From positions 3,109 through 67,108 of the IMG/VR virus record IMGVR_UViG_3300046779_001541: a stretch of 64,000 nucleotides of DNA. One strand, given 5' to 3'. The notes under the pieces were generated by a model. It saw nothing but the letters and a program-made list of their open reading frames with translations. It was not told where the DNA came from and made no database searches. Positions 1 to 64,000 of this stretch are shown in pieces (positions within the stretch are counted from its first letter, which is position 1; each line of letters starts with the position of its first letter). This DNA comes from a virus. Its lineage: Duplodnaviria; Caudoviricetes. A program made the position numbers and the translations under genes.

Positions 1-776
1 GGAGACTCTAGGTGAGCCTTAATTAACCACAATTCTCGGTTTTCTGGCTCACATTTGGCTAGGTATCTCATGGACGCGGCCCGTTCTGGCCTCCATACAG
101 CCTTAGGAAGCTCTAGGTGACGTCTAAACTCTTTAGCCGCTTCGCTATATTTGCCATAGAAATAGAGCTCCCTGGCGTAGTAGAAAGCGTTCCTGTCGTC
201 ATGTGGGTCCTCTGCTACAGCTTGCGCTAGTAGGGGTAGATACTGTGATCGAGGCTTAGAGTTGTCTGGGTGGTGATGAATCTCTAGGTCATACCATCTC
301 TGAGTCTCCACCTCTGGTCCATACTTAACTAAAACCTCATGAACTGGGTGCTTCCATCTGTACCCATTTCTGGAGTGAATCTTATCTCCACCGTATTGAA
401 GCCCTGGTTTAGTTTCTTGCTCGTCGGACCAATTCCAGGTGTACTGGTAGCGAGGTCGCGTTACCTTGTCTTCGTAGGCCTTCTCTAGGGCTTTACCCCA
501 CCCTGGGAGTAGGATTTCATCCATATCTAGTGCAATGCAGTAGTCAATATCCGCTGGAAGAGCAGCTAGTGCTGCATTTCTAGCATCATCAAATCTCCAT
601 GGCGATACTTTGACGTTAATAACTTCGATGCCTAGCTTAGTTGCAACTTCTACGGTACCGTCAGTACTGCCTGTATCTGCAATTAAAAGATAATCAGCGT
701 CTTTTGCGCTTTCATACCAACGCTCGACGAACTGTTCTTCGTTTAGTGCGATAGTGTAGACAGCTACTTTAACCAT
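1..776 (-). CDS. Family 2 glycosyltransferase with C-terminal TPR-like region (runs off the left edge; not in the ORF track)
   Basis: My translation from ATG at 776: MVKVAVYTIALNEEQFVERW...IADTGSTDGT...RFDDARNAAL...IALDMDE (DxD)...HPVHEVL...HHHPDNSKPRSQYLPLL...DRNAFYYARELYF. This is the GT2-TPR (SunS/SgtA-like) pattern. The ATG overlaps the upstream stop (TAATG). Confidence 0.85.
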   Translation of the reverse strand, partial: MVKVAVYTIALNEEQFVERWYESAKDADYLLIADTGSTDGTVEVATKLGIEVINVKVSPWRFDDARNAALAALPADIDYCIALDMDEILLPGWGKALEKAYEDKVTRPRYQYTWNWSDEQETKPGLQYGGDKIHSRNGYRWKHPVHEVLVKYGPEVETQRWYDLEIHHHPDNSKPRSQYLPLLAQAVAEDPHDDRNAFYYARELYFYGKYSEAAKEFRRHLELPKAVWRPERAASMRYLAKCEPENRELWLIKAHLES

Positions 777-1975
777 TATTTGACCGCTAGTACGCTAATA
801 AACTCTCTAGGCTCGTAGCTTCCGCCAATCATCATTGTTAGCATTCCTGGCTTTGATTCCATGCCAGCACGGTCACGGAACCACTCTGACCCTGGGTCAG
901 TTGTTGGAGCCTGCAGCCAGAGTCTGTCACCAATATCCATTGTTCGGAAGTTGTGGAAGTGTCCAGAGATCCAAACATCTGCCCCGCCGAGTGCAGTCTG
1001 TCCAGCAGCCTGCTGAGATAAATACTTCAAAACGTTGTTCTGATTTGCCTGGTGTCCATGGAACAGACCAAGCATTGTTCCTTCGACATCTACAGTAAGA
1101 GTCTGGTGACCAGAACTTGGGTACCTAAACTCTACATGAGCTAGTTCTGGGTTTTCTGCGCAGATGTCTTGTACAGCTGAAGCAATCTCGACATTCCATC
1201 CGTCTGCAGGGTCTGCAGCTACCTGACGAGTTACTTCATCGTGGTTTCCGTTGATGACTGGCACAACTAGTCGGTCCACTAGAGGAGCCAGAGCCTTTAT
1301 CTGGGCAAGTAGAAGTCGTCGAGCAACTCTGGTTTGCTCAGTGAGACCCAAGTCGGACGCGGCTAGTCCTTGGAGTCGTCCGCCTTGGCTGACATTGCCT
1401 TCGACGTGGTCACCGAGTAGCGCAAGACATATAGTGCCAGGAGCAATCCCAGCCTTTTTATAAGTTTCAAATCTCTGCACTGCCCTCTCTGTTAGCCCTA
1501 ATATTCTGTCTACGGAGTGCTCTGAACCGTGTCCGTTGGCTTTCTTACCAATCTGCTGATCTGCAGCAGCAATAAGGTAGGCCCCGTCGCCAGTGGACTT
1601 TTTGGTGTTTTTAGCTGGACGCCATTTTCGTATCTCGTCTGATAACTTCTCTACGTCGAGAGTATCGCCAAATGAGCCAGAAGCTGGAACTAGATTAACT
1701 CTAACTGACTCTAGCCAGTCACCGTCATATTTCTGCCACTTGCCACGGCGCATTGATGTTACACACCACTCGTCCTGGCTTAGGCCGAATTCTTCTAGAA
1801 CGGTAGAGGCGTCTGTTATCTCGCCTTCACCTCGCGGGGTAGCTACGACAAATCCACCCTTAGCAGTGTCTAGGTCCATTCTAGGACGCCAGTCTTCAGG
1901 TGTCTTATTTACTCGAACATCTGAACCACTTTGTCCAGGAAGTCTTAGTTTTTCTAATTTATCCGAAAGGCTCAC
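776..1975 (-). CDS. Calcineurin-like metallophosphoesterase
   Basis: Motifs ADQQIG, LGDHVEG, INGNHDE, FHGH and SGHFH occur in the expected order. Confidence 0.8.
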   Translation of the reverse strand: MSLSDKLEKLRLPGQSGSDVRVNKTPEDWRPRMDLDTAKGGFVVATPRGEGEITDASTVLEEFGLSQDEWCVTSMRRGKWQKYDGDWLESVRVNLVPASGSFGDTLDVEKLSDEIRKWRPAKNTKKSTGDGAYLIAAADQQIGKKANGHGSEHSVDRILGLTERAVQRFETYKKAGIAPGTICLALLGDHVEGNVSQGGRLQGLAASDLGLTEQTRVARRLLLAQIKALAPLVDRLVVPVINGNHDEVTRQVAADPADGWNVEIASAVQDICAENPELAHVEFRYPSSGHQTLTVDVEGTMLGLFHGHQANQNNVLKYLSQQAAGQTALGGADVWISGHFHNFRTMDIGDRLWLQAPTTDPGSEWFRDRAGMESKPGMLTMMIGGSYEPREFISVLAVK

Positions 1976-1982
1976 AGCTCTC

Positions 1983-2249
1983 CTACTTTAGCCTATTACA
2001 AGAACAAGCACCGCGCCTGTGCCTGTCTACTGCACTTGCACTTATATCGTAGCCCTCTTCGCGTAGAGCCTGAGCAAGTTGTGAATTTGGAACGTGGGAC
2101 AAATCTAGTGGACTAGAGTTGATCACCAAGGTAAGGGCGTCTATATCTTCTTTAGATAGATTTGGATCAAGAGTAACTTGCATTAACTTGCAGACAAAGT
2201 TATTTCTGTAAGCTAGATTAGCCTTTTGAATTTTTTCAGCTAAAGCCAT
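1983..2249 (-). CDS. Small hypothetical protein, possible HTH/Zn-binding (C..HRRGACSC)
   Basis: 88 aa with a GGAG SD; directly upstream of the phosphoesterase. Confidence 0.55.
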   Translation of the reverse strand: MALAEKIQKANLAYRNNFVCKLMQVTLDPNLSKEDIDALTLVINSSPLDLSHVPNSQLAQALREEGYDISASAVDRHRRGACSCNRLK

Positions 2250-2295
2250 AATTCTCCCTAAACCTGTACTTTAAACTTATAGTACTACAGGATGT

Positions 2296-3069
2296 CTAGT
2301 TTTCGCTAGACTCTTTTGCTTTTTTTGCTTCTTCTCGTATCTTATTGATTTCTATCATAGAGACAAATCTACCGTTAAAGTTATAGTCACCAGAGTGTGA
2401 AATCTTCACCCACGGCGCTGACCAGACCTCTCCCCCTACGCTCTGCCAAAGTCTACAGAATGCGTAATCTTCTGATAGGAGTACGTCGTGTTCATCAATA
2501 AAAGTTGTGAAGTACTCGGTGACCATTTCACCAAAGCCGATGCCAGTATTGCCTACGTTGTTGTTTTTATACTTCTTACAAATTGGCTCTAGCTGCTCAA
2601 ACACTTTACGCGAGATGAACATCATACCAGTTCCGATGTCTTTGACCTTGAATGGTTCGTTGGAGTTAAATGCCTGAGATTCTGCTAATAGGTTAATTGC
2701 AAAGTGACCAGAATATTCTTCTAGATTCTCTTTGCCAGCCAATGCAGCTGCTCTAACGTTTTCCCAGTTAATCCCCTTCATCGGGTAGATGGCACCAATT
2801 AAATCTTTCTCAGATTCAATCATTCTTACAACATCATCTGCATCCCAACCGTGGTCAGCATCTATGAATAGTAGGGCATCAAAATCTGTCTTCATAAATC
2901 TGTGAGCCAGAGTATTTCTAGCTCTAGTGATGAGACTCTCATTGCCGACAGTGGTCGTATTGATTATGTGACCTCGCTGCGATAATTTAACAATTAAATT
3001 CTGCATCGAGATTGTGTACTGATTTTTTGCAATACCACCATACATTGGCGTGGCGATGAATATTTTCAT
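2296..3069 (-). CDS. GT-A-fold glycosyltransferase-like protein
   Basis: IATPMYGG, ESLITRARN, LFIDAD (DxD), GTGMMFISRKVFE, LSEDYAFCRLW, H-x-G. Confidence 0.7.
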   Translation of the reverse strand: MKIFIATPMYGGIAKNQYTISMQNLIVKLSQRGHIINTTTVGNESLITRARNTLAHRFMKTDFDALLFIDADHGWDADDVVRMIESEKDLIGAIYPMKGINWENVRAAALAGKENLEEYSGHFAINLLAESQAFNSNEPFKVKDIGTGMMFISRKVFEQLEPICKKYKNNNVGNTGIGFGEMVTEYFTTFIDEHDVLLSEDYAFCRLWQSVGGEVWSAPWVKISHSGDYNFNGRFVSMIEINKIREEAKKAKESSEN

Positions 3070-3075
3070 TATGTC

Positions 3076-5733
3076 CTAAATGTTACTGTTGGCGTATCGG
3101 GCCTGTGCGCTAAAGTCTACCACAGGTGCCTGCGGTACCTCTCTAGGCATCATAATGTAGCCCTTAATTGTGGCTTTAGATCCAGTTCCTATAATCTCTA
3201 GACCTCTGTCCGAAAGCTTTCTAGTAAATCCAATTTGCGTCAGTGGTCGCTCACCTCTAGCATCGCTCCATAGCTTGTATAGGCTATAGATCTGGCTAAC
3301 ATTGATACTTCCACCCTCTGAAGGCTTTGCTTCCTCCTCTAAGAATGCACCAATTCGGTCTTCATTCTTTCTATAGAAGTCGTGCGCTTCCTTAACTACG
3401 GCACACCAACCTAGTGGGTCTGACTGGCTTGACGAGAGGTACTTAACCGCGCCCTCTACAGCCCAGGCTAGGACTGCTGGCAACGCTCCCTCTGGGTCAG
3501 CAAGGTATGGCTTAAGGGTTACGTCTGGCTTTTCTGGCTTATTGGTCAAAGGAATTGGGCGAATACGACGCCACATGGCATCGTCTGTAATGATAGGCCT
3601 GTGGTTAGTCGAAATCCAGAGCTTGCCCTGAGATGTGAACTGAATAGGTCGCTCACCAGGTGAACGTCCCTGAATAGTCCCAGAACCAGTCAGCTTCTTA
3701 ACCTGGTTTTCCTTAATTCGCTCTGATTCTGGCAACTCATCTACCCAGATCATACGACGACCACGAAGCTCAGCCATGTGGTATTCCTCTGATGCACTGA
3801 CTCGGTCTCCAAGTGCCAGAACGTTAGAGTCTAGTGCCCATGCATACTGAGCACTACCTAGAGCTTCGAACACAGTTTCAATGAAGGTGTTCTTACCAGA
3901 TCCTGGAGGACCGTAAATCATAAACATAATGTCCTGGCTATTTAGACCAGTTAAGGTATACCCGACAGCTAGCTGTAGCCAGTTAATGAGTTCTGGATCA
4001 TTGCCTGTTGCTTCAGATAGGAATGTCTCCCAGCGCACATTTCTCATGCCCTGGGTGTAGTTGATTGGTGAACGCTTGGTTAGGTGTAGGTCTGGTCTAC
4101 CAGCCTTAAGCTCCCCAGTCTTAAGATCAATAACACCATTCTTGACACCAAGCAAATAAGGGTTGTTATCCCATTCTTCTACAGCAACCTGGATACGCTC
4201 ATCCGAAGAAGCCTGTGAAATCATGTTCTCAATGGCTGAGTTAGATTTAGCCTTATTAGCGTGCTTAACAAGATCAGCAGCCCGTGGGTCATCAACACTG
4301 TAGTTTGCAACTTCGCTGGCAATAACAGTAGACACCATCTTGCTTACTTCTTTAATAGATTTCATCTGGGTGTCTGGCTTCCAGTAGTTGCCATCCCAGA
4401 TAAACCATCCGACGTTAGGGGTATACCTGACGGTAGAGCCAAAAGCATCCACCAACCGACGACCATTACCCACATCCGACAAGCTTCGGAATCCTGGTCG
4501 TCCACCAGCTTCTTCGCTAAGGGCGTCTACGTCTTTAGGTAGGTCCAGATTTCCACCCAGTGCTACATCTTTAAGACCCTTACCTTGAGCAGCAAAAGTC
4601 GCCATCTGAGTACCTACTGCATTTGCTATAGGTGTATCTACAGTATCGGCGTCTAGAGTGTCATAGTTAAATGCACTGGCTGCGCTAACTGTCTGTATAA
4701 ACTCTCTTTCAGCGCCTTCAGCCCATGCTACACCCTGGGACTTAACCCAGGTAGATAGTTCATTCCAGTAGAGGTCGATTTTAGGGTTCTCTGCAACGAA
4801 CTCAATGGCGCGACGAGTGTGCATTAGAACTGAGTTAGGGCCTTCTAGTTCCATTGGAGGGACAACAGCTTCTGCGTTGAATCGCAGCATGGTTGTCTCT
4901 ACTAGATTGCGCTTAAACTCGTTGTCAACACCGATCTTGTTTGCAAGAGCACATGCGATCTGGTACATACCAACGGCACGGTGACCTTCAGTAAGACCTT
5001 CTGCCATCAGCTTTTCTACATCTAACTTCTGACCAGCAAAAGTTAGGTCGTTCATAGACGACCAGTCAAATACTTCGTACGATGAACCGCCAGGGCGCTT
5101 ACGTAGACTTCTTGCTCTAAGTACTGCTAATAGCTCCTCGGGAGCTTCCGCGATCTCTTTCTCCCATGGGGCGTGTCCTGGCTTCCACTCGTAGGTGACT
5201 CCAGAAAAGTGTCGAGAGGGCGAGATGAGGATATAGCCGTTGTGTTTAATATCGATACCATCTAGGCCTTCTGCCTTTAGGTTTCCAATAAATTTTTCAT
5301 CTGGGTCGCACTTGTAGATTAGGTGACGCCCGCGCTTACCTAGCTCGCCCCAAACTCCAGTAATTGCTTCTACAGTTGGAGGAAGTTCCCCCATTGCTCG
5401 CTCTACTAGCTTCTCAAACGACTTGTCTCCACCAGAACGTGGGTCGATATCAATTACAAAAAATCCAGAGGGTCTTGCGAATACGCCAATATTGTAGTCA
5501 GGGTTTTCTTCCCACCACTGCTCGATCTGGTTTAGATCGGAAGTAGCATCTACTTGACCCCTCTTAGCTGCTGGGTGCTTTCCAACCTCTTTAGGGTCAT
5601 TGTGCGACTTACCGCAAGTGCACTTCCCGCTTCTATCAATACCGTGCACTGGCAATACGTGCCAGCCAAGTTTTTCCGCGTACCACTTAGCGCCAGGGAG
5701 CATTCTCCCGTTGGCTGATGCCCAATCTCCCAT
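3076..5733 (-). CDS. Bifunctional primase-polymerase fused to a D5-like SF3 helicase
   Basis: N-terminal Prim-Pol (PVHG...CTCG...GKHP, NIG, VIDIDPR, RHLIY), a D5_N region, Walker A GPPGSGKNT, Walker B IWVDE, motif C STNHRP. Confidence 0.92.
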   Translation of the reverse strand: MGDWASANGRMLPGAKWYAEKLGWHVLPVHGIDRSGKCTCGKSHNDPKEVGKHPAAKRGQVDATSDLNQIEQWWEENPDYNIGVFARPSGFFVIDIDPRSGGDKSFEKLVERAMGELPPTVEAITGVWGELGKRGRHLIYKCDPDEKFIGNLKAEGLDGIDIKHNGYILISPSRHFSGVTYEWKPGHAPWEKEIAEAPEELLAVLRARSLRKRPGGSSYEVFDWSSMNDLTFAGQKLDVEKLMAEGLTEGHRAVGMYQIACALANKIGVDNEFKRNLVETTMLRFNAEAVVPPMELEGPNSVLMHTRRAIEFVAENPKIDLYWNELSTWVKSQGVAWAEGAEREFIQTVSAASAFNYDTLDADTVDTPIANAVGTQMATFAAQGKGLKDVALGGNLDLPKDVDALSEEAGGRPGFRSLSDVGNGRRLVDAFGSTVRYTPNVGWFIWDGNYWKPDTQMKSIKEVSKMVSTVIASEVANYSVDDPRAADLVKHANKAKSNSAIENMISQASSDERIQVAVEEWDNNPYLLGVKNGVIDLKTGELKAGRPDLHLTKRSPINYTQGMRNVRWETFLSEATGNDPELINWLQLAVGYTLTGLNSQDIMFMIYGPPGSGKNTFIETVFEALGSAQYAWALDSNVLALGDRVSASEEYHMAELRGRRMIWVDELPESERIKENQVKKLTGSGTIQGRSPGERPIQFTSQGKLWISTNHRPIITDDAMWRRIRPIPLTNKPEKPDVTLKPYLADPEGALPAVLAWAVEGAVKYLSSSQSDPLGWCAVVKEAHDFYRKNEDRIGAFLEEEAKPSEGGSINVSQIYSLYKLWSDARGERPLTQIGFTRKLSDRGLEIIGTGSKATIKGYIMMPREVPQAPVVDFSAQARYANSNI

Positions 5734-5962
5734 AGTGTTGGCCTACCTAACGTAACTCAAGTATCTCAATATTTGGATACTAAATCTTTGATTAGCATAC
5801 ACCTCTCCGCTGCGAATGCAAATTAAATCGCGAAAGATGCTCAAAAAAGATTGGAGTTGTGACCAACTTAATGGCTAGACCCCTCCAATAAGGGGTACCG
5901 TATTAGGGTAAAATGGATGAAGCAAATCTAATTGCCCAATCTCTCCGTAGGAACCATTATAC

Positions 5963-6343
5963 ATGACTAACGAACTTTTATTGGCCATAGCTGCATCTAT
6001 AACAGCTATTGGAGTTCTACTAGCGGCCATTGTGTCAATCTATAGGGCAGCCAAAAGAATCGGAGATGCTCTTGGTGTAGACGCTAAAGGTAGAACCTTA
6101 GCAGACAGGCTCGATAGAGTAGAGCACCAGCTCTGGGAGAACGGCGGCAGCTCTTTAGCTGATCGCGTAAATAACATCGAGAAGCATGTTGTAAAAGTCT
6201 CAACGGAGATCGAGTTTATTAAAGATTTGACAATGGGCCTGCACAATGCCAGCACTTCGTCTACTCAGGTGTTTTTCCCCGCCATGCACGAAGAAGTCAT
6301 CGAGCCAATTAAGAAGCCGATTCGTCGAAGGAAAGCTAGTTAA
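5963..6343 (+). CDS. Small membrane-anchored protein (DUF2746-like actinophage family)
   Basis: N-terminal TM helix followed by ..EHQLWENGGSSLADRV coiled coil. Confidence 0.55.
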   Translation: MTNELLLAIAASITAIGVLLAAIVSIYRAAKRIGDALGVDAKGRTLADRLDRVEHQLWENGGSSLADRVNNIEKHVVKVSTEIEFIKDLTMGLHNASTSSTQVFFPAMHEEVIEPIKKPIRRRKAS

Positions 6344-6564
6344 CTTTCTAGAGCTTTAAGTCTAGCTGCAAGCTCGTCTAGTGCCTCGGCTATAGTAGAC
6401 GGAGCCGAATCCCAGTTGGTTTCGTCATCAGGCGAGTAGGGGCTAGCATCAACTGCAGTCGTTGCTACAGCTTTCCAAGCTAAACCGCTCCACTCCCACG
6501 TGTACACACCAAAAGTGTACTCGTCTCCAACGGATGGGTTTTCAGGAAAATTAATTACTGGCAT
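6340..6564 (-). CDS. Small virion/fibre-associated protein
   Basis: N-terminal NFP.NP..GD.Y....YTWEWSG.AW motif shared with the collagen fibre at 8234..9673. Confidence 0.55.
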   Translation of the reverse strand: MPVINFPENPSVGDEYTFGVYTWEWSGLAWKAVATTAVDASPYSPDDETNWDSAPSTIAEALDELAARLKALES

Positions 6565-6572
6565 TAGTATCC

Positions 6573-6902
6573 TTACCTTAGGCCTCTAATAAGGGCGTCT
6601 ATCTCGGCGTCCGTAAGCCCTACAGTGTCTTTTAGTTTTTGTCTAGCAGTGAATGGTGCTTGCCTAACAGCAATCTCTTCAGCTGTCAGCTCTCTGACAG
6701 CCCAGGTTTGGGTGTATACCCCATCAATCAGCTCTGGCTCTTGCTCGTAGTACAGCTCTGACTCTGTTATAGCTGGTGGAGTAGTGGCTAAAACCTCAAA
6801 CCAACCCTCTGGCAGCTGATCTCCAATCTGCCAACCCTCAACTTGAATCATTGCGTCGCCAGGGTAGAGTGGGTACCTATTGTTTACTGTATCTATAAAC
6901 AT
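6573..6902 (-). CDS. Tail-fibre assembly chaperone-like protein
   Basis: Small acidic protein with DGVYTQTWAVRELTAEEIA, lying downstream of fibre genes. Confidence 0.5.
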   Translation of the reverse strand: MFIDTVNNRYPLYPGDAMIQVEGWQIGDQLPEGWFEVLATTPPAITESELYYEQEPELIDGVYTQTWAVRELTAEEIAVRQAPFTARQKLKDTVGLTDAEIDALIRGLR

Positions 6903-6907
6903 AATTA

Positions 6908-8233
6908 TTACCTTATATTCTTTCTATACGAGGACAACGCTGCAGTAGTTGGTGTTGCATTTCCCGTAGTTGATGTAGATGATGTAGATGAAACTCCAAT
7001 TGAAGTGGTCGCCCAACCAGCCGTGGATGCGGAACTCAGTGAGCTATTTGAGTAGGTTAAATCTCCGTACGTGCCCGTCAATGATCCATCACCTGGAAGT
7101 TTTAGTACCCCTACACAGGCGTTAGATGCTCCACCTACAGATATGTAGCTTATAGGAATATAGAGATTTTCACTAGAATCTATCTGAATTTCTCCGTTAT
7201 ATCCAGTCGATATTCCAGTCATAGTTCTCTGCCATAGAAGCGTACCGTTTGTATCGTATTTAGCGATCAAAACTGCGTAATTAGGGTAATCATTTCCAAC
7301 AACATATATATTACCTGATGTAGGTGAGTGGACTACAGATCGCCATAGTGCGCCGTCTAGTGCTCGAGTCCACACCATTGACCCCGTAGATCCGTTAATT
7401 TTAGCAAGGATTGATATAACGGTATAAGGAGAGACACCTGAGTCTGATCCTTGATATCCAGCGACATAAGCGTAAGAAGTATCAGCGGACATTCCCACTA
7501 TACTGCTATACCTATTTGAATCATTGTTATAGTAGATGCTCCATAGCTGAGAATACGTCTCGCTTAGTTTTGTCACTAGGCCGTAAGCTTCGGGAAATGA
7601 TCCAGTAGATGCAAAATCTCCATAGAAGTAGTTATTTTGCGTTGATCCATCAATTTTTACGTTGTCAAAATAGCCGTTACTGCCGTGAGTCAGATTCCTG
7701 TAGGTATTGAAGTTATCGCCTGTAGTATTAAATCTAGTCGTCATGTAATACTTACTAGGGGCACTACCAAATCCAGCAACGGTAACAGTGTTTCCGAACG
7801 GGTCTAGTGCCAAAGATTTAGTGTGGAACTGAGTATTGCTAGTTACACCGTCTCCAACTAATCGTTGCCATTGGATATCTCCATCAGTATTTATTTTCAT
7901 GTGGAGACGCTTTGCCACGCCGCTTATATATACGGCACCAACTAAAAATAGATCGCCACCATTAGACTTCATCGACTGGAAGTATGTCTCATACCCAGAT
8001 ACTTGATACCACTTCTGCCAAAGTTTGGTACCGTAGGGGTCTATTTTTGCTAAAAACCCTGCGCCTATATTTCCAGGGCCATTTCCGTATCCGCAGATGT
8101 AGCTATTACCAGACGAGTCGATTGCTATGCCTTGATGGTTTTCATAGGTTGCAGAAGTTTCTCCAAAAACAGATATCCAGTAATCGGATCTAGAATCTAG
8201 TGATGCTCCAAGGAATCCTACAGACCACGCCAT
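6908..8233 (-). CDS. Beta-propeller virion protein (putative receptor-binding)
   Basis: Repeated blades such as GIAIDSSGNSYICGY, LAKIDPYGTKLWQK and IAKYDTNGTLLWQRT, plus a Ser/Thr-rich tail. Confidence 0.65.
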   Translation of the reverse strand: MAWSVGFLGASLDSRSDYWISVFGETSATYENHQGIAIDSSGNSYICGYGNGPGNIGAGFLAKIDPYGTKLWQKWYQVSGYETYFQSMKSNGGDLFLVGAVYISGVAKRLHMKINTDGDIQWQRLVGDGVTSNTQFHTKSLALDPFGNTVTVAGFGSAPSKYYMTTRFNTTGDNFNTYRNLTHGSNGYFDNVKIDGSTQNNYFYGDFASTGSFPEAYGLVTKLSETYSQLWSIYYNNDSNRYSSIVGMSADTSYAYVAGYQGSDSGVSPYTVISILAKINGSTGSMVWTRALDGALWRSVVHSPTSGNIYVVGNDYPNYAVLIAKYDTNGTLLWQRTMTGISTGYNGEIQIDSSENLYIPISYISVGGASNACVGVLKLPGDGSLTGTYGDLTYSNSSLSSASTAGWATTSIGVSSTSSTSTTGNATPTTAALSSYRKNIR

Positions 8234-9672
<1,439 letters not shown>

Positions 9673-9673
<1 letters not shown>

Positions 9674-11688
9674 TATGGAGTACCTCCATCAAGAGTGTCT
9701 ATCCACTCGTAGTCATAATCATTGTCACTGGCTTTAACTAATATCTGACCAGTAGTTCCGCCTGGAGGTGCTCCAGCGCCTGTAGGCCCCTGAAGTCCTG
9801 TCGCGCCAGTTGGACCTGTAGGACCCTGGATACCTTGCTCGCCCTGCTCGCCAGTTGCACCAGTTGGACCTGTAGGGCCCTGAATGCCCTGATCGCCAGT
9901 TGCACCAGTTGGACCAGTAGCACCAGTTGGACCAGTCGCTCCAGTGGGGCCAGTAGGCCCTGTTTCTCCTTGAATACCCTGCTCGCCCTGCGGGCCAGTA
10001 GGGCCTAAGTCTGTTGTAGCTACTTCAATCCAGAAGTTATCATAGAAAATGTAGAATTTAGCAGTCGATGTGTTGAACCACGCATCTCCTTCTGCTGGTG
10101 ATGACGGCGGGGTGTCGCCCAGAGTGTATGTGCCCTGTGGACCAGTCGCTCCAGTCGGGCCAGTCGGTCCAGTAGGACCCTGAATACCCTGAGCTCCAGT
10201 TGGTCCAGTAGGCCCCTGAGGAACCACAAAATCTATGGTTTGGTTAGGGGCATCACCAGATATTGTGACTTCAGCATCGCCACCAGGCTCGGAAGCTGAG
10301 ACAGTGCCTACGGTCAACTCGTTGGCTGCACCTGTAGGACCTAAAGCACCTGTTGGACCAGTTGGGCCTAAGGCACCAGTTGGACCCGTCGGTCCTGTCG
10401 GACCTACTTCACCCTGAGGGCCAACAATCTGACCTGCATCAGTCCACTCAGATCCGCCCCAGACCCAGAGATTTCCGTCAGCATCTACGATATAGGCATC
10501 ATTTATTTCGGAGGATTCAGGTAAATCTTCTACTGTAGATACTGACCCGATAAAGTTGATGTTAACACCCTGTGGACCAGTAGGGCCTAGTGCACCAGTT
10601 GCACCAGTAGCACCAGTTGGACCGATTCGGTTAGCGCTTACTTCGACCCAGGTATTGTCCAGCCTCATGAAGAACAGACCGCTAGTTGAGTCAAACCAAC
10701 CATCGCCCTCTTCGGCACCTAGTGGCGGGGCTGTAGCTACTTCAAAATTTCCATCAGCACCTGTAGCGCCTGTGGCACCTATAGGACCAGTAGCTCCAGT
10801 TGGGCCAACTAGACCAGTTAAACCCTGAGAACCCGTCGGTCCAGTTGGACCTGTTGCACCAGTTGCACCAGTGGCACCTGTTGGACCTGTAATAGACAAA
10901 CCAGCAACACCCTGCGCACCAGTTGGACCTGTTGCACCAGTTGCACCAGATGCTCCAGTAGGTCCTGTTGCGCCAGTCGCGCCTACAAGGCCAGCAACAC
11001 CCTGCGGTCCCGTTGGTCCTACTGCGCCTTGAGTACCAGATTGCCCCTGAGGACCTGTTGGACCTGTAATAGACAAACCAGCAACACCCTGCGCACCAGT
11101 TGGACCTGTTGCACCAGTTGCACCAGTTGGACCTGTTGCACCAGTTGCACCAGTTGGACCTGTTGCACCTGTTTCACCGTCCGCGCCGTCGGAACCGTCT
11201 ACACCATCACTACCAGCAGGGCCAGTAGCACCTGTTGGTCCAGTAGCACCTGTTGCGCCAGTTGCGCCAGTAGGCCCTGTAATGCTCAAACCTGCCGCAC
11301 CAGCAGCACCAGTGGCACCTGTTGGACCTGTCGCACCAGTTGCACCAGTGGCACCTGTTGGACCAGTAATAGATAAACCAGCTGAACCTTGCGGTCCAGT
11401 TGCACCAGTAGCACCTGTTGGACCTACGGAACCAGTTGCACCAGTTGGGCCAGTAATAGATAGGCCAGCAATACCTTGAGGACCAGTTGCACCAGTTGGG
11501 CCTGTAGGACCAGTGACTGTGCTAGCAGCACCAGTTGGACCAGTTGCACCAGTTGGACCTGTTGCACCAGTTGGACCTGTAGAGCCTGTTGGGCCTCCAG
11601 CTGGACCTGCAGGACCAGTTGGACCAGCTGGACCTTGAGGTCCTGGCCCCTTTACATCTACATATGCAAAGTTATCGGAAAGCGCCAT
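9673..11688 (-). CDS. Collagen-like fibre protein
   Basis: G-X-Y tracts, two P....EGD.WF..... globular inserts, and C-terminal [22 protein letters not shown]. Confidence 0.9.
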
Positions 11689-12062
11689 TACTTGGTTACC
11701 TCAGCCCTTACAATAAATTTCCCCTGAATAATTCTGGTAGTTTCACTAGTAGGAGACTCTACTTCCAGATCGTAGACATACGACTTAGGGGCATAGTCTG
11801 CCATATCTGCTGGAGGTATCAGTAGGGTAATTGTGCCTGCTGTCTCGTTAACTGTTAGATACCCGTTTTCAGTTGTATATTCTGATACCACTACTAGCTC
11901 TGGGTCTCTAGTTGTAGAGTCCCAATCCCGTACTTGCATACGTGCTGTATAGTCTGTCAATGGTATAGCCCTACGAGCAGAGGTTTTTATGCCAAATACT
12001 TGGTGTACAGTCGAGCCCTGATCCACGATCAGATTATGCACGTTGCCTCGTATGTGGCTCAT
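11688..12062 (-). CDS. Ig-like fibre adaptor (BppU/LtfC-like), paralog of 28388..28750
   Basis: DQGST...YTARMQVR...TTENG...YVYDLE...[13 protein letters not shown]. Confidence 0.65.
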
Positions 12063-12099
12063 TGGGCGTCCTTATAGGGGGAAAACTAGACTAGTCCCT

Positions 12100-12114
12100 A
12101 CAATTTTACCGCAG
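12100..12114 (-). promoter_or_regulatory. Extended -10 promoter CTGCGGTAAAATTGT for the left fibre operon
   Basis: The identical 15-mer recurs at 61630..61644; the variant GCGGTACAAT lies upstream of 28750. Confidence 0.6.
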
Positions 12115-12129
12115 TTTGGGTAAACCTAG

Positions 12130-12867
12130 TTAGTACCCTCCCTGAGAACTTCCAGATTCTAGGGGGTGATTGCCAGAGGCTAGCTGCTCTTTCCAGTCTT
12201 CCTGCATCTCTTTCTGCTGCTCTCGGACCTTCTCGATTTCCTGCTCCCACTCCTTCATTCGCTCCTCGGAGTAGGTTGACTCGGCGTAGTCCCAGAAGGC
12301 CCCGATGGTGTGTCTGGTAGCCCCCTTAACTACGGTAACCTCGTGCACATTATTGATACCACCAGGAAAAGTAACTAATTGGCGAGCCTTTGGCTTTAAT
12401 TTGATCGTGTGGTCGCGGAAGTTCAACTCCCCACCCTCATAGTCATCGTTGATGTATAGAAGGCAGACTAGTTTACTCTTCTCCCATGCTGAAGGATTCC
12501 CGTCCATGTCGGTGTTATCTGAGTGAAATGGAGCAAACGCCCCTACTTGCCACTTCTGAGCGTGGGATGAGACAGACTTAACTGGACGCTGGTGAGCATC
12601 TTCCACTGCCTTGTGCATGCGCTCTGCCAACTTACCTAAATAGTCAGTAGGGAGTCCGTACTTCTCCAGCAATGGGTCTTCTGGCATAATGCTCATGCCG
12701 TATGACTCAAAGAATGCTGACATGCTCCATGGCTGCTCTGGGTCCTCGAAGAATGCAATAATTTTTGCGCCATCTTCCTCGGAGATAAAGTTGTCGTAGA
12801 AGATGATGTCGTCTTTTAGGTAACCCTTATCACCAAACTCAGTTGGTGTCGTCTCAGTGTTGGTCAT
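12130..12867 (-). CDS. Fe(II)/2OG oxygenase, prolyl 4-hydroxylase-like
   Basis: FHSD...LYINDDYEGGEL...NVHEV...RHTI (HxD...H...R). Confidence 0.9.
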   Translation of the reverse strand: MTNTETTPTEFGDKGYLKDDIIFYDNFISEEDGAKIIAFFEDPEQPWSMSAFFESYGMSIMPEDPLLEKYGLPTDYLGKLAERMHKAVEDAHQRPVKSVSSHAQKWQVGAFAPFHSDNTDMDGNPSAWEKSKLVCLLYINDDYEGGELNFRDHTIKLKPKARQLVTFPGGINNVHEVTVVKGATRHTIGAFWDYAESTYSEERMKEWEQEIEKVREQQKEMQEDWKEQLASGNHPLESGSSQGGY

Positions 12868-13330
12868 TAGTCTCTCCTGTATATCCTAGGTTTGTTAGGA
12901 AACGGTCTACTTGAAATCTTTGGTTATCCTTTGAGAATAGCTTAGCAAAGTCATAGACCAATTTGTTATAAGAATCGCTATCCATCTTGCTGCTGGCCTC
13001 GCTGAGAATTATAGCAGCTTCATGGTACTGCTCTCTATGAAACACGCACTCGCCTCCCCTAGGTCTGCGAAGCACTTTGCTGTGAACCCTACCAGTTGGT
13101 TCGTACAGCTCGACAGTCAAGAAATCCTTAGCGAATCCCCAGTCAGTGTAGGCTGCATATCCAGTAGCGGCGTCTATTGCATCGCCATAGAAGTAGATTG
13201 ATCTCGCTGGTTGCTCGCCATCTCGTGCGACAGTCAACATGTAAGAGTCTGCTGTCTTATCGGCTACTCTAGATTTGTATTGAGCCACCATATCTACATG
13301 TTCATTTTTCAATTCACTCATATTATTCAC
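12854..13330 (-). CDS. Hypothetical protein within the oxygenase block
   Basis: 158-aa ORF overlapping both neighbours; no recognisable motif. Confidence 0.55.
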   Translation of the reverse strand: MNNMSELKNEHVDMVAQYKSRVADKTADSYMLTVARDGEQPARSIYFYGDAIDAATGYAAYTDWGFAKDFLTVELYEPTGRVHSKVLRRPRGGECVFHREQYHEAAIILSEASSKMDSDSYNKLVYDFAKLFSKDNQRFQVDRFLTNLGYTGETNDQH

Positions 13331-14204
13331 CGCCTGGGTTCGTATACATGCTGTTATCGTAGACTTTTGGTCTAATGCCTATTCCAGTGAACTTACGCTG
13401 ACCTGCACTAAATCCCCCCATAACCGCGTGGTACATTCTAAATAAATCTACTACAAGCAAGTCACCTTGCTGCCAGTGTTGTGAGTACCTAATTGATGTA
13501 TTTTCATTTAAATTATCTTTAAGCATAGCTAGTAGTTCATCTAATCTAGCTATCTGCTCTTCAGTGGCTGGTGCTCCAGCATACGTGTGCAGCTTTGGCA
13601 TAGCGTAGCTCCCTTGGTCAGTCTCTACTCTAAGTAGAGGTAGACCAGACACTGGATGCGCGTCTACTACTTTTGTGTAAAATGGGCCCTTACCGTGTGG
13701 AGCTGGTTTATCCCAAACGACTATCGAATTAGCTAGAAATTCTCTGTCGTTTTCGCTATACAGACCATACAGCTCTATAGAGTCTACGAATCTAGTATCC
13801 CCCGAGCCATTTGGTCCAGTGAATGTTGTCATATTCCATATACCAGCAAGGATTGGGTGCACATAATACACTTGCTCGATATGCCAGTCGAGCACGTATT
13901 CGTCATTTGTCTGCGTGTACTCTTTATCTGGGTTATCTGAGTGCCCGCCTTGGTATATCGATGTGTCAATAGTGGACTGAGGGGCATCAGAGGCAAAATT
14001 CCAAGAATATATGTCACCTAGGTTTTGTGTGAATAGTATCTGATCCTCTAAAGAAAGCTCGGCTCCTCTAAGTACTAAAACACCGTCTGAGTTAAATGCG
14101 CTGACTACGCTAGGCAGTTTAGATATGGCATCTTCTATTGAAGTTATCTCTATGACTGTTAAAGATTTTTCTACATTGTTAGATTTCACTGTGATTGTAG
14201 TCAT
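13323..14204 (-). CDS. TauD/TfdA-family Fe(II)/2OG dioxygenase
   Basis: GVLVLRG, DWHIEQ (HxE), GDTRFVD, HPVSG, WQQGDLLVVD...YHA...R. Confidence 0.85.
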   Translation of the reverse strand: MTTITVKSNNVEKSLTVIEITSIEDAISKLPSVVSAFNSDGVLVLRGAELSLEDQILFTQNLGDIYSWNFASDAPQSTIDTSIYQGGHSDNPDKEYTQTNDEYVLDWHIEQVYYVHPILAGIWNMTTFTGPNGSGDTRFVDSIELYGLYSENDREFLANSIVVWDKPAPHGKGPFYTKVVDAHPVSGLPLLRVETDQGSYAMPKLHTYAGAPATEEQIARLDELLAMLKDNLNENTSIRYSQHWQQGDLLVVDLFRMYHAVMGGFSAGQRKFTGIGIRPKVYDNSMYTNPGGE

Positions 14205-15051
14205 CTTTCAACTCTCCAGACTCTAGTAGGCTGTAGTACTCTTCTATCGTCATGCGCATTCTCATGTATGGTTCCATAATTTTTAAATCATGGCGGCGCT
14301 TCCTCTGACGTTCCATCTCTTCAAATTTGTCACCATATTTTTCGTTTAATGCATGCCATACAGGAGTGCCTTCGAACTCATACATCCAGTAAAGTCTAGT
14401 TATATACTTTGGAGCTCCATATATTCTTTTAACGCCGTGATAGTACGGGTGCCCAGACGGAAATACTACTAAATCTCCAGCTTTAGGTTTATATTCAAAC
14501 TCCTTGGCTATCTTTCCGTCGGCGATAACGCGAAATGCGATCTCTCCACCTTCATAATCATCATTAGGGTAGAGAACTCCAGTTATGCCAAATTTATCTC
14601 CAGGACCATCAGCGTCTTCTGGCATATAGTCACTGTGATAGTTCATGGTCAAGTTCTCATCGCCATTTAGATTCTCGTCTGGGATATATCTAGCTAGGCC
14701 CCAGGGTTGGCAGGACCAGTTAGGCAGTGGCTTACCTGTATATTCTACGTAAAACTTAGTAGCTAGGTGGAATGCCTTAGCTACTTCTAAGAAATATTTA
14801 TCAGATCCAACTTCTCGTTCCGCTGACTTTGCCACTTCTAGCCACTCATCCCAGGTCGGTAGGTGCGGGTGGCTCCTAAATGAGTGTACTCGGCTATCTA
14901 TTTGTCGGCCGAATCCATACCAGCCGCGCCACTCTCCAAACTCTTCGTAGTAGTCTATGTAGTCATCTGGGTCAGATAGTACATTATGGAAGACAATCAC
15001 GTTGTCGTCTAAAATCTCTACATTAGGGTCATCTACTGTATAGTCTTTCAT
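14179..15051 (-). CDS. Fe(II)/2OG oxygenase, P4H-like
   Basis: YHSD...YPNDDYEGGEI...PKAGDLVVFPS..YYHGV...KY. Confidence 0.9.
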   Translation of the reverse strand: MKDYTVDDPNVEILDDNVIVFHNVLSDPDDYIDYYEEFGEWRGWYGFGRQIDSRVHSFRSHPHLPTWDEWLEVAKSAEREVGSDKYFLEVAKAFHLATKFYVEYTGKPLPNWSCQPWGLARYIPDENLNGDENLTMNYHSDYMPEDADGPGDKFGITGVLYPNDDYEGGEIAFRVIADGKIAKEFEYKPKAGDLVVFPSGHPYYHGVKRIYGAPKYITRLYWMYEFEGTPVWHALNEKYGDKFEEMERQRKRRHDLKIMEPYMRMRMTIEEYYSLLESGELKDDYNHSEI

Positions 15052-15060
15052 TGTTATCCC

Positions 15061-15708
15061 TTAAATTGTTAGATCTAGTAGGTTTTTTATTGGCATATGC
15101 ACGTGGGTAATTATTGTTTTTCTGCCGCTAATTAGTGGCCTTGACTCATGCAAGTATCCCGACGGGAAAACTACTACGCTACCTGCTTTATTCTTTATCG
15201 AGATATCTAAGCCAGGTTGAACTATACCCAATTCCCCGCCTTCGTAGTTATCGTCCAGGTAGACGGCTATGGTTATAGTGTCCCTATCTGGTACAACCAT
15301 ATCGGTGTGTGGTCCCATGTCTTTGTTTTCATCGTACCTACGAATTCCATAGGTGTGGGATCCAAATATTTCTCTATGAAGATGTTCTATTTCCGAATCA
15401 TCCGCGCCCTGTGCTTTTAGATATAGTGCTGTGCATGCTTCCATTGCTCCCAGGATGGAGGTCAATACGTATTCGGACTTGTCTCTAACTAAAGGGTCCG
15501 CTTCCAACTCTAAATCTGGATAACTTAAGGTTTTAAGGTCTCCGTAGGGGTTCTCTTTAGAGTTATTATTTGCGTACCAGACTTCCCATGGGGTCACGGA
15601 TAGACTATTAACTTCCTCTAGGGTAGCCATTACATTGTCTATTTCCGAGATCGCGCCTGGGAAGTAGTAGACATTTCTATGTAGTACTTCGTGAACTAAC
15701 TCAGACAT
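15061..15708 (-). CDS. Fe(II)/2OG oxygenase, P4H-like
   Basis: PHTD...YLDDNYEGGEL...VVFPSGYLHES...GRK. Confidence 0.9.
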   Translation of the reverse strand: MSELVHEVLHRNVYYFPGAISEIDNVMATLEEVNSLSVTPWEVWYANNNSKENPYGDLKTLSYPDLELEADPLVRDKSEYVLTSILGAMEACTALYLKAQGADDSEIEHLHREIFGSHTYGIRRYDENKDMGPHTDMVVPDRDTITIAVYLDDNYEGGELGIVQPGLDISIKNKAGSVVVFPSGYLHESRPLISGRKTIITHVHMPIKNLLDLTI

Positions 15709-15711
15709 ATG

Positions 15712-16497
15712 TTAGTCCTCGTCTAGATACTTTGTAGGCCCAGCGTTAACGTCTTTGTATGCTGAACCAGCATTGAACTTCTCTCGTGACTCTGGGTCAT
15801 TAGGGTCAAACTCTGGCTGAAAAATAAATCCAGGGAACATATACTTATCCCCGCTCTTCATTACGTGAACCTGGTGCTTATACGGGTGTGTAGATGGGAA
15901 GATTAGCGCCTGGCCCGCCTTTGGCTTAATGGTGAAGTCAACTAATTCAGCGTTTGATGGGTCATTTACATCGTCAGCTGGACGTAAGTGCCCATTCTTA
16001 GGATTGCGAAGATCATATGGTCTAATGATAAACGACAATTCTCCGCCGTCATAGTCATCATTGAGATACACAACAATAGACCACTTGATACTTAGATCTC
16101 CAGCTTGAGCGTCAAAGTGCGCGCCCATGGCACAGCCAGGGCGGTACTTCATTACACCAGCAAAGGGGGAGACATTTGGCTCTCCCTCTTCACCGTGATC
16201 TTCATAGAATGCAGCCGAGATCTTCTCCACTGCGCCCCTAATTTGGCCAACTACCCAGCGTACATCATCTGCTCTGTCTGAGACTAGATCATCGAGTGCA
16301 TCTAGATTAAAGTCTTTCTTACTGCCAAAACTGTGACCGTCCTGAGTATTAGAGAACCAGAAACCCCATTCTGGGATTACTGATTGAACTGACTCGTCTT
16401 CATCTAATTCCTCGATTAAGCGGACTAACCTCTGAGGGTCATCTAGAACCTCGCTATATAGGTACACATTCTCGTGAAGCTTTTTCTCTAAATACAT
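15712..16497 (-). CDS. Fe(II)/2OG oxygenase, P4H-like
   Basis: AHFD...YLNDDYDGGEL...PKAGQALIFPSTHPYKHQV...GDKY. Confidence 0.9.
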   Translation of the reverse strand: MYLEKKLHENVYLYSEVLDDPQRLVRLIEELDEDESVQSVIPEWGFWFSNTQDGHSFGSKKDFNLDALDDLVSDRADDVRWVVGQIRGAVEKISAAFYEDHGEEGEPNVSPFAGVMKYRPGCAMGAHFDAQAGDLSIKWSIVVYLNDDYDGGELSFIIRPYDLRNPKNGHLRPADDVNDPSNAELVDFTIKPKAGQALIFPSTHPYKHQVHVMKSGDKYMFPGFIFQPEFDPNDPESREKFNAGSAYKDVNAGPTKYLDED

Positions 16498-16503
16498 AAT
16501 TTC

Positions 16504-17283
16504 CTACTCGAACTGCCATAAAGGGGTAGAGTCTTGGATGGCGTTGGCATTTACCATCCATCTTTTTACATCAGGACCTATCGGTGTAACCCAGTGCTCG
16601 TACGGGAACGCGCAAGGGAAAATAACAACATCTCCAGCTAAGGGCTTGTGCGAGGCTTCGGTAGAGCCTGACTCTACATATTTGCCGTCTTCACCTTTAG
16701 CGTAGCGCCTAACGGTTATCTCTCCGCCATCTCCGTAATCATCATTCAAATATAGATTGTATGCAAATGTCTGATTGGCAATATCGTGATCTTCTTTTGC
16801 GTCTTGATAGCCCCAGTCGCCATTTGGGTGTAGGTGTAGGTGCCCCGAGTAGTCTGAGTGTGGTCCTACTCCCTGCGGTCCTTGGTAATACCTAAACTCT
16901 AGAGGAGCATGTTGGATAATGTTTATATCTAACTGCCAGCGTGCTTTGTAGTCATCTACAACTTCTTCGAACATCTGAAGAAGTTTAATCATAGGCTCGT
17001 AGGCCGTGTCGTCAATTTTAGGGTTAGGATATCTAGCTTTGAAATCTTTAAAAATAGGTCCGCCCAGGATCGACTGATCTAGATCTCTAGGGTTTCTGTA
17101 GTATTCCAGAAGGGGCCTGCGACGTAGCCCGTCCTGGTCTTCCCATTCTTCAGCTGGAGCTAGAAGATATCCGTCACCGTGCGGAGCGGTGTAAAATGAA
17201 TCTATAAGTGCCGAGCAATCTTCTCTAGGGAATACGCCTTCATAGACAGTTACATACTTTAGGATGTCTTTAGCTGAGTTCAC
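16504..17283 (-). CDS. Fe(II)/2OG oxygenase, P4H-like
   Basis: PHSD...YLNDDYGDGGEI...VIFPCAFPYEHWV...KRW. Confidence 0.88.
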   Translation of the reverse strand: MNSAKDILKYVTVYEGVFPREDCSALIDSFYTAPHGDGYLLAPAEEWEDQDGLRRRPLLEYYRNPRDLDQSILGGPIFKDFKARYPNPKIDDTAYEPMIKLLQMFEEVVDDYKARWQLDINIIQHAPLEFRYYQGPQGVGPHSDYSGHLHLHPNGDWGYQDAKEDHDIANQTFAYNLYLNDDYGDGGEITVRRYAKGEDGKYVESGSTEASHKPLAGDVVIFPCAFPYEHWVTPIGPDVKRWMVNANAIQDSTPLWQFE

Positions 17284-17962
17284 TGGAATCCCCTGATTTG
17301 TGGCTTTTTATGGTCCAAAAGAATGGACACACGTATCTAATTCCAGATCTAATCTCTGTAACCCCGTGAATGTAGTGCATGTCGCCTGGGAAGAAGTATG
17401 CTGCTCCAGCTTTTGGCTTAAACTGAATTCCCTGATTAGGGAAGTAAAGTTCTCCACCCTCGTAATCATCGTTGATATAGAAAAGACCAGCGATGTCGTA
17501 GTACGGGAAGTCATTCGGCTTTCCGCGACCTTCACCTTCGTGCAGCTCTTTGTCAGCATGCGGCTGTTGACGCTGCCCAGGTAGCCATCGGACAATAGCT
17601 GGGCTGGTAGCGTGAGCGTCTACATTAAAAAATGCGTCTACTTTTTCCTTTAAACGAAGCTGCATCCCTACGATAATCTCTGAAATCCTAGGGTCTACGC
17701 TGTCCAATGTTGGAGTTGTAGCCACTCGGTGGTCCCAGTAGCCAGAATCGTAGATGACAGTACCGTCTTCGTTATAGTGGGTCTCTGTCTTATCCCAGGT
17801 CTCGTTTGTCTTAGCGAACTCCGTCAAAATACGGAGCTCTTCCTCGGTCATAAAATCTTCAAGTGCGACAATATTGTCAGCGGAGTCGCCGAAAAACCCT
17901 GATGGAGTTATGGACTCGTAAGGGCGTTCACTACTATTTGTGACGTTTTCTGTCATTGCCAT
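17270..17962 (-). CDS. Fe(II)/2OG oxygenase, P4H-like
   Basis: PHAD...YINDDYEGGELYF...PKAGAAYFFPG...YIHGV...RY; TAGGAT lies 6 nt before the ATG. Confidence 0.9.
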   Translation of the reverse strand: MAMTENVTNSSERPYESITPSGFFGDSADNIVALEDFMTEEELRILTEFAKTNETWDKTETHYNEDGTVIYDSGYWDHRVATTPTLDSVDPRISEIIVGMQLRLKEKVDAFFNVDAHATSPAIVRWLPGQRQQPHADKELHEGEGRGKPNDFPYYDIAGLFYINDDYEGGELYFPNQGIQFKPKAGAAYFFPGDMHYIHGVTEIRSGIRYVCPFFWTIKSHKSGDSSELS

Positions 17963-17976
17963 AGGACTATCCTACC

Positions 17977-18726
17977 CTACTCGTACTTACGTCTTTCCCA
18001 GACTTCGCGCTGATACACGCCGCCATCTGGCATGCGATACTTAGCACTATTTTCCTGGTTTTTCTGCATCATTTCCATTGGATTGAAACTAGTTACAACC
18101 TCTGATTCCCAATTTTCGCGTTTAAATGGGAGAATCTGAGCGTAAGGAGTCCCAGCTGGAATAACTCCAGTGAACCCTTTAGCAATAAAAAACGGCATAG
18201 TCCCTGGCAAGTGGACTTTATCGTTGTCGATAATCCCGCTTGTAGTTAAAAAGGGCAGCTCAAATCGGTTAAACGGCTGAGTATAGAGCGCGCTATATCC
18301 AGCTGGAAGCTCTACAGCCCAGTCTGACCACCATGCAAAGTGCTTCTGGTGATACCCCAGAGGGTGCTCAAACTGAGGCATTGGCATTCTGTCTTGAATA
18401 AAGTCTTTGTTCTTTTCATCCAAAACTTTTGCGTGAATATTTCCAGTGGAGTCTTCATAGAACTCTATGTCACACGGGGTCTTATACATATACCCGCTAC
18501 CCATAATGTCATATACAGCGGGGCAAGCCTTCCAAGTCGGGACTTTACCGCCTCCGTTTGGCATCTCCCAGGCTTTGCCAGTCATAGGGTTCATGGCAAA
18601 TCTATCGGCATTCCTATACCAATCTGGAATGGTTTTCAAAGCTGGCCCTGGCTTGGATGGGCTTTCGTCATTCAACCATGGGCGATTTACAACAAATTTA
18701 GCTTTCTGAGTGTCCAGTTGACTCAC
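17977..18726 (-). CDS. Conserved phage hypothetical protein, DUF6065-like
   Basis: TWKACPAVYDIMGSGY...P.GYS.L...P.NR...PF....G.ID.D...GTP.AQ.LPFKRE. Confidence 0.55.
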   Translation of the reverse strand: MSQLDTQKAKFVVNRPWLNDESPSKPGPALKTIPDWYRNADRFAMNPMTGKAWEMPNGGGKVPTWKACPAVYDIMGSGYMYKTPCDIEFYEDSTGNIHAKVLDEKNKDFIQDRMPMPQFEHPLGYHQKHFAWWSDWAVELPAGYSALYTQPFNRFELPFLTTSGIIDNDKVHLPGTMPFFIAKGFTGVIPAGTPYAQILPFKRENWESEVVTSFNPMEMMQKNQENSAKYRMPDGGVYQREVWERRKYE

Positions 18727-19468
18727 CGTCTTCCTCTACCTCGTAGCTTTGACCAGTGAACGGGCAAGTCACGGTTTTCAGTTTAATTGATTTAGTTTCG
18801 TGCTCTCCCACTGAATCTCCTCTGTAGTCAACGGCATCACGGTACATCTTTGACCAGTCACCAACCCCGTTTTTTATTTCTTGAATGTCACCATACTTAC
18901 GGACTTCTTGCCAATACTCTTGCTCTGGTAGCCCCTCTATAATTTCCATCTCGTATGATTCTTGTAGATCAGTCAGAGATATAGGTAGAACTGCAGCAAT
19001 AGGAGTCCCAGCTGGAATATGTATCTCTACATTTGGCTCGGTTAGTCGCCAAGCTAGAGGTAGCATATGTATATAAAAAGAAGTGCTAATCAGCGTAGTG
19101 TAGCACTGGGCCCCTCGCACAAACAGGTTCGGAACTGGCATTGCCATCATTGATGTCTTTTCATCAGAAATGAATCTAAGACCAGTGGTGAAGCTGATAG
19201 TGGCGTTTCCTCTGCCAGTATTGAGGAATTGATGACCTTCTAGTATTGTCACGTGATCTGGCGTAGTGTCTGTCACGCCGTCCCAAACAAATCTGAGGTC
19301 TTCTGGAAAGGAGATCCCCCAGCCTAGGCGATTAGTCAAATTTAGGGGGAAGCACATGTAGGCGTGCTTATCCGCTGTCTCATCCATCCAATCTCTACGC
19401 GCAGTTAGTTGGTCTAGATTTGCAACCTTACCTTCTGGAAAAAGTTTTTGTACCTGTATTTTAGGCAT
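18698..19468 (-). CDS. DUF6065-family protein
   Basis: RRDWMD...HAYMCFPL..TN.LGW...G.ATI.F...P.N...GTPIAA..P. Confidence 0.65.
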   Translation of the reverse strand: MPKIQVQKLFPEGKVANLDQLTARRDWMDETADKHAYMCFPLNLTNRLGWGISFPEDLRFVWDGVTDTTPDHVTILEGHQFLNTGRGNATISFTTGLRFISDEKTSMMAMPVPNLFVRGAQCYTTLISTSFYIHMLPLAWRLTEPNVEIHIPAGTPIAAVLPISLTDLQESYEMEIIEGLPEQEYWQEVRKYGDIQEIKNGVGDWSKMYRDAVDYRGDSVGEHETKSIKLKTVTCPFTGQSYEVEEDGESTGHSES

Positions 19469-20250
19469 TAGTTTTCAGATTCCTCGTAGATGTCTGGTCT
19501 GTGATACTTCTCTGAATAGTCCAGCATAGTCACCATCGAGTACTTAACTCCAGACTTTACTGGCATAGCGCGGTGAGGATACATGAAGTTGGACGGAAAT
19601 ACGTAAACGTCTCCAGCTTTAGCCTTCACCTGAGCGTTCTGTAGTCTAAAGAAAAGCTCTCCGCCTTCATAATCATCATTCGGGAATCCAACAAGAGACA
19701 CTACGCAGTTATACGAGTAGCCGTGGTCGTGGTGCTCCTGAAAGTGTTGACCTTCCCCGTATCGCACGTAGTTAGTTGCTTCCCAGTAGCGAAGTTCACC
19801 GATGTTATAACGACGAGTATAATCCTTAACTACCTGAAGTTCTCGGTATGTCACATCATCTGCTAGCTTCTTGAGAATTTCCCCCGCCTCTGAGTTATCT
19901 TGTTCGATGTCTGTTTTCTTATATTTAAAATCTACGCAGTCTCTATACTCAGGCATCTTCATCTGATATCCAACCATAGCTTCGCGCCAGTCGTAATCAT
20001 TAGATGGGTCGTCTATTACAGACTCTAGGCGCTTAATTATGTCCAGATTAGTTGGCAGAACGTCTCGGTAGACCCAGATGCCACTTCCTGGCACAACTTC
20101 TTGACATGATGACCATGTCTGCTCTTCGATGGTGTACCACTTAACTAAACGATTGTGGATATTCTGCTGCTCTTGCTTACCTTTTTGGTCAATAGCGGCG
20201 TCTGCTTTTTGCTTTTCTTGTAGCTCTTCAGCTGTCAATTCCTGGGCCAT
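19468..20250 (-). CDS. Fe(II)/2OG oxygenase, P4H-like
   Basis: EHHD...FPNDDYEGGELFF...FPSNFMYPHRAMPVKSGVKY. Confidence 0.9.
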   Translation of the reverse strand: MAQELTAEELQEKQKADAAIDQKGKQEQQNIHNRLVKWYTIEEQTWSSCQEVVPGSGIWVYRDVLPTNLDIIKRLESVIDDPSNDYDWREAMVGYQMKMPEYRDCVDFKYKKTDIEQDNSEAGEILKKLADDVTYRELQVVKDYTRRYNIGELRYWEATNYVRYGEGQHFQEHHDHGYSYNCVVSLVGFPNDDYEGGELFFRLQNAQVKAKAGDVYVFPSNFMYPHRAMPVKSGVKYSMVTMLDYSEKYHRPDIYEESEN

Positions 20251-20258
20251 TTTTATCC

Positions 20259-20990
20259 TTAGTACTTTAGTTTGTAATCTTCAACAACTTGGGAGACTCT
20301 TTGGTTGACACCATCTCTGTCGTGGTAGTCAGTCATAACTACAACTGCATATTTAGTGCCACTAATCATTTCTTTAGATGCGTGTTCATAGATGAATGTA
20401 GACGGGAATACAGCAATATCGCCCTTCTTTGGTTTCAACTCTACACCGAATCTAGGGAACCACAATTCCCCGCCCTCATAATCGTCATTTAGATATATGA
20501 CAGCCGAGATGGTGGCCACATAAGTCGGGCCGTGATCAGCGTGAATCCTAAACTGCGTGCCAGCGCCTTCGTACTTGACAAAGTTGAATGCTTCATAGGC
20601 TCGAATACCTACTCCCCAATAGGCTCCATAATCATCAACGCACATCCGTAGCCGCTGGAAAATTTCTTCGTGAATACTGTACAGCTCAGAATTCTCTACG
20701 GTCTTTGGCCCTAAGTTGTTGCTGGAGACTTTAAAATCCTGGGCATTTCTTGCGTATGAATCTACATCAGATGAGTTAGTGACTTTTGCGCCTTGCCATT
20801 GAAACTGCATATCGCCATTTAAATTTCGCTCTAATGTCTCGATATATCTGTCGCAGTCGGCAGCTGGGATGGCATTGCGATATACGTTAATCCCTAGGGC
20901 TGGATTTAAAACTGACATTGGCCCTAGCTGTCGATCTGCCATGCGAGTACTCGCGGTCTCTGATCTATCTTTTGTGAACCAGTTATTCAT
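20259..20990 (-). CDS. Fe(II)/2OG oxygenase, P4H-like
   Basis: IHAD...YLNDDYEGGELWF...FPSTFIYEHAS...GTKY. Confidence 0.9.
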   Translation of the reverse strand: MNNWFTKDRSETASTRMADRQLGPMSVLNPALGINVYRNAIPAADCDRYIETLERNLNGDMQFQWQGAKVTNSSDVDSYARNAQDFKVSSNNLGPKTVENSELYSIHEEIFQRLRMCVDDYGAYWGVGIRAYEAFNFVKYEGAGTQFRIHADHGPTYVATISAVIYLNDDYEGGELWFPRFGVELKPKKGDIAVFPSTFIYEHASKEMISGTKYAVVVMTDYHDRDGVNQRVSQVVEDYKLKY

Positions 20991-21015
20991 AGTAGCTTTA
21001 TCCTACTACACATTT

Positions 21016-21058
21016 AAAAAGAAAAGCGGCTAGATTTCTCTAGCCGCTACTTCTTTTT
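21016..21058 (-). terminator. Intrinsic terminator after the PPFF gene (possibly bidirectional)
   Basis: 10-bp stem AGCGGCTAGA/TCTAGCCGCT, a GAAA loop on the minus strand, and T-rich runs on both sides. Confidence 0.8.
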
Positions 21059-21063
21059 GAGTC

Positions 21064-21987
21064 CTACTTATCTTCGTCCTCTTTAAGCTCTTCCCATGCT
21101 TCCCATGGGATTGAGTATGAGAAGTACGGTGGGAAGAACGGTGGGAAGAACGGTGGGAAGAACGGTGGGAAGAAAGGAGGGAAGAATGGGAAGAACGGTG
21201 GGAAGAACGGTGGGAAGAACGGTGGGAAGAAAGGAGGGAAGAATGGGAAGAATGGAGGGAAGAAAGGAGGGAAGAATGGGAAGAATGGAGGGAAGAAAGG
21301 AGGGAAGAATGGGAAGAACGGTGGGAAGAACGGTGGGAAGAATGGAGGGAAGAAAGGAGGGAGAGTCGTTACTGGTGCGCTGGGTGTTCCAGCTGAAGTC
21401 CCGTTCTCGTTGACTAGATAGACTGTATAGCTTTGGCTAGTGTCTCCTACTTCAGATACACCCATTGGGTTATTGGCCAAGTTGATCTGCCCTGGTTGAG
21501 TGATCTGGTCTGTAGATATAGCGTACCTGCCAGTAATAGCCTTACCGCCAGTTTCGCCTTCTGCCCAAGATATAGTGTCAACATTAGCTGTTGTAGATGT
21601 GACCACTACGCTCAATGGGGCTTGAGGCACTGTTGTAGCTGTAACAATAGACGAAAGCGCTGAGTCTGAGTCACCTGAAGCATTTGATAATACAACAGAC
21701 GCTTTATACTCTTGATTCGAATTCAATCCAGTAACAGTTACACTGTACACGCCTCCGCTAGGAGTTGGAAGTGCTCCAGTAGATAAACTAGATAGCCCGA
21801 TTGAGTCAGTTATGGTGTAAGAAGTGGCCTCGGGTGATAGTTCATTTATCGTCCATGTGACAACTATTGCACCATCATTGTATGGGCGATTTGTACCAAC
21901 ATCTGTAGCCGTAACGTTTTCTGGTGCTAACGGTTCTAAGAAGTCATTTTGCTGGGACGAACGTCCACCAGCCTCTTTCTTTGCCAT
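21064..21987 (-). CDS. FN3-domain protein with a C-terminal (PPFF/PFF)n repeat and acidic tail
   Basis: Two FN3-like modules, then 16 PPFF + 4 PFF + 1 PPYF units (80 aa), then SYSIPWEAWEELKEDEDK. Confidence 0.85.
   Translation of the reverse strand: MAKKEAGGRSSQQNDFLEPLAPENVTATDVGTNRPYNDGAIVVTWTINELSPEATSYTITDSIGLSSLSTGALPTPSGGVYSVTVTGLNSNQEYKASVVLSNASGDSDSALSSIVTATTVPQAPLSVVVTSTTANVDTISWAEGETGGKAITGRYAISTDQITQPGQINLANNPMGVSEVGDTSQSYTVYLVNENGTSAGTPSAPVTTLPPFFPPFFPPFFPPFFPFFPPFFPPFFPFFPPFFPPFFPFFPPFFPPFFPPFFPPFFPFFPPFFPPFFPPFFPPFFPPYFSYSIPWEAWEELKEDEDK
21121..21362. repeat. 12/9-bp degenerate tandem repeat encoding PPFF/PFF
   Basis: Plus-strand units such as ggtgggaagaac, ggagggaagaaa and gggaagaat; the strand is almost all purine. 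Confidence 0.9.
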
Positions 21988-22006
21988 GAGTTACTCTCTC
22001 TTAACT

Positions 22007-24526
22007 TTATGCTGTCAAATCACCGTACATGTACCATAGGTCAGCGCTACGCTTAATTATAGTACAAGATGACCACTGGGTTCTGAGCTTGTTGCCAGGG
22101 GTGTAACGTAGGGTTACGCCTGAATCTGGAGCAATTGTCACCTGACCTGATCCAGTCTGAACAATATCCATAGACGCGCCTACTGGCCAAGCCAAAGAAG
22201 CGTTCGTTGGAATTGTGAAAGTAGTCGCGGAGGAGCTGTTCATCTCTATTACGTTATCCTTGTGAGCAAGGGTGTCTAGCGTGTAGTTTGCAGTCTTTTC
22301 GGTGAATGAAGTAAGAGATGCAACACCAGCAGAAGTCTGAGTTGTCCCATCGACAAATGTAACTGAGGCCGCGGTCATGTTAGTTGCAGTTAAATCTGCA
22401 ACGGCCACGTCTGCTAATGCAAAAGTGTTGTCTGAAGTGTCTATAAATACTGAACTGTCTGGTTCAGGGACGTAACCGTCAAAGAACTTGAACACACCAT
22501 CAGTCGCGTCACGGAACATACCAGCGTGAGCATAGGTGCCATTAGCATAACGACCAGCTGCCCAACCGAGGTCTGGGTTAGTGTGAACCTTACCGCGAGC
22601 AGTTCCACCGCTAACGTAAGTGTCTGTTACAGTGCTAGCTACAGTAAAGGTGTTTTCAGTAACTGCAAGAATCTCTAAACCAGTTGAGTTTACGTCGAAC
22701 GAGCTAGGAGTTACACCTGAAACAGTAACATAATCTCCAGCATCATAGCCATGGGCTTCTGTAGTTGTGTAGATTACGTTAGTCCCATCACCAACTGCGC
22801 CAGACAGGGTCGAGAGTCCAGCGTTATTCAAGTAGATCATGTTGTCTTTGACCTTCAGGTCAGACGCAGATACTGTGGTTGTAGTTCCTTGAACAATTAA
22901 GTTACCAGTGACAACTAGATCAGCTGTCTCTACCTCGCCAGTAAAGACTGGGCTAGATAGGTCAGCTTTTAGGTCTAGTGCTGTCTGTACAGCATTGGAT
23001 ACTGGCTTATCTAGATCAGTGGTGTTGTCGACATCCCCTAAACCAACCATTGCAGCTGTAATACCAGAAACTGTTCCAGTGAAAGTCGGGTTAGCGATAG
23101 GTGCCTTGCCGTCTAACTGGTTTTGTACGTTAGATGTCACAGTGCTTATGTAGCCAAGTTCAGTGGCAGATACGTCACCAATAGTAGTATCTGATGGTAA
23201 TGCAACTGTCCCCGTGAAAGTAGGGCTGGCAATAGGTGCATATGTAGTTGAAGCAACAGAGCTTGCAAGCTTACCGTCAATTTGAGCTTGAATATCAGAT
23301 GTGACGTTAGCTAGTGTGGCCAAGTCTGCAGCAGATACATCTCCAATAGAGGTTGTTGCAGGTAGAACTACAGTTCCCGAGAATGTTGGGTCAGAGAGAG
23401 GTGCGTACCCCATCTCTAGATCTGTCACATAAACTAAATTAGCTGTGTTAGAGATGCCGTGGACATCTAAAGTTGTATCAGCATGTGCAGTTAGATCGCT
23501 CTGGGTGACTAGCTCTGCTGTATCTGCAATACCGTGCACATTCTGAGTGTTCTCATTGTGGGATTCGATAGCTGTAGATACTTGTGATGTTAGCTGAGTT
23601 GTAGTCACTAGCTCTGCTGTATTAGCTATACCGTGAACGCTAAGAGTGTCTGCCGCGTGATCTGAAAGATCTGTCTGATAGACGAGGTTGGCTGTGTTGG
23701 AGATACCGTGAACGCTAAGGGTGTCTCCTGTGTGATCCGAGAGATCACTCTGGTAAACAAGATTAGCCGTGTTCGAGATCCCGTGAACATCGGTATCTTC
23801 GGCAGCGTGTTCAGTGACTAACTGATAGGTGTAGTCTCTACCGATAAAAGCAAGATCATTGTAGTTAGTTATTCCGTCACCAATTTTTGCAAATGTCCTG
23901 TTAGTGTCGCTCTCCACGTAGATGGTGTTTGCGGTAGTTACGGCATTTGCTTGTGAGAGATTCGTAGATGTGTCAATTATAAAACTTAGCTTGCCCGCTA
24001 AAGCTGTTGTAATAGTGGTTGCATAGTTAGGGTCATCACCAAGTGCGGCAGCTAATTCATTTAAAGTGTCAAGCGTACCAGGAGCTGAGGCAACTAAATC
24101 TGCAATAGCGTTGTCGACATATGCAACTGCGTTTGCCTGAGCGTTATTAGCCTTTGTCTGAGCACCTGACGTTGTTTCTAATACAGAGGTGTCAGCAATG
24201 CCGTGAACATTTGTGGTCAGGTCAGAGTGCGTGTCAAGTGCTGTAGAAATGGTGTTAACAAAATCTGGATCATCACCAATAGAGGCCGCTAGTTCAACTA
24301 GAGTATCTAGGTCAGAAGGGGCTAGCCCGACTACACCCTCTACAGCAGCTTCGATATCGGCCTGAGTGACGCCAGCGTACGATAATGTAGTCCAGTCCGT
24401 AGTGCCGTCACCAAGCTTAAACTTAGTGGTGTCGGTCTCGTAACCTAGCTCACCAGCGGCTAGCGTTGGATTAGCTGAGGTCCATTCAGCGGCGGTACCG
24501 CGTCTAAATTGAATTCTGACTGCCAT
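22007..24526 (-). CDS. Tail/virion fibre with Mtd-N-like N-terminus and His-containing repeats
   Basis: RRGTAAEWTSANPTLAAGELGYETDT.KFK.GDG, six H-x6-VHGI-x-(N/D)T repeats, LDTL.ELAA motifs, and a C-terminal domain ending WYMYGDL. Confidence 0.8.
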   Translation of the reverse strand: MAVRIQFRRGTAAEWTSANPTLAAGELGYETDTTKFKLGDGTTDWTTLSYAGVTQADIEAAVEGVVGLAPSDLDTLVELAASIGDDPDFVNTISTALDTHSDLTTNVHGIADTSVLETTSGAQTKANNAQANAVAYVDNAIADLVASAPGTLDTLNELAAALGDDPNYATTITTALAGKLSFIIDTSTNLSQANAVTTANTIYVESDTNRTFAKIGDGITNYNDLAFIGRDYTYQLVTEHAAEDTDVHGISNTANLVYQSDLSDHTGDTLSVHGISNTANLVYQTDLSDHAADTLSVHGIANTAELVTTTQLTSQVSTAIESHNENTQNVHGIADTAELVTQSDLTAHADTTLDVHGISNTANLVYVTDLEMGYAPLSDPTFSGTVVLPATTSIGDVSAADLATLANVTSDIQAQIDGKLASSVASTTYAPIASPTFTGTVALPSDTTIGDVSATELGYISTVTSNVQNQLDGKAPIANPTFTGTVSGITAAMVGLGDVDNTTDLDKPVSNAVQTALDLKADLSSPVFTGEVETADLVVTGNLIVQGTTTTVSASDLKVKDNMIYLNNAGLSTLSGAVGDGTNVIYTTTEAHGYDAGDYVTVSGVTPSSFDVNSTGLEILAVTENTFTVASTVTDTYVSGGTARGKVHTNPDLGWAAGRYANGTYAHAGMFRDATDGVFKFFDGYVPEPDSSVFIDTSDNTFALADVAVADLTATNMTAASVTFVDGTTQTSAGVASLTSFTEKTANYTLDTLAHKDNVIEMNSSSATTFTIPTNASLAWPVGASMDIVQTGSGQVTIAPDSGVTLRYTPGNKLRTQWSSCTIIKRSADLWYMYGDLTA

Positions 24527-24546
24527 TTGTCCTAGTCCTTATTACC

Positions 24547-24777
24547 TTAGAAAGAAGACGGTCCGCCACCGTCGTAGTTGATGTTGTAAGAGCTTGAGGC
24601 GTTTCCGCCATCCACGTTTGTGACGTCGCTAGCTGTCATAGATATCCAGCTAGTTCCGTCATAGGTATACATGGAACCTAAGTCAGACCTGAAAAAGAGG
24701 TCACCTTGATCAGCGTCAGCTGGAAATGAAGGGCCTTGCACAATGTTAATTGGCGTTAGGAACTTCTTGCTTGCCAT
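24547..24777 (-). CDS. Small fibre-associated protein
   Basis: P....GDLFFRSDLGSMYTYDGTSW fibre motif. Confidence 0.6.
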   Translation of the reverse strand: MASKKFLTPINIVQGPSFPADADQGDLFFRSDLGSMYTYDGTSWISMTASDVTNVDGGNASSSYNINYDGGGPSSF

Positions 24778-24815
24778 CTAAGTGACCTCTTTCTTCAGTC
24801 TTATTTATTTTACTA

Positions 24816-27185
24816 TTAGCCAGTTACCACTACACGGTAGCTGTCTGCAGATACAGTTGCTGCTGCATTCCAGCTAACGGTTACAGTGTTGGCATTGGTG
24901 ATTACGATGTCTGCTTCTACAACAGCGTTAGATGAAGCATCACGCATTTGTACAGTCACATCTGATGTGTCTAATGAGTGAGACACTGTCCAAGTAACAA
25001 TTCCAGCTGAAGGGGTTAGGCTTCCATTGTTCTCAGCGTACTTGGTGGTAGCCCCTAGGTTGGCGCGTGCACCTGCAGCAGTAGTTGCTCCAGTACCGCC
25101 GTTCTCAATGGCTACGGTTCCAGTTACGTTTGCAGCGTTACCAGAGATGTCTCCATCAATATCTGAACCAGGGATTGTCTCAGTTGCAACTAGTGCATCT
25201 GTGCCAGAACCATAAACATAACCAGTTAAAGTTGTTGCACCAGTACCACCGTGAGCAACATCAATCGTGCTGCCTTCCCATGTACCTTCAGTGATAGTTC
25301 CAACAGTGTCAATGGTGTTCTGACCAGCGTAGGTGCTAGAGATGCTTACGCCGCTACCGTCTACGGTGATTCCAGAGCCTGCAGTTACAGATAGCTCTGC
25401 ACCAGTCTTTGTGATACCGTTGCCAGCAACAATCTGGCCAGTTCCAGAGAACTGAGTCCAAGTGATTCCAGTGGTTCCAACCGTAATTGCACCGTCGGTC
25501 GAAATCACCCAGCCAGAGTCAGCGTTTAGAGTACCTTCTTCAACAAAAGTGAATGAACCAGCGGTTAGTTCACCATTTTCAGCATCATCTGCGCGAACCC
25601 AGGCGTCAGCCTTAACTACATAGATGCCGTTCTCTGAAGCAGTAGATTGGCTCTTAACTAAGACTCGGTCATCTGCTGACAAAGCGACACCATCGATTGT
25701 CTGAGTCCCAGACAAGGTGATGTTTGCAGTGGTAGCTGCGCGAACCGAGTTCTTGATGTCAAGACCCTGAGAAGCAGCTGCAATCTCTGAGCGCAGGGTT
25801 GTTAGAACAGTGTTGTCAGCGTCCTGGAAGTCCTGAGTAAGGCTGCTCTCGAGTGCAGAGTCTGCAGATTGGTAAGCAGTGGTCAGGTTGGTGCTTAGTG
25901 TGGTATCCGCGGTTTCGTATGCGGTTGTTAGTTCAGTAGATAGATCAGTGATTTCGCTATCTACGTAAGAAGTTACGTTAGAGATTTCGCCATCTACGTA
26001 AGTACGTGTAGCCATAACTGAAGTGTTTGCAGTGAACACGCCAGTCGATGAACTGTACTCTAAAGTCGAGTCACCAATGCTTACTGCACCACGAGCGCGA
26101 GCCTGGGTGAAGTATAGGTTGGTACCTTCTGTGACATCATCAGTTGTGTAGGCAAGATCAATGGCTCCGATTGCGTTGTCTACATAGCTAACTGCGTTGT
26201 CATAGGCATTCCCAGCAGCTGTGTCTGCATAAGAAGTTGCGTTATTGTAAGCAGTGTCAGCCGCACCTGCTGCGTCGTAATTAACTGCAAGACCGTCTGC
26301 ATAAGAAACTGCGTTGGTATATGCAGTTGCAGCGGATCCAGCAGGGTCATAGTTAGCTGCCAGGCCGTCCACGTAGGTTACAGCATTGTCGTATGCAGCA
26401 TCTGCAACAGTATCAGCATAGCCTTCAGCTGCTGTCTGTGCTGTAGCAGCAGCACCGAAAGCATCGTAAGTGTCAGCAGTAACCGAAATCGTGTCAGTTA
26501 GGCCGTCAATTGTGATGCCAGTACCAGCGGTTAGAGTGTCTTGCTTACCAGCAGCAATGTCGGTAAGGTCACTGATAACGTTCGGGTTGTCCTGAAGGGC
26601 AGCGGCCAACTCGTTAAGGGTGTCTAGAGTAGCTGGAGCAGAATCTACAAGAGCAGCTACTGCGTTGTCTGTGTAGCTCTCAGCTGCAGCAATAGCCTCG
26701 GACTTAGCATTTGCAATGTCAGAGGTTAGTCCAGTTGCTACGGTGTTAGTGTAAGTTGCAGCGTTAGCCTGGGCTGAGTCAGCAGAACCAACTGCATCAT
26801 AGTTTACAGCTAGTCCATCTGCATAAGAAACAGCATTGGTATATGCAGTGTCAGCTGCACCTGCTGCGTCGTAGTTAGATGCTAGCCCGTCTGCGTATGT
26901 GACAGCGTTGCTGTATGCAGTGTCAGCTGCACCAAGCGCATCATATGTGCCATCTAGGTCTAACGCAGTAATAGCGGCGTTAATCGCCTCTGTAACGTTC
27001 CCGCCAGCCGCTAGGGATACCCAGCCGTTAGTGACGCCTGTATAGACATTTAGTTGACCATCGGTAGTGTTGAAGTAGAACTGACCAACAGCAGGCGATG
27101 AGGGAGCAGTAGCGAGGTTTTGGATTCTCGCATTCTGAAGCTCATTCTTGTTGAGGTTCAGGTTCGTTAAGAACTGTTTTGCCAT
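24816..27185 (-). CDS. Tail/virion fibre protein
   Basis: YDAAGAADTAY..AV.YAD repeats, an SVRAATTANITLSGTQTIDGV...DRVLVK.Q....NGIYV domain, and GGTGATT repeats. Confidence 0.8.
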   Translation of the reverse strand: MAKQFLTNLNLNKNELQNARIQNLATAPSSPAVGQFYFNTTDGQLNVYTGVTNGWVSLAAGGNVTEAINAAITALDLDGTYDALGAADTAYSNAVTYADGLASNYDAAGAADTAYTNAVSYADGLAVNYDAVGSADSAQANAATYTNTVATGLTSDIANAKSEAIAAAESYTDNAVAALVDSAPATLDTLNELAAALQDNPNVISDLTDIAAGKQDTLTAGTGITIDGLTDTISVTADTYDAFGAAATAQTAAEGYADTVADAAYDNAVTYVDGLAANYDPAGSAATAYTNAVSYADGLAVNYDAAGAADTAYNNATSYADTAAGNAYDNAVSYVDNAIGAIDLAYTTDDVTEGTNLYFTQARARGAVSIGDSTLEYSSSTGVFTANTSVMATRTYVDGEISNVTSYVDSEITDLSTELTTAYETADTTLSTNLTTAYQSADSALESSLTQDFQDADNTVLTTLRSEIAAASQGLDIKNSVRAATTANITLSGTQTIDGVALSADDRVLVKSQSTASENGIYVVKADAWVRADDAENGELTAGSFTFVEEGTLNADSGWVISTDGAITVGTTGITWTQFSGTGQIVAGNGITKTGAELSVTAGSGITVDGSGVSISSTYAGQNTIDTVGTITEGTWEGSTIDVAHGGTGATTLTGYVYGSGTDALVATETIPGSDIDGDISGNAANVTGTVAIENGGTGATTAAGARANLGATTKYAENNGSLTPSAGIVTWTVSHSLDTSDVTVQMRDASSNAVVEADIVITNANTVTVSWNAAATVSADSYRVVVTG

Positions 27186-27196
27186 TTGTTATTTCC

Positions 27197-27571
27197 TTAG
27201 GAGAGGTACGCGGTACCCGAAATGGCTACCGAGAAGGTGATAGTTAGTGTGTTTACGTCTTGGTGCTCGATTGCTCCCTCTACAACGTCCCCCGATGTCA
27301 TAAAGACACTGACTGACGGGTAGAAGCCTAAGTTGTGCTCTATAGTCCACGTAGAGCTGTCATCCCCCTGAGTGTGGGTGTAGGAGATGAGTGGTACTAG
27401 TTCTTCAGTATCTATGCCTGTGTAAGGCAAATCTAACCAAGTAGCTGTACCAGTGCCTATTTTCATCTTGTTAGTGTCAATCTCAACACCAACTTCACCG
27501 CGAGCTAATGTAGGGTTAGCCGAAGTCCAGTTAGCGGCAGTGTCGTTTCTAAGTTGTATCTGTACAGCCAT
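27197..27571 (-). CDS. Short fibre protein: Mtd-N-like domain plus HNLG beta domain
   Basis: QLRNDTAANWTSANPTLARGEVGVE.D...KIG.G; YTHTQ...TWTIEHNLGFYPSV. Confidence 0.7.
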   Translation of the reverse strand: MAVQIQLRNDTAANWTSANPTLARGEVGVEIDTNKMKIGTGTATWLDLPYTGIDTEELVPLISYTHTQGDDSSTWTIEHNLGFYPSVSVFMTSGDVVEGAIEHQDVNTLTITFSVAISGTAYLS

Positions 27572-27581
27572 TAGTTAACCC

Positions 27582-28388
27582 TTAAAAAGTAGATGCGGAC
27601 CCGCCTTCAATTGTACCAGAGAGGGCCCCAGTCGATTGAGGGAGAGATTCAGGGGAAGCGGGTACCCATGTATTAGTAGACTGCTCGTACACTAATACCT
27701 GACCATCTGTTAAAGTCGATAAGTCAATATCAGTTAATTCGCTTAAAGCTACTTCTTGAACCGAGGCTGGGTCTACCCATTCGGTTTCGTAGTTGCCACC
27801 AGAAGACTTTTTCAAGATTTGACCAGCAGTACCTCCCGCTGGTATCCCTACACCTTGCGGCCCCTGTGGTCCAGTCGGGCCTGCTTGTCCTCTATCTCCG
27901 ATAGGTGCAACAAGAACATCTACTTGCTCGTTATAGGTCCAACTAAGTATCGAGCCGCCTATGTACTCGATCTGCAGGTCCCACCAGCCTGAGTTGTCCG
28001 TGCCGCCAGTCACATAAAATCTGGCTGTTTTACGGGGGTCGCTAACCTTTTGCAGGGTTATAACGGCTGTATACCCGTTGTCAGACTGAGTAGCTGCAGT
28101 TAGAAGTGCAGATTGGCTGTCGGTTAGGGTGTCAGTTGCAGAAATGTATAGTGATGTTGCAGACATAAAAGTCGCATTGTTAAACGCAAAATACCCGCCG
28201 CCAGGGTTTGCTGAGCTGTATGAGTTTAAGAATTTAAATCTTGCCGACAGTCCGCCCACATAGCCGCGCTCGCCAGTAGCGCCTGTAGCGCCAATAGGCC
28301 CTTGAGCACCTTGAGGGCCAGACGCCGCTACTGTTACTTGACGTGCGTATTTGCCAGACGTAACTGAACTAACTGTATAACCAGCCAT
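27582..28388 (-). CDS. Fibre protein with short collagen segments
   Basis: [19 protein letters not shown]; PAGGTAGQILKK...YETEW shared with 9673..11688. Confidence 0.75.
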   Translation of the reverse strand: MAGYTVSSVTSGKYARQVTVAASGPQGAQGPIGATGATGERGYVGGLSARFKFLNSYSSANPGGGYFAFNNATFMSATSLYISATDTLTDSQSALLTAATQSDNGYTAVITLQKVSDPRKTARFYVTGGTDNSGWWDLQIEYIGGSILSWTYNEQVDVLVAPIGDRGQAGPTGPQGPQGVGIPAGGTAGQILKKSSGGNYETEWVDPASVQEVALSELTDIDLSTLTDGQVLVYEQSTNTWVPASPESLPQSTGALSGTIEGGSASTF

Positions 28389-28750
28389 TATCTGGTTACC
28401 TCCGATCTAACTGCGAAGTTTCCTTGAAGAATTTTGTAGACAAATAAGTCTGAAGAAGGAGCCACCAGCTCCAAGTCATAGACATATATGCCTTCTGGGA
28501 TAGTGACCATGACATCGTCTGAGACATATAGAGCTATGCTTCCATCTGTAGAGCCAAGCTCGATTCCGCCATTTTCTGTAGTCAGCTCTAGAAGAACTGA
28601 CTCGCTCTCGTAAGTCGGTCGAACTTGCATTCTGGCGGTATAACCGTTGAAAAGTATTGGCTTTTTTGCTGGATCTTTGTAGTATACGATGCGCGAAAGC
28701 GTCGAGCCTTGATCAGCTACGATGTTATATAAACCTGCAGGGGCGCTCAA
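28388..28750 (-). CDS. Ig-like fibre adaptor (BppU/LtfC-like), paralog of 11688..12062
   Basis: DQGSTL...YTARMQVR...TTENG...YVYDLE...ILQGNF.VRSEVTR; TTG start. Confidence 0.65.
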   Translation of the reverse strand: MSAPAGLYNIVADQGSTLSRIVYYKDPAKKPILFNGYTARMQVRPTYESESVLLELTTENGGIELGSTDGSIALYVSDDVMVTIPEGIYVYDLELVAPSSDLFVYKILQGNFAVRSEVTR

Positions 28751-28835
28751 CTGGACTCGATTCGATGGAGAGAAAATACAGTCGCTCTAATTGTACCGCA
28801 TAGCGGAGGTGCCTAGATACTGCTAAGCTTAGCCA

Positions 28836-29066
28836 GTGATCGCACTAGCCGAACCAAACTTAGATGTAGACACTAGGACTACCCATGATGGGCCTAGGTA
28901 CGCTCATTACGCTGAATCTGTATCGGTAACTGAAGGTTATGTGCTTGGAACGCCAGTAATGGCTATTTGCGGAAAATTATTTGTCCCGTCAAGAGATCCA
29001 AAAAAATTCCCAGTTTGTCCGATTTGCAAAGAAATTGCAGACGCACTATTCTTGGGTGAAGAATAA
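28836..29066 (+). CDS. DUF3039-domain protein (actinobacterial, Cys-containing)
   Basis: HY......G..V.A.CGK.FVPSRDPKKFPVCP.CKEI. Confidence 0.8.
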   Translation: MIALAEPNLDVDTRTTHDGPRYAHYAESVSVTEGYVLGTPVMAICGKLFVPSRDPKKFPVCPICKEIADALFLGEE

Positions 29067-29073
29067 AAATCAA

Positions 29074-29095
29074 CTACTAGATTTTGTTTTATACT
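29074..29095 (+). promoter_or_regulatory. Candidate NrdR box abutting the -10 (TATACT) of the nrdHIEF promoter
   Basis: CTACTAGATTTTGTTT (29074-29089) matches the core CwAnATnTwG of the NrdR box; TATACT at 29090-29095. Confidence 0.4.
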
Positions 29096-29110
29096 GGTTA
29101 TCCAACCCGC

Positions 29111-29154
29111 TCCTGACGTTGGCTTTCTAGCCAAATAACGTCAGGATTTCTTGT
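29111..29154 (+). promoter_or_regulatory. Leader hairpin followed by a T-rich run upstream of nrdH
   Basis: TCCTGACGTT/AACGTCAGGA perfect 10-bp stem, inner GGC/GCC, then TTTCTTGT. Confidence 0.55.
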
Positions 29155-29179
29155 CTCAACTACGAAAGGTACCAATAGA

Positions 29180-29401
29180 ATGGTCACTGTGTACACCCTT
29201 CCGTCATGCGTTCAGTGCGAAAGCACTAAAAAGTACTTGACAAGTAAGGATGTTCCTTTCGAGACAATCGACTTAAGCCAGGACGATGCTGCTATGGAGC
29301 GCGTTCGAGGTCTCGGATATCAGGCCGCTCCTGTAGTCATTGCGGGAGACGAGCACTGGTCTGGATTCAGACCAGATAAGCTAAACTCCCTAATCGGATA
29401 A
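29180..29401 (+). CDS. nrdH: Glutaredoxin-like redoxin NrdH
   Basis: CVQC, APVV and WSGFRPD motifs. Confidence 0.95.
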   Translation: MVTVYTLPSCVQCESTKKYLTSKDVPFETIDLSQDDAAMERVRGLGYQAAPVVIAGDEHWSGFRPDKLNSLIG

Positions 29402-29799
29402 GCGGCAATCGTGTATGACATCGTTTATTTTTCAAACGTGTCAGAGAACACAAAAAGATTTGTCGACAAGCTAGGGCTACCTAGCATAAGGATCCCAATC
29501 CGATGGGACGACAACTCGCCTCTGATTGTAAAAAATGAGTTTGTTTTAGTTATCCCGTCCTACGGAGGGGGAGCTGAAGGTAGGACTGTACCTAAATCAG
29601 TTGTAAAGTTTTTGAATATAGAAGATAATCGAAAACTCATAAAAGCAGTTATTGGCACTGGAAATACAAATTTTGGTGCCCACTACTGCAAAGCTGCGGA
29701 AATCGTTGCAACAAAGACTGGAGTGCCATTGTTGTATCGAGTAGAGATAACTGGCACCACCGATGATATAGACCAAGTAAAAGAGAGGCTAGAGCTGCT

Positions 29800-32890
<3,091 letters not shown>

Positions 32891-32904
32891 TCCTTATAAG
32901 ATTG

Positions 32905-32931
32905 GCCCCGCTTCGGCGGGGCTTTTCTTTT
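32905..32931 (+). terminator. Intrinsic terminator of the nrd operon
   Basis: GCCCCGC-TTCG-GCGGGGC followed by TTTTCTTTT. Confidence 0.9.
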
Positions 32932-32945
32932 ATACAATAGTACCT

Positions 32946-33125
32946 ATGCCTACATACGAATACATCTGTGAGAACGGTCACCCCTACTCTGAGACCCGCG
33001 GCATGAGCGAGGACCAGAAACAATCGACTTGCGCTAAACCTGATTGTGACGCTAAACTAGTACGTAAATTCAGTGCTCCACCAATAACCTTTAAGGGTGG
33101 TGGATTTAGTTCCAGTAGAGGATAA
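32946..33125 (+). CDS. FmdB-family zinc-ribbon protein (59 aa; not in the ORF track)
   Basis: MPTYEYICENGH...TCAKPDC...FKGGGF. Confidence 0.85.
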   Translation: MPTYEYICENGHPYSETRGMSEDQKQSTCAKPDCDAKLVRKFSAPPITFKGGGFSSSRG

Positions 33126-33128
33126 ATA

Positions 33129-33452
33129 GTGACTTCAAAAATAAGTATTCCAAATCTAGTTCCAGACTTTATTTTTGAAGAAATGCCTAACTGTGCTTCT
33201 GCTGACCCAGAGCTATTTTTCCCTCAGGAGAACGAAATCTACCCTGGAAAAATTATCTCTAAATATATTGACATAGCTGCCGCTAAGAGGATTTGTTCCG
33301 ACTGCCCTATAAAACTTCAGTGCCTGGAATATGGACTAAAGAACGCAGAAATAGGCATCTGGGGCGGAATGACTGAGTCTCAGCGGGAGACTCTTAGAAA
33401 GCTAAATAAAACCCCGCTTAGCCGTAAGCAGCCAACTCCGACTACCTGGTAA
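33129..33452 (+). CDS. whiB: WhiB-family transcription factor
   Basis: CASADPELFFP...ICSDCP...C...GIWGGMTE.QR. Confidence 0.93.
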   Translation: MTSKISIPNLVPDFIFEEMPNCASADPELFFPQENEIYPGKIISKYIDIAAAKRICSDCPIKLQCLEYGLKNAEIGIWGGMTESQRETLRKLNKTPLSRKQPTPTTW

Positions 33453-33516
33453 GTGATAGAATAGAGATGCCCTTGGGAGAGAGGCGTAATTAACCGTATC
33501 TATCCTAGGAGCAATA

Positions 33517-33798
33517 ATGGGAGTATTCGCTGAAGTATTCCGTAGAACAGCAGCACTAATCATCCTTCGCGTAAGCGGAACGTTTGCTGGTGGTTCTATA
33601 GCTGGAGTTGAACTCTGGCAAGCAGGCGCGATGGCTGCATTTATCGGCGTAATGGATGTTGCTGAGAACCTATCTCGTGCATACATGATTGACGGCAAGC
33701 TAGATGTTGACGAGATCAACTCTGCTTTTGGCGGTCAGGCTGGTAAAGGCAAGAAATCTGCAGAAGAGACAGCTGACTCAGCTGAAACTGGCTTGTAG
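33517..33798 (+). CDS. Small membrane protein (holin-like)
   Basis: Hydrophobic segments and a charged C-terminus; GGAG SD. Confidence 0.45.
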   Translation: MGVFAEVFRRTAALIILRVSGTFAGGSIAGVELWQAGAMAAFIGVMDVAENLSRAYMIDGKLDVDEINSAFGGQAGKGKKSAEETADSAETGL

Positions 33799-33855
33799 TA
33801 TCTAACTAGATAGGCCCTACTTGACACTATGTCAGGTAGGGTTTATTATTTATGT

Positions 33856-34095
33856 ATGCAAGATTTTGAAGCCTGGCTAAAACACGGTGTTGATATGGGT
33901 TGGTGCGGACCAGCAGTCTGCTATACCCACGACGGACTACCAACTTCTGAGCCAGAAGATGCCGAGTTTGAAGATGGTGGCGATCCCTGCATACACATAG
34001 TTCGTATGTATGAGGATTCTGACCACAAAAAGGCCGTTGAAGCCAACCACTCGCCATCAACCTGGCGAGCAACTAATCGCGGTATAGAGATATAA
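33856..34095 (+). CDS. Hypothetical protein (C..HDG...C.H motif); likely start is the ATG at 33856
   Basis: TTGACA (33821)-17 nt-TATTAT (33844) followed 6 nt later by ATG. Confidence 0.65.
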   Translation: MQDFEAWLKHGVDMGWCGPAVCYTHDGLPTSEPEDAEFEDGGDPCIHIVRMYEDSDHKKAVEANHSPSTWRATNRGIEI

Positions 34096-34105
34096 GCTAG
34101 TAGCT

Positions 34106-34768
34106 ATGTCTAAACCTTATTATGACGTATTGATTGCTACCCCTGGCGCATTAATGCACTCAGCGTATACGCAGAGTCTAGTTGAAACAACTGCATGGCT
34201 AAACTCTAAAGGTCTCACTTACAGATGGCTAAATAAGTCTGGGTCGTTGGTATCCACTACTCGTGAATTGACTGCATTAGATAGCTACTCGCCTGATTGG
34301 TCTGCCAACGAGATTGGTAGAGGTGAATACAATTACGGAAAAATAATTTGGATCGACTCTGATATTGAGTGGACCGTAGAAGATTTCGAGAAAATCTATA
34401 ACAGTGACCTAGATATTGTTGGCGGTCTATACCAGACCCACCCTAACGGCAGAGTCGCAGCTGCTTTCTTTGATGAGAATGGTCTACCTAAGGCAGCAGT
34501 GGAATCAGACTTTATTTTGTATGACGAGCCAATTGCTATGTACGGACTGGGCTTTGGCTTTATTGCCATGAAGTCTGGTGTGTTCGAGGCTTGCGATAGG
34601 CCTTGGTTCCTGATGGAACGAATTAAGTGGCCTCACCTAGAGTTTGAGCTTAATGTTGGCGAGGACTATTCTTTCTGTATAAATGCAAGAAGAAATGGCT
34701 ACTCGACATATGTTGATCCAACTGTTAAGCTTAAGCACCACAAAGAAACAATCTACGAACTCAGATAG
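34106..34768 (+). CDS. GT-A-fold glycosyltransferase-like protein, related to 2296..3069
   Basis: IATPG, WIDSD (DxD), GFGFIAMKSGVFE, GEDYSFC, VDP...H.K. Confidence 0.7.
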   Translation: MSKPYYDVLIATPGALMHSAYTQSLVETTAWLNSKGLTYRWLNKSGSLVSTTRELTALDSYSPDWSANEIGRGEYNYGKIIWIDSDIEWTVEDFEKIYNSDLDIVGGLYQTHPNGRVAAAFFDENGLPKAAVESDFILYDEPIAMYGLGFGFIAMKSGVFEACDRPWFLMERIKWPHLEFELNVGEDYSFCINARRNGYSTYVDPTVKLKHHKETIYELR

Positions 34769-34774
34769 GTAATC

Positions 34775-34903
34775 ATGGCAAAGGGTAAGGGTGGAGCTCC
34801 AGCTCCTCAGAAGACAACTACTGACCGTAAGAACGGTAAGGCCTCGAAGAAGCGCCCAAAGGTCTGGAGCGCTGAGAAGCGTCGTCTAGTTACTGACAAA
34901 TAA
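34775..34903 (+). CDS. 42-aa Lys/Arg-rich peptide (not in the ORF track)
   Basis: MAKGKGGAPAPQKTTTDRKNGKASKKRPKVWSAEKRRLVTDK; AGGT upstream. Confidence 0.65.
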   Translation: MAKGKGGAPAPQKTTTDRKNGKASKKRPKVWSAEKRRLVTDK

Positions 34904-35004
34904 GCTATAATAGATTCGGGTTGATGCTGTCTCTTATGATGGCTACTTGCAAGATCAACCTCCCGACAGTCGGGCGAATCCGAAGGGGCGATATCCTCGG
35001 TCCA

Positions 35005-35087
35005 GGGCTGCGCTACTTGACCATCGCGAATAGAGTAGTGAGAGGTGCACCGTATGGTGTTGCCGAGGTGCGATTCCTCTCAGTCCA
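35005..35087 (+). ncRNA. tRNA-like cloverleaf 1 (no canonical anticodon loop)
   Basis: GGGCTG/CAGTCC-A acceptor-like stem with a G3.U pair, CGCTACT/AGTAGTG arm, GCACC-GTAT-GGTGT arm, T-arm GAGG-TGCGATT-CCTC. Confidence 0.5.
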
Positions 35088-35183
35088 CGAAGCAAGGCCT
35101 AGTACGGCGTGTGGGAGACTACACATTTAGTCCCCTAGGTTTGCTCCATCAAGGATTGGTCTCCCGCGTACGCGAAACGACTA

Positions 35184-35261
35184 GGACCAGCCCCGTCTGA
35201 CGGGGACAAGGTGCAGATGCTTAAGTAAATCTGCTAGTGGGTGCAAATCCCATCTGGTCTA
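35184..35261 (+). ncRNA. tRNA-like cloverleaf 2 (10-nt anticodon-position loop)
   Basis: GGACCAG/CTGGTCT-A, CCCCGT-CTG-ACGGGG, GCAGAT-GCTTAAGTAA-ATCTGC, GTGGG-TGCAAAT-CCCAT. Confidence 0.55.
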
Positions 35262-35454
35262 CGCAAGGCAGAGGTCTGAACAACTTTTGTGACTGCTGAC
35301 TACATCCGAAGCCTACCCTGGCGGAGTGATAGTGCGAAAGTCTGGAACCCGTTCAGGGGTGGAAAGTACAGCGACCGTCTAGGATGTAGAGCCCTCGGGA
35401 ATAGTTCCGAACCGCAGTAATCGGTGACCACGGAGGGCTTATAACTAAATACAA

Positions 35455-35785
35455 GGGCCTGACTGGTTTCGACAGTGAAACTTAAGTCGGTGAAGCAAGC
35501 AGAGAAGCCTGTACCTCTTAAATCGGGCAACGCAATAAATGCAAACTCACGTTCAGCATTCGCACTAGCAGCCTAAAAACTGCTAGACGCCCCTAACAAA
35601 GCACTAGTTCTAGGTGGGCAGTTAGGTTTTAAATAAGTAGAACGCCCGCACCACGTCCATGCTGGAGACGTAAAACTGAAGCACCAGGAGATGTGGCAGT
35701 GCAGTCTCCGAAATATTCACTGCCTAAGCTTGTAGAAGAACGATGGAACTTTCATTGGACGCGGGTTCAATTCCCGCCAGGTCCA
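35455..35785 (+). ncRNA. ssrA: tmRNA, tag peptide ANSRSAFALAA
   Basis: 5' GGGCCTGACTGGTTTCGAC; acceptor GGGCCTG/CAGGTCC with G3.U70 and discriminator A; T-arm GCGGG-TTCAATT-CCCGC; tag ORF GCA...GCC TAA at 35541-35576. Confidence 0.95.
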
Positions 35786-36373
35786 CTACTCCGCGATGAA
35801 GTCTAGCCATATGTCTTCATCGTATGGCCGATCTAACTCAAAGTTTCTGAAGAAGATAATCACATTGGTGCGCTTTCCGCTGAGCACCTCTCGAACTCCG
35901 TGAAGATTTTCGGCATTCCCTCTAAACATGATTAAATCTCCAGCCTCTAATCTGACTTCAACCCCGTGGTGTTCGAAATACAGCTCTCCGCCAGAATAGT
36001 CACTGTTAAGCATCAAAATACAGGAGTAATGCTCTTCTATTGTCATCTTCCCTGGATAAACATCCCCGTCATCGTCGTGAGGCTTATTTATTGCGCCCGT
36101 ATCCATAATGTTTCCGAACAACCTTTTTAATTCAAATCGGTTGTAGGTGAAAGTGTAGTTTTCTTTGAATGTTTTGTTAGCTACCTTTAAGGCTCTTCTT
36201 ATGGGTGCCACTTCGGATGGTACATCTCCAGCTAAAATGTCGTACAAAAGAATGCCAGAATGCCTATAATTATCACGGTGGTCCGCTTGAGAGTTACTGT
36301 CTATGTACCTTGCCAGAGCGGCACACTCTTCTTCAGATAGAACATTTTTCTCTAAGTAATATATCTCTGGCAT
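35786..36373 (-). CDS. Fe(II)/2OG oxygenase, close paralog of 39512..40066
   Basis: PHDD...MLNSDYSGGELYF...NLHGV...GKR. Confidence 0.9.
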   Translation of the reverse strand: MPEIYYLEKNVLSEEECAALARYIDSNSQADHRDNYRHSGILLYDILAGDVPSEVAPIRRALKVANKTFKENYTFTYNRFELKRLFGNIMDTGAINKPHDDDGDVYPGKMTIEEHYSCILMLNSDYSGGELYFEHHGVEVRLEAGDLIMFRGNAENLHGVREVLSGKRTNVIIFFRNFELDRPYDEDIWLDFIAE

Positions 36374-36435
36374 GGTTATAGTTTAGTGCACTTAAATAAC
36401 TTGCACTGATTTCACTATTGTGCTACGGTTACTCT

Positions 36436-38328
36436 ATGAGTAAAACAGTTAAATCAATCGCCATAATGTCAGCTCTATCGCTAGCTCCAACACTGGCTGG
36501 GCTACACGTAGCAGAGTTAGAGCTTCGAGAGACAGTTTTCTCGATAATGGATATCCAGGACGGGGCTAATTGGGGCCTGGATCGCGTCGACGGGGCGCTA
36601 GATGGCAAGTACACATATCCAGGTAATGGTGGCAGTGATGTCGACGTTTACGTAGTAGATACTGGAGTGGATGCTGGACACCCAGAGTTTGAGGGGCGGG
36701 TTAGGGATGGGTTCGACTCCTTTGGAGAGAACTTAGACCAGAAAGATTGTCAGGGTCACGGCACCCACGTTGCTGGTGTAGTCGCTGGCCGAACCTATGG
36801 AGTAGCGAAAAAAGCAACCATAATTCCAGTAAGAGTTTTAAACTGCTCTGGTCAAGGCAATACCTCCACTTTAACTGCTGGAATAGATTGGATACTCTCT
36901 AATCACAAGTCGGCATCCCCTGCCATCGTAAACATGAGCCTTGGTGGTGCTAAGGATTTAGCTGTAAATTATGCTGTATCTAAGCTAATTTCCGCTGGCT
37001 TTATAGTCACTGCAGCAGCTGGGAATTTCTCTTCTGATGCCTGTAACTATTCCCCTGCAAGCGCTGATGGGGTTATTGCTGTCGGGTCAATTGACCAGTC
37101 CAACAATAGATCCTCTTTCTCGAACTGGGGCGCTTGCGTAGATATCTTTGCTCCTGGGTCTAAAATCATTTCAGCTAGCCCGTTCAACTACTCGTCTTAT
37201 GCCTCTAAGAGCGGTACTTCTCAGGCTAGTCCTTTTGTAGCTGGGGCAATTGCAACTTACCTATCTTCTGGCGTTGCCAACTCTAAGTCATCGGCAGAGG
37301 GGATCCTGTACTCCTACGCTCAGGTGGGAGCAGTATTAGATAGTAAGTATCAGACCAGTCGTATTGTTAGCGTTACCAAGCCTTCTGGCTATGTCGCCCC
37401 GCCGTCTGATGTAGTAGCCGCTCCTAACCCTGAACCAACCCCTGTAGCTACAACTCCAGTAGAAGCTGCCCCTATAGTCATTCCGATAAAGGATTACTCG
37501 CCTGTTGGCCTGTCTATATCAAAAACTGATGCCAAATCAATATCCCTAGCCTGGAACTCGGTGGTTAGGGCAAATAAGTATGTAGTTAGAGTTGGCAAGT
37601 CTGGAGCACTGGGTGCTAGCTACATCTCAACTACAGATAAGACTCAGATTAAAATATCTGGGTTGTCTAGTAATACGTCGTATTGGGTGACAGTGCTTGC
37701 ATATAACGGTAAGTCCTCTGTCGCTATTTCTAGTCAAATAGAGGCGTATACTTCTGCTGGCACCCCTAGTGCACCTACTGGGCTTACTCTTAAATTAGAT
37801 AAATTATTTTGGTCTGCTCCCTTATATGATGGTGGTCACAAGTTAATTACCTATAAAGTACAACGCCTATCTGCAGGTTCATGGATCACTGTAACTACAT
37901 CTACCACGCTAGGCGTTACCTTACCCAAGAATATCGGAGAGCAGTCTGTCGAGTATAGGGTTATAGCTTCCACCGCTGCTGGCGACAGTCAGCCATCTAA
38001 TGTGGCTGTGTATGTAGATACTGGTGCTCCACAGAGAACTATTCCTGTACCTAACGTAGATCCTGGACTCTCCAACTCTGTTAGTGTCACTCAAATGGGT
38101 GCTGGTTCTGGGTTTGTTAAGGTTTCTTGGGACTTTGTGGTTGGATCTATTGGCTATAAGATCCAGAAGACTGGTCACGGTGTGGAGGACTGGGCAGATG
38201 TTGCATCTACATCTAAGAACAGTCGAATAATTACTATTCAGCCAGGAACTATCGTAGTGCTCAGGGTGTTATCTAATACTGGGCAGGTTTTAGGGGTTGT
38301 CCAATATGAAGGATTGGTCTCCAGGTAG
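36436..38328 (+). CDS. Subtilisin-like S8 serine protease with signal peptide and FN3 domains (likely start ATG 36436)
   Basis: VDTG, HGTHVAG, AAGN and SGTSQASP catalytic motifs; FN3-like C-terminus; TTGCAC-17-TACGGT-6-ATG. Confidence 0.92.
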   Translation: MSKTVKSIAIMSALSLAPTLAGLHVAELELRETVFSIMDIQDGANWGLDRVDGALDGKYTYPGNGGSDVDVYVVDTGVDAGHPEFEGRVRDGFDSFGENLDQKDCQGHGTHVAGVVAGRTYGVAKKATIIPVRVLNCSGQGNTSTLTAGIDWILSNHKSASPAIVNMSLGGAKDLAVNYAVSKLISAGFIVTAAAGNFSSDACNYSPASADGVIAVGSIDQSNNRSSFSNWGACVDIFAPGSKIISASPFNYSSYASKSGTSQASPFVAGAIATYLSSGVANSKSSAEGILYSYAQVGAVLDSKYQTSRIVSVTKPSGYVAPPSDVVAAPNPEPTPVATTPVEAAPIVIPIKDYSPVGLSISKTDAKSISLAWNSVVRANKYVVRVGKSGALGASYISTTDKTQIKISGLSSNTSYWVTVLAYNGKSSVAISSQIEAYTSAGTPSAPTGLTLKLDKLFWSAPLYDGGHKLITYKVQRLSAGSWITVTTSTTLGVTLPKNIGEQSVEYRVIASTAAGDSQPSNVAVYVDTGAPQRTIPVPNVDPGLSNSVSVTQMGAGSGFVKVSWDFVVGSIGYKIQKTGHGVEDWADVASTSKNSRIITIQPGTIVVLRVLSNTGQVLGVVQYEGLVSR

Positions 38329-38355
38329 TCGACAGTGTAGCGGTATACTTGGATC

Positions 38356-38934
38356 ATGCCACTAAAAGAGCTAGTAAAAGATCGACTCTGGGAGTATGAA
38401 AACTTTCTCTCCAGCGAAGAAGTTGACCTACTACTAGATTTGGCTTCTAATGCATCAGAAGAAGATTGGTACTCTGCTGACCTAAACCCTCATGATGGGC
38501 ACTATAGGGGTAAATCGCTAAGTTTTAATCCAAACAGCGTAGTTGGTAGAAAAATACTAGAAATAGATGGAAGAATAGCTAGCATATTCTCAGACTTTAC
38601 TAATATAGTTCAAATTGGCTCTATAGTGCGTAATACAGATACTCTAATGCCTGTTGGCCTTCACAGGGACAACGAGGACGAGAATATGGTAGATAACCGA
38701 AATGCCTACTGCAAGTATGGCATTCTTATGTATCTAAATAGTGACTTCGATGGCGGAGAAATTTGCTACCCTGAATACAACATCGCGTATAAGCCAAAAC
38801 GAGGTGTCCTGATTATTCATCATGCTGGAAATATGCATGGAGTTAACCCTGTCAGCGGTGGCACTAGATACTCCATGACCTCTTTTGTCTGGGGGCTAAA
38901 CGCGGCTATCGCTGCGCCGTATGTTCCTGTTTAG
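38356..38934 (+). CDS. Fe(II)/2OG oxygenase, tandem paralog of 38967..39530
   Basis: LHRD...YLNSDFDGGEI...NMHGV...TRY. Confidence 0.9.
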   Translation: MPLKELVKDRLWEYENFLSSEEVDLLLDLASNASEEDWYSADLNPHDGHYRGKSLSFNPNSVVGRKILEIDGRIASIFSDFTNIVQIGSIVRNTDTLMPVGLHRDNEDENMVDNRNAYCKYGILMYLNSDFDGGEICYPEYNIAYKPKRGVLIIHHAGNMHGVNPVSGGTRYSMTSFVWGLNAAIAAPYVPV

Positions 38935-38966
38935 TTGTTGCATGCAAGATATGGTATCATTGTCGC

Positions 38967-39530
38967 ATGGGACTTAAAGCAATCGTAGAAGATCACCTCT
39001 GGGAGTACGAGAACTTCCTTACAGAGGATGAAGTTCAAGCATTGATGGCTGTAGCGGCCGAGGCTTCTGAGGCTGACTGGAGCAACAATCCAGACATTGA
39101 AAACCCAGAGAATTATGTCAGTAAAGCTTTAAACATTACTGACCACGAAGTCGGTAGACCAATCGTTGATGCTCTAAATGAGAGAATCTCTAGTCTTTTC
39201 GTCGACACTACAAAGCTCATTAAAACAGGCTTTATCATTCGTAACTCTAATAGCATCTCTCCTAAGGGCCTCCACAGGGATGATGTCGACTTGAGTTCTC
39301 CTACTGGCGTGTGCGATTGCACGTACGGCATAGTTATGTATCTAAATGATGACTTCAGTGGTGGAGAGCTTATATACCCAGAGCTTGGCGTGGAGTATAC
39401 GCCTAAACGAGCCTCTTTGGTGGTCCACAGGGCCCATGAGCTGCATGGAGTTAACGACATACAAGATGGTATGCGCTACTCTATGACTGCATTTATGTGG
39501 GGCTGTGACGCTCAAGTTGTAGGGATGTAG
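38967..39530 (+). CDS. Fe(II)/2OG oxygenase
   Basis: LHRD...YLNDDFSGGEL...ELHGV...MRY. Confidence 0.9.
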   Translation: MGLKAIVEDHLWEYENFLTEDEVQALMAVAAEASEADWSNNPDIENPENYVSKALNITDHEVGRPIVDALNERISSLFVDTTKLIKTGFIIRNSNSISPKGLHRDDVDLSSPTGVCDCTYGIVMYLNDDFSGGELIYPELGVEYTPKRASLVVHRAHELHGVNDIQDGMRYSMTAFMWGCDAQVVGM

Positions 39531-40066
39531 TCCCTAAAGAAAAAGATGAAGTTAAAGCGCTTGCCGCTTTTAACTGGCCTGACGCCGTGCAAGTTTTCTG
39601 CATTACCGCGGAACATAATTAAGTCGCCTTGCTCTAACTTAACTTCAAGTCCGTGATGTTGGAAGTAGAGTTCCCCGCCCTCATAATCGCTATTTAGCAT
39701 CAATATGCACGAGTAGTGGAGCTCGACCGATGGTTTACCGTCATAGTGGTCGCCATCGTCATCATGTGCTGGATTCTGGGCTCCCGTGTCCATGATATTT
39801 CCGTATAGACGCTTCATGTCAAAAGTGTATTTAATGTCGTAATTACTACGAAAATACTTCTCTACCCTAGTTAACACTTTTTGCAGTGGGTTTAGGAAAG
39901 CTATATCTGGGTTTGCCACATCCGTAAGTGGTACTGTTACAAGTCTATATCCAGGTCTAAAGGCATCCTTATTGGCATACGTCTCTATCCAGCTTTTATA
40001 CGATTCGCACTGTTCGGCCGTCAGTACGTTTTTAACTAACTTATACGGGAGCTCTTTTTCAGACAT
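39512..40066 (-). CDS. Fe(II)/2OG oxygenase
   Basis: AHDD...MLNSDYEGGELYF...NLHGV...GKR. Confidence 0.9.
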   Translation of the reverse strand: MSEKELPYKLVKNVLTAEQCESYKSWIETYANKDAFRPGYRLVTVPLTDVANPDIAFLNPLQKVLTRVEKYFRSNYDIKYTFDMKRLYGNIMDTGAQNPAHDDDGDHYDGKPSVELHYSCILMLNSDYEGGELYFQHHGLEVKLEQGDLIMFRGNAENLHGVRPVKSGKRFNFIFFFRDYIPTT

Positions 40067-40091
40067 AGCTACAGTCTACTAGAATGTAGTT
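40067..40091. promoter_or_regulatory. Back-to-back leaderless promoters
   Basis: TAGAAT 6 nt before ATG 40092 (+) and TAGACT 6 nt before ATG 40066 (-). Confidence 0.65.
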
Positions 40092-41528
40092 ATGAGGATT
40101 TTAGGCATAAATGAGACGACTCACGATGCTGCGGTAGCTGTAGTCGAAGACGGCAAAATACTGTTTGCCGCCCATGCCGAACGGTATTCTAAGAAAAAGA
40201 ATGACTGGTACACGAATAGTGCCATTCTGGACGAAGCTTTGTCTTACGGTAAACCAGATAAAATTGCCTACTATGAAGATCGCTGGCTAAAGAAGTGGCG
40301 CATCCTCACTAGGGGTGGTTTTGGCGGAGGTAGGCCTTTCTATAAGGATTTCCCTGAACTAAAAGGTGTTCCCGTATATAGTGCTTTTCACCACCACTCC
40401 CATGCAGCGGCTGGATACTACACAGCCCCGTTTGATGATGCAGTTGTAGTAGTTCTCGATGCTATAGGGGAGTTCACCACTAGCTCTATTTGGGTGGGAG
40501 AGGGTGACCAACTTAAGCAAGTAAAGAGGTGGAAATACCCGTTTAGCTTCGGCCTTTTCTACTCAGCCTTCACTGACCTTATTGGGCTAAAGCCAAATGA
40601 GGAAGAATACATAATGATGGGAATGGCTGCCTACGGAAACTGGACTAAATATTACTACAAAGTTCTAAACTATTTCCCTAGCTTTAGCTATCAAACTTAT
40701 AATTTTCATCGTGGAATTGACAACTGGGGCCAAGAGATATACGAACAAGACAGGTTCGACATTGCTGCATCTGTACAGAAGGTGTATGAGCTACGCTTAA
40801 GAGAGTTCATGCTGGATGCTATTCGAAGAACTGGTAAAAAGAATCTAGTATTTATGGGGGGCTGCGCTCTCAATAGTAAGGCTAACACCGACCTCTGGGA
40901 CTTATTTGATAATGTTTGGATTATGCCTAACCCTGGAGACGCTGGGTCAGCTTTGGGTGCGGCTGCCACTGTCTTTGAGAGAAAGTTAGATTGGACTGGT
41001 CCCTATCTTGGCACCAACATAGATGGCGATTATCCAGTAGATAAAATCATAGACGCCCTTATTAAAAACAAAGTAGCTCCCGTGGCTAACGGAAAGGCTG
41101 AGTATGGACCCCGAGCTCTTGGCAACCGTAGTATTCTCGCTGATCCTCGTGATCCTAATATCAAGGATGAAGTAAACAAGATTAAACAGCGTGAGTTGTT
41201 TAGGCCATTCGCTCCAGTCGTGATGGAAGAGCATGCTTCGGAGTGGTTTGACATGGACTATTCGTCGCCATATATGCAGTTCACCCCCCGATGTCTAAAG
41301 CCAGATTTAATTCCTAGCGTTGTACACGCCGATGGGACATCTAGAGTTCAAACTGTAAACAAGGAGCAGCACCCTGGGCTCTATGAGGTACTTACTCGTT
41401 GGTATGCACTTACTGGGGTTCCTGTACTATTAAATACAAGTTTGAATATCAAGGGTCAGCCTATGCTCAACGACGGGCGGGATGTAGTTGACTGGGAAAA
41501 GTACTACAAGAAAGGAATTATCAGATGA
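40092..41528 (+). CDS. NodU/CmcH-family O-carbamoyltransferase
   Basis: HDAAVAVV, HHHSHAAAGYY, LDAIGE, MGMAAYG, GGCALN, EYGPRALGNRSILADPR, RELFRPFAP, DGTSRVQTV, LNTSLN. Confidence 0.95.
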   Translation: MRILGINETTHDAAVAVVEDGKILFAAHAERYSKKKNDWYTNSAILDEALSYGKPDKIAYYEDRWLKKWRILTRGGFGGGRPFYKDFPELKGVPVYSAFHHHSHAAAGYYTAPFDDAVVVVLDAIGEFTTSSIWVGEGDQLKQVKRWKYPFSFGLFYSAFTDLIGLKPNEEEYIMMGMAAYGNWTKYYYKVLNYFPSFSYQTYNFHRGIDNWGQEIYEQDRFDIAASVQKVYELRLREFMLDAIRRTGKKNLVFMGGCALNSKANTDLWDLFDNVWIMPNPGDAGSALGAAATVFERKLDWTGPYLGTNIDGDYPVDKIIDALIKNKVAPVANGKAEYGPRALGNRSILADPRDPNIKDEVNKIKQRELFRPFAPVVMEEHASEWFDMDYSSPYMQFTPRCLKPDLIPSVVHADGTSRVQTVNKEQHPGLYEVLTRWYALTGVPVLLNTSLNIKGQPMLNDGRDVVDWEKYYKKGIIR

Positions 41529-41617
41529 TTGTTCTGTACTACTTAGAGCGCGCCTATAGAAAAGTAAAGTATTGTATCTTCCCTAAAAAGAAGCCAAAGA
41601 AAGACTTTATATACTAA
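41525..41617 (+). CDS. 30-aa basic peptide ending KKDFIY, coupled to the carbamoyltransferase (not in the ORF track)
   Basis: ATGA overlap with the upstream stop and TAATG overlap with the downstream gene; MIVLYYLERAYRKVKYCIFPKKKPKKDFIY. Confidence 0.65.
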   Translation: MIVLYYLERAYRKVKYCIFPKKKPKKDFIY

Positions 41618-42273
41618 TGAAATCTCCAGCTGGACTTAAGCATGGCGACACCGAGCATGAAGTGTACGTAGAGCCTATATTTACTGCGGAAACTAGACAC
41701 TTACAAAAAAGGTTTGACATTCTGAGTAATGTCATAACCCCCGAGGAGTCTCTGGCTTTAAAAGCTTTTATTGAGTCAAAAATACCTGAATCTTCCGACT
41801 CTACCTACAGCCAAGAGGTTGTGCTGCCGTACAGACCAGACGAATGGGATGAGCTTGGGGTTGTTCAAAAAATTCAAGACCTGGCTAAGGCGCACATATT
41901 AAAAACTTATGCGGTAGTTGGACAATTAGAGCCTAGAAAATTTATGGTAATTAGGACCGACAATGTTCAGACATATGGAGAAACTTACGGTTCCTACAAT
42001 CAAAATGGTGAAATTCTATACACTGCAGTAGTAACCCCATCTAGCCCTACTGACTATTACTCTGGGGAGACCCTGTACGGTGTTAATGGCGAGGGGTTCC
42101 ACCCTAACTCTTGCGACATGGTAGTTCAGAGAAATGAAGAACTTAATAGCTGGGAGATTGTAGAGGTACTCACTGGTGTCAGATTTGACCTAATAGTAGT
42201 GTTTCAAGAGATAGATAGAACAATCTCATATGACTACATTATTAATCAAGACGATATCTGTGAAGATTTTTAA
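41617..42273 (+). CDS. Degenerate 2OG-oxygenase-like protein lacking the HxD/H iron ligands
   Basis: The scaffold is recognisable (DYYSGETLY, EIVEVLTGVRFDL), but no HxD or distal His is present. Confidence 0.55.
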   Translation: MKSPAGLKHGDTEHEVYVEPIFTAETRHLQKRFDILSNVITPEESLALKAFIESKIPESSDSTYSQEVVLPYRPDEWDELGVVQKIQDLAKAHILKTYAVVGQLEPRKFMVIRTDNVQTYGETYGSYNQNGEILYTAVVTPSSPTDYYSGETLYGVNGEGFHPNSCDMVVQRNEELNSWEIVEVLTGVRFDLIVVFQEIDRTISYDYIINQDDICEDF

Positions 42274-42279
42274 TTAATA

Positions 42280-42903
42280 CTACTCATCTATAGAGAAGAA
42301 TGTAGTAAGACTACACCTGTACCCGTCGGTAACTTCCATCACTTCGTGGGGCATATCAGATGGCGCAATCACTAAAGTTCCTCTAGTAGGTATAACTCGA
42401 GGTCCAGCATCGTAAACTAGCTCTCCGCCTTCGAACTCACTTGGATCGCTTACATAGAATACTAAAGCAAATTCGTGGCAGTCTACGTGATGGTTGAAGT
42501 TGTGTCCAGCAGAGTATACGTGAATAGGGTCAAAAGCCACTGCACATGGATCTAAATTGCGCTTTGGATTATTAATTGCCTCTAGATATAGATCCATTAT
42601 CTCTACAGATCTATCCTTTATCTTTTTGACTAAGTCCTGGATATGCTGAGGACCCAGGTTTGTGTGTACATTCTTTTCTCCCCAGAAGTTTTTTAGGCGT
42701 TCTACGTCTCTGGTCACACCTTTATCTAGCTGAATAAATGTGTCTTCCCCGTATTTGCTCTCTTTTGCTGCAATGGCACGTGCTTCTTCAGTTTCAGCCT
42801 TTTTTGTTTCTACGGCATAATTATGTAGAATAATGCATTCTTCATCAGATATGACATTTTTAGCTACGGCAACCTTAGTGCCATTCAAAAACTCTAGTTC
42901 CAT
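42280..42903 (-). CDS. Fe(II)/2OG oxygenase
   Basis: HHVD...FEGGELVY...MPHEV...YRCSL. Confidence 0.88.
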   Translation of the reverse strand: MELEFLNGTKVAVAKNVISDEECIILHNYAVETKKAETEEARAIAAKESKYGEDTFIQLDKGVTRDVERLKNFWGEKNVHTNLGPQHIQDLVKKIKDRSVEIMDLYLEAINNPKRNLDPCAVAFDPIHVYSAGHNFNHHVDCHEFALVFYVSDPSEFEGGELVYDAGPRVIPTRGTLVIAPSDMPHEVMEVTDGYRCSLTTFFSIDE

Positions 42904-43012
42904 GAGTCTAATTTTACCAGAAAACGGGGTAACGTGTTAATTATGGGCTAAGTAGACCCTATACCCTTAATCTGGTAACATTTCTATAGACCGCCTACAC
43001 AGGAGACATGCC

Positions 43013-43414
43013 GTGGAAACCCCTAAGAGAGTGCGAATTGGCTCTCAGATCTTTCGCATCGAAGAGAGATCTATAAAAAAAGACGGCACATTAAATGACA
43101 ACTCCTACGGCTACACTCTAGATGCAGGCAACATCATTGTTCTAGATATAAACATTTCGTTGAATAAAAAACAACAAACTCTTCTACATGAAATTATCCA
43201 TGTCATAACTATGGTGTACTCTGGTCAAGTCCAACCTAAACCAAAAGATGAATATGACGTATGGGAACATCATTTTATTGGTATTTGGGAAGCACCTATG
43301 CTATCGTTCATAAAAGATAACCCAAAGGTTGTTGAATGGCTGCAATTAGAAGAGGATTTTGATGGGGAGAAAGAAGAAGTCAAACCTTCCAGAGGGGCAA
43401 AAACCCAACGATGA
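43013..43414 (+). CDS. Small HExxH protein (possible Zn metallopeptidase-like)
   Basis: TLLHEIIHVI. Confidence 0.5.
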   Translation: METPKRVRIGSQIFRIEERSIKKDGTLNDNSYGYTLDAGNIIVLDINISLNKKQQTLLHEIIHVITMVYSGQVQPKPKDEYDVWEHHFIGIWEAPMLSFIKDNPKVVEWLQLEEDFDGEKEEVKPSRGAKTQR

Positions 43415-43712
43415 TTGGGTATACCTCACTGAAATTCAGATAAATGGTAGGCACGTATCACGTGGCACTGAACTGAAAATATCAGGAGAGCGCGGCAGAT
43501 TTAGATTCATGCAACATGTCACTAACTCTAAAGGCATCAGTTGGGTGGATGTTTGGGGTGGACCTAAGGGTGCTGAAAACTGCAGAAGTTTTTATCCAGA
43601 AAGAATAAAACGAGTGCACTATAAGAATCAAACAGTGGCAAATTTAGCTATAGAACACAAAGAAAAACTAGCAGCTAAAAAAGCAGAGCTGGAAGAAAAC
43701 CTGAATGATTGA
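43359..43712 (+). CDS. Hypothetical protein (likely start ATG 43362)
   Basis: Beta-rich 117-aa ORF in a run of overlapping genes. Confidence 0.6.
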   Translation: MMGRKKKSNLPEGQKPNDDWVYLTEIQINGRHVSRGTELKISGERGRFRFMQHVTNSKGISWVDVWGGPKGAENCRSFYPERIKRVHYKNQTVANLAIEHKEKLAAKKAELEENLND

Positions 43713-43812
43713 TAAAGATTGCTGTCACAGATGCGGTGTTTGGCATAAACTTGATATTCTTGTAAGCGGTTTGTGTCCATTTTGTAGAGGAACCCTGGAG
43801 ATAATTAGATGA
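43705..43812 (+). CDS. 35-aa CxxC...CxxC zinc-finger peptide (not in the ORF track)
   Basis: MIDKDCCHRCGVW...LCPFCRG; overlaps both neighbours. Confidence 0.5.
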   Translation: MIDKDCCHRCGVWHKLDILVSGLCPFCRGTLEIIR

Positions 43813-44231
43813 CTGTAAAGATTAAAGTTGTGGGCAATATCCCTCAGTATGCTCGAATCGGAGATGCTGGGTGTGACTTAGTTGCCAACGAGAATGCAAT
43901 GATTGGCCCACACTCTCGAAAGTTAATTAAAACTGGCACCTGGGTGGAGATCCCTGATGGCTATGTGGGACTTATTCACCCTAGAAGCGGTCTCGCTCTT
44001 AAGCAGGGGCTTACGGTGTTGAATACTCCTGGAACTATTGATTCTGGCTACCGAGGCGAGATTGGTGTCATTTTATATAACTCAACTCTTGACATGATTG
44101 AGATTGATCGCGGCACTCGAATCGCGCAATTAGTTTTTCAGAAGTTTGAGACCGCGGAATTTGAAGTAGTAGACGCCCTAACTGAAAGTGACAGAGGCGA
44201 AGGCGGATTTGGCTCGAGCGGAGTTAATTGA
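43809..44231 (+). CDS. dut: Trimeric dUTPase
   Basis: AGCDL, RSGLA, GTIDSGYRGE, IAQLV, RGEGGFGSSG. Confidence 0.96.
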   Translation: MTVKIKVVGNIPQYARIGDAGCDLVANENAMIGPHSRKLIKTGTWVEIPDGYVGLIHPRSGLALKQGLTVLNTPGTIDSGYRGEIGVILYNSTLDMIEIDRGTRIAQLVFQKFETAEFEVVDALTESDRGEGGFGSSGVN

Positions 44232-44359
44232 CTGACGACACTTTAAAAAAGAAAGCACTGTTTGGTTGGTGCATGACTGGCCACCATAAAAACTGTATAG
44301 TAGAGTTCCCTGGGCACCAGTGCGGATGCGCTTGCCATAAAGTGGAGGAGCAAGATTAA
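44228..44359 (+). CDS. 43-aa Cys/His-rich peptide (not in the ORF track)
   Basis: TTG start overlapping the dut stop; GWCMTGHHKNC...HQCGCACH. Confidence 0.55.
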   Translation: MTDDTLKKKALFGWCMTGHHKNCIVEFPGHQCGCACHKVEEQD

Positions 44360-44562
44360 TGACTGTATCTGAGCAATTTAAATCCAGCGGAAATACCGAA
44401 GACATGTGGGCCGTAGTTAGCCTAGTTGACGGAACCGTATTTGAGGGCCTAGTTGAAGGCGAGAAGCCTTACGGAATCTACCTCTTAATTGGCGGCGATT
44501 CATCCAGATTAAGCATGTTTCCGTGGGACAAGGTTATTAGAGTGGTCTATAAACTTGCCTAA
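44359..44562 (+). CDS. Small protein with an Sm/Hfq-like sequence pattern
   Basis: V.L.DG..FEG.V......I.L......MF....V..VV resembles the Sm1/Sm2 motifs. Confidence 0.4.
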   Translation: MTVSEQFKSSGNTEDMWAVVSLVDGTVFEGLVEGEKPYGIYLLIGGDSSRLSMFPWDKVIRVVYKLA

Positions 44563-44586
44563 ATGTCTAAATGATAGGATATCCGT

Positions 44587-45051
44587 ATGGATACCAAGAA
44601 GTTAGACAGCTATATATCTAGAAGCCAGGTCAAGGAGTACCTCTCTCATATCCTCGAGAATGGCACCCAGGACATAGTCGAAAGCCCTGACAGTGTCCAT
44701 GTAGTAGAGCCATTGGGAATTAGAATAGGCTCCACCATAAACTCAGTTAGGATGTACCACCTATTTCGACAGACTGGATATCAAGGGCAGACTGTTCAGG
44801 GTGATATAGTCCTAGTCTCCGATGACATTAAACCTGAACTACCTTCTGGCACTGCAGCAGTTGGCATTTTCTATATGTCTAAATCTGGACGCGACTACCG
44901 TGCTGAAAAAGACTCTATAGGTTCTTATAGTTACACTGGAGACATTGGAGATGTCATCTGCGTGGACGCTCGGGCATGGGAAGATTTGAAATTAAGTAAG
45001 GCAGAAAGCGGGCTTAACTACAGATTATTTGTGTTCTGGAAGGCAGTTTAG
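44587..45051 (+). CDS. Hypothetical protein, possibly a degenerate DSBH/oxygenase fold
   Basis: AVGIFYM...GD.GDVICVD...YRLFVFW without iron ligands; TAGGAT 6 nt upstream. Confidence 0.45.
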   Translation: MDTKKLDSYISRSQVKEYLSHILENGTQDIVESPDSVHVVEPLGIRIGSTINSVRMYHLFRQTGYQGQTVQGDIVLVSDDIKPELPSGTAAVGIFYMSKSGRDYRAEKDSIGSYSYTGDIGDVICVDARAWEDLKLSKAESGLNYRLFVFWKAV

Positions 45052-45764
45052 TGTTTTTTACGCCAAAGGCATTAAAGGATATATTTACTCCAGAAGTCAG
45101 AAAGGATTTGGAGAAAGTAGTTGCTGAGTACCTGTCTCCAGATAAAAAAGTCTACTTTGACAATATAAGCGACAGGGAAGTTCGCAGAGCCAAAAAATTA
45201 GCTAAATTTAATGAACTACTAGAACCTTTGGCAAGGGAAGTTTTTGAGGATGAAAGTCTAAAAGCCACGTACAGCATCCTCCTCAGCTACGACTCTAAAT
45301 CCCACCTTGTGGGTCACCACGATACCAACGCTAATATTTACACAATTAACTACTGTGTGAAGTCTAACGTGGTTTGGCCTATATGGTTTGGCTCTGATGA
45401 GGAGCGAGTTGGTATAGATATCCCTGAAGGCGAGGCCTTGGCATTTATGGGGTGTGATGACTTTCACTACAGAGAAAAAACGAACCAAGAAGACGCTGAC
45501 TTGGTTCTAGTTATGTTCCACTTTTGCCCTGCTGATCACTGGTACTTCACTAAAGGCGAGGGTCACTTTAAATATATTCAAGAGCATTTTGAAGTAATTG
45601 GCAGAGTGCGAAAAGAAGCAGAAGATCTTGAATGGTCACGCGATAATGACTCTAAGATATCTAACGATGATAGAGAATTACTAGACGCTACTATTTCTGA
45701 AAAACGTGCGGAACTCTCTAGACTAGAATCGATGCACGACAGGATTAACGGTCTTGTAGGTTAG
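45051..45764 (+). CDS. Fe(II)/2OG oxygenase
   Basis: GHHDTNA...GEALAFMGCDDFHYRE...MFHF. Confidence 0.75.
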   Translation: MFFTPKALKDIFTPEVRKDLEKVVAEYLSPDKKVYFDNISDREVRRAKKLAKFNELLEPLAREVFEDESLKATYSILLSYDSKSHLVGHHDTNANIYTINYCVKSNVVWPIWFGSDEERVGIDIPEGEALAFMGCDDFHYREKTNQEDADLVLVMFHFCPADHWYFTKGEGHFKYIQEHFEVIGRVRKEAEDLEWSRDNDSKISNDDRELLDATISEKRAELSRLESMHDRINGLVG

Positions 45765-45767
45765 GCA

Positions 45768-46844
45768 ATGAGAATTCTTGTTGTTGGATTTGGTGAACTT
45801 GCTAGAGAATTAGTTGGAATAATAAAAACATTCCCTGAGTATGATCCAGATACTGGCGTGTCTATCTACCATATCTTTACTAATCGCAACTCTTTGAGTT
45901 ATGGCTCTGACCTAGTAGTAGAGATACCTGATCCGCATGGTGATGGCTATAGAACATACAAAGACGGATTTCAGGCTGTAGACAAGTATGCTACAACTGT
46001 AAGCAACTACAAACCGTGGCTACTGGAAGAAGTGAGCAATGGCTCGGTTCACGTTGTCTTGAACTGCACAAGTAAGAATACCGAATCATATACTTTAATT
46101 TCAGAAATACTTGCTGCATCAAAAAGTAAGCTAGAGATCATTCCTTCTAATATGGTTGGAGTAGCTAAGACAATATCAAGGCTTAGAGAGCTGATTGGTG
46201 CCACTGAGTCCTGGCAGCCAGTTAAATTTTCTGCAGAATTTCTACTAGAAGCAGAAAATCTGTGGCTTACTGCTTCCACTAAAATGAGCGAGGTTCATAG
46301 GTCAAATAAGCTTAATTATATAGAGGCTAAAGGTAATCCAACTGGAGCAACTGAATTAACTGGGTATTCAACATTCTCGGCAATACCTATATTTGATAGG
46401 CCTATAGTGGAGAGATTCATTGTAAACGGAGAGAGAGAGGATCTCTATCCGCGCGCTATATCTTTGGATGCTGACCATGACTGCACTGTAATACAGCATC
46501 CTATGCTAAAAGATTTTTTTGGGTGGCACCACACTGAATACCTTGCATGCAAAGAGTTTATTGACCCAGATCTTCAGATAGAGTCTGCTCAGTATATTAA
46601 ATATCTATCGGACGACTCGACTCACGTTGACGTACCTGATTCAGATTACGTCATTGAATATGTTCACAGCGGGGCTATGACAGTAACGTCTAACGATGGG
46701 TCCTCGAGCATTATTCTACGCTCTAACACCGACCAATCATCTTTCTCATATCGGCCTAGAATAAATGCACCAGCTAAATTTAAAGTTCATGCTGGCCTAG
46801 AGACTATTGTTTTTACATATAAAAGGGTGAGCGATGCTTCTTAG
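45768..46844 (+). CDS. Hypothetical protein with a Rossmann-like N-terminus
   Basis: MRILVVGFGELAREL. Confidence 0.5.
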   Translation: MRILVVGFGELARELVGIIKTFPEYDPDTGVSIYHIFTNRNSLSYGSDLVVEIPDPHGDGYRTYKDGFQAVDKYATTVSNYKPWLLEEVSNGSVHVVLNCTSKNTESYTLISEILAASKSKLEIIPSNMVGVAKTISRLRELIGATESWQPVKFSAEFLLEAENLWLTASTKMSEVHRSNKLNYIEAKGNPTGATELTGYSTFSAIPIFDRPIVERFIVNGEREDLYPRAISLDADHDCTVIQHPMLKDFFGWHHTEYLACKEFIDPDLQIESAQYIKYLSDDSTHVDVPDSDYVIEYVHSGAMTVTSNDGSSSIILRSNTDQSSFSYRPRINAPAKFKVHAGLETIVFTYKRVSDAS

Positions 46845-47403
46845 CATTTGTGTGATTGGCGCTACGGACGCCTCTATTGACTTTACAACAAAGTTTAAAG
46901 GTCTTAAATACTATAAAAAGCGTGACTCTGACACAGAAGGTGTCCGTATCCATGTAACATTTGCAGACGATGACAACCTATTAGAGTCTAATTTTACTTA
47001 CAGAAAAGAGCTATCTGACGGTAATTTTGCCAACCTACTGAACGACGGTACTCAGGGCACTAAAAAAGAGTCAACTATAAGTAACGACACTGAATGGTTA
47101 TTAGAATCTGATGGTCATGATACGGTGGTTGAAATGTCTGAGGATGTCGACAAATACTTAGACATATTAGTGACTCTCCTGAAGAGGGGGTATGAGACCT
47201 ATATAACTAGCAGGGTATACGCTGACAACTATTGGAAGGTCCTAGAAGACGCCGCTATCGAAGGTGATACTAGGGTCATCTACTGCGACGACATGTACTG
47301 CTTAATGGGCAAACTTGACCAAAGATATCAACAAAAACTAGACCACCAAAGAAAAAATCTACTAGAAGACTCCTATACAGCAACCCCTTGCGGCCTTAAA
47401 TAG
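46834..47403 (+). CDS. Hypothetical protein, weakly like the homoserine dehydrogenase NAD domain
   Basis: DTVVEM...LLKRGYETYITS...VLEDAAIEGDTRVIY. Confidence 0.45.
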   Translation: MLLSICVIGATDASIDFTTKFKGLKYYKKRDSDTEGVRIHVTFADDDNLLESNFTYRKELSDGNFANLLNDGTQGTKKESTISNDTEWLLESDGHDTVVEMSEDVDKYLDILVTLLKRGYETYITSRVYADNYWKVLEDAAIEGDTRVIYCDDMYCLMGKLDQRYQQKLDHQRKNLLEDSYTATPCGLK

Positions 47404-47417
47404 ACTATGCTGTCCTT

Positions 47418-48125
47418 ATGGACATAACTTTTAGATCAGATGTAACTGTTGAGCTGGTAAACTCTATGGCCAGAGACTCAGACGTGGCTATGGCTGCTCG
47501 AGTATCTACCGTAAGCGGTAATCACGAAAAGGTAGTGGACTTAGAAAAAGATGCTGGTCTAATCAACTACCTGATGCGTGATCGTCACGGTTCCCCATTT
47601 GAGCACAATGCTTTCACCTTCTACATCGAGGCACCAATCTTTGTATTCCGAGAGTTCATGCGTCACCGCATTGCCAGCTACAACGAGGAATCTGGTCGCT
47701 ACAAAGAGCTAGAGCCCGTATTCTACATTCCTGCTCGAGACCGTAAGCTGATCCAAGTAGGAAAGCCAGGTGCGTATGTATTCGAGCAGGGCACTGAAGA
47801 TCAGTGGGAAGACGTCAACCTAAGCACACAGCACATCTGCAACAAGGCATACTACGAGTATCAAGCGCTTCTAGACACTGGCATTGCTCGTGAAGTGGCT
47901 CGTATGGTGCTTCCTGTAAACATCTTCTCATCGATGTATGTGACCATGAACGCTCGCTCACTTATGAACTTCCTCTCACTTCGCACTCAGCGCGAGGGCA
48001 CCCATTTCCCATCTTTTCCACAGCGTGAGATTGAGATGGTTGCGGAGAAGATGGAGGAGTTTTTTGCCGAGAAGATGCCTATCACTTATGAGTCATTCAA
48101 CAAAAATGGACGCGTGGCTCCGTAG
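47418..48125 (+). CDS. thyX: Flavin-dependent thymidylate synthase
   Basis: HGSPFEH, RHRIASYNEESGRY, AREVARMVLP. Confidence 0.96.
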   Translation: MDITFRSDVTVELVNSMARDSDVAMAARVSTVSGNHEKVVDLEKDAGLINYLMRDRHGSPFEHNAFTFYIEAPIFVFREFMRHRIASYNEESGRYKELEPVFYIPARDRKLIQVGKPGAYVFEQGTEDQWEDVNLSTQHICNKAYYEYQALLDTGIAREVARMVLPVNIFSSMYVTMNARSLMNFLSLRTQREGTHFPSFPQREIEMVAEKMEEFFAEKMPITYESFNKNGRVAP

Positions 48126-49156
48126 TGTTGCCTATAGACTTTGATAGATCAAATGACTACCTCATGTATCTATATGGAGGCAAGGTTTTTAGTAGCTCTG
48201 TAGCGTCGGATCCAGGGGTTGTAAATACTTACGATTCTGAGCGCAGAATTTCATATAATTCTCTAGGGTATAGGTCAAATGAATTCTCTACTGGCACTGA
48301 GTTATTAGTTGCTGGTTGCTCATATACAAGCGCGACTGGAGTTCCAGACGATGGTAGATGGGGAGATCTACTGGCTCAGCAGTTGGGCGTTGCATCTATG
48401 TCTACGCTAGCATCTCCTGGTATAGCTATAGATAGGTTAGTAGATGAGTTATTCACATATTTTTCAAGGTATGGTAACCCTAAATATCTCACTGCTGTGT
48501 TGCCTGACCCTTATAGGGTCACTGTCCCGATAGATGGGGACATCCTATCTACTAAGGGGGACGACGGACATGGAATTATATCCACTAGATCTAATGACTT
48601 GAGTAGATACTTTAAAACTATATACACTAACCATAATTACGACCTAGTTGCTTCTACAAAATTAGTAAAAAAGCCCATACCTCCAGACGAAGCAGTGAGT
48701 ATCGATTCAGCGATGTATGCAAGTATTAGAGCAATAAGACATCTAGAGCAGTACTGTAAATCGTCAAATATCAAATTTATTTGGGGAACATGGTCTCGCG
48801 GTCTGATAGAGCTTATATCTTACTTAGATATGTATGACAGCTTAAAGTTTGATAGCTACTCTAAAAAAGTTAGCGACTCTTTGGCATCAGTCACGTCGAC
48901 TAAATTATCTAGGTATATCTGCTACCCAGACTGGATGACTAGAGATCTATGCCTAGCATCCCACGATGTAGATGAGTGTCCCGAGTGTGCATTAACTACA
49001 TGCCACGAAAACTTACTAAACAGATACCCAGATCATTTCTATATAGGAGATGACGTATCTACTAAGGGAGTGGAGCACTCCCACCCTGGAGTCCACGTCC
49101 ACGCTCACTGCAGCGAGGCTTTTTATGAAGAGTTAAAGGGTTTATACTTTGAGTGA
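48125..49156 (+). CDS. SGNH/GDSL-like protein (paralog 1)
   Basis: NSLGYRS...VAGCSYTSATGV...W..LLA...PG; C-terminal HSHPGVHVH. Confidence 0.6.
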   Translation: MLPIDFDRSNDYLMYLYGGKVFSSSVASDPGVVNTYDSERRISYNSLGYRSNEFSTGTELLVAGCSYTSATGVPDDGRWGDLLAQQLGVASMSTLASPGIAIDRLVDELFTYFSRYGNPKYLTAVLPDPYRVTVPIDGDILSTKGDDGHGIISTRSNDLSRYFKTIYTNHNYDLVASTKLVKKPIPPDEAVSIDSAMYASIRAIRHLEQYCKSSNIKFIWGTWSRGLIELISYLDMYDSLKFDSYSKKVSDSLASVTSTKLSRYICYPDWMTRDLCLASHDVDECPECALTTCHENLLNRYPDHFYIGDDVSTKGVEHSHPGVHVHAHCSEAFYEELKGLYFE

Positions 49157-49394
49157 CCGTGAACTGTACCGTATTGATATATCTGGTGTCATAGAGGCAA
49201 TACAAACCGAAGACACTAAATTAGCAGTAGATAGGGCCTGCGAGTTTGGGTTTACCCTTGGTGAAATATCAGAAAAAACTCGCTGGTTAGATGCACTTGA
49301 CAAATTAGAAAACAGTCTGCTAGAGTCTGAGGAGGACGCCATTATGACGATCCACCTAATAAGAAAGATGATAGAGAATGATGAACGAGAATAG
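49149..49394 (+). CDS. Hypothetical protein
   Basis: 81-aa ORF overlapping its neighbours. Confidence 0.55.
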   Translation: MSDRELYRIDISGVIEAIQTEDTKLAVDRACEFGFTLGEISEKTRWLDALDKLENSLLESEEDAIMTIHLIRKMIENDERE

Positions 49395-49551
49395 CGAAAG
49401 CTCTGACTTCAACTACTCGACTGACCAGATTGCAGACGTTTATGCAAAACTTGAAGTAGCAAAAATGCTAATCAAGATGGGCACTGAACTTGCGAAAGCT
49501 GCAGAGACTGATATAAAGTTTTATCGATTAACAAATAATATCCCCGAGTAG
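49381..49551 (+). CDS. 56-aa hypothetical protein (not in the ORF track)
   Basis: MNENSESSDFNYSTDQIADVYAKLEVAKMLIKMG...IPE. Confidence 0.45.
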   Translation: MNENSESSDFNYSTDQIADVYAKLEVAKMLIKMGTELAKAAETDIKFYRLTNNIPE

Positions 49552-49565
49552 TGGGTCAACTACTT

Positions 49566-49640
49566 GCCTCGATGGCGCAATGGTAGCGCACCGCTCTTGT
49601 AAAGCGGGGGTTGTCGGTTCGAGTCCGACTCGGGGCTCCA
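49566..49640 (+). tRNA. tRNA-Thr(TGT)
   Basis: GCCTCGA/TCGGGGC, CCGCT-CTTGTAA-AGCGG, GTCGG-TTCGAGT-CCGAC, encoded CCA. Confidence 0.95.
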
Positions 49641-49686
49641 ACAGGCAGAGAAACGGTCATAGAGGCATTTATGGCAAGTCAAACCT

Positions 49687-49769
49687 GGAGCTATAGTGTT
49701 AGGGGTAGCACGCGGAGGTCTGAATGCAGGACATAATCCGAAGCCCTGGTTCGAATCCAGGTAGCTCAT
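49687..49769 (+). tRNA. Gln-type tRNA scaffold with an expanded (about 18-nt) anticodon loop
   Basis: GGAGCTA/TAGCTCA (1:72 mismatch), GTGT/GCAC D-stem, CGGA/TCCG enclosing GGTCTGAATGCAGGACATAA, CCTGG-TTCGAAT-CCAGG. Confidence 0.7.
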
Positions 49770-49773
49770 TTTA

Positions 49774-49850
49774 CGAGACTTAGCTCAGCTGGTTAGAGCA
49801 GCGGACTCATAATCCGTCGGTCGTGGGTTCAAGTCCCACAGTCTCGACCA
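49774..49850 (+). tRNA. tRNA with CAT anticodon (elongator Met or Ile2)
   Basis: CGAGACT/AGTCTCG, GCGGA-CTCATAA-TCCGT, GTGGG-TTCAAGT-CCCAC, ACCA. Confidence 0.95.
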
Positions 49851-49871
49851 ACCCTAAGGAAAGAAGTACTC

Positions 49872-50060
49872 ATGGCACCTTCGGCTAAGCGAAGCCTATA
49901 CAAAAGCATCAGCTGGCACTTTGTGCACATGTCAATAATTTCGGCTACTGTGTTTATTTTGACTGGCAAGGTTGATTTGGTAGCTAGCATAGTATCGATA
50001 CATGTTATCTCAGAGACTATCGTCTACTACTTACATGAAAGAGTCTGGGAGAAATTTTAA
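49872..50060 (+). CDS. DUF2061-like small membrane protein inside the tRNA cluster
   Basis: RSLYKSISW...TG...YYLHERVWEK. Confidence 0.75.
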   Translation: MAPSAKRSLYKSISWHFVHMSIISATVFILTGKVDLVASIVSIHVISETIVYYLHERVWEKF

Positions 50061-50064
50061 ATAT

Positions 50065-50148
50065 CTCGGTGTGGCGGAATGGTATACGCAGCTGACTTAA
50101 AATCAGCCGTCGCAAGACTTGCGGGTTCGAGTCCCGCCACCGAGACCA
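50065..50148 (+). tRNA. tRNA-Leu(TAA)
   Basis: CTCGGTG/CACCGAG, GCTGA-CTTAAAA-TCAGC, long variable arm, ACCA. Confidence 0.95.
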
Positions 50149-50149
50149 A

Positions 50150-50222
50150 GCCCTCGTAGCTCAGTGGATAGAGCAAGAGCCTTCTAATCTCTTGGTCGTA
50201 GGTTCGATTCCTACCGAGGGCG
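50150..50222 (+). tRNA. tRNA-Arg(TCT)
   Basis: GCCCTCG/CGAGGGC, loop CTTCTAA, GTAGG-TTCGATT-CCTAC; CCA not encoded. Confidence 0.93.
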
Positions 50223-50240
50223 CTCTGGTAAAATTTAATA

Positions 50241-50474
50241 ATGAATGCCGAATCTCTCCCTGGCGAGCTTGAGTCTGATCTACTGGTGCTCCAGACTCGA
50301 ATGCAAATACTAATGAACGCCACTATTAAACTTGGTGAACACAAAGCTCGAACTGAGATTATGCGTGTGATCTCCCAGCTGATTGCAGATAAAGATATAG
50401 CTGGAGACGAGATAGCTGTCCAAGTATTGAATTGGCTTTGGATTGAGTTATCTGAACGATGTCCTATAGACTAG
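50241..50474 (+). CDS. Hypothetical protein
   Basis: 77 aa; GGTAAAAT 6 nt before the ATG. Confidence 0.6.
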   Translation: MNAESLPGELESDLLVLQTRMQILMNATIKLGEHKARTEIMRVISQLIADKDIAGDEIAVQVLNWLWIELSERCPID

Positions 50475-50478
50475 ATAA

Positions 50479-50940
50479 ATGATTTCTGATGAAACTTTAA
50501 ATAAGATCAGTGAAATTACTCGTCTACATGACGAGGCATTCTGGCACTTACACCAATTCGATGGTCACGCTAAAAGTAGTGATGGCTCTGTTCAGATACA
50601 TATAGAGTTTGGAAACGTATGGGAGAGACAAGACGGTCCAGTGCAACCTCGTGTGAGCGTGGCCATGTATTCGTATGTAGTTGCTTCGGACACTCCGCTC
50701 TACCCGAGCTTCGGAGAAAGAAACCACTACTTCGAGACGGTGGACCAAGCGCTTCAGGTGATGAAAGAGTGGCACAAGGCAGCAATGGCCTACCAGCCGA
50801 CACCAGAAGATCTAGCTGAAGCTGACGAGTTTGCTCGTGAAATGTGGGAAACTATAAAAGACAAAGTTACGATTGTAGACGTCACTAATGAACCTTTTAC
50901 TTTGCCAGAAAGATTTAGAGATAAATCTAACGGGGAGTAG
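50479..50940 (+). CDS. Hypothetical protein
   Basis: 153-aa ORF. Confidence 0.6.
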   Translation: MISDETLNKISEITRLHDEAFWHLHQFDGHAKSSDGSVQIHIEFGNVWERQDGPVQPRVSVAMYSYVVASDTPLYPSFGERNHYFETVDQALQVMKEWHKAAMAYQPTPEDLAEADEFAREMWETIKDKVTIVDVTNEPFTLPERFRDKSNGE

Positions 50941-50975
50941 TTGACAAATAAAAAACAGTCTGCTAACTTGCAGTT
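50941..50975 (+). promoter_or_regulatory. Sigma70/HrdB-type leaderless promoter
   Basis: TTGACA-17 nt-(TGC)TAACTT-6 nt-ATG 50976. Confidence 0.7.
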
Positions 50976-51545
50976 ATGGCTATTTTAAACTTCACCAAAA
51001 AAGCACACCGAGGAACTGACATAGAGTCTTCTCGCAAACTTATAAGTTCTGGTACTGAGTACCCGAGCGACCCTGCGCCTGGAACTATCTTTTATAGAAC
51101 TGACCTAGGCGCTACTGCTATCTATGACGGAAAGAACTGGAATGGGGTGCCTGCTGTCAGCCCGCTTAAGTCTCCCTTTGAGTCGATAACTGAGTGGGCT
51201 GCAAGTAAACTTCCTAACGATAACGATGTCATCTATATTCGTCGAAAGAATGACCGCCTATTCTGGTGTGAAGGAAACAAGATGGGAGGTGTCACTTGGC
51301 GTGAGATTAATGGCACTGGAATTTTACCTACAGGATTGAAGCAAGAGATCGTTGAAGGTAGCGAGTCCGTGCCTGTAGTTGAAGAAGAAATAACTACGCA
51401 CATCCCGTCTGGTTGGTATCAGGACTCTTCTGCTAATCTATTTAAGCACGATGGCGCTGGGGTTTGGCTGGACACTTCTAACACCCTGTCGAAGAAGCTA
51501 ACTAAATCCGCGGAGGCGGGGGAGATGGAGTATCTGGGACAATGA
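50976..51545 (+). CDS. Hypothetical protein containing a fibre-type P..P..G..FYRTDL...YDG..W motif
   Basis: PSDPAPGTIFYRTDLGATAIYDGKNW resembles PADADQGDLFFRSDLGSMYTYDGTSW in 24547..24777. Confidence 0.6.
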   Translation: MAILNFTKKAHRGTDIESSRKLISSGTEYPSDPAPGTIFYRTDLGATAIYDGKNWNGVPAVSPLKSPFESITEWAASKLPNDNDVIYIRRKNDRLFWCEGNKMGGVTWREINGTGILPTGLKQEIVEGSESVPVVEEEITTHIPSGWYQDSSANLFKHDGAGVWLDTSNTLSKKLTKSAEAGEMEYLGQ

Positions 51546-52090
51546 GTAGTTGGCAGGAAGGCTTAAATCTTAAGCGCCTTAAAACGAAGGGCTGGTACGG
51601 ATGTATCGCGCCTGACGGCTGGAAGTGGATTATTGAAGATACTGACAGACTTCTAGCTAGGCTGGACCCTGACTACGAAATCCACCAAGTCAAAGAGAAG
51701 TTTGGGACGCTTCGTTATTACTACGGAACCGTGGCTGATAGAGAAACTCAGGAAGTCTTGGACGCTGTGGTTGACAGGGCAGAAAAGCTATCGGCGCACA
51801 CGTGCGAGATTTGTGGCAATTCAAGTATGGTGTCTAATTTGGATAGGGGGATTAAGTATGACCCTACTGCTGTGATTAAGTCGACTGGTGGATGGTATAA
51901 AACTATCTGCGATAGCTGTGACACTGAGGGCAGATACGTTAGCGTAGACGCCCTTAAGGACAGAGCACAGTACGACGACCTAGAGTTTTATGCTAGTAAG
52001 GCAAGAGAGCAAGTCCAAGAAGGACAGGACATTCTGAACGTATTCTTGGCTATTGCAAAGAGAGACATACTAGGAGAAGAGAATAAATGA
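51542..52090 (+). CDS. Conserved phage hypothetical protein (QVKEKFG.LR family, CxxC)
   Basis: GWKWII...QVKEKFGTLRYY...TCEICG. Confidence 0.65.
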   Translation: MSSWQEGLNLKRLKTKGWYGCIAPDGWKWIIEDTDRLLARLDPDYEIHQVKEKFGTLRYYYGTVADRETQEVLDAVVDRAEKLSAHTCEICGNSSMVSNLDRGIKYDPTAVIKSTGGWYKTICDSCDTEGRYVSVDALKDRAQYDDLEFYASKAREQVQEGQDILNVFLAIAKRDILGEENK

Positions 52091-52236
52091 GCCCAGAAGA
52101 GATCTCAAAGATGATGGAAGCTGTTCAGGTTTATGGAGAACTGCTTGGCGGTATGAAGAAGAAGTTTATCGCTGAAGGATTTTCTGATGACACCGCGGAA
52201 GCTTTAGTTCTAGAGATTCTAAGAAAGATGAGCTAA
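52087..52236 (+). CDS. 49-aa hypothetical protein (not in the ORF track)
   Basis: MSPEEISKMM...ILRKMS; fills the gap, overlapping both neighbours. Confidence 0.55.
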   Translation: MSPEEISKMMEAVQVYGELLGGMKKKFIAEGFSDDTAEALVLEILRKMS

Positions 52237-52568
52237 TGAGCTTTGAGAGATTCAGTAGCTCAGACGTTTACATCTTTGAGCACGTTGGTGGGTTCATCCA
52301 GTGCTGTGGTTGTTGGTTAGAGGGAGGCAACTTTGGTCTCTCGGTCGAAGAGAATGACGATTCTTGGTTCGTAAACCTGAAAACCCCGCGGCAAGCACTC
52401 GCTCACCTAGATAGGCACGAGGAAGCTGGGCACGATATCGGTGGCGCTCGCAGTCGTATTGAGAAAGAATATCCTGACCTAGATATTCAGATTGAACCTT
52501 ATATAACTCCACCTGAGGTGCGAGAGCGCCAGAAGGCAAGGATGCGAGAGTTGTTTAATCGTGATTAG
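52236..52568 (+). CDS. Hypothetical protein (CC.C motif)
   Basis: RFSSSDVYIFEH.....CCGC. Confidence 0.6.
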   Translation: MSFERFSSSDVYIFEHVGGFIQCCGCWLEGGNFGLSVEENDDSWFVNLKTPRQALAHLDRHEEAGHDIGGARSRIEKEYPDLDIQIEPYITPPEVRERQKARMRELFNRD

Positions 52569-52737
52569 ATTTCGTTGGTACCCTAAGAAACCTTTGAAGT
52601 ACAGCGCCTGGGATACGCATTGGGGTACGCAGCTTTGGGGGCACAAGGCTAATGGCATCCATGGTCCATATAGATGGACGCTTGACATTTATTTAGGAAA
52701 ACGTATACTTGTAGTTATCTTTGGAAGGAGATACTGA
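52561..52737 (+). CDS. 58-aa Trp-rich hypothetical protein (GTG start; not in the ORF track)
   Basis: Open frame filling the gap; its TGA overlaps the next ATG. Confidence 0.45.
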   Translation: MIRFRWYPKKPLKYSAWDTHWGTQLWGHKANGIHGPYRWTLDIYLGKRILVVIFGRRY

Positions 52738-53030
52738 TGCCCAGTAAAAAATCTAAGACTAATGTCACGCATAAACTAACTCTGGATGAATATGACGATC
52801 TAACTTTAGATAATCAAATTCTTGGTGCGAGCTTGGAGCGCGGGAAGATCATCGCTGAATTAGCGCGACAATACTCTTGGCTCATGGAGTTAGCTGAAGG
52901 CATGGAGAGCACTAAAGATAAAAACATCTACAGCCGTTACGCATATGGACTGAAGATGGCTACCAATATTATTGAAAATCTACCGCCATATGAAGAGAAT
53001 GTTGGTTGCCGCGAGTGTGGAGTTATTTAA
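52737..53030 (+). CDS. Hypothetical protein
   Basis: 97 aa with an AAGGAG SD. Confidence 0.6.
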   Translation: MPSKKSKTNVTHKLTLDEYDDLTLDNQILGASLERGKIIAELARQYSWLMELAEGMESTKDKNIYSRYAYGLKMATNIIENLPPYEENVGCRECGVI

Positions 53031-53240
53031 ATGTTGCCGAAGATTCCACGTATTAGATCTGGGCACATCGATGTTCTGGTCCGTAGAGATACCGCTGCTC
53101 GCTGGGAGGAAGTCAACCCTGTACTTGAGGCAGATGAGATAGGATATGAGACAGATACTGACATCTTCAAAGTCGGTGACGGTATTCGCCAATGGGTAGA
53201 TCTTAAGTCTTATAGGAAATCAAATGATAATTCACACTGA
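53031..53240 (+). CDS. Stand-alone Mtd-N/hyaluronidase-N-like domain
   Basis: RRDTAARWEEVNPVLEADEIGYETDTDIFKVGDG matches the N-termini of 22007..24526 and 27197..27571. Confidence 0.7.
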   Translation: MLPKIPRIRSGHIDVLVRRDTAARWEEVNPVLEADEIGYETDTDIFKVGDGIRQWVDLKSYRKSNDNSH

Positions 53241-53475
53241 GAGTGGGTCTCGCTACGAAATTAGTGACGACAATGTCTGCACTAAATATAACCCTGAAGG
53301 TACTAGGGTAGATGCTTTTAAAGTCTTTTTTCTAAAGGCAATACCAGACACCGTTAAGCAAATGGGGGATATTTGGGACTATCCGCACAGTGAACCAGAG
53401 GTTGGGAAGCTTCTATATATTGGCGGAAAAGATGGCTGGTGGCTTAGCACTAAGGTTGTCTCTGTAGAGTACTAA
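53224..53475 (+). CDS. Hypothetical protein
   Basis: 83 aa, T.SGS.YE motif. Confidence 0.55.
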   Translation: MIIHTESGSRYEISDDNVCTKYNPEGTRVDAFKVFFLKAIPDTVKQMGDIWDYPHSEPEVGKLLYIGGKDGWWLSTKVVSVEY

Positions 53476-53513
53476 GAGTGTTAGACTAGTTTCTGCCTAA
53501 CAAAGGAGAGATT

Positions 53514-53792
53514 ATGAAGGTACTAATTAACCGATGCCCTCACGGCTTCACCCTGTCAGAGGCTCAGAAGGAGCTATTCCCTGAGCTTAAAACTAACCCT
53601 AATATGAGAGTAGAAGATGTTAGCCGAACTGATCCTCGTCTCATTGCTTCATTCGAAGCTGGAGACAACCGTGGTGATGGTGGCTCGACTCTTACTATCG
53701 TAGAGATTCCAGACGGTGCAAAGTTCAAGGTAGCCCCTCGCGGTGGCTATGAGGAGCTTGTCTGGACTACTGGTGAGTTAAACATCATTTAA
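53514..53792 (+). CDS. Hypothetical protein
   Basis: 92 aa with a GGAG SD; INRCPHGF.LS...R.DP.L...VEIPDG. Confidence 0.6.
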   Translation: MKVLINRCPHGFTLSEAQKELFPELKTNPNMRVEDVSRTDPRLIASFEAGDNRGDGGSTLTIVEIPDGAKFKVAPRGGYEELVWTTGELNII

Positions 53793-53806
53793 AGTAAGGC
53801 AATACC

Positions 53807-54073
53807 ATGGGTGTTCAGCACGTAAAAGGCGATACTTGGGTTGATGATTACAATCAGGTAATTGTCAATGTCCACAAGTCATACCAGTGTAGGAATGATC
53901 ACTGCACAATCCATAATCAGTCTGAGCACCACATGGTAGGCTTTCCACAGAAGTGGCGTCAAGATAGACACTTCATGGAGCGGGTCTGTCCTCATGGCAT
54001 AGGACACCCAGATCCAGATGAAATTATTCAGAATTTAGTACATGCGTGTGATAGGTGTTGCATAGATGAGTAA
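53807..54073 (+). CDS. Cys/His-rich hypothetical protein
   Basis: H...C....C.IH...H...ERVCPHGIGHPDPD...H.CD.CC. Confidence 0.65.
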   Translation: MGVQHVKGDTWVDDYNQVIVNVHKSYQCRNDHCTIHNQSEHHMVGFPQKWRQDRHFMERVCPHGIGHPDPDEIIQNLVHACDRCCIDE

Positions 54074-54266
54074 GAATGCATTTGCTGAAGGTACTCCTGA
54101 GTACGAAGCATTCGAGGCAGGAGTTCAAGCAGAACGCCTAAGACTGCGGAAAATTTTAGAGAAATACCACACTACATTTGGCACGGGAGATATTCAAACC
54201 TCTGCTACAAAAATGGAGATTCGCTACATCTACGATTACATCAATGAAGCTAGATCTCTAAAGTAG
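54066..54266 (+). CDS. Hypothetical protein
   Basis: 66-aa overlapping ORF. Confidence 0.55.
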   Translation: MSKNAFAEGTPEYEAFEAGVQAERLRLRKILEKYHTTFGTGDIQTSATKMEIRYIYDYINEARSLK

Positions 54267-54267
54267 A

Positions 54268-55305
54268 ATGAGCAATAGAAAAGTACAAATCCCGCCTAGA
54301 TGGAGGGATTATGGTAGCAACAATAATGGTCCAACTTTCTCTGGTGATCTAGCTGATGCTGTCTTTTCTAAGAAACTACTAAAAACAACACTACCTCATG
54401 GGTGGGCTGCAGATGATGTAAAGCCTAAATATGACCCATATAACGAGTACACGTTAAATTCTTACAACTGTAGAGGCCCAGAGTTTTCATCTGGCGTAGA
54501 TTTTATTTTTGCTGGGTGCTCTCAGACTTTCGGTATTGGTGTGCCAGATGACGGTGTTTGGCCTAAGTTTGTGGCAGATGCGCTCAATGGTACATATGTA
54601 AATCTATCTATGCTTGGTGCTGGTATGGAGTGGATAACTGATTCTATATATCGATACGTGCACACTTTTGGTAAGCCAAATCGTGGGATTATGGTCCTAG
54701 CTCCTGACTACCATCGAGTAGATGTTTTAGTGGATAACGAGATAAATAAGTGCTCGCGTCATGGGATTACTGATTATCTTCCCCAGTATTATGATGAGTC
54801 AAATCTAGACTTCAGGATGGTTACTTGTCATCTAGAAAATAGTGACCCCGTGGCTTTTATAAAAAGACCATTCCCTGTTGATAACACCATGATCGAAGCT
54901 GAGGCAATACGCAGATCGATCAAAGCAATTAAAGATTTAGAGATATTCTGTGACCAAGCTGAGATTCCTTTAATTTGGTCAACTTGGTATGAGGGTTTAG
55001 ATGAGCTAGCAAACACTATTCCTGATGCTTATAAGTTCAGTAGTTATATCCCCACCAATATAGAAGACTGGAGATCTAACATAGATGGTGAAACTGATGA
55101 AGAGAGGGTTGCTGACTATATTGCCGATGAGTTTGGTAATCCGACATACTGTCACTTTGATTTAGCGGACCACTACGGACTAGGGTTCCATAGAGGTACT
55201 GATAGATTTAAATTTGAAGACGGTCAGCAATCCCACATGGGTGTACATAGACATATCCACGTTGCTTCGGCTTTTACTCAGCAAGCAGTTAAGTTGGGCA
55301 TCTAA
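54268..55305 (+). CDS. SGNH/GDSL-like protein (paralog 2)
   Basis: YTLNSYNCRG...FAGCSQTFGIGV...W...NLSMLG; C-terminal SHMGVHRH. Confidence 0.6.
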   Translation: MSNRKVQIPPRWRDYGSNNNGPTFSGDLADAVFSKKLLKTTLPHGWAADDVKPKYDPYNEYTLNSYNCRGPEFSSGVDFIFAGCSQTFGIGVPDDGVWPKFVADALNGTYVNLSMLGAGMEWITDSIYRYVHTFGKPNRGIMVLAPDYHRVDVLVDNEINKCSRHGITDYLPQYYDESNLDFRMVTCHLENSDPVAFIKRPFPVDNTMIEAEAIRRSIKAIKDLEIFCDQAEIPLIWSTWYEGLDELANTIPDAYKFSSYIPTNIEDWRSNIDGETDEERVADYIADEFGNPTYCHFDLADHYGLGFHRGTDRFKFEDGQQSHMGVHRHIHVASAFTQQAVKLGI

Positions 55306-56408
55306 TGTCTGATAACTCAAACCTGGTCTCCATAATAAATAAAGCCAACGGTAACACCATCAAATTTTCTGGTGAGTATGGTGATTACGTCTTTAAGAAG
55401 ACTTGTATGCCTATGCCTCTATTTATGGAAGCTACTGTAGATAACTCTGAGCTACTTCTAGAAGATGGCCTTAAATATAATCTAAATAATTATAGATTTA
55501 GAGGGCCAGACTATAAATCTGATGTCGAGATATTAACTGCTGGGTGCTCGTTCACGTATGGAATAGGCGTGCAGTTAGAAGGCACTTGGCCAGATCTTCT
55601 AGCAACTAAAACTGATCAGACTTACGCAAATATATCTATGCCTGGAGCTGGAATCCCTTGGATTGTAGATTCTATCTTCAGATACATCGAGACATTCGGG
55701 GCACCTAGATCTGGAATAGTGGCACTAATGCCAGATATAACTAGAGCTGACATCATAATTGACTACTCTAATTTAATCTCTGAAGACTTCAGCCCTAGAG
55801 ATTTTGTTCCGCAATACCATGACTCCGAGTATGGGGATAAGAACTCTGTAATATCCATACATAATCAAGGGTTCTCTGCGGCTCGCTATTCTAAGAAACC
55901 ATATCTGGTAGAAGATACGTACCTACTAGAAGAAGCCGTGAGAAGATCTATCTCCAAACTTCGAGAGTTGGAACGATATTGTCAAGCCGCTTCTATCCCT
56001 TTAGTTTGGGGGTCTTGGTCTGATGCCACAATTCTACTGGTCAGACAGTTAGTCAATGATGACCAAATGTTCTTAAACTTCCATGAGATGGACGACGCAC
56101 TGGCTTCGTGGAAATCGCATAGGCATGAGCTAGATGACCCTGAAGGCATAATTGATTACAAGATAGAGCACGACCCGAGCCGTATGGATGAGTACGGGTG
56201 CTCTTATGAAAAAGCTATGATTACAAACGACTGTGTATGCTTTATTGACTGCCATTTCGATCTGGCTGACAGATACGGAGATACCTTCCACCTAGGGTTA
56301 GATAGGGTTGTAAACCCTGGCAATGCCCACTATGGTGTACATAGGTATATACATATAGCTGATAGTTTCCATGACAAAATGAAGAAAGCTGGTTTTTATG
56401 GCATATGA
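55305..56408 (+). CDS. SGNH/GDSL-like protein (paralog 3)
   Basis: YNLNNYRFRG...TAGCSFTYGIGV...W...NISMPG; C-terminal AHYGVHRY. Confidence 0.6.
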   Translation: MSDNSNLVSIINKANGNTIKFSGEYGDYVFKKTCMPMPLFMEATVDNSELLLEDGLKYNLNNYRFRGPDYKSDVEILTAGCSFTYGIGVQLEGTWPDLLATKTDQTYANISMPGAGIPWIVDSIFRYIETFGAPRSGIVALMPDITRADIIIDYSNLISEDFSPRDFVPQYHDSEYGDKNSVISIHNQGFSAARYSKKPYLVEDTYLLEEAVRRSISKLRELERYCQAASIPLVWGSWSDATILLVRQLVNDDQMFLNFHEMDDALASWKSHRHELDDPEGIIDYKIEHDPSRMDEYGCSYEKAMITNDCVCFIDCHFDLADRYGDTFHLGLDRVVNPGNAHYGVHRYIHIADSFHDKMKKAGFYGI

Positions 56409-56640
56409 AGATAAATTTTCTGAGAGATTAGAAATTGACATACCAAACGAGGCTACTGAATTAGTGCTTCGAGTTCTCATGAAAGAGGGAGAGCTTAGGT
56501 TTAGAGATAAGCTAGCTAAGATGCTATCTGATGAATTAATTGAAGTTCAAAACAGTCCAGCGCCTGATGCAGATTGCACCTTTGGGGATGGAATCGGCTA
56601 TGTACTACACCTACTAAAGGAGGTTGACTTCAATGACTAA
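56398..56640 (+). CDS. Hypothetical protein
   Basis: 80-aa overlapping ORF. Confidence 0.55.
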   Translation: MAYEDKFSERLEIDIPNEATELVLRVLMKEGELRFRDKLAKMLSDELIEVQNSPAPDADCTFGDGIGYVLHLLKEVDFND

Positions 56641-56968
56641 CGATGACAACGGAAATAACTACCACCCACCACAGCGGGATCCGCACGAGGATAGATTTAG
56701 GGATGGATTTATTGATGGATTTACTCGCGCTAGAGAGATATTTTGGCGTGATCTGATGCGTAAGGCTGGCGAGTGTCGGTTAATGTCAGAGGTAACTGAT
56801 AGTGCTTCGTTGAAAGAACACTTGGCTGCACTTGAAGCTGCTTACCGAGTTTCCGCTGATTTAATTTCTAGATCTCACACGGTATATCCTGGAGCAATTC
56901 CCGCTGGTAGTGACCCTAACGATCCTCGACACACGGTTAACTTCGACAGTGATCTGTATCGATATTAG
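56624..56968 (+). CDS. Hypothetical protein
   Basis: 114-aa ORF. Confidence 0.55.
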   Translation: MTSMTNDDNGNNYHPPQRDPHEDRFRDGFIDGFTRAREIFWRDLMRKAGECRLMSEVTDSASLKEHLAALEAAYRVSADLISRSHTVYPGAIPAGSDPNDPRHTVNFDSDLYRY

Positions 56969-56977
56969 AATCTAAAT

Positions 56978-57463
56978 ATGAGTAACTCGGGCGAGGCATC
57001 AAAAAGTCTATATAGAATTGAATACTACGAACCTGAAGATAATGATACTTATACGGAATGGGTATGGCTGCAGGTTGACGAGGTTCATGAGTATAGGTCT
57101 GAATATCGCTATGTGAAAGTCAGACGAGCTACCGAGGATGAGCAATCTCTATATGAAGAAGCCTACGAGGACGGCTACAGTATTGCAGCAATCTTAGAGT
57201 TTGAATCAAAAAATGATGGAATAACTTATCGAGTTGAGCTAGACGAGAGTGGCGATCTTGCTCAGGGGCGCAAAATGTTTCAATGTCCTGTATGTAAAAA
57301 ACACAGGGACTTTGAAACTGAAGTTGCTATGGCAAATGATTTTTATCTAACAACTTTAGTTGGAGAGAATCTTTGGCACATATGCTATGACTGTGCTATG
57401 ATAACGATGGAAGTAGACGGGATTAATTTTGACTTTACGCAAGAGAGCGAAGCAGATAGCTAA
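56978..57463 (+). CDS. Acidic protein with CxxC...CxxC zinc ribbon
   Basis: CPVC and CYDC. Confidence 0.55.
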   Translation: MSNSGEASKSLYRIEYYEPEDNDTYTEWVWLQVDEVHEYRSEYRYVKVRRATEDEQSLYEEAYEDGYSIAAILEFESKNDGITYRVELDESGDLAQGRKMFQCPVCKKHRDFETEVAMANDFYLTTLVGENLWHICYDCAMITMEVDGINFDFTQESEADS

Positions 57464-57704
57464 ACCCTATATTGCGCAATATAAACGAGCTCCTAGATGG
57501 GTAAAAGCAGTGACTATTGCCTGCATTGTTTGGATGCTAATACCTGATTTTTTTGACCTGATTCCTGGGTTAGCGTACCTAGATGAGCTACTAGCTGCTA
57601 CGCTTATGCTTAAGCTTTTACATAAATATGGTGCATTACCTGACGAGGATAAAAAAACTCCTAAGGACCTTATTATGGAGATATTAGGAAAAGAGAATAA
57701 ATAG
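57429..57704 (+). CDS. DUF1232/YkvA-like membrane protein
   Basis: LIPDFFDLIPGLAYLDE. Confidence 0.65.
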   Translation: MTLRKRAKQIAKPYIAQYKRAPRWVKAVTIACIVWMLIPDFFDLIPGLAYLDELLAATLMLKLLHKYGALPDEDKKTPKDLIMEILGKENK

Positions 57705-57991
57705 TGGACATCGAAGAATTCAAAGAAGAAGCTAAGCCTTTTTATAGTGAGACTTTTCAAGTTCTCGTAAAAAAGCAAAGTGACTACGGCCCTCTAAACA
57801 TTGCACGTGCACCTGGTGGAGCCTTAAATGGTCTACGAGTACGTATGCACGATAAGCTGTCTAGAATTAATCACTTGATTGATAACGGCGCAACTCCTGA
57901 AAATGAGAGCTTACGCGATTCCTTCTTGGACCTTGCAAACTATAGTATAATTGCAATGATGGTTCTTGATGGAAAATGGCCAAGTGAGTAG
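57704..57991 (+). CDS. DUF1599 / nucleotide-modification-associated domain protein
   Basis: KKQSDYG...RMHDKLSRI...ESLRDSFLDLANYSII. Confidence 0.8.
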   Translation: MDIEEFKEEAKPFYSETFQVLVKKQSDYGPLNIARAPGGALNGLRVRMHDKLSRINHLIDNGATPENESLRDSFLDLANYSIIAMMVLDGKWPSE

Positions 57992-58157
57992 TGAAGACGA
58001 AGCTGAAAAGTTTCGACAAGAAGGCCGAGAAGAAATTCTTGAGTGGCTACTAACTAGAGAGATTATTAACTACAGTAGCTACGATAACTGCTACTTTATA
58101 TTTAATAGGTTTACTGATATCCTAACTCAGTTGCCTTGGCGTAGAGCTGAAAAGTAG
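57966..58157 (+). CDS. Hypothetical protein
   Basis: Short ORF; GTG at 57981 is a likely start. Confidence 0.5.
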   Translation: MMENGQVSSEDEAEKFRQEGREEILEWLLTREIINYSSYDNCYFIFNRFTDILTQLPWRRAEK

Positions 58158-58186
58158 CAACTTCAGCTCGCTGGTAAAATTAACTA

Positions 58187-58432
58187 GTGGGCGAGTCTTT
58201 TACTTCATCTGACATACCTAATCTTCTTGATTGCTATGTCCACTTTGCTGCCCCTAAGTTTTGGTCTGACCCTGAGTGTGTAAATGGGCAAGTGAAGTAT
58301 GTTGAATCTTCTAGGCAACCTACGGTTGTATATTTACAACCCTATGGTCTAAACTATTTAGTACGTGTTGATGTAGACTGCTATAACATAGCCGAGAAGA
58401 TAGAGGAACATGAACAGCATTCGAGCCACTGA
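58187..58432 (+). CDS. Hypothetical protein
   Basis: GTG start with GGTAAAAT 6 nt upstream. Confidence 0.5.
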   Translation: MGESFTSSDIPNLLDCYVHFAAPKFWSDPECVNGQVKYVESSRQPTVVYLQPYGLNYLVRVDVDCYNIAEKIEEHEQHSSH

Positions 58433-58697
58433 ACGTCAACTTCGCAAGCTCCAGAAGCAGCGCCACATGTATGACATTCAGCAGATGATTCTCTCTAACC
58501 CTCTGCTTAAGAATCTTGGGAGTAGGGACCAGAAAACTCTACAAAAGCTAATATATAAAGCCGAAATGATTGAAGTCTTTATGCGAGATAAGCAGATTGT
58601 TCGCGTGAATGAGTCATTCGAAGACATTGTCAACAGCGTTGCAGACATGCTAGACGATGCACTTCGCCAGGACGATGAAGATGACGATAGATTCTAA
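58410..58697 (+). CDS. Hypothetical protein
   Basis: 95-aa helical ORF with a GAGG SD. Confidence 0.55.
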   Translation: MNSIRATERQLRKLQKQRHMYDIQQMILSNPLLKNLGSRDQKTLQKLIYKAEMIEVFMRDKQIVRVNESFEDIVNSVADMLDDALRQDDEDDDRF

Positions 58698-59244
58698 AGA
58701 CTACGTAAAGCTAGATAGCAGAGCTTTCCTATATAAAAAGGCTCTACGTAATCCTGAAAAACTTATAGAGTTAGCTGAATCCTCTGCATGGGAGGATAAT
58801 ACGATGGACGGCTACGAAGATGGACTTATCCATAGATTTGAAACTGATGTAATTTTACATAAATCAGACGAATTTGGCGGCTTAGTCATGTCAGACCTCT
58901 ATACCTGCATGGAATCTTATAAAACTTTAGCCATACCTACTGAGCATCATCGCCCTATACATATGGGGGACTCTTGGACTGCTCACATATCTAAATACAA
59001 TAAAGGTGGAATATCTACGTCTCACACTGATGAGGACGTTTTTGATGATGACGGGTTATGCACTGTCATTATTTATCTAAATGATGAATATGAAGGTGGT
59101 AATCTAGGGTTTGATGACCTAGGCATAGAGCTTAAACCATCGGCTGGAGACATTATTATATTCCCGTGCCACTATTGGCACTACGGAGCTGAAGTCCTTT
59201 CTGGGGAAAAATACCTATCTATATTTAGATATCAATTTACTTGA
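58657..59244 (+). CDS. Fe(II)/2OG oxygenase, P4H-like (likely start ATG 58681)
   Basis: SHTD...YLNDEYEGGNL...PSAGDIIIFPC..WHYG...GEKY. Confidence 0.9.
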   Translation: MHFARTMKMTIDSKDYVKLDSRAFLYKKALRNPEKLIELAESSAWEDNTMDGYEDGLIHRFETDVILHKSDEFGGLVMSDLYTCMESYKTLAIPTEHHRPIHMGDSWTAHISKYNKGGISTSHTDEDVFDDDGLCTVIIYLNDEYEGGNLGFDDLGIELKPSAGDIIIFPCHYWHYGAEVLSGEKYLSIFRYQFT

Positions 59245-59298
59245 CAAACGCTTTCATATAGGATAGATTTATCTCACAGGAGATGAAAGGATCCCTAA

Positions 59299-60426
59299 AT
59301 GAAGAAAGTAATTGCTGCCCTTGCAGCTGTTCCAATGATTATTGGCCTTGCTGGTCCAGCAAACGCCGCTACTGGCACTCAGGCTGTGTCCGATGTAAGT
59401 GCCTACTACCGAGTTGATCTTGGCTACATGGTTGGCTGGAAGACTCCTGCAGAACGAACTGGCATCACTGGCTATGTTGTAACTGCAACTCCTGGCGGTC
59501 AGACCTGTACTGTAAGCGGATCGCTAGCCAAGTCATGCACCTTTACAACTAGAGCTCTTGGCTATGTCAACGCTTACACCTTTACTGTGTCAACTAAGAA
59601 GGGTGCTGCAATTGCATCTATATCTGACGCATCTAATGTTGTATCAGCTAAGTCGATTGCTCAGGCTCCAATGGCTTTAACCTCTAAGGCTGTATCACCT
59701 ACTCAGATCGATGTTGCTTGGGTCCCTAACGCTAATACTGGCGGTGCTCCACTGTACGGTTATAAGCTGACTTACTGGAAGTCTGACACCAAAGGTTCGC
59801 CCATCAATGCAACTAAGGTGGAGACCCTAACTTCAGATACGACTGCAACACTGGCTGTTGAGTCTGGATTTATGTACATCATTAACGTTGCTTCATGTAA
59901 CGCTTACGGATGCAGTTCGGCTGACTACTGGTCTTATGCAAATACTGGTGCAACTAACGTAGTACTTCCACGAGTTATTAGTGGTGGCTCTGCTTCAACA
60001 ACTTGCTTTGATAGCATCTACGATGCAAACACTGGAGAAACTGAGATTGGCACTTGCGGTACTGTAACTGCTAACCCAGATAATTACCCTGTAATTGACC
60101 CTAGTGCAACTAGTTTGAATATCAACTTGGCAACTAAGTTTGCTCAGCGTGCAACGCTATCGCTTGGACGCACCTACTCACTTAAGACTTGGGGCCCAAT
60201 CGGCATCAGCTGGTTTGCGTATCTAGGTGCAACTAGCAAATCAGTGACTCTTGGATTTGAAGGGACTCCTGTAGTGTCTTCGACTACTCCTGTGGTATGT
60301 GAGGTTGCTGGTCCGAAGATTGTATTAAAGTCTGTGGGTACCTGTACGATTAACGCATACGTTATGTCTAACGGTGTGTTTGAGCAGAGTAACACTGTAA
60401 TCTCGAATATCTCTGTAACTAACTAA
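59299..60426 (+). CDS. Secreted/surface FN3-domain protein
   Basis: Signal peptide MKKVIAALAAVPMIIGLAGPANA, FN3-like W.P....G...GY; TTGACA-17-TAGATT promoter at 59241. Confidence 0.75.
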   Translation: MKKVIAALAAVPMIIGLAGPANAATGTQAVSDVSAYYRVDLGYMVGWKTPAERTGITGYVVTATPGGQTCTVSGSLAKSCTFTTRALGYVNAYTFTVSTKKGAAIASISDASNVVSAKSIAQAPMALTSKAVSPTQIDVAWVPNANTGGAPLYGYKLTYWKSDTKGSPINATKVETLTSDTTATLAVESGFMYIINVASCNAYGCSSADYWSYANTGATNVVLPRVISGGSASTTCFDSIYDANTGETEIGTCGTVTANPDNYPVIDPSATSLNINLATKFAQRATLSLGRTYSLKTWGPIGISWFAYLGATSKSVTLGFEGTPVVSSTTPVVCEVAGPKIVLKSVGTCTINAYVMSNGVFEQSNTVISNISVTN

Positions 60427-60443
60427 ATGACAAAAAGATAAAA

Positions 60444-60478
60444 GAAAGCCCCCTGTGATTAGCAGGGGGTTTCTCTTT
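60444..60478. terminator. Bidirectional intrinsic terminator between convergent genes
   Basis: GAAAGCCCCCTG/CAGGGGGTTTC stem with A-rich and T-rich flanks. Confidence 0.8.
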
Positions 60479-60490
60479 ACCTTGTCGGGA

Positions 60491-61336
60491 TTAGTCTAGG
60501 AAAGCCCAGGTCTTAGGTCCGACAATGCCGTCGACTAGAAGACCGTGCTTTTTCTGTAGTGCTTCAACTGCTACGTGGGTCTTGTCTCCGAAGTCTCCAT
60601 CAACCTTAAGGTTTAGCTGCTGCTGGATGAACTTAACAGCATCTCCAGTTGAGCCACGCTTAATGTAGTGTCCAGGGTATCCTGGATTCTTAATAGCTAC
60701 AGCAATCTCTGCTGTCTTAGGCGCTGGAGCAGCAGGTGCCGCTGTCTTCTTTGCAGCCAACTCTGCATCAACCTTTGCTGCCTGAGCCTCGTTGTGCTCT
60801 GGTGCCTCTGCTACTGGGTCATCCTCGGTAGCAACAACGGCTGCTGAAGCAATAGCCTTTTCCTTGGCAATAAGAGCTTTAAAGAAGCCGATTGGCTCGA
60901 TGTAGTTCTTACCGTTTGCATCCCAGATGTGCTGCTTGCCTAGGCGAAGCTCCCAGTGTAGGTGCTTACCAGTTGACATACCAGTGGTGCCCATCTTGCC
61001 GAGCATCTGTCCAGCTTCAACCTTCTGGCCCTTCTTGACTTTGATCGAGCCGTCCTTCATGTGTGCGTACAAGGTGGTGTAGAACTTACCGTCAATCTTG
61101 TGAAGAAGGATGACGTAGTTACCGAAGCCACCACCAGGAGCAGTTGACTTCTTGGCCTCTAGGACCTTGCCGTCATATGGGGCCTCGATGATGCATGGCT
61201 CGTGTGGAGACCAGATGTCGGTTCCGTTGTGATGCTTTTTCTGCTTGGTAACTGGGTGGATACGCATACCCATGAGGCTGGTAGCCTTAAAGTCTTTGCC
61301 AAGCTTTCCATCAATTGGATACTGTGCTTTTGCCAT
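60491..61336 (-). CDS. Endolysin: M23 peptidase plus peptidoglycan-binding domain
   Basis: HHNGTD, YAHM, STGKHLHWE; C-terminal RGSTG.AV...Q..L...DG.FG..T...Q...L..DGIVG..TW. Confidence 0.9.
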   Translation of the reverse strand: MAKAQYPIDGKLGKDFKATSLMGMRIHPVTKQKKHHNGTDIWSPHEPCIIEAPYDGKVLEAKKSTAPGGGFGNYVILLHKIDGKFYTTLYAHMKDGSIKVKKGQKVEAGQMLGKMGTTGMSTGKHLHWELRLGKQHIWDANGKNYIEPIGFFKALIAKEKAIASAAVVATEDDPVAEAPEHNEAQAAKVDAELAAKKTAAPAAPAPKTAEIAVAIKNPGYPGHYIKRGSTGDAVKFIQQQLNLKVDGDFGDKTHVAVEALQKKHGLLVDGIVGPKTWAFLD

Positions 61337-61371
61337 TATGATTCCTTGTTGTTAGGGTTACTTCAATTTTA

Positions 61372-61626
61372 CTAGCCGTATTTATGGGCTAGTTTTTCTT
61401 TAGCTATCTGAGAGCACCTTGCATTTATATATGCTCGTTGATATCTCTGGAAGTCGTCACGTCTCTGTTGGTACTCGATGACCCTTGGAAACTGATTATT
61501 TCTGTTTCGTACTGGACGTTTCGAGTAGTGTAAACGTGCTGACTCGAATGCCTCTTTTCGTAGGGCTGACGTCTCTGCCTGGAAGAAATAAACCAGGTAC
61601 CAGAAAAGGCGGATTGGTCCTCTCAT
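61372..61626 (-). CDS. Basic hypothetical protein
   Basis: 84 aa; TAAAAT 6 nt before the ATG. Confidence 0.55.
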   Translation of the reverse strand: MRGPIRLFWYLVYFFQAETSALRKEAFESARLHYSKRPVRNRNNQFPRVIEYQQRRDDFQRYQRAYINARCSQIAKEKLAHKYG

Positions 61627-61629
61627 GGG

Positions 61630-61644
61630 ACAATTTTACCGCAG
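61630..61644 (-). promoter_or_regulatory. Extended -10 promoter CTGCGGTAAAATTGT
   Basis: Identical to 12100..12114. Confidence 0.6.
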
Positions 61645-61655
61645 CTTTATGTGGC

Positions 61656-62687
61656 CTAGTCTAGCCAGGACCTGTTGGCAAGAGTCCAATCAACTGTACG
61701 TTTTAGAGCTTCTTTAAATTGAAGTGGCGGCACCCAGCCCCAGTCTTGTAGGGTGCCCCTCTCTAGTCCGTATCTGAGGTCGTGACCTGGTCTCTTACCT
61801 TCAACATCTTGGTACTCTATCCAGTCACCTTCTAGCCCCATCGCGTCTGCAATTAGCTGAGCCATCTCGTCGTTAGCGACTTCTGCCTCCCCAACAACGT
61901 GGAATCGCTGAGGCCTAGCGGCTCCTTGAGATCTTTTATATGGGTAATTCTCAATGTTATTGATTATGAATAGGAGAGCATCAGCGTGGTTGAATGCGTG
62001 CAAATAGAATCGGCTACCTGCAACCCATGAATCACCTACACGTCTAGCGTGCACTTGAATCTTTTCTCCGTTGAGGAACTTCTTGATTGTCTTTGGCACA
62101 AACTTTTCTGGGTCTTGGCGCTCGCCAATGTTGTTCATAGTATTTGTAATAACTACTGGTACGTCATAGCTTCTCCAGTATGAGATAGCAATTGCTTCCT
62201 GAGCCGCTTTACTCGCCGAGTAGGGGTTAGACGGCATAATCGCATCGTACTCTGGGTGAGCTGTTCCGTTAACTGCTGGCCCGTAAACTTCATCAGTACT
62301 GATCTGCACAAACAGCTTTAAGTCTGGGAGGGTTCGCGCATAGTCCAACATGGTAGTGACAAGCATCACGTTATTTTCGATGAAGTGTCTAGGCTCTTCC
62401 AGGCTTCTATCTACGTGAGACTCTGAGGCCATGTTGATAATTACATCAATATGACCTATTTTGTTGGATGTGATTCGATCAATCGGTGCCACTATATCGT
62501 GCGAAATCACTGTAACTCGATCACGGTGCTCTGGGTAGAGGTCTAGCACCTCTCTGAGCCTCGCGCTCATTCCCTTATGTCTAAAGCTCTCTAGGCACAC
62601 TATCTCCCATGATGTGTTCTTTAGGAAGTGCTCTAAGGTGTGGTGGCCTATAAAGCCTCCAGCGCCTGTGAGTAGAATACGAGTCAT
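61656..62687 (-). CDS. rmlB: NAD-dependent epimerase/dehydratase, dTDP-glucose 4,6-dehydratase-like
   Basis: TGAGGFIG, ASESHVDRS, STDEVYG, PSNPYSASKAA (YxxxK), RPGHD.RY. Confidence 0.88.
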   Translation of the reverse strand: MTRILLTGAGGFIGHHTLEHFLKNTSWEIVCLESFRHKGMSARLREVLDLYPEHRDRVTVISHDIVAPIDRITSNKIGHIDVIINMASESHVDRSLEEPRHFIENNVMLVTTMLDYARTLPDLKLFVQISTDEVYGPAVNGTAHPEYDAIMPSNPYSASKAAQEAIAISYWRSYDVPVVITNTMNNIGERQDPEKFVPKTIKKFLNGEKIQVHARRVGDSWVAGSRFYLHAFNHADALLFIINNIENYPYKRSQGAARPQRFHVVGEAEVANDEMAQLIADAMGLEGDWIEYQDVEGKRPGHDLRYGLERGTLQDWGWVPPLQFKEALKRTVDWTLANRSWLD

Positions 62688-62701
62688 GATAGAATCCTAA
62701 C
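62688..62701. promoter_or_regulatory. 14-bp intergenic segment with two overlapping divergent -10 boxes
   Basis: TAGAAT-6-ATG 62702 (+) and TAGGAT-6-ATG 62687 (-). Confidence 0.65.
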
Positions 62702-63523
62702 ATGAAAACAGCCATAGTCACTATATTCGATGAAGGGTACTTAGAGCATGCGGCTGTATTCCTAAGCTCGTTGTCAGATAACTACCACTACCACGAAGAG
62801 CTTGACGTTGTGTGTATGGTCCCTGATGGGACTGATGAGGTGTTTGACCGACTATCTAAGTTGCTCGACCTGGACCCTAGGGTAAACGTATACTTTAAAT
62901 CTATAGACGTGGCTAAGTTTCCTTGGATAGCTTCGGCTGTCTCCGACCACTGGGGAACTGCGACTACCTGGTTCAGATTATTCTTAGGTCAGCTGCTACC
63001 AGAATACGATAAAGCTATCTATTTTGATGTGGACATGCTGGTAGTGGACAACATCCAGCCAATACTTGACCACCCTATGCACAATAAATTTATGGCTGTG
63101 ATGGACCCTGTTGGTGTTGAATACATCTACCAAAGGTCAAGAGGTGCAATATCTTATTTGACGGATGGAATGTTTGTAGCTGACTTGAATTGGTGGAGAG
63201 ATTCCAACATAGAGTCAACTTTTATTGAATACATAGAAGAGAATGGCATAGATATACTGCTTGAAGAGCATGTCTTAAATGCTTGCATAAAACCATATTG
63301 GCACCCTCTGCCTTTTACTTTTAACTTTTATATGTTTAAGCGAGACAAATTTGGGGTACCTGACTTTGATGACTCAGACATGAAACTCCACTATAAACAT
63401 GCAATCGTCTTCCACTTTGCTGGTAAAGCAAAGCCCTGGAATTTTAAGGAACTTATTGGTAAGGAAGACATATCTGCACTAGGCAGTAAGTGGCGAAATA
63501 TAAAAGATAATCTAGGTCCTTGA
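62702..63523 (+). CDS. Family 8 glycosyltransferase
   Basis: RLFLGQLLPEYDKAIYFDVD (DxD), HFAGKAKPW. Confidence 0.88.
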   Translation: MKTAIVTIFDEGYLEHAAVFLSSLSDNYHYHEELDVVCMVPDGTDEVFDRLSKLLDLDPRVNVYFKSIDVAKFPWIASAVSDHWGTATTWFRLFLGQLLPEYDKAIYFDVDMLVVDNIQPILDHPMHNKFMAVMDPVGVEYIYQRSRGAISYLTDGMFVADLNWWRDSNIESTFIEYIEENGIDILLEEHVLNACIKPYWHPLPFTFNFYMFKRDKFGVPDFDDSDMKLHYKHAIVFHFAGKAKPWNFKELIGKEDISALGSKWRNIKDNLGP

Positions 63524-63553
63524 CATAATATTATTTATTGCTAGTATTTATGT

Positions 63554-64000
63554 ATGACTTCAATAGACATAATAAAAGGTGACATCACCGAGCTAGCTGT
63601 AGACGCTATCGTAAACGCCGCTAATACTGACCTACTTGGTGGTGGCGGAGTAGACGGTGCTATTAGACGTGCTGGTGGTCCAAGGCTGTCCGAGGATGCT
63701 CGTGTGTTTGCGCCACTATATGTTGCGCACGCCGCTATTACCAACGGCTATGACTTACCAGCTAAGAAAGTTATCTGGACTGTAGGTCCGCAATGGAACG
63801 GTGGCAGCTCTGGCGAGTTTATTTCACTAGCTGAGACATATAAGAACTGTCTTCGAATGGCTGAAAGATTCGATCTGACTAGTATTGCATTCCCTGCAAT
63901 CAGTGCTGGTGTCTACGGGTTCCCGCTGGATAAAGCAACCAAGGTCGCTATCGAGGCTGTGCTAGAGGAATCGCTAGAATGTCGAAGTGTGCAGGAAGTT
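63554..64000 (+). CDS. Macrodomain (YmdB/MacroD-like) ADP-ribose-processing protein; runs off the right edge, not in the ORF track
   Basis: KGDITELAVDAIVNAANTDLLGGGGVDGAIRRAGG...TVGP...SIAFPAISAGVYGFP; TTGACA-16-TAGTAT-6-ATG. Confidence 0.93.
   Translation, partial: MTSIDIIKGDITELAVDAIVNAANTDLLGGGGVDGAIRRAGGPRLSEDARVFAPLYVAHAAITNGYDLPAKKVIWTVGPQWNGGSSGEFISLAETYKNCLRMAERFDLTSIAFPAISAGVYGFPLDKATKVAIEAVLEESLECRSVQEV

Follow-up and report, generated by a model that had tools for sequence, protein, structure and literature searches.

Multi-site hydroxylation of repetitive proline-rich tracts, often followed by glycosylation, yields the extended structural or adhesive polymers of plant extensins, AGPs and mussel foot protein 1. 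PBCV-1 encodes both an enzyme with a prolyl 4-hydroxylase (P4H) fold and non-collagen proline-rich repeats that have been proposed as its substrates. The glycosyltransferase family PF11397 is that of Gnt1, which acts on hydroxylated Skp1. In the Skp1 pathway of Dictyostelium and Toxoplasma, a cytoplasmic P4H (PhyA) is followed by a PF11397/GT60-type GlcNAc transferase that modifies the hydroxyproline (PMC3515798). Phage arrays of tandem dioxygenases have been known since 2010, when Iyer, Abhiman, de Souza and Aravind described gp41–gp54 of Synechococcus phage Syn9, in which Trp halogenases and a dUTPase-fold Cys protein are present and for which they proposed secondary-metabolite synthesis; they also predicted collagen-like and tail-collar proteins as substrates of bacterial dioxygenases (PMC2938197). 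Cyanophages often encode 2OG-Fe(II) oxygenases in multiple copies (as many as 24 in S-SCSM1), and roles tied to host 2OG levels and in DNA repair have been proposed (PMC3037559, PMC9602691). Here we compare with these systems an oxygenase block of an uncultured freshwater actinophage, contained in a 64,000-nucleotide stretch of DNA (the window).

Open reading frames and Pfam profiles of the window place on the minus strand an FN3-FN3-(PPFF)21 gene, a strong hairpin and then 12 tightly packed genes, which overlap or are separated by at most 14 nt. They encode eight PF13640 P4H-like oxygenases, one TauD-like oxygenase, two DUF6065-type proteins and one unknown protein, and each gene that an earlier note on this DNA had listed was recovered in its place and on its strand. 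The features are as follows.

24816–27185 (−): 789-aa protein resembling structural fibre proteins, upstream context (PHROG families for tail fibres, head decoration and virion structure, lowest E 2e-40)
22007–24526 (−): 839-aa tail fibre protein with an Mtd_N N-terminus, encoded immediately before the repeat gene (PF18454, E 6e-16; many PHROG tail-fibre families)
21064–21987 (−): FN3-FN3-(PPFF)21 protein, 307 aa, acidic C-terminal tail, candidate substrate (fn3 Pfam match)
21121–21362 (−): DNA repeat encoding the Pro/Phe tract in ~21 copies of a 12-nt unit, with a higher-order period of 57 nt
21025–21048 (−): terminator-like hairpin, 10 bp with 6 GC, then a T-run, located after the PPFF stop and before the start of the first oxygenase
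20259–20990 (−): O0-type P4H-like oxygenase, H150-x-D152...H203...K213 (PF13640, E 1.2e-10)
19468–20250 (−): second O0-type P4H-like oxygenase, clustering with the preceding one (PF13640, E 5.7e-12)
18698–19468 (−): DUF6065 protein, a-type, dUTPase-like fold (PF19541, E 1.4e-24)
17977–18726 (−): DUF6065-like protein, b-type (no Pfam match; phrog_7084, E 5.6e-33)
17270–17962 (−): O1-type oxygenase, H135-x-D137...H199...R209, invariant residues (PF13640)
16504–17283 (−): accessory P4H-like oxygenase, subfamily O11, only 4 loci (PF13640, E 8.8e-9)
15712–16497 (−): accessory P4H-like oxygenase, subfamily O3, 21 loci (PF13640, E 4.5e-11)
15061–15708 (−): accessory P4H-like oxygenase, subfamily O8, 8 loci (PF13640, E 5.2e-10)
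14179–15051 (−): accessory P4H-like oxygenase, subfamily O4, 18 loci (PF13640, E 7e-8)
13323–14204 (−): accessory TauD/TfdA-type oxygenase, homologues in only 6 related loci (PF02668, E 5.7e-23)
12854–13330 (−): 158-aa protein, no family above threshold, recurrent block member with homologues inside the block in 10 related loci
12130–12867 (−): accessory P4H-like oxygenase of subfamily O2 at the end of the block, 28 loci (PF13640, E 5.5e-9)
11688–12062 (−): small fibre-assembly-like protein, downstream context (phrog_1084 / phrog_3304)
8234–11688 (−): fibre proteins of 671 and 479 aa with collagen repeats, rival candidates as substrate (PF01391, E 2e-54 and 4e-43)

The block and the repeat gene lie on one strand within the fibre module, with tail-fibre genes upstream and fibre-assembly-like and collagen-repeat genes downstream, in agreement with the location in a virion-fibre region that had been proposed. 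The repeat tract, in the C-terminal part of the protein, comprises 16 PPFF, 4 PFF and 1 PPYF units (~80 residues, almost only Pro and Phe), and its Pro codons vary along the DNA repeat. More than 100 IMG/VR loci carry orthologues of the repeat protein, alike in their conserved N-terminus, paired FN3 domains and Pro/Phe repeat. The hairpin matches the terminator noted earlier between the PPFF gene and the block, and similar hairpins follow repeat genes in 24 of 105 cases, compared with 46 of 651 random windows.

All eight P4H-like proteins match PF13640 above the gathering score, and direct reading revealed that each retains HxD...H and, distally, a Lys or Arg, with HxD...H...K present in O0. 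The earlier claim of intact metal ligands throughout thus holds for these eight, whereas in the TauD-like protein HSD at 88 and HIE at 108 are both candidates for the first motif. Clustering across related loci indicated that the paralogues of the block are conserved subfamilies rather than recent duplicates; O0 occurs in 74 related loci, and O1 has 80 members in 74 loci. A Foldseek search of the PDB with the predicted model of the first O0 protein (20259–20990; pLDDT 83) returned only protein prolyl 4-hydroxylases among its best 50 matches, including the Chlamydomonas P4H with (Ser-Pro)5, PHD2, PBCV-1 vCPH, the P. putida P4H with EF-Tu and the B. anthracis P4H. Sequence identity between the solved P4Hs and the window enzyme is only 16–19%, and the substrate class therefore cannot be read from identity.

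The a-type DUF6065 protein is predicted to adopt a dUTPase fold (pLDDT 88; VIA Z up to 11.1), and Tyr37, Cys39 and Pro41 are invariant in the a-type alignment A1. Its b-type neighbour, which aligns to the A1 profile with an hhalign probability of 89.6%, is present in 43 related loci. Searched with our own HMM, bacterial DUF6065 genes are mostly standalone, with no oxygenase neighbour; fusions of DUF6065 to O1-like PF13640 domains, JmjC/Cupin_8 domains and TPR repeats also occur in bacteria, and O1 is the best window match of four DUF6065–oxygenase fusions.

The association of PPFF repeats with the oxygenase/DUF6065 block, a check suggested in the earlier note, proved strongly positive in both directions. 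In the forward search, IMG/VR contigs were found by a (PPFF)3 DNA pattern and repeat genes with enough flank were counted: an oxygenase lies within 2.5 kb downstream in 50 of 60 cases and upstream in 1 of 38. PF13640 is present in 41 of the 45 PPFF-bearing records of at least 30 kb, usually in 6–13 copies. The converse search, seeded with a DUF6065 motif, covered 58 loci with at least 3 kb of upstream sequence; 50 carry strict PPFF and 6 more PFFPxFC or (S/A)PPxFF variants, so that a Pro/Phe-repeat gene is found just upstream in ~56/58 (~96%), and 2 of the 58 lack a repeat gene. Some PPFF stretches form linkers within large proteins, encoded on fragments that carry no oxygenase. The core (repeat protein, O0, O1 and DUF6065) is kept through four gene orders, in one of which O1 is inverted and a small repeat protein lacks FN3, and despite DUF6065 divergence down to 23–28% identity; at 50% identity, DUF6065 forms two large and 13 small clusters. 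Most related loci have a large fibre gene before the repeat gene. PF11397 genes lie near the repeat gene in 12 related loci, and in L073 a gene for a radical-SAM/SPASM enzyme comes after that of a Cys-tailed repeat protein, ahead of the oxygenases.

The oxygenases might instead modify other virion proteins (tail fibres, collagen-like fibres or several), in which case the PPFF gene would be no more than the end of the fibre module, kept beside them by descent. The block sits between fibre genes and two collagen-repeat genes both in the window and in L004, the Syn9 array also follows tail-fibre genes without a PPFF gene, and the bacterial predictions of Iyer et al. (PMC2938197) name such substrates; furthermore, the related loci may represent one or a few deep lineages, in which case the adjacency could be inherited synteny. 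We nevertheless consider this explanation unlikely: only 14 of the 45 PPFF/oxygenase records have collagen repeats that reach the Pfam cut-off, and neither rearrangements nor a change of carrier protein has parted the repeat from the block. Moreover, the 246 triplets of the window collagens have Pro at X in 106 and at Y in 1, which leaves them practically without the canonical X-Pro-Gly site.

It is less probable still that the product or target of the array is a small molecule, a peptide (short or non-ribosomal), a nucleotide or a DNA base, with the PPFF protein unrelated to it. The biosynthetic role proposed for the halogenase-containing Syn9 array (PMC2938197) would fit, as would the match of Syn9 gp43 to our DUF6065 HMMs, the dUTPase-like fold of DUF6065, a halovirus homologue adjoining thymidylate synthase and DNA polymerase, one bacterial fusion of DUF6065 to an Stf0 sulfotransferase, and weak, sub-threshold Tet_JBP matches of several window oxygenases. 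By contrast, the best 50 structural matches of O0 include no TET, JBP or AlkB protein, the Pfam profiles of the block genes reveal no halogenase, NRPS or nucleotide-metabolism gene, and the block lies in the fibre module and not with RNR and ThyX, which are on the opposite strand. The DUF6065 consensus, read by eye, has no recognisable dUTPase catalytic motifs, and the near-constant adjacency to the repeat protein would be left unexplained. That the oxygenases are auxiliary metabolic genes for 2-oxoglutarate consumption or DNA repair during infection, along the lines suggested for cyanomyophages, with no dedicated phage-encoded substrate, we regard as highly improbable. They do recall the multi-copy oxygenases of cyanophages (PMC3037559, PMC9602691), which include the closest cultured-phage homologues of O0 (<30% identity), but bulk 2OG consumption needs no set of at least seven differentiated, conserved subfamilies in a fixed DUF6065 cassette, and the structural-module position and the PF11397 and SPASM neighbours in relatives point to protein substrates.

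From the directly established gene content, intact catalytic ligands, fold similarity, conserved neighbourhood and domain fusions, we infer the following model, whose chances of being correct we judge to be about even: a conserved late-gene cassette of freshwater actinophages in which co-encoded Fe(II)/2OG oxygenases of the prolyl-4-hydroxylase type hydroxylate the prolines of the PPFF protein, with DUF6065 proteins as partners. The FN3-PPFF protein of the fibre region, and possibly of the virion, would probably be made in excess over the enzymes because a hairpin follows its gene. The invariant core would consist of two O0 enzymes, one O1 enzyme and two dUTPase-fold DUF6065 proteins, the latter most likely serving the oxygenases, for example by binding or presenting the substrate. 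The variable paralogues (O2, O3, O4, O8, O11 and the TauD type) may add hydroxyls at other positions or act on other fibre proteins, and in some relatives the hydroxyprolines would probably be glycosylated by a PF11397-type transferase. In the window itself, the hydroxyls may, as the earlier note suggested, serve the GTs, carbamoyltransferase and SGNH enzymes encoded elsewhere. The earlier interpretation of the locus as a precursor-plus-tailoring cluster is thus partly supported: the co-occurrence, the O0 fold and the PF11397 and SPASM neighbours fit prolyl hydroxylation, and the tract may be tailored at several sites, perhaps on Phe too, but a RiPP-type cluster in the strict sense does not describe it: an FN3 protein of 307 aa is the candidate substrate, and neither a leader nor a protease or exporter was seen. 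Because the pairing recurs in almost all related phage fragments covered, the PPFF polymer is a candidate substrate, open to testing, of phage oxygenases that have long lacked an assigned function.

In layout the locus resembles the Syn9 array, since both have many divergent 2OG-Fe(II) dioxygenases in tandem after tail-fibre genes, in Syn9 directly after tail-fibre and fibre-assembly genes. Syn9 differs in having two Trp halogenases, a JmjC (MINA-type) member and no Pro/Phe-repeat protein; a search of its whole 177-kb genome found no PFFPPFF, making it one distant case of a dioxygenase and DUF6065-type array without a Pro-rich repeat protein, an arrangement that the earlier note regarded as counting against its interpretation. 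The window enzymes, in turn, are less than 30% identical to cyanophage ones, and a conserved candidate protein substrate heads their array. As in the Skp1 pathway, some relatives (for example, L004) combine a PF11397 gene with P4H-like genes, placing it between the repeat gene and O0. The Skp1 pathway differs in modifying a single Pro on a folded regulator rather than a polymer, and no PF11397 gene is present in the whole 67-kb record of the window phage. The PPFF repeat has no sequence relationship to extensins, AGPs or mussel foot protein 1, to which it is linked by analogy only, and it is far more aromatic, with no Ser, Lys, Tyr pattern. PBCV-1 vCPH (PDB 5c5t) ranks seventh among the structural matches of O0, at ~16% sequence identity. 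PBCV-1 infects eukaryotes and has a single enzyme, encoded away from its PAPK or SPKPP repeats, whereas the window has at least eight paralogues and their putative DUF6065 partners immediately after the PPFF polymer.

The repeat gene, the enzyme block and the fibre and collagen-repeat genes that flank them are all encoded on the minus strand, with the repeat gene between two fibre genes and the oxygenase block.

Features of the locus
24816-27185, minus strand: fibre protein, upstream of the repeat gene
22007-24526, minus strand: fibre protein with Mtd_N, directly upstream of the repeat gene
21064-21987, minus strand: FN3-FN3-(PPFF)n protein, the repeat gene
21048-21025, minus strand: GC-rich 10-bp hairpin with a T-run, between the repeat gene and the block
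20259-20990 to 12130-12867, minus strand: twelve-gene block, with gaps of at most 14 nt or overlaps
11688-12062, minus strand: small fibre-assembly-like gene, downstream of the block
9673-11688 and 8234-9673, minus strand: two collagen-repeat proteins, downstream of the block

Coordinates, Pfam and PHROG assignments and direct reading bore out in every detail the gene content, order, ligands and repeat described in the earlier note, and the hairpin and T-run agree with the terminator that it had placed between the PPFF gene and the block. Pfam assigns eight of the twelve block genes to PF13640, one to TauD and one to DUF6065; the neighbour of the DUF6065 gene (17977-18726) matches phrog_7084 and the DUF6065 profile, and the 158-aa block protein was assigned to no family. 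NCBIfam and PDB sequence searches with the block proteins and the relatives' glycosyltransferase returned sub-threshold or weak matches only. Beyond the block, the window encodes at least four more PF13640 oxygenases, at 35786-36373 (−), 38356-38934 (+), 39512-40066 (−) and 42280-42903 (−), with a weak further candidate at 38967-39530 (+). The extra-block genes surround a carbamoyltransferase gene (40092-41528), and the same module holds RNR and ThyX.

The source record, whose bases 3109-67108 make up the window, is a 67-kb IMG/VR sequence with an estimated completeness of about 51% (CheckV), and near-identical copies of the block were found in freshwater metagenomes from several studies. Neither megablast of the block nor tblastn of the first DUF6065 protein (DUF6065a) against cultured phages gave a match, and the best protein matches of the first oxygenase are cyanophage oxygenases at less than 30% identity; judged by sequence, the phage appears to have no cultured close relative. 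The record carries two WhiB-family genes, at 33183-33395 (+) in the window and just outside it (G000:C1:1641-1832), which fits an actinobacterial host; WhiB genes also occur in three relatives (G001, G037 and G039).

The Pro/Phe tract of the repeat protein comprises 16 PPFF, 4 PFF and 1 PPYF units, and its coding DNA has varying Pro codons and a 57-nt higher-order repeat. A degenerate DNA pattern for (PPFF)3 matched at least 120 stretches in IMG/VR. Most of the matches listed share one protein plan, consisting of a conserved N-terminus (MAKK.GR.SQ..NDFL.P), two FN3 domains, the Pro/Phe repeat and a variable C-terminus, which is an acidic tail in the window and a PPxFK sequence, a Cys-rich tail or a Hint domain in relatives. 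The Hint/intein-like domain (Cys-Ile-x-Glu-Asp/Asn-Thr ... VVHN or AYNGC) directly follows the Pro/Phe tract in some loci (L014, L041, L051, L075, L099, L119, L167, L199 and L232), where the polymer would end up as an activated C-terminus after autoprocessing. A variant with regularly spaced cysteines (PFFPxFCP / PxFCPxFC) heads the same enzyme block in three loci (L158, L192 and L213). A conserved terminator after the repeat gene was considered as a general feature and rejected, as hairpins are enriched (23% versus 7%) but not universal.

In a rearranged form of the locus, from genomes of around 200 kb, the small PPFF ORFs mostly have no start codon close to the 5′ end. Directly behind the stop of the fibre gene, an ATG opens an ORF of about 22 codons, relative to which the PPFF frame is +1, and the overlap zone at the fibre/PPFF junction is conserved (GTA GCN GCN CGG A..). 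This junction of a large fibre gene and a small PPFF ORF (L047, L069, L081, L088, L096, L126, L127, L067, L008 and L062) is a candidate programmed +1 frameshift site at Ala-CGG, resembling the Ty3 site.

The co-occurrence of the repeat gene and the oxygenases across freshwater phages, a check that the earlier note had set beforehand, held in both directions. An HMM built from the window's oxygenases, applied to the loci of the (PPFF)3-pattern matches listed, found 343 oxygenase ORFs in 92 loci. Among these matches, 60 repeat genes are followed by 3.5 kb or more of sequence, and 50 of them have an oxygenase no further than 2.5 kb downstream; of the 38 preceded by as much sequence, only 1 has one within that distance upstream. 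The arrangement is polar. PF13640 is present, typically in 6-13 copies, in 41 of the 45 PPFF-bearing whole records of at least 30 kb among the matches listed. For the converse search, a pattern for the DUF6065 motif KHAYxCFP yielded 110 new loci, chosen regardless of the repeat, and the count was based on the 58 in which 3 kb or more of sequence precedes the first DUF6065 gene. A strict PPFF gene lies upstream on the same strand in 50 of these 58 loci, PFFPxFC variants in 3 and, in another 3, (S/A)PPxFF hexapeptide repeats with a Hint domain behind them; a repeat gene of any such kind is missing from only 2. A Pro/Phe-repeat gene therefore heads the array in about 96% of informative loci.

The oxygenase paralogues fall into conserved subfamilies and are not recent duplicates. 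Subfamily O0, represented in the window by the first two block genes, has 107 members in 74 loci and O1 (17270-17962) has 80 members in 74 loci, and the distribution of O2, O3, O4, O8 and O11 is patchy. DUF6065a (18698-19468) occurs in 66 loci and its neighbour DUF6065b (17977-18726) in 43; the TauD-type gene occurs in only 6, and the 158-aa protein in 10. The core of the cassette comprises the repeat protein, O0, O1 and DUF6065, in at least four gene orders.

Gene orders of the cassette core (D6, DUF6065; O10, a further oxygenase subfamily)
Order 1 (window): PPFF-O0-O0-D6a-D6b-O1
Order 2: PPFF-O0-D6b-O0-D6a-O1
Order 3: PPFF-O1-x-O1-O10-O0-D6a
Order 4: form with O1 inverted

Where O1 is inverted, a small protein without FN3 domains carries the repeat. 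The records of this form are 16-35% complete at 32-73 kb, indicating genomes near 200 kb, and their DUF6065a proteins share 23-28% identity with the window protein. The neighbourhood has persisted although genes were rearranged, the carrier protein changed and the sequences diverged deeply, which speaks for a functional link. A caveat is that DUF6065 fell into two large and 13 small groups when clustered by single linkage at 50%, so that few independent lineages are represented.

The eight PF13640 proteins of the block score 32.7-46.9 bits (gathering cut-off 27), and the HxD...H iron triad and the distal Lys/Arg were read in all of them. In PF13640 enzymes, this distal residue binds the C5 carboxylate of 2OG. 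Residues H150, D152, H203 and K213 of O0 and H135, D137, H199 and R209 of O1 are invariant among 34-35 orthologues; a Lys, as in O0, is typical of collagen-type P4Hs, whereas O1 has an Arg instead. The TauD-like protein matches PF02668 (E 5.7e-23, profile positions 29-264 of 267). Its ligands, which the earlier note had also taken to be intact, were assigned by reading; the first motif could be either HSD at 88 or HIE at 108, and more His residues follow downstream.

Among the oxygenases, O0 alone was modelled (pLDDT 83), and its best 50 Foldseek matches in the PDB are all protein prolyl 4-hydroxylases. The first is Chlamydomonas P4H with a (Ser-Pro)5 peptide (3gze, E 9e-11); PHD2 with HIF peptides, PBCV-1 vCPH, Pseudomonas P4H with EF-Tu and B. 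anthracis P4H are also among the structural matches, the last being the nearest solved relative by sequence (E 6.5e-5). With TM values of about 0.55-0.7 to the prolyl hydroxylases, the predicted O0 structure lies closer to these solved enzymes than to other DSBH oxygenases. A predicted complex of O0 with repeat-protein residues 198-245, run without controls, scored 0.00, which counts neither for nor against binding.

DUF6065a matches PF19541 (E 1.4e-24) and keeps the (H)-A-Y-x-C-x-P motif, with A36, Y37, C39 and P41 invariant; DUF6065b matches at the profile level only (hhalign 89.6%) and is thus DUF6065-like. The DUF6065a model (pLDDT 88) is a dUTPase-like barrel. Its VIA-align scores reach Z 11.1, with 12 matches at Z of at least 8, all of dUTPase type, and Foldseek E values are about 2e-4; identity to dUTPases is 10-16%. 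By eye, the five dUTPase catalytic motifs, which we take to include G-x-I-D-x-D-Y-x-G and a C-terminal RGxxGFGSTG, are unrecognisable in the consensus of 39 DUF6065 sequences, where H35, Y37, C39, N46, D57, W62 and N114 are conserved.

A profile search found 2,123 DUF6065 clusters at 50% identity, including bacterial fusions to PF13640 (four), JmjC/Cupin_8 (two), TPR (two) and a Stf0 sulfotransferase (one). The fusion proteins are P0242, P0250, P0197, P0231, P0225, P0266, P0190, P0230 and P0256; one is annotated to a Hyphomicrobiales MAG, a 786-kb contig carries another, and a search among genome contigs found no loci related to P0242. In all four PF13640 fusions, the oxygenase half has O1 as its closest counterpart in the window. 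The fusion of O1-like oxygenases to DUF6065 in bacteria suggests that the two work together in general, and they are most likely working partners. Scanning bacterial genomes for the DUF6065 motif recovered 118 true loci of the family, most of them in Caulobacterales. With the phage-derived oxygenase HMM, only 2 of these 118 have an oxygenase neighbour, no conserved context was recognised and most of the genes are solitary. Haloarchaeal tailed viruses also have DUF6065b-type homologues at 26-31% identity (gene 40 of Halorubrum virus HSTV-2, locus L238, and 48 other records); the HSTV-2 gene adjoins thymidylate synthase and DNA polymerase genes, not fibres. We found no mention of DUF6065 in the literature searched, and the cassette offers this family a testable role.

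The closest long relative, L004 (124.8 kb, about 68% identity), has the synteny of the window, except that two additional genes separate the repeat gene from O0. One encodes a glycosyltransferase of PF11397, the family of Gnt1. Gnt1 adds GlcNAc to the hydroxyproline of Skp1, after PhyA (PMC3515798). PF11397 homologues occur in 12 fetched loci and are absent from the window's 67-kb record. In relatives, a 264-aa protein of no known family accompanies this glycosyltransferase in the stretch from the repeat gene to the oxygenases (L004:6667-7458, with homologues in 12 other loci), and the window has a weak homologue at 45051-45764 (+) (24% identity, E 9e-5). A radical-SAM/SPASM gene (L073:9174-10172) follows a repeat protein with a Cys-rich tail, and glutathione-peroxidase-like genes lie inside the oxygenase blocks of rearranged forms (L032, L054 and L081). 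These neighbours would have protein- or peptide-directed or redox-support functions and fit the hydroxylation model. A search of five related records for Gp23 (T4 capsid) gave no match, with the controls equally silent.

The likeliest reading, whose chances we judge to be about even, is that the O0/O1/DUF6065 core hydroxylates prolines of the repeat tract, in which case accessory paralogues would extend the chemistry or the substrate range. That the oxygenases act on other fibre proteins instead is unlikely. Collagen-like proteins are the textbook guess for P4H substrates, and two are encoded downstream of the block. However, collagen P4Hs act on X-Pro-Gly, with Pro at Y, and the window's collagen-like proteins have Pro at X in 106 of 246 triplets and at Y in only 1 of 246, with Thr dominating Y, a pattern typical of unhydroxylated, Thr-glycosylated bacterial collagen-like proteins. 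Moreover, collagen genes are missing from most related records, with repeats above the Pfam cut-off in only 14 of the 45 PPFF-bearing whole records among the matches listed.

Multi-copy 2OG oxygenases have been known in aquatic phages since about 2007-2010, and these phages carry large, divergent 2OG-Fe(II) oxygenase sets. Proposed roles include 2OG-level control and DNA repair (PMC3037559, PMC9602691) and secondary metabolism (PMC2938197). Bulk 2OG metabolism is a very improbable function for the present array, and action on a small molecule or nucleotide is rather improbable. Three observations count against hydroxylation of the repeat tract: an array without PPFF in the Synechococcus cyanophage Syn9, the position of the halovirus DUF6065b gene near thymidylate synthase and DNA polymerase, and the mostly solitary bacterial DUF6065 genes. 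A heavily hydroxylated polymer of the kind suggested below, if real, would be the first assigned substrate for these multi-copy oxygenases, in this lineage. As the array is headed, in an abundant freshwater actinophage group, by a gene for a simple, synthesisable polymer, the question becomes directly testable.

The Syn9 array, for which secondary-metabolite synthesis was proposed (Iyer et al. 2010, PMC2938197), likewise comprises several divergent tandem 2OGFeDO genes and a dUTPase-fold Cys protein. It comes after the tail-fibre genes gp32-39, and Syn9 gp43 matches DUF6065 HMMs. It differs in its Trp halogenases and JmjC (MINA/No66) member, families with no match among the 13 block genes at E values up to 0.1. 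The earlier note had named a block in relatives lacking a Pro-rich repeat protein as counting against its proposal; the Syn9 genome has no PFFPPFF, so arrays of this general type need not be accompanied by a PPFF protein. The precursor-plus-tailoring cluster of that note does not hold in the RiPP sense: RiPP clusters have a short leader/core precursor and a leader peptidase or exporter, whereas the candidate substrate here is a 307-aa protein with two FN3 domains and the block encodes no peptidase or transporter. A Hint domain or a SPASM enzyme is present in some relatives, and the likeness to RiPP clusters is thus functional only. With trimeric dUTPases, DUF6065a shares the β-barrel fold without recognisable catalytic motifs. 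The array type and the idea of a viral P4H acting with a repeat are already known; in the literature searched we found no paper linking PPFF repeats to phages and no description of the conserved PPFF partner, of the O1-DUF6065 fusions or of the PF11397 insert. Tentatively, and with considerable doubt, we suggest that a virion-associated protein may bear a Pro/Phe polymer that is heavily hydroxylated (4-Hyp, 3-Hyp and possibly β-hydroxy-Phe, with glycosylation in some relatives) and forms a stiff or adhesive appendage, with the DUF6065 dUTPase-fold proteins as a new class of oxygenase partners. Plant hydroxyproline-rich glycoproteins and mussel foot proteins would be its analogues, and a natural, enzyme-hydroxylated (PPFF)n would interest materials scientists too.

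Follow-up and report, generated by a model that had tools for sequence, protein, structure and literature searches.

In an uncultured phage from a lake, the gene for P0001, a protein that carries an 80-residue Pro/Phe polymer, directly precedes an array of 2OG-Fe(II) oxygenases, and a homologous repeat protein adjoins such an array in almost every related locus that we examined. We put at about one in two the probability that P0001 is a late protein of the tail-fibre module whose length-variable Pro/aromatic polymer is hydroxylated by the adjacent enzymes. Phage 2OG/Fe(II) arrays have been known since at least 2010, with no established substrate (PMC2938197), and the repeat protein would be a concrete candidate for one. 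If the link holds, virion proteins of bacteriophages would undergo post-translational hydroxylation, and the synthetic tripeptides studied as stiff, piezoelectric materials would have a natural counterpart in a Pro/Phe polymer; in relatives capped by a Hint domain a self-processing step at the end of the polymer may be added. The sequence analysed, here called the window, is a 64,000-nucleotide stretch of IMG/VR virus record IMGVR_UViG_3300046779_001541; its relevant features are collected in Table 1.

Table 1. Features of the window around the P0001 gene, in order of decreasing coordinate.
Feature	Position	Strand	Basis or remark
Tail-fibre gene, 839 aa, Mtd_N head	22007-24526	(-)	Pfam Mtd_N 6e-16; PHROG tail-fibre families
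P0001 gene, FN3-FN3-(PPFF)n, 307 aa, stop codon included	21064-21987	(-)	ORF translation; homologs
Conserved N-terminal peptide, residues 1-20	21928-21987	(-)	Family alignment; AF2 short helix 10-16
Two tandem FN3-type beta-sandwich domains, residues ~21-208	21364-21927	(-)	Pfam; AF2; Foldseek
Pro/Phe polymer, residues 210-289	21121-21360	(-)	Translation
C-terminal 18-aa acidic, amphipathic tail, SYSIPWEAWEELKEDEDK	21067-21120	(-)	Translation; AF2 helix at 295-306
Hairpin resembling an intrinsic terminator	21015-21048	(-)	Folding energy; position right after P0001 stop
First downstream 2OG-Fe(II) oxygenase, prolyl-4-hydroxylase type	20259-20990	(-)	Pfam 2OG-FeII_Oxy_3 1e-10
Second 2OG-Fe(II) oxygenase, universal core	19468-20250	(-)	Pfam 2OG-FeII_Oxy_3 6e-12
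DUF6065 protein	18698-19468	(-)	Pfam DUF6065 1e-24
Distant DUF6065 paralog	17977-18726	(-)	hhalign probability 69%
Array remainder: six PF13640 oxygenases and two other genes	12130-17962	(-)	Pfam scan
TauD-type enzyme of array	13323-14204	(-)	Pfam scan
Uncharacterised gene of array	12854-13330	(-)	Pfam scan
Collagen-like fibres	8234-11688		Beside other end of oxygenase array

The repeat protein P0001

The P0001 frame runs through 307 codons uninterrupted by stops. Its N-terminal peptide follows the family consensus M..K..G..S..QNDFLEP, in which K4, G7, S10, F16, L17 and P19 are near-invariant in the family alignment, and may be the site at which P0001 docks on the virion. The FN3 region was modelled by AF2 as two beta-sandwiches (pLDDT 95-98), and its best Foldseek matches were 'Fibronectin type III' proteins from uncultured Caudovirales phages (E 6e-21). 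The Pfam fn3 profile scored 24.6 bits on residues 21-109, just below the cutoff of 25; among 30 relatives it was matched by 26, and Ig_J by seven. By profile and modelled fold, P0001 falls among the FN3 domain proteins of phage-virion type.

The polymer consists solely of F (41), P (38) and Y (1), and its translation matched exactly the count given in an earlier sequence-only reading, 16 PPFF, 4 PFF and 1 PPYF, with the unit lengths in the order 444434434434444344444. Tandem Repeats Finder reported periods of 12, 33 and 57 nt over 21121-21362. It is as protein that the repeat is maintained: the three peptide units are spelled by five different DNA units, with Pro codons mixed (CCA 16, CCT 13, CCG 9) and Phe as TTC throughout. 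FN3 and repeat lie in the same frame in hundreds of homologs, which marks the P0001 frame as the real one, and chance cannot have been the origin of the repeat. The antisense ORF at 21096-21413 (+) is a by-product of the repeat.

We find it hardly credible that a non-coding microsatellite or an artefact of assembly accounts for the tract. Short-read contigs do break in the repeat, where reads of many related phages pile up: Logan contigs from four independent freshwater/subsurface runs matched both flanks, all breaking inside 21155-21325 and none spanning the repeat, so that the exact unit number rests on the single IMG/VR assembly. Yet no stop interrupts the frame between the repeat and the tail, the same architecture is found in hundreds of independent homologs, many with an in-frame Hint domain after the repeat, and a uniform peptide is encoded by DNA units that vary synonymously.

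Repeat number varies among homologs, as the sequence-only reading had proposed to check: of 100 pairs with N-termini identical to 97% or more, 44 have repeats of unequal length, a count to which assembly artefacts may contribute part. Given these differences between near-identical pairs and AF2 pLDDT values of 53-65, the repeat behaves as non-globular. The rigid self-assembling stalk envisaged earlier found no computational support, the repeat showing this low pLDDT and no regular secondary structure in DSSP; a predicted trimer of full P0001 (three copies, family alignment) scored 0.00, a value that we count neither for nor against assembly. Comparison of residues 200-307 with the protein atlas gave no usable feature match, and structural matches only at TM <0.35. 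PPFFx3 is nearly absent from cellular genomes, with 22 matches in 596 Gb, and most of the in-frame ones are the same phage module on MAG contigs. A literature search on PPFF in phages found nothing relevant.

Family, repeat modularity and Hint caps

P0001 belongs to a large family that has no name in any source. Among the candidates examined, at least 619 proteins proved related at E<=1e-3, and a relative is encoded on at least 274 viral contigs, with freshwater samples as the source; all have a Pro/aromatic repeat after ~200 aa of FN3. We defined the family by the conserved N-terminal peptide, a pair of FN3 domains and three or more P(P)xF or xPPxFF units, with a tail-fibre gene before and an oxygenase/DUF6065 array after, and P0001 has each of these features. 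In the FN3-region tree it groups with the family members L093, L095, L090, L091 and L096. Searches of the INPHARED phages by megablast and tblastn gave no match to the region, P0001 or DUF6065; the sole relatives there were oxygenases, <30% identical, in cyanomyoviruses.

Family repeats are of variable length and built from PPxF, PFF or xPPxFF units, with His, Arg, Ser or Gly at the x position in relatives and PSFG or PAFG units in some. The polymer is likewise attached to N-terminal domains of other kinds, small PASTA-like ones included, and to proteins of 640-690 aa whose repeat type and tail are the same as those of the FN3 protein of that phage. These architectures show the repeat to be a portable module.

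We consider it quite unlikely that the polymer serves as a hydrophobic segment active on membranes or envelopes, inserting into or sticking to a hydrophobic host-surface layer at adsorption or anchoring the protein in a hydrophobic virion pocket, with hydroxylation secondary or absent. Such a role would suit 80 residues without a polar side chain, a gene within the fibre module, and an FN3 type like that of tail tip/fibre proteins (the Ig_J matches above). Pro at each third or fourth residue rules out helical or beta-strand transmembrane segments, however, the x position of relatives admits His, Arg, Ser and Gly, and the conserved enzyme array would be left unexplained.

Relatives end in a Hint domain, a Cys-rich tail or a few residues, and a C-terminal domain of 101-200 aa is present in 94 of 176 family proteins. 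The acidic C-terminal cap that the sequence-only reading had noted is present in P0001 but is not a family feature: comparison of its tail with those of relatives gave no conservation across the family. The Hint domain is found in about half of the family, sited exactly at the C-terminal end of the repeat; Cys1 is invariant in 17 aligned sequences, and many of the domains end in HNK. Their best solved relative is the bacterial intein-like (BIL) domain 2lwy (E 3.8e-12), which they resemble in Cys1 and the frequent terminal HN; in block B, unlike in BIL domains, His is often replaced by Gln. P0001 itself has no Hint domain, its chain stopping 18 aa past the repeat, and so falls outside the Hint/BIL class. 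In the relatives that bear it, Hint would cut or transfer the end of the polymer. Our literature search on bacterial intein-like domains in phages with fibronectin type III found none.

The position of Hint exactly at the repeat C-terminus, with its invariant Cys1, and the many tailoring enzymes that adjoin one repeat-bearing gene also recall a precursor of RiPP or extensin type, in which the repeat is cut from its FN3 carrier and, instead of being kept on the virion, becomes a modified peptide or material that is set free or cross-linked. We hold this to be very unlikely. P0001 has neither a Hint domain nor an evident N-terminal cleavage site, and Hint cleavage would free a C-terminal end, not a peptide. 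At 307 aa, with two well-folded FN3 domains, P0001 is atypical for a RiPP precursor, and a structural protein is what these domains and the place of the gene in the fibre operon suggest.

Gene order and the oxygenase array

The P0001 gene is located in the virion-fibre gene block. A tail-fibre homolog lies immediately upstream of the repeat gene in nearly all related loci, the gap between tail-fibre stop and P0001 start being 19 nt (median 23 nt in related loci), so that the two genes are coupled, and the order tail fibre, repeat gene, oxygenases is conserved in ~80 loci. The hairpin that follows the P0001 gene has a 10-bp stem and a GAAA loop, followed by TTTTCTTTTT; with a folding energy of -25.5 kcal/mol (z -5.8) it is the top terminator-like site within 18500-29500. 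A terminator after the repeat gene is a conserved feature: a strong hairpin lies 3′ of the homologous repeat genes in 56% of 93 loci as against 5% after oxygenase genes, and the median 3′ folding energies are -20.8 and -8.2 kcal/mol, respectively.

The array enzymes keep HxD...H plus Lys or Arg. Conservation extends across 95 orthologs for H150, D152, H203 and K213 of the oxygenase at 20259, and across 126 orthologs for H173, D175, H226 and K236 of that at 19468. Among solved structures, the 20259 protein is closest to the Bacillus anthracis prolyl 4-hydroxylase 3itq/5hv0 (E 6.5e-5). Judged by these residues and matches, the enzymes look active and of peptidyl-prolyl type. The AF2 model of DUF6065 resembles dUTPases (Foldseek E 2e-4, TMt ~0.64), and its Cys39 is invariant.

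Linkage between repeat gene and enzymes was counted in both directions. Each of the 56 non-redundant loci whose downstream DNA was long enough has the oxygenase/DUF6065 core downstream of the repeat gene: the 19468/20259 cluster, DUF6065 and a 17270-like gene are each present in 56/56, a 17977-like gene in 54/56, a 12130-like gene in 53/56 and a 15712-like gene in 50/56. In the reverse census, which took 52 loci anchored on DUF6065, each with at least 3.5 kb upstream, the repeat gene lies just upstream of DUF6065 in 50; it is of PPxF type in 36, and in the other 14 the same FN3 gene bears a repeat of xPPxFF units. We read the polymer, not the FN3 region, as the conserved partner of the enzyme set.

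A 20259-like oxygenase is present in 83/86 PPxF-type loci and in 0/11 loci with 6-mer repeats. We treat this difference as confounded with clade: on the tree, three changes suffice to account for the 6-mer type, and mixed or PPFF-type loci are also found without the 20259-like enzyme. When variable enzyme clusters were compared with repeat features by Fisher tests, the associations were weak and uncorrected, and we did not take them as evidence.

The sequence-only reading had suggested that hydroxylation tunes the properties of the repeat. The tight linkage to prolyl-hydroxylase-like genes gives this idea strong genomic backing, while the chemistry itself is still a proposal; hydroxylation of the repeat is well motivated, if unproven, and the repeat module, encoded beside a hydroxylase-like battery, is a testable candidate substrate for the phage oxygenases. 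P0001 would be made late, within the tail-fibre module, and the 2OG/Fe(II) oxygenases would then, as the most likely mechanism, hydroxylate the polymer post-translationally, chiefly on proline. The very hydrophobic tract could thereby become an extended Hyp-rich stalk or sticky tail shown on the fibre apparatus, with a putative role in adhesion, spacing or bundling. Against this reading, the Phe-rich PPFF to our knowledge resembles no proven P4H substrate motif, and there are far more distinct oxygenase families than hydroxylation of proline alone would call for.

Possible too, though we favour it less, is that the polymer stays unmodified and serves a fibre accessory protein as a hydrophobic spacer or low-complexity linker. 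The oxygenases would then have other targets (tail fibres or collagen-like ones, nucleic acid, or a small molecule or secondary metabolite), and would adjoin the repeat gene only because both are placed where the fibre block ends. A terminator does separate repeat gene and array, and collagen-like fibres lie by the other end of the array in the window; in related loci, however, collagen-like genes are not regularly found within 10 kb. The distantly related dioxygenase array of Synechococcus phage Syn9 likewise lies behind fibre genes, and no Pro/aromatic repeat protein was found near it, so oxygenase arrays can exist without such a substrate. Metabolite synthesis, or collagen/tail-collar substrates, were suggested for such enzymes (Iyer et al., 2010; PMC2938197). 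Against a mere shared position stand the near-universal co-occurrence in both directions and its survival through changes of the N-terminal domain; PF13640 enzymes are, moreover, peptide hydroxylases by family.

We regard as doubtful an extension of the hydroxylation reading to a new protein material, in which a multi-oxygenase pathway would yield a Hyp/aromatic (Pro-Pro-Phe-Phe)n fibre, a natural counterpart of synthetic Hyp-Phe-Phe assemblies, self-associating on the tail-fibre apparatus and, in Hint-bearing relatives, covalently transferred by its C-terminus to another molecule.

Comparison with known systems

Tripeptides of Pro-Phe-Phe and of Hyp-Phe-Phe share the residue motif, and their packing and mechanics are altered by Pro hydroxylation. 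They are free molecules with charged termini and crystal or fibre packing, whereas P0001 has an 80-residue covalent polymer, mostly PPFF, on folded domains; a crystal of the free tripeptide is a weak model, as the polymer lacks free termini.

Collagen, plant extensins, Pro-rich wall proteins and mussel foot proteins are rich in Hyp and matured by P4H. Maturation of P0001 would be analogous to the action of hydroxylases on collagen, plant Pro-rich wall proteins and mussel adhesive proteins: the likeness lies in short Pro tandem repeats of variable number, extended and non-globular, with dedicated 2OG hydroxylases. P0001 differs in having no Gly every third residue, no Ser-Pro(n) and no Lys/Tyr-rich decapeptides, and its Phe content has no known counterpart in any of these proteins. 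Residues 210-289 contain no Gly and P0001 no Pfam Collagen match, which sets it apart from Gly-X-Y proteins; the repeat is without the Ser or Lys of extensin motifs (Ser-Pro(3-5), PPVYK), and without the Gly and spacers of FG-nucleoporins.

The 20259 protein also weakly matched PDB 5c5t, 'Prolyl 4-hydroxylase' (E 0.58), which we take to be the enzyme of chlorovirus PBCV-1. That virus too combines a small P4H-type 2OG oxygenase with proteins that have short Pro-rich tandem repeats. It has one enzyme, in contrast to the array of five to ten families plus DUF6065 here; its repeats are polar, enzyme and substrate are not adjacent, and the virus is eukaryotic, where here the repeats are Pro/Phe, the candidate substrate is adjacent and the virus is a phage. 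PMC7019647 gives the PBCV-1 P4H, after Eriksson et al. (1999), as acting on the virus's own Pro-rich repeats, which is a precedent; hydroxyproline was, by the same source, not detected in PBCV-1 virions.

The tandem dioxygenase array gp41-gp54 of Syn9 was described by Iyer, Abhiman, de Souza and Aravind (2010; PMC2938197), who proposed metabolite synthesis and did not name the substrate. It shares with the array in the window many non-identical classical 2OG/Fe(II) dioxygenases in tandem, straight after fibre genes. It differs in its tryptophan halogenases and JmjC enzyme, and its oxygenases are <30% identical to those here. Both arrays include a dUTPase-fold protein with a conserved Cys, if DUF6065, with its dUTPase-like model and invariant Cys39, is so counted; Syn9 gp43 weakly matched the DUF6065 profile (E 3e-5).

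The Pro/Phe tract and its relatives

Residues 210-289 of the window protein consist of 41 Phe, 38 Pro and 1 Tyr, and parsing them reproduced exactly the units counted in the sequence-only reading (16 PPFF, 4 PFF and 1 PPYF). In Tandem Repeats Finder the stretch 21121-21362 shows periods of 12, 33 and 57 nt. The three peptide units are encoded by five different DNA units and Pro codon usage is mixed (CCA, CCT and CCG), so the tract is kept at the protein level. Phe is encoded by TTC at all 41 positions; the adjoining fibre gene has 12 TTT and 9 TTC. A plus-strand ORF (21096-21413) was rejected as a gene, being merely the antisense reading of the repeat.

A short N-terminal peptide and two FN3 domains precede the tract (Pfam fn3 24.6 bits, cutoff 25; AF2 pLDDT 95-98), and an acidic tail of 18 aa, helical in the AF2 model, follows it. 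Residues 210-294 were modeled at pLDDT 53-65 without regular secondary structure. This low-confidence model and the length variation described below fit a non-globular, length-tolerant element, and are silent on stiffness or assembly; the literature on Pro-Phe-Phe assembly cited earlier for this tract is accurate for free tripeptides (PMC8113556). We found no description in the literature of a natural PPFF polymer or of the pairing of its gene with oxygenases.

A word-indexed search found at least 619 family proteins at E≤1e-3 among 8000 candidates scored, with no functional name in any source. HMMER, run exhaustively over cluster representatives, matched 1105 proteins; many of these are giant FN3 proteins alike in the FN3 part only. 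Relatives are encoded on at least 274 IMG/VR contigs. Across 176 members of the family the repeat is 12-120 aa long (median 63), with 1767 PPxF and 1150 PxF units, the x position holding F (1704), Y (658), H (121), R (108), S (97), G (76) or M (51); one subgroup is built on a six-residue unit, (A/S/G)PP(G/S/V/A)FF. In fibre-like proteins of related phages (L047:263-2038, L056:2-472, L057:31-987), short PPFF stretches are also found flanked by long (Pro-Thr)n linkers.

The sequence-only reading had suggested looking for repeat-number variation in homologs, and such variation is seen: among 100 pairs with at least 97% identity over the N-terminal 200 aa, 44 differ in repeat length, by as much as 69 residues and in frame throughout. 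Part of this variation may be assembly collapse. The repeat collects reads or contigs from many related phages, and Logan contigs from four independent runs match both flanks at high identity yet all end inside it, so the unit number rests on one assembly. It is practically excluded that the repeat itself is an artefact. Over 21088-21392, summed contig depth exceeds the flanks several-fold to about 25-fold in three of four metagenome runs (up to 736 versus about 28 in run X8; about level in run X10); many related repeat-bearing phages evidently share the same samples.

The sequence C-terminal to the repeat is not conserved: in 94 of the 176 proteins it is a domain of 101-200 aa, in 57 a tail of 11-40 aa (some of these tails Cys-rich) and in 19 no more than 10 aa. 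The large domain (e.g., L033:1311-1814, L010:926-1429, L007:10895-11368) is a member of the Hint superfamily. Pfam matches of single sequences are weak (Intein_splicing 15/30; also PT-HINT, Hint and Hint_2); with a 17-sequence profile, the bacterial intein-like domain 2lwy is matched at E 3.8e-12. Cys is the first Hint residue, immediately past the repeat, in 17/17 aligned sequences, and many of these domains terminate in HNK, the His-Asn of intein block G plus one residue. Block B is a canonical TxxH in a subset only; other domains have a TxxQ-like form. In one more group of relatives the first 30 residues past the repeat contain no Cys, the sequence there starting for example KSVGVNT or SIASNTG. 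The window protein has no Hint domain.

Linkage of the repeat to the oxygenase array

We found about 80 loci in which the repeat protein is encoded in the order tail fibre, repeat gene, oxygenases, DUF6065, further oxygenases. To define the core, we took 56 non-redundant loci with at least 6.5 kb of downstream DNA and clustered the proteins encoded there. Naming clusters by the start coordinates of their window members, 19468/20259, DUF6065 and 17270-like are present in all 56, 17977-like in 54, 12130-like in 53, 15712/15061-like in 50 and 14179-like in 37. Against circularity, the reverse test was anchored on DUF6065 (alignment A2), which matched at least 597 viral stretches. A PPxF-type gene lies upstream of DUF6065 in 36 of 52 loci with at least 3.5 kb of upstream DNA; 14 of the other 16 have a homologous FN3 gene with the six-residue repeat, and inserted genes or upstream DNA that is too short account for the last two.

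It is the repeat, not FN3, that constantly accompanies the array. Some phages have a second repeat-bearing protein with a small PASTA-like N-terminal domain and sometimes Hint (L010:8400-9365, L061:2835-3599). In three others (first ORFs of L152, L157 and L158) a second protein of 640-690 aa is identical in repeat type and last residues (…TFGSRFIR[AS]Y) to the FN3 protein of its own phage. Four MAG contigs encode the module as an 87-168-aa protein without FN3, still after the fibre gene; three (L171, L183 and L180/L188, the last a single contig) have oxygenase and DUF6065 genes beside it, and the fourth (L184) ends at the repeat gene. PPFFx3 was matched only 22 times in a search of prokaryotic genomes totalling 596 Gb, and most of the in-frame matches are from this phage module. 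Fibre/repeat/oxygenase contigs (L171, L176, L180/L188, L183 and L184) were binned to MAGs of unrelated phyla (Verrucomicrobiales, Gammaproteobacteria, Acidibacter and Cyclobacteriaceae); they probably represent phage DNA that was mis-binned, and the host cannot be reliably read from them.

HxD...H and a distal Lys or Arg are kept in four aligned core oxygenase families (95-133 orthologs each). For the oxygenase adjoining the repeat gene the closest solved structure is Bacillus anthracis prolyl 4-hydroxylase (E 6.5e-5), with weak matches to collagen lysyl and prolyl hydroxylases and PDB 5c5t ('Prolyl 4-hydroxylase'). The AF2 model of DUF6065 (pLDDT 80) is dUTPase-like (Foldseek E 2e-4, TMt ~0.64), and Cys39 is invariant across its family.

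Proposed maturation of the polymer

The best-supported account, to which we give a probability of about one half, is that a fibre-module protein carries a Pro/aromatic polymer that would be matured by the adjacent hydroxylase set. The sequence-only reading had proposed tuning by hydroxylation, and the repeat-array linkage lends genomic backing to such a link, so that this earlier interpretation is supported in part. Physically, the polymer may serve as a stalk, adhesive tail or bundling element. The main rival, a possible though clearly less probable one, is that the enzymes of the array act on some other target and that their adjacency to the repeat gene is positional. Comparison with Synechococcus phage Syn9 keeps this rival alive. 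The ten-dioxygenase Syn9 array includes a dUTPase-fold protein with a conserved cysteine (Iyer et al. 2010, PMC2938197), which DUF6065 fits in its modeled fold and Cys39; gp43 of Syn9 matches the DUF6065 profile, weakly (E 3e-5), and there too the array comes after fibre genes, yet proteins near the Syn9 array have no Pro/aromatic repeat. Less likely than positional adjacency are a membrane-active polymer, which we consider improbable, and a precursor-type protein, slightly more so. Pro-rich repeat proteins paired with P4H-type enzymes are a known kind of system; this one stands apart by its unprecedented Pro/Phe composition, its multi-enzyme array and, in some relatives, a Hint cap.

Gene order and transcription signals

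The window belongs to a 67-kb IMG/VR viral contig whose completeness is estimated at about half. Near-identical DNA is present in freshwater and subsurface metagenomes from 11 studies; the INPHARED cultured phages include no relative of the region, the window protein or DUF6065.

Features of the window
Feature	Position	Strand	Remarks
Two collagen-like fibre genes	8234-11688
Oxygenase array			12 tightly packed genes: eight PF13640 oxygenases, one TauD-type, DUF6065 and paralog, one unknown
DUF6065 paralog	17977-18726	-	distant; hhalign probability 69%
DUF6065	18698-19468	-
Intrinsic-terminator-like hairpin	21025-21048		10 bp, GAAA loop, T-tract; -25.5 kcal/mol, z -5.8
Repeat gene	21064-21987	-	ORF open over 307 codons
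Fibre-like gene	22007-24526		co-directional with repeat gene; Mtd_N head, PHROG tail-fibre matches
Tandem repeat in tail-fibre gene	23628-23788		75 nt, 2.1 copies
Fibre-like gene	24816-27185		co-directional with repeat gene
tmRNA and four tRNA genes	35455-35786, 49566-50223		tmRNA tag ANSRSAFALAA

The repeat gene lies in a co-directional block that runs from the two fibre-like genes through the oxygenase array to the collagen-like genes; it begins 19 nt past the stop of the nearer fibre gene, and the hairpin is the strongest terminator-like site within 11 kb. Across 93 distinct loci the median gap from upstream fibre gene to repeat gene is 23 nt, and the 70 nt 3′ of the repeat gene fold at a median of -20.8 kcal/mol (≤-15 in 56%); the median 3′ of oxygenase genes is -8.2 kcal/mol (≤-15 in 5%). 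Judged from these sequence signals, the repeat gene would close the fibre transcription unit, a place that fits a late structural protein.

The four tRNAs on the phage contig are for Thr, Met, Leu and Arg, none for Pro or Phe. The tandem repeat inside the tail-fibre gene codes for repeated '...VHGISNTANLVYQ.DLSDH...' motifs.

Follow-up and report, generated by a model that had tools for sequence, protein, structure and literature searches.

What lies in the 528 nt located between a small basic ORF and a tmRNA gene in the genome of an uncultured virus? The source record is a contig of 67 kb, about 51% complete. It encodes a ribonucleotide reductase and many 2OG-Fe oxygenases, as well as four to five tRNAs and a one-piece tmRNA. 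The stretch of it analysed here, 64,000 nt long, is called the window, and coordinates refer to the window unless a related locus is named. The ORF occupies 34775-34903 and the tmRNA 35455-35788, and the region between them has a G+C content of 0.51-0.57, compared to 0.39-0.48 in the flanks. An earlier note, made from the sequence alone, had seen no credible ORF in it, and the ORFs of 69, 51 and 76 aa found there have no PHROG match. The same note had left open whether the region encodes a new or divergent large RNA or a polycistronic precursor of several small RNAs. Comparison with related loci favours the latter: 34918-35439 is probably a head-to-tail array of five small structured-RNA cassettes, lying between the promoter and the leader of the tmRNA, which would be transcribed together and cleaved from one precursor.

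Cassettes and promoter upstream of the tmRNA

Related viral loci were collected by an exact scan with the tmRNA 3' end (12 loci) and by alignment of the small ORF (80 further loci). Ten others with genuine homologs came from a metagenome scan and from pattern scans (L110, L115, L116, L118, L120, L121, L124, L126, L130 and L131); among the metagenome pattern hits, five of ten for cassette C and one of three for cassette A1 (L129) were chance matches. The neighbouring 220-aa protein, used as a query in the first search for relatives, found none. BLAST and covariance-model searches over roughly 130 related phage and metagenome loci divide 34918-35439 into five cassettes with sharp borders, which abut without any spacer. 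All lie on the + strand, in the order A1 (34918-35004), A2 (35005-35088), A3 (35089-35183), B (35184-35261) and C (35262-35439). Four of the five cassettes (A1, A2, B and C) turn up again on other contigs, where their combinations and positions differ; A3 is an orphan, and none of the roughly 130 loci contains all five together. For example, the stretch shared by the window and locus L007 is limited to 35262-35445, that is C and the start of the leader, and L007 has a normal tRNA-Asn in place of B. The cassette borders, the independent conservation of four cassettes, the covariation in A1, B and C, and the coincidence of the promoter position with that of the relatives' tmRNA promoter are what the comparison shows.

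The earlier note had described a TATAAT box 6 nt before an 8-bp helix. The box is found at 34906-34911 (+ strand), followed by AGATTC and then by the helix GGGTTGAT (34918-34925) / ATCAACCT (34954-34961); no -35 box accompanies it. Throughout the window, exactly 6 nt separate the end of a TANNNT hexamer from the first start codon in 11 of the 57 crude ORFs, compared to 0-4 (median 1) at other spacings. Therefore, the start is predicted at position +7 from the end of the hexamer, G34918, which is the first base of A1, the first conserved cassette. Does this promoter belong to the region itself, as the earlier note had assumed? The same box precedes the tmRNA or its inserts in L018, L023, L016, L012 and L121; in L012 and L121 the TATAAT stands ahead of the inserts, and in relatives without inserts the box is 17 nt upstream of the tmRNA. 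In the minimal slot (L018/L023), GCTATAAT is followed by 5 nt, TATAACTAAATAC and then the tmRNA. The window has an identical GCTATAAT and an identical TATAACTAAATACAA, with 522 nt of cassettes in between. No terminator-like site was detected on the + strand of 34918-35788. Since the box keeps its position in the insert-free relatives and no terminator follows it, we take it to be the promoter of the tmRNA operon, shared by the RNA array and the tmRNA, with the cassettes situated inside the tmRNA leader. The -10-only, leaderless-type promoters across the window would fit an actinobacterial host. We note beside them that the only GenBank phage match to the RNA region is to the tmRNA of a Streptomyces phage.

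The array ends at the conserved leader TATAACTAAATACAA (35440-35454, + strand), directly 5' of the mature tmRNA end, whose core AAYTAAATA is kept in 13 of 13 aligned relatives. The tmRNA itself (+ strand) is identified as a one-piece molecule by ARAGORN and Rfam (RF00023, 147.1 bits), with the tag ANSRSAFALAA and the acceptor GGGCCTG/CAGGTCC followed by AC. Among the relatives, the small ORF and the tmRNA are 31, 85, 272, 285, 551 (window) or 704 nt apart. Other small cassettes occupy the slot in relatives: GGAGGCACGAACG...GTGGTCGTAACTCTCC is common to L120 (5715-5830) and L126 (minus strand, about 500-640), and a hairpin around GGATTGGGA.TTCTCGATCGGG has different closing stems in L120 and L022 (L022/L026 spacer). 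The spacer of L012 (5341-5531) contains a lone sequence resembling the first bases of tRNA-Asn (TATCCTCTAGCC) upstream of an intact tRNA-Asn, likely a recombination scar. The 42-aa ORF (MAKGKGG...KKRPK...KRRLV) sits within the island of RNA genes. It has relatives in 156 viral stretches (tblastn) and no Pfam or PHROG match, and a tmRNA gene was found at most 2.5 kb from its relative in 48 of the 80 loci examined.

Searching 185,579 prokaryote genomes for exact copies of the invariant A2 and A1 ends yielded no hit. Among GenBank phage records there was no relative of the region, and the sole match was a 58-nt tmRNA stretch of Streptomyces phage Wakanda. Contigs from four freshwater or sediment metatranscriptomes cover relatives of the tmRNA (35463-35794), and one run adds a short A2-like fragment (34985-35054), the rest of the region being uncovered.

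The claim that the region is structured RNA held on one kind of evidence and failed on another. Minimum free energies are unremarkable relative to shuffled sequences for the whole region (z -1.24), its first 268 nt (-0.59) and its last 176 nt (-0.31). Comparison with relatives, by contrast, indicates that the first helix, the cloverleaves and the long-range stems are kept by compensating changes. When folding was assessed at the true cassette borders, the scores were -0.65 for A1, -2.10 for A2, -0.81 for A3 and -3.67 for B, so that only B and A2 stand out; C folds no better than its shuffles.

A cmscan of 34700-35900 against Rfam 15, run with E up to 10 and also at the gathering threshold, returned the tmRNA, a sub-threshold tmRNA_permuted hit and chance hits only. 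Thus none of the families that the earlier note had considered (GOLLD, ROOL, raiA, Y RNA, RNase P and Ms1) was matched. The A1, B and C homologs from six other loci (E up to 0.1) and the A2 copies from three further loci (E up to 1) likewise had no Rfam family match. The sub-threshold hit is to RF04321, a model that spans only the tRNA-like domain (PMC11915505); it scores 41.2 bits at 35211-35576, below the gathering threshold of 47. Relatives lacking B score alike (39.5 and 37.7 bits), and the hit in the window therefore derives from the 5' half of the intact one-piece tmRNA, so a permuted, two-piece tmRNA was rejected. We also considered a group I intron within a tRNA-Asn, spanning A1 to B, and rejected it for want of a 5' exon and of any Rfam intron match.

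A1, A3 and the tRNA look-alikes

In cassette A1 (87 nt, 34918-35004, + strand) the 8-bp closing helix encloses a small hairpin; the invariant ACTTGCAAG and another hairpin come next, and the last element is a 30-nt 3' part, also invariant, with GGTCCA at its end. A1 has two homologs, both inside tRNA arrays and with unrelated flanks: L131:2322-2408 (92% identity), directly followed by tRNA-Asp, and L130:6841-6927 (minus strand, 78% identity), just downstream of tRNA-Gly. Four pairs are changed on both sides, for example GGGTTGAT/ATCAACC to GGGTTAGT/GCTAACC. In the window, as in L131, a tRNA-type 5' end directly follows the terminal GGTCCA; in L130 it is followed by an apparent tRNA, judged by eye and not called. 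The array of L130 also contains a sub-threshold match to tRNA-Sec (L130:6141-6226, minus strand, 44.7 bits vs 47). Cassette A3 (95 nt, 35089-35183, + strand) is bounded by the conserved ends of A2 and B. The GGGAGAC and GTCTCCC sequences to which the earlier note had drawn attention are present inside it (35113-35119 and 35159-35165) and are predicted to form a long hairpin. No homolog of A3 was found by BLAST in the roughly 130 loci, in the whole records of eight relatives or by exact scan, so it may be a mere spacer.

The two cloverleaf domains described in the earlier note correspond to A2 (84 nt, 35005-35088) and B (78 nt, 35184-35261), both on the + strand; compensating changes preserve the two folds in homologs. 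In A2, an anticodon-less tRNA look-alike, the acceptor GGGCTG/CAGTCC precedes AC, the first arm is long, a tetraloop hairpin occupies the position of the anticodon arm and the T-loop is TGCGATT; in its consensus fold, a 7-bp acceptor and a T arm close the cloverleaf. Nine copies occur in eight contigs, with 80-87% identity and unrelated flanks, and in all relatives with a mapped tmRNA they lie downstream of it (L042, L051 with two copies, L065, L104 and L106). In the alignment 96.6% of the cells are paired and two pairs are changed on both sides, a weak covariation due to the 93% likeness of the copies. The second look-alike, B, has GGACCAG/CTGGTCT as its acceptor, with A after it. Its first arm joins the acceptor directly, its second arm has the 10-nt loop GCTTAAGTAA and its T-loop is TGCAAAT. 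B is kept in the metagenome loci L121 and L124. Five substitutions, drawn from about two independent lineages, separate the copies; four fall in stems, pairing is preserved in each, two pairs are fully compensated and the 10-nt loop is unchanged. None of 200 shuffles folds as well as B.

How close are these elements to real tRNAs? Neither ARAGORN nor Rfam (RF00005) detects a tRNA at 35005-35088 or 35184-35261. The 7-bp acceptor and the cloverleaf-closing T arm of a canonical tRNA are found in the consensus folds of both. The 5-bp anticodon stem with a 7-nt loop is absent, its place being taken by the tetraloop hairpin in A2 and the 10-nt loop in B, and the T-loops TGCGATT and TGCAAAT depart from the canonical U54-U55-C56-R57-A58. 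A G at T-loop position 55 is present in all aligned copies of A2 and B, and in all but three of the related elements listed. The window A2 has G3.U70 with A73, the alanine identity; four of seven distinct A2 sequences, and B, have A3-U70. Elsewhere in the window, a weak Rfam tRNA hit (49687-49769, 34.3 bits), with no ARAGORN call, lies between tRNA-Thr and tRNA-Met.

A wider family came into view through weak hits of the A2 model: many other elements, 62-78 nt long, were found next to the tmRNA genes of the related loci. Most share one frame (5' GGACTG..., T-loop TGCAAAT or TGCGATT, 3' CAGTCC-AC) and have quite different interiors. In the relative L065, a near-threshold match to the manA RNA motif (RF01745; L065:4042-4211, 51.4 bits vs 55.2, E 7e-11) was seen within the RNA island, downstream of the tmRNA and of three tRNA look-alikes. 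GGGCCTG/CAGGTCC-AC, the acceptor stem of the phage tmRNA, is nearly reproduced by the frame of the wider elements, by that of B and by the GGGCTG/CAGTCC-AC of A2. This raises the question of whether A2 and B mimic the tRNA-like domain of tmRNA, acting in trans on trans-translation or on tRNA-directed host factors, for instance by SmpB titration or as decoys. Such a role would add a function to the array explanation and is compatible with it. It is favoured by the retention of the shared frame beside tmRNA genes with swapped interiors, and by the report that a TLD-only molecule inhibits tmRNA, perhaps by SmpB titration (PMC4131195, PMC11915505). Against it, the G3.U70 pair is not conserved, the tmRNA-type D-loop (UUCGAC) is absent from A2 and B, which have two extra arms, and the phage also has a full tmRNA. 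Furthermore, RF04321 does not bridge the tandem A2 copies in L051, and the score in the window is equalled by the relatives that lack B. We therefore consider mimicry of this kind unlikely.

Cassette C

Cassette C (178 nt, 35262-35439, + strand) is a structured RNA for which comparison defines five helical elements, all on the + strand. These are a hairpin, P1, with CTGAAC in its loop (35276-35281); a long-range stem, P2 (CTACATCC, 35300-35307, with GGATGTAG, 35382-35389); an inner stem formed by GGCGG (35320-35324) and CCGTC (35375-35379); a hairpin of 3 bp with GTTCAG as its loop (35351-35356); and a 3' domain, whose closing stem pairs GCCCTC (35391-35396) with GAGGGC (35433-35438). P2 and the closing stem of the 3' domain are the long-range pairings that had been noticed by eye, and both show compensating changes in homologs. 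Eight contigs contain C, with 71-98% identity, and the element immediately before it is in every case a tRNA or a look-alike: tRNA-Asn in L007, L118 and L120, tRNA-Asp in L126, B in the window, L121 and L124, and another look-alike in L103. Across the alignment 99.1% of the cells are paired, and 13 pairs are changed on both sides, compared to 3.2 +/- 1.5 in shuffles (0 of 500 reaching this number) and 0-3 in slid controls; the support comes from about four independent lineages, and part of the structure was derived from the same sequences that were counted. All three pairs of the 3-bp stem under the hexaloop GUUCAG covary, and the loops GUUCAG and CUGAAC are both invariant. Since GUUCAG is complementary to the CUGAAC in the P1 loop, a loop-loop kiss is predicted, and the two could form a kissing loop.

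Two resemblances of C were rejected. A GUUCAG in the tag frame of the tmRNA could pair with the P1 loop in the same way; it is not conserved (GUUCUG in L007) and was judged a chance occurrence. The likeness of C to RNase P CR-I (GCGAAAGUCUGG) is not conserved in L120 and L103, and no RNase P model matches.

Might C not be a free RNA at all, serving instead as a cis-acting element of the leader that governs the folding, maturation or level of the downstream tmRNA? C stands directly before the conserved leader and tmRNA in six of the seven contigs that show its 3' side. In L103, however, it is found about 200 nt downstream of the tmRNA, and most relatives make their tmRNA without it, C being present in two of the 48 tmRNA-bearing loci of the viral collection. 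This makes a cis-acting role quite unlikely. Taking C as an RNA in its own right, it is tempting to speculate that it represents a class of its own among structured RNAs, compact, built around a kissing-loop core and always placed behind a tRNA-type element, possibly a ribozyme or a protein-binding RNA linked to the biology of tRNA or tmRNA. The look-alikes, in the same improbable scheme, would be a family built on a copied tmRNA acceptor and T-arm frame with freely exchanged interiors, used by phages against ribosome rescue or as decoys for host factors that attack tRNAs.

Proposed processing of the array and comparison with known systems

How would the cassettes be released? Most likely, transcription would start at G34918, 7 nt past the -10 box, and continue through all cassettes into the tmRNA. 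The tRNA-processing enzymes of the host would cut this precursor apart. For A2, B and the tmRNA, RNase P would generate each 5' end, and RNase Z or exonucleases each 3' end, after the discriminator base. Cleavage by RNase P and RNase Z of look-alikes that have G, not U, at T-loop position 55 is an assumption. This would yield about five small RNAs (A1, A2, A3, B and C) along with the tmRNA, and would give the tRNA look-alikes a role at least as punctuation. The spacer-free abutment of the cassettes, and the ...GGTCCA of A1 in front of tRNA-type 5' ends, fit this processing model. Co-transcription, the cleavage sites and any function in trans are what we infer beyond the observed conservation.

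One could argue that the region is nothing but debris, made of decayed tRNA genes and recombination scars in a hypervariable spacer. The slot does vary from 31 to 704 nt, L012 has its apparent truncated tRNA-Asn 5' end, A3 is an orphan and the look-alikes have no anticodon loops. Debris would, however, hardly account for A1, A2, B and C, which have sharp borders and pairing kept by compensating changes at 71-92% identity in differing contexts, nor for loops that are invariant where the stems vary (GTTCAG and CTGAAC in C, GCTTAAGTAA in B), and we regard this explanation as very unlikely. The single structured RNA of about 530 nt with its own promoter, of the GOLLD/ROOL kind, which was the earlier note's first alternative, has in its favour a continuous, ORF-free, G+C-rich sequence adjoining RNA genes and some pairs drawn between distant parts by the minimum-energy model, and is scarcely tenable given that the parts occur separately and reordered in other contigs, with no homolog holding all five, that neither GOLLD, ROOL, raiA, RNase P, 6S nor Y RNA is matched at E up to 10, and that the whole-region z is only -1.24.

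The array of cassettes bears on how such regions are read. Phage tRNA regions are usually annotated as tRNAs and spacer; here the "spacer" consists of conserved, shuffled RNA genes outside Rfam, and the covariance models R1 and R2 built in this work make the families searchable. If released as free RNAs, the cassettes would be candidate phage tools acting on translation, ribosome rescue or tRNA-directed defence, and a clear example of tRNA-type punctuation yielding non-tRNA RNAs.

Several known systems invite comparison. GOLLD and ROOL are phage or prophage RNAs, often near tRNA genes, and each is a single RNA of 500-800 nt, unlike the five independent cassettes of 78-178 nt described here, which have no Rfam match. 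The E. coli 3'ETS-leuZ is a short unstructured sponge RNA freed from a tRNA precursor by tRNA-processing nucleases, which then acts on its own. The proposed release of C from a tRNA-type precursor is similar, although C is a 178-nt RNA with multiple helices. The RNAC and RNAD of phage T4 are co-processed with tRNAs. These RNAs, also named species 1 and 2, are small, stable and distinct from tRNAs; they are encoded among the tRNA genes and transcribed from the tRNA region, and their role is unknown (PMC3014915). They offer a precedent for small non-tRNA RNAs among phage tRNA genes. The present array differs in lying in a tmRNA leader, in containing anticodon-less look-alikes and in the shuffling of its cassettes between phages; the two are likened by description, and no sequence relation is expected.

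For processing of the look-alikes, a precedent is found in the Y RNAs: YrlA is a non-coding RNA with a tRNA-like module, and that of M. smegmatis is cut by RNase P and receives CCA (PMC4201824). Membership of the Y RNAs was rejected, since no Ro60/TROVE gene (PF05731) was matched in the 67-kb, about 51% complete record and no Rfam Y RNA model matches; a GNCGAA motif was not seen by eye. From IMG/VR, 8,495 unnamed candidate RNAs have been predicted (PMC10690425), which may or may not include A1, A2, B and C. The closest published counterpart of the look-alikes is the CDS-less, "TLD-only" tmRNA of mycobacteriophage DS6A, a short RNA that does not decode and whose acceptor and T arm resemble those of tmRNA (PMC4131195, PMC11915505). 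The likeness lies in the acceptor stem, which A2 and B copy from tmRNA. The DS6A type has a stemless D-loop and no extra arms, whereas A2 and B have a first arm of 6-7 bp, attached directly to the acceptor, in addition to a second arm. They also lack a tmRNA-type D-loop, have G55, vary at the 3:70 pair and are matched by no tmRNA model. Families A1, A2, B and C, which are in no Rfam model, belong to a kind that is already known, the small RNAs and tRNA mimics of phage tRNA regions.
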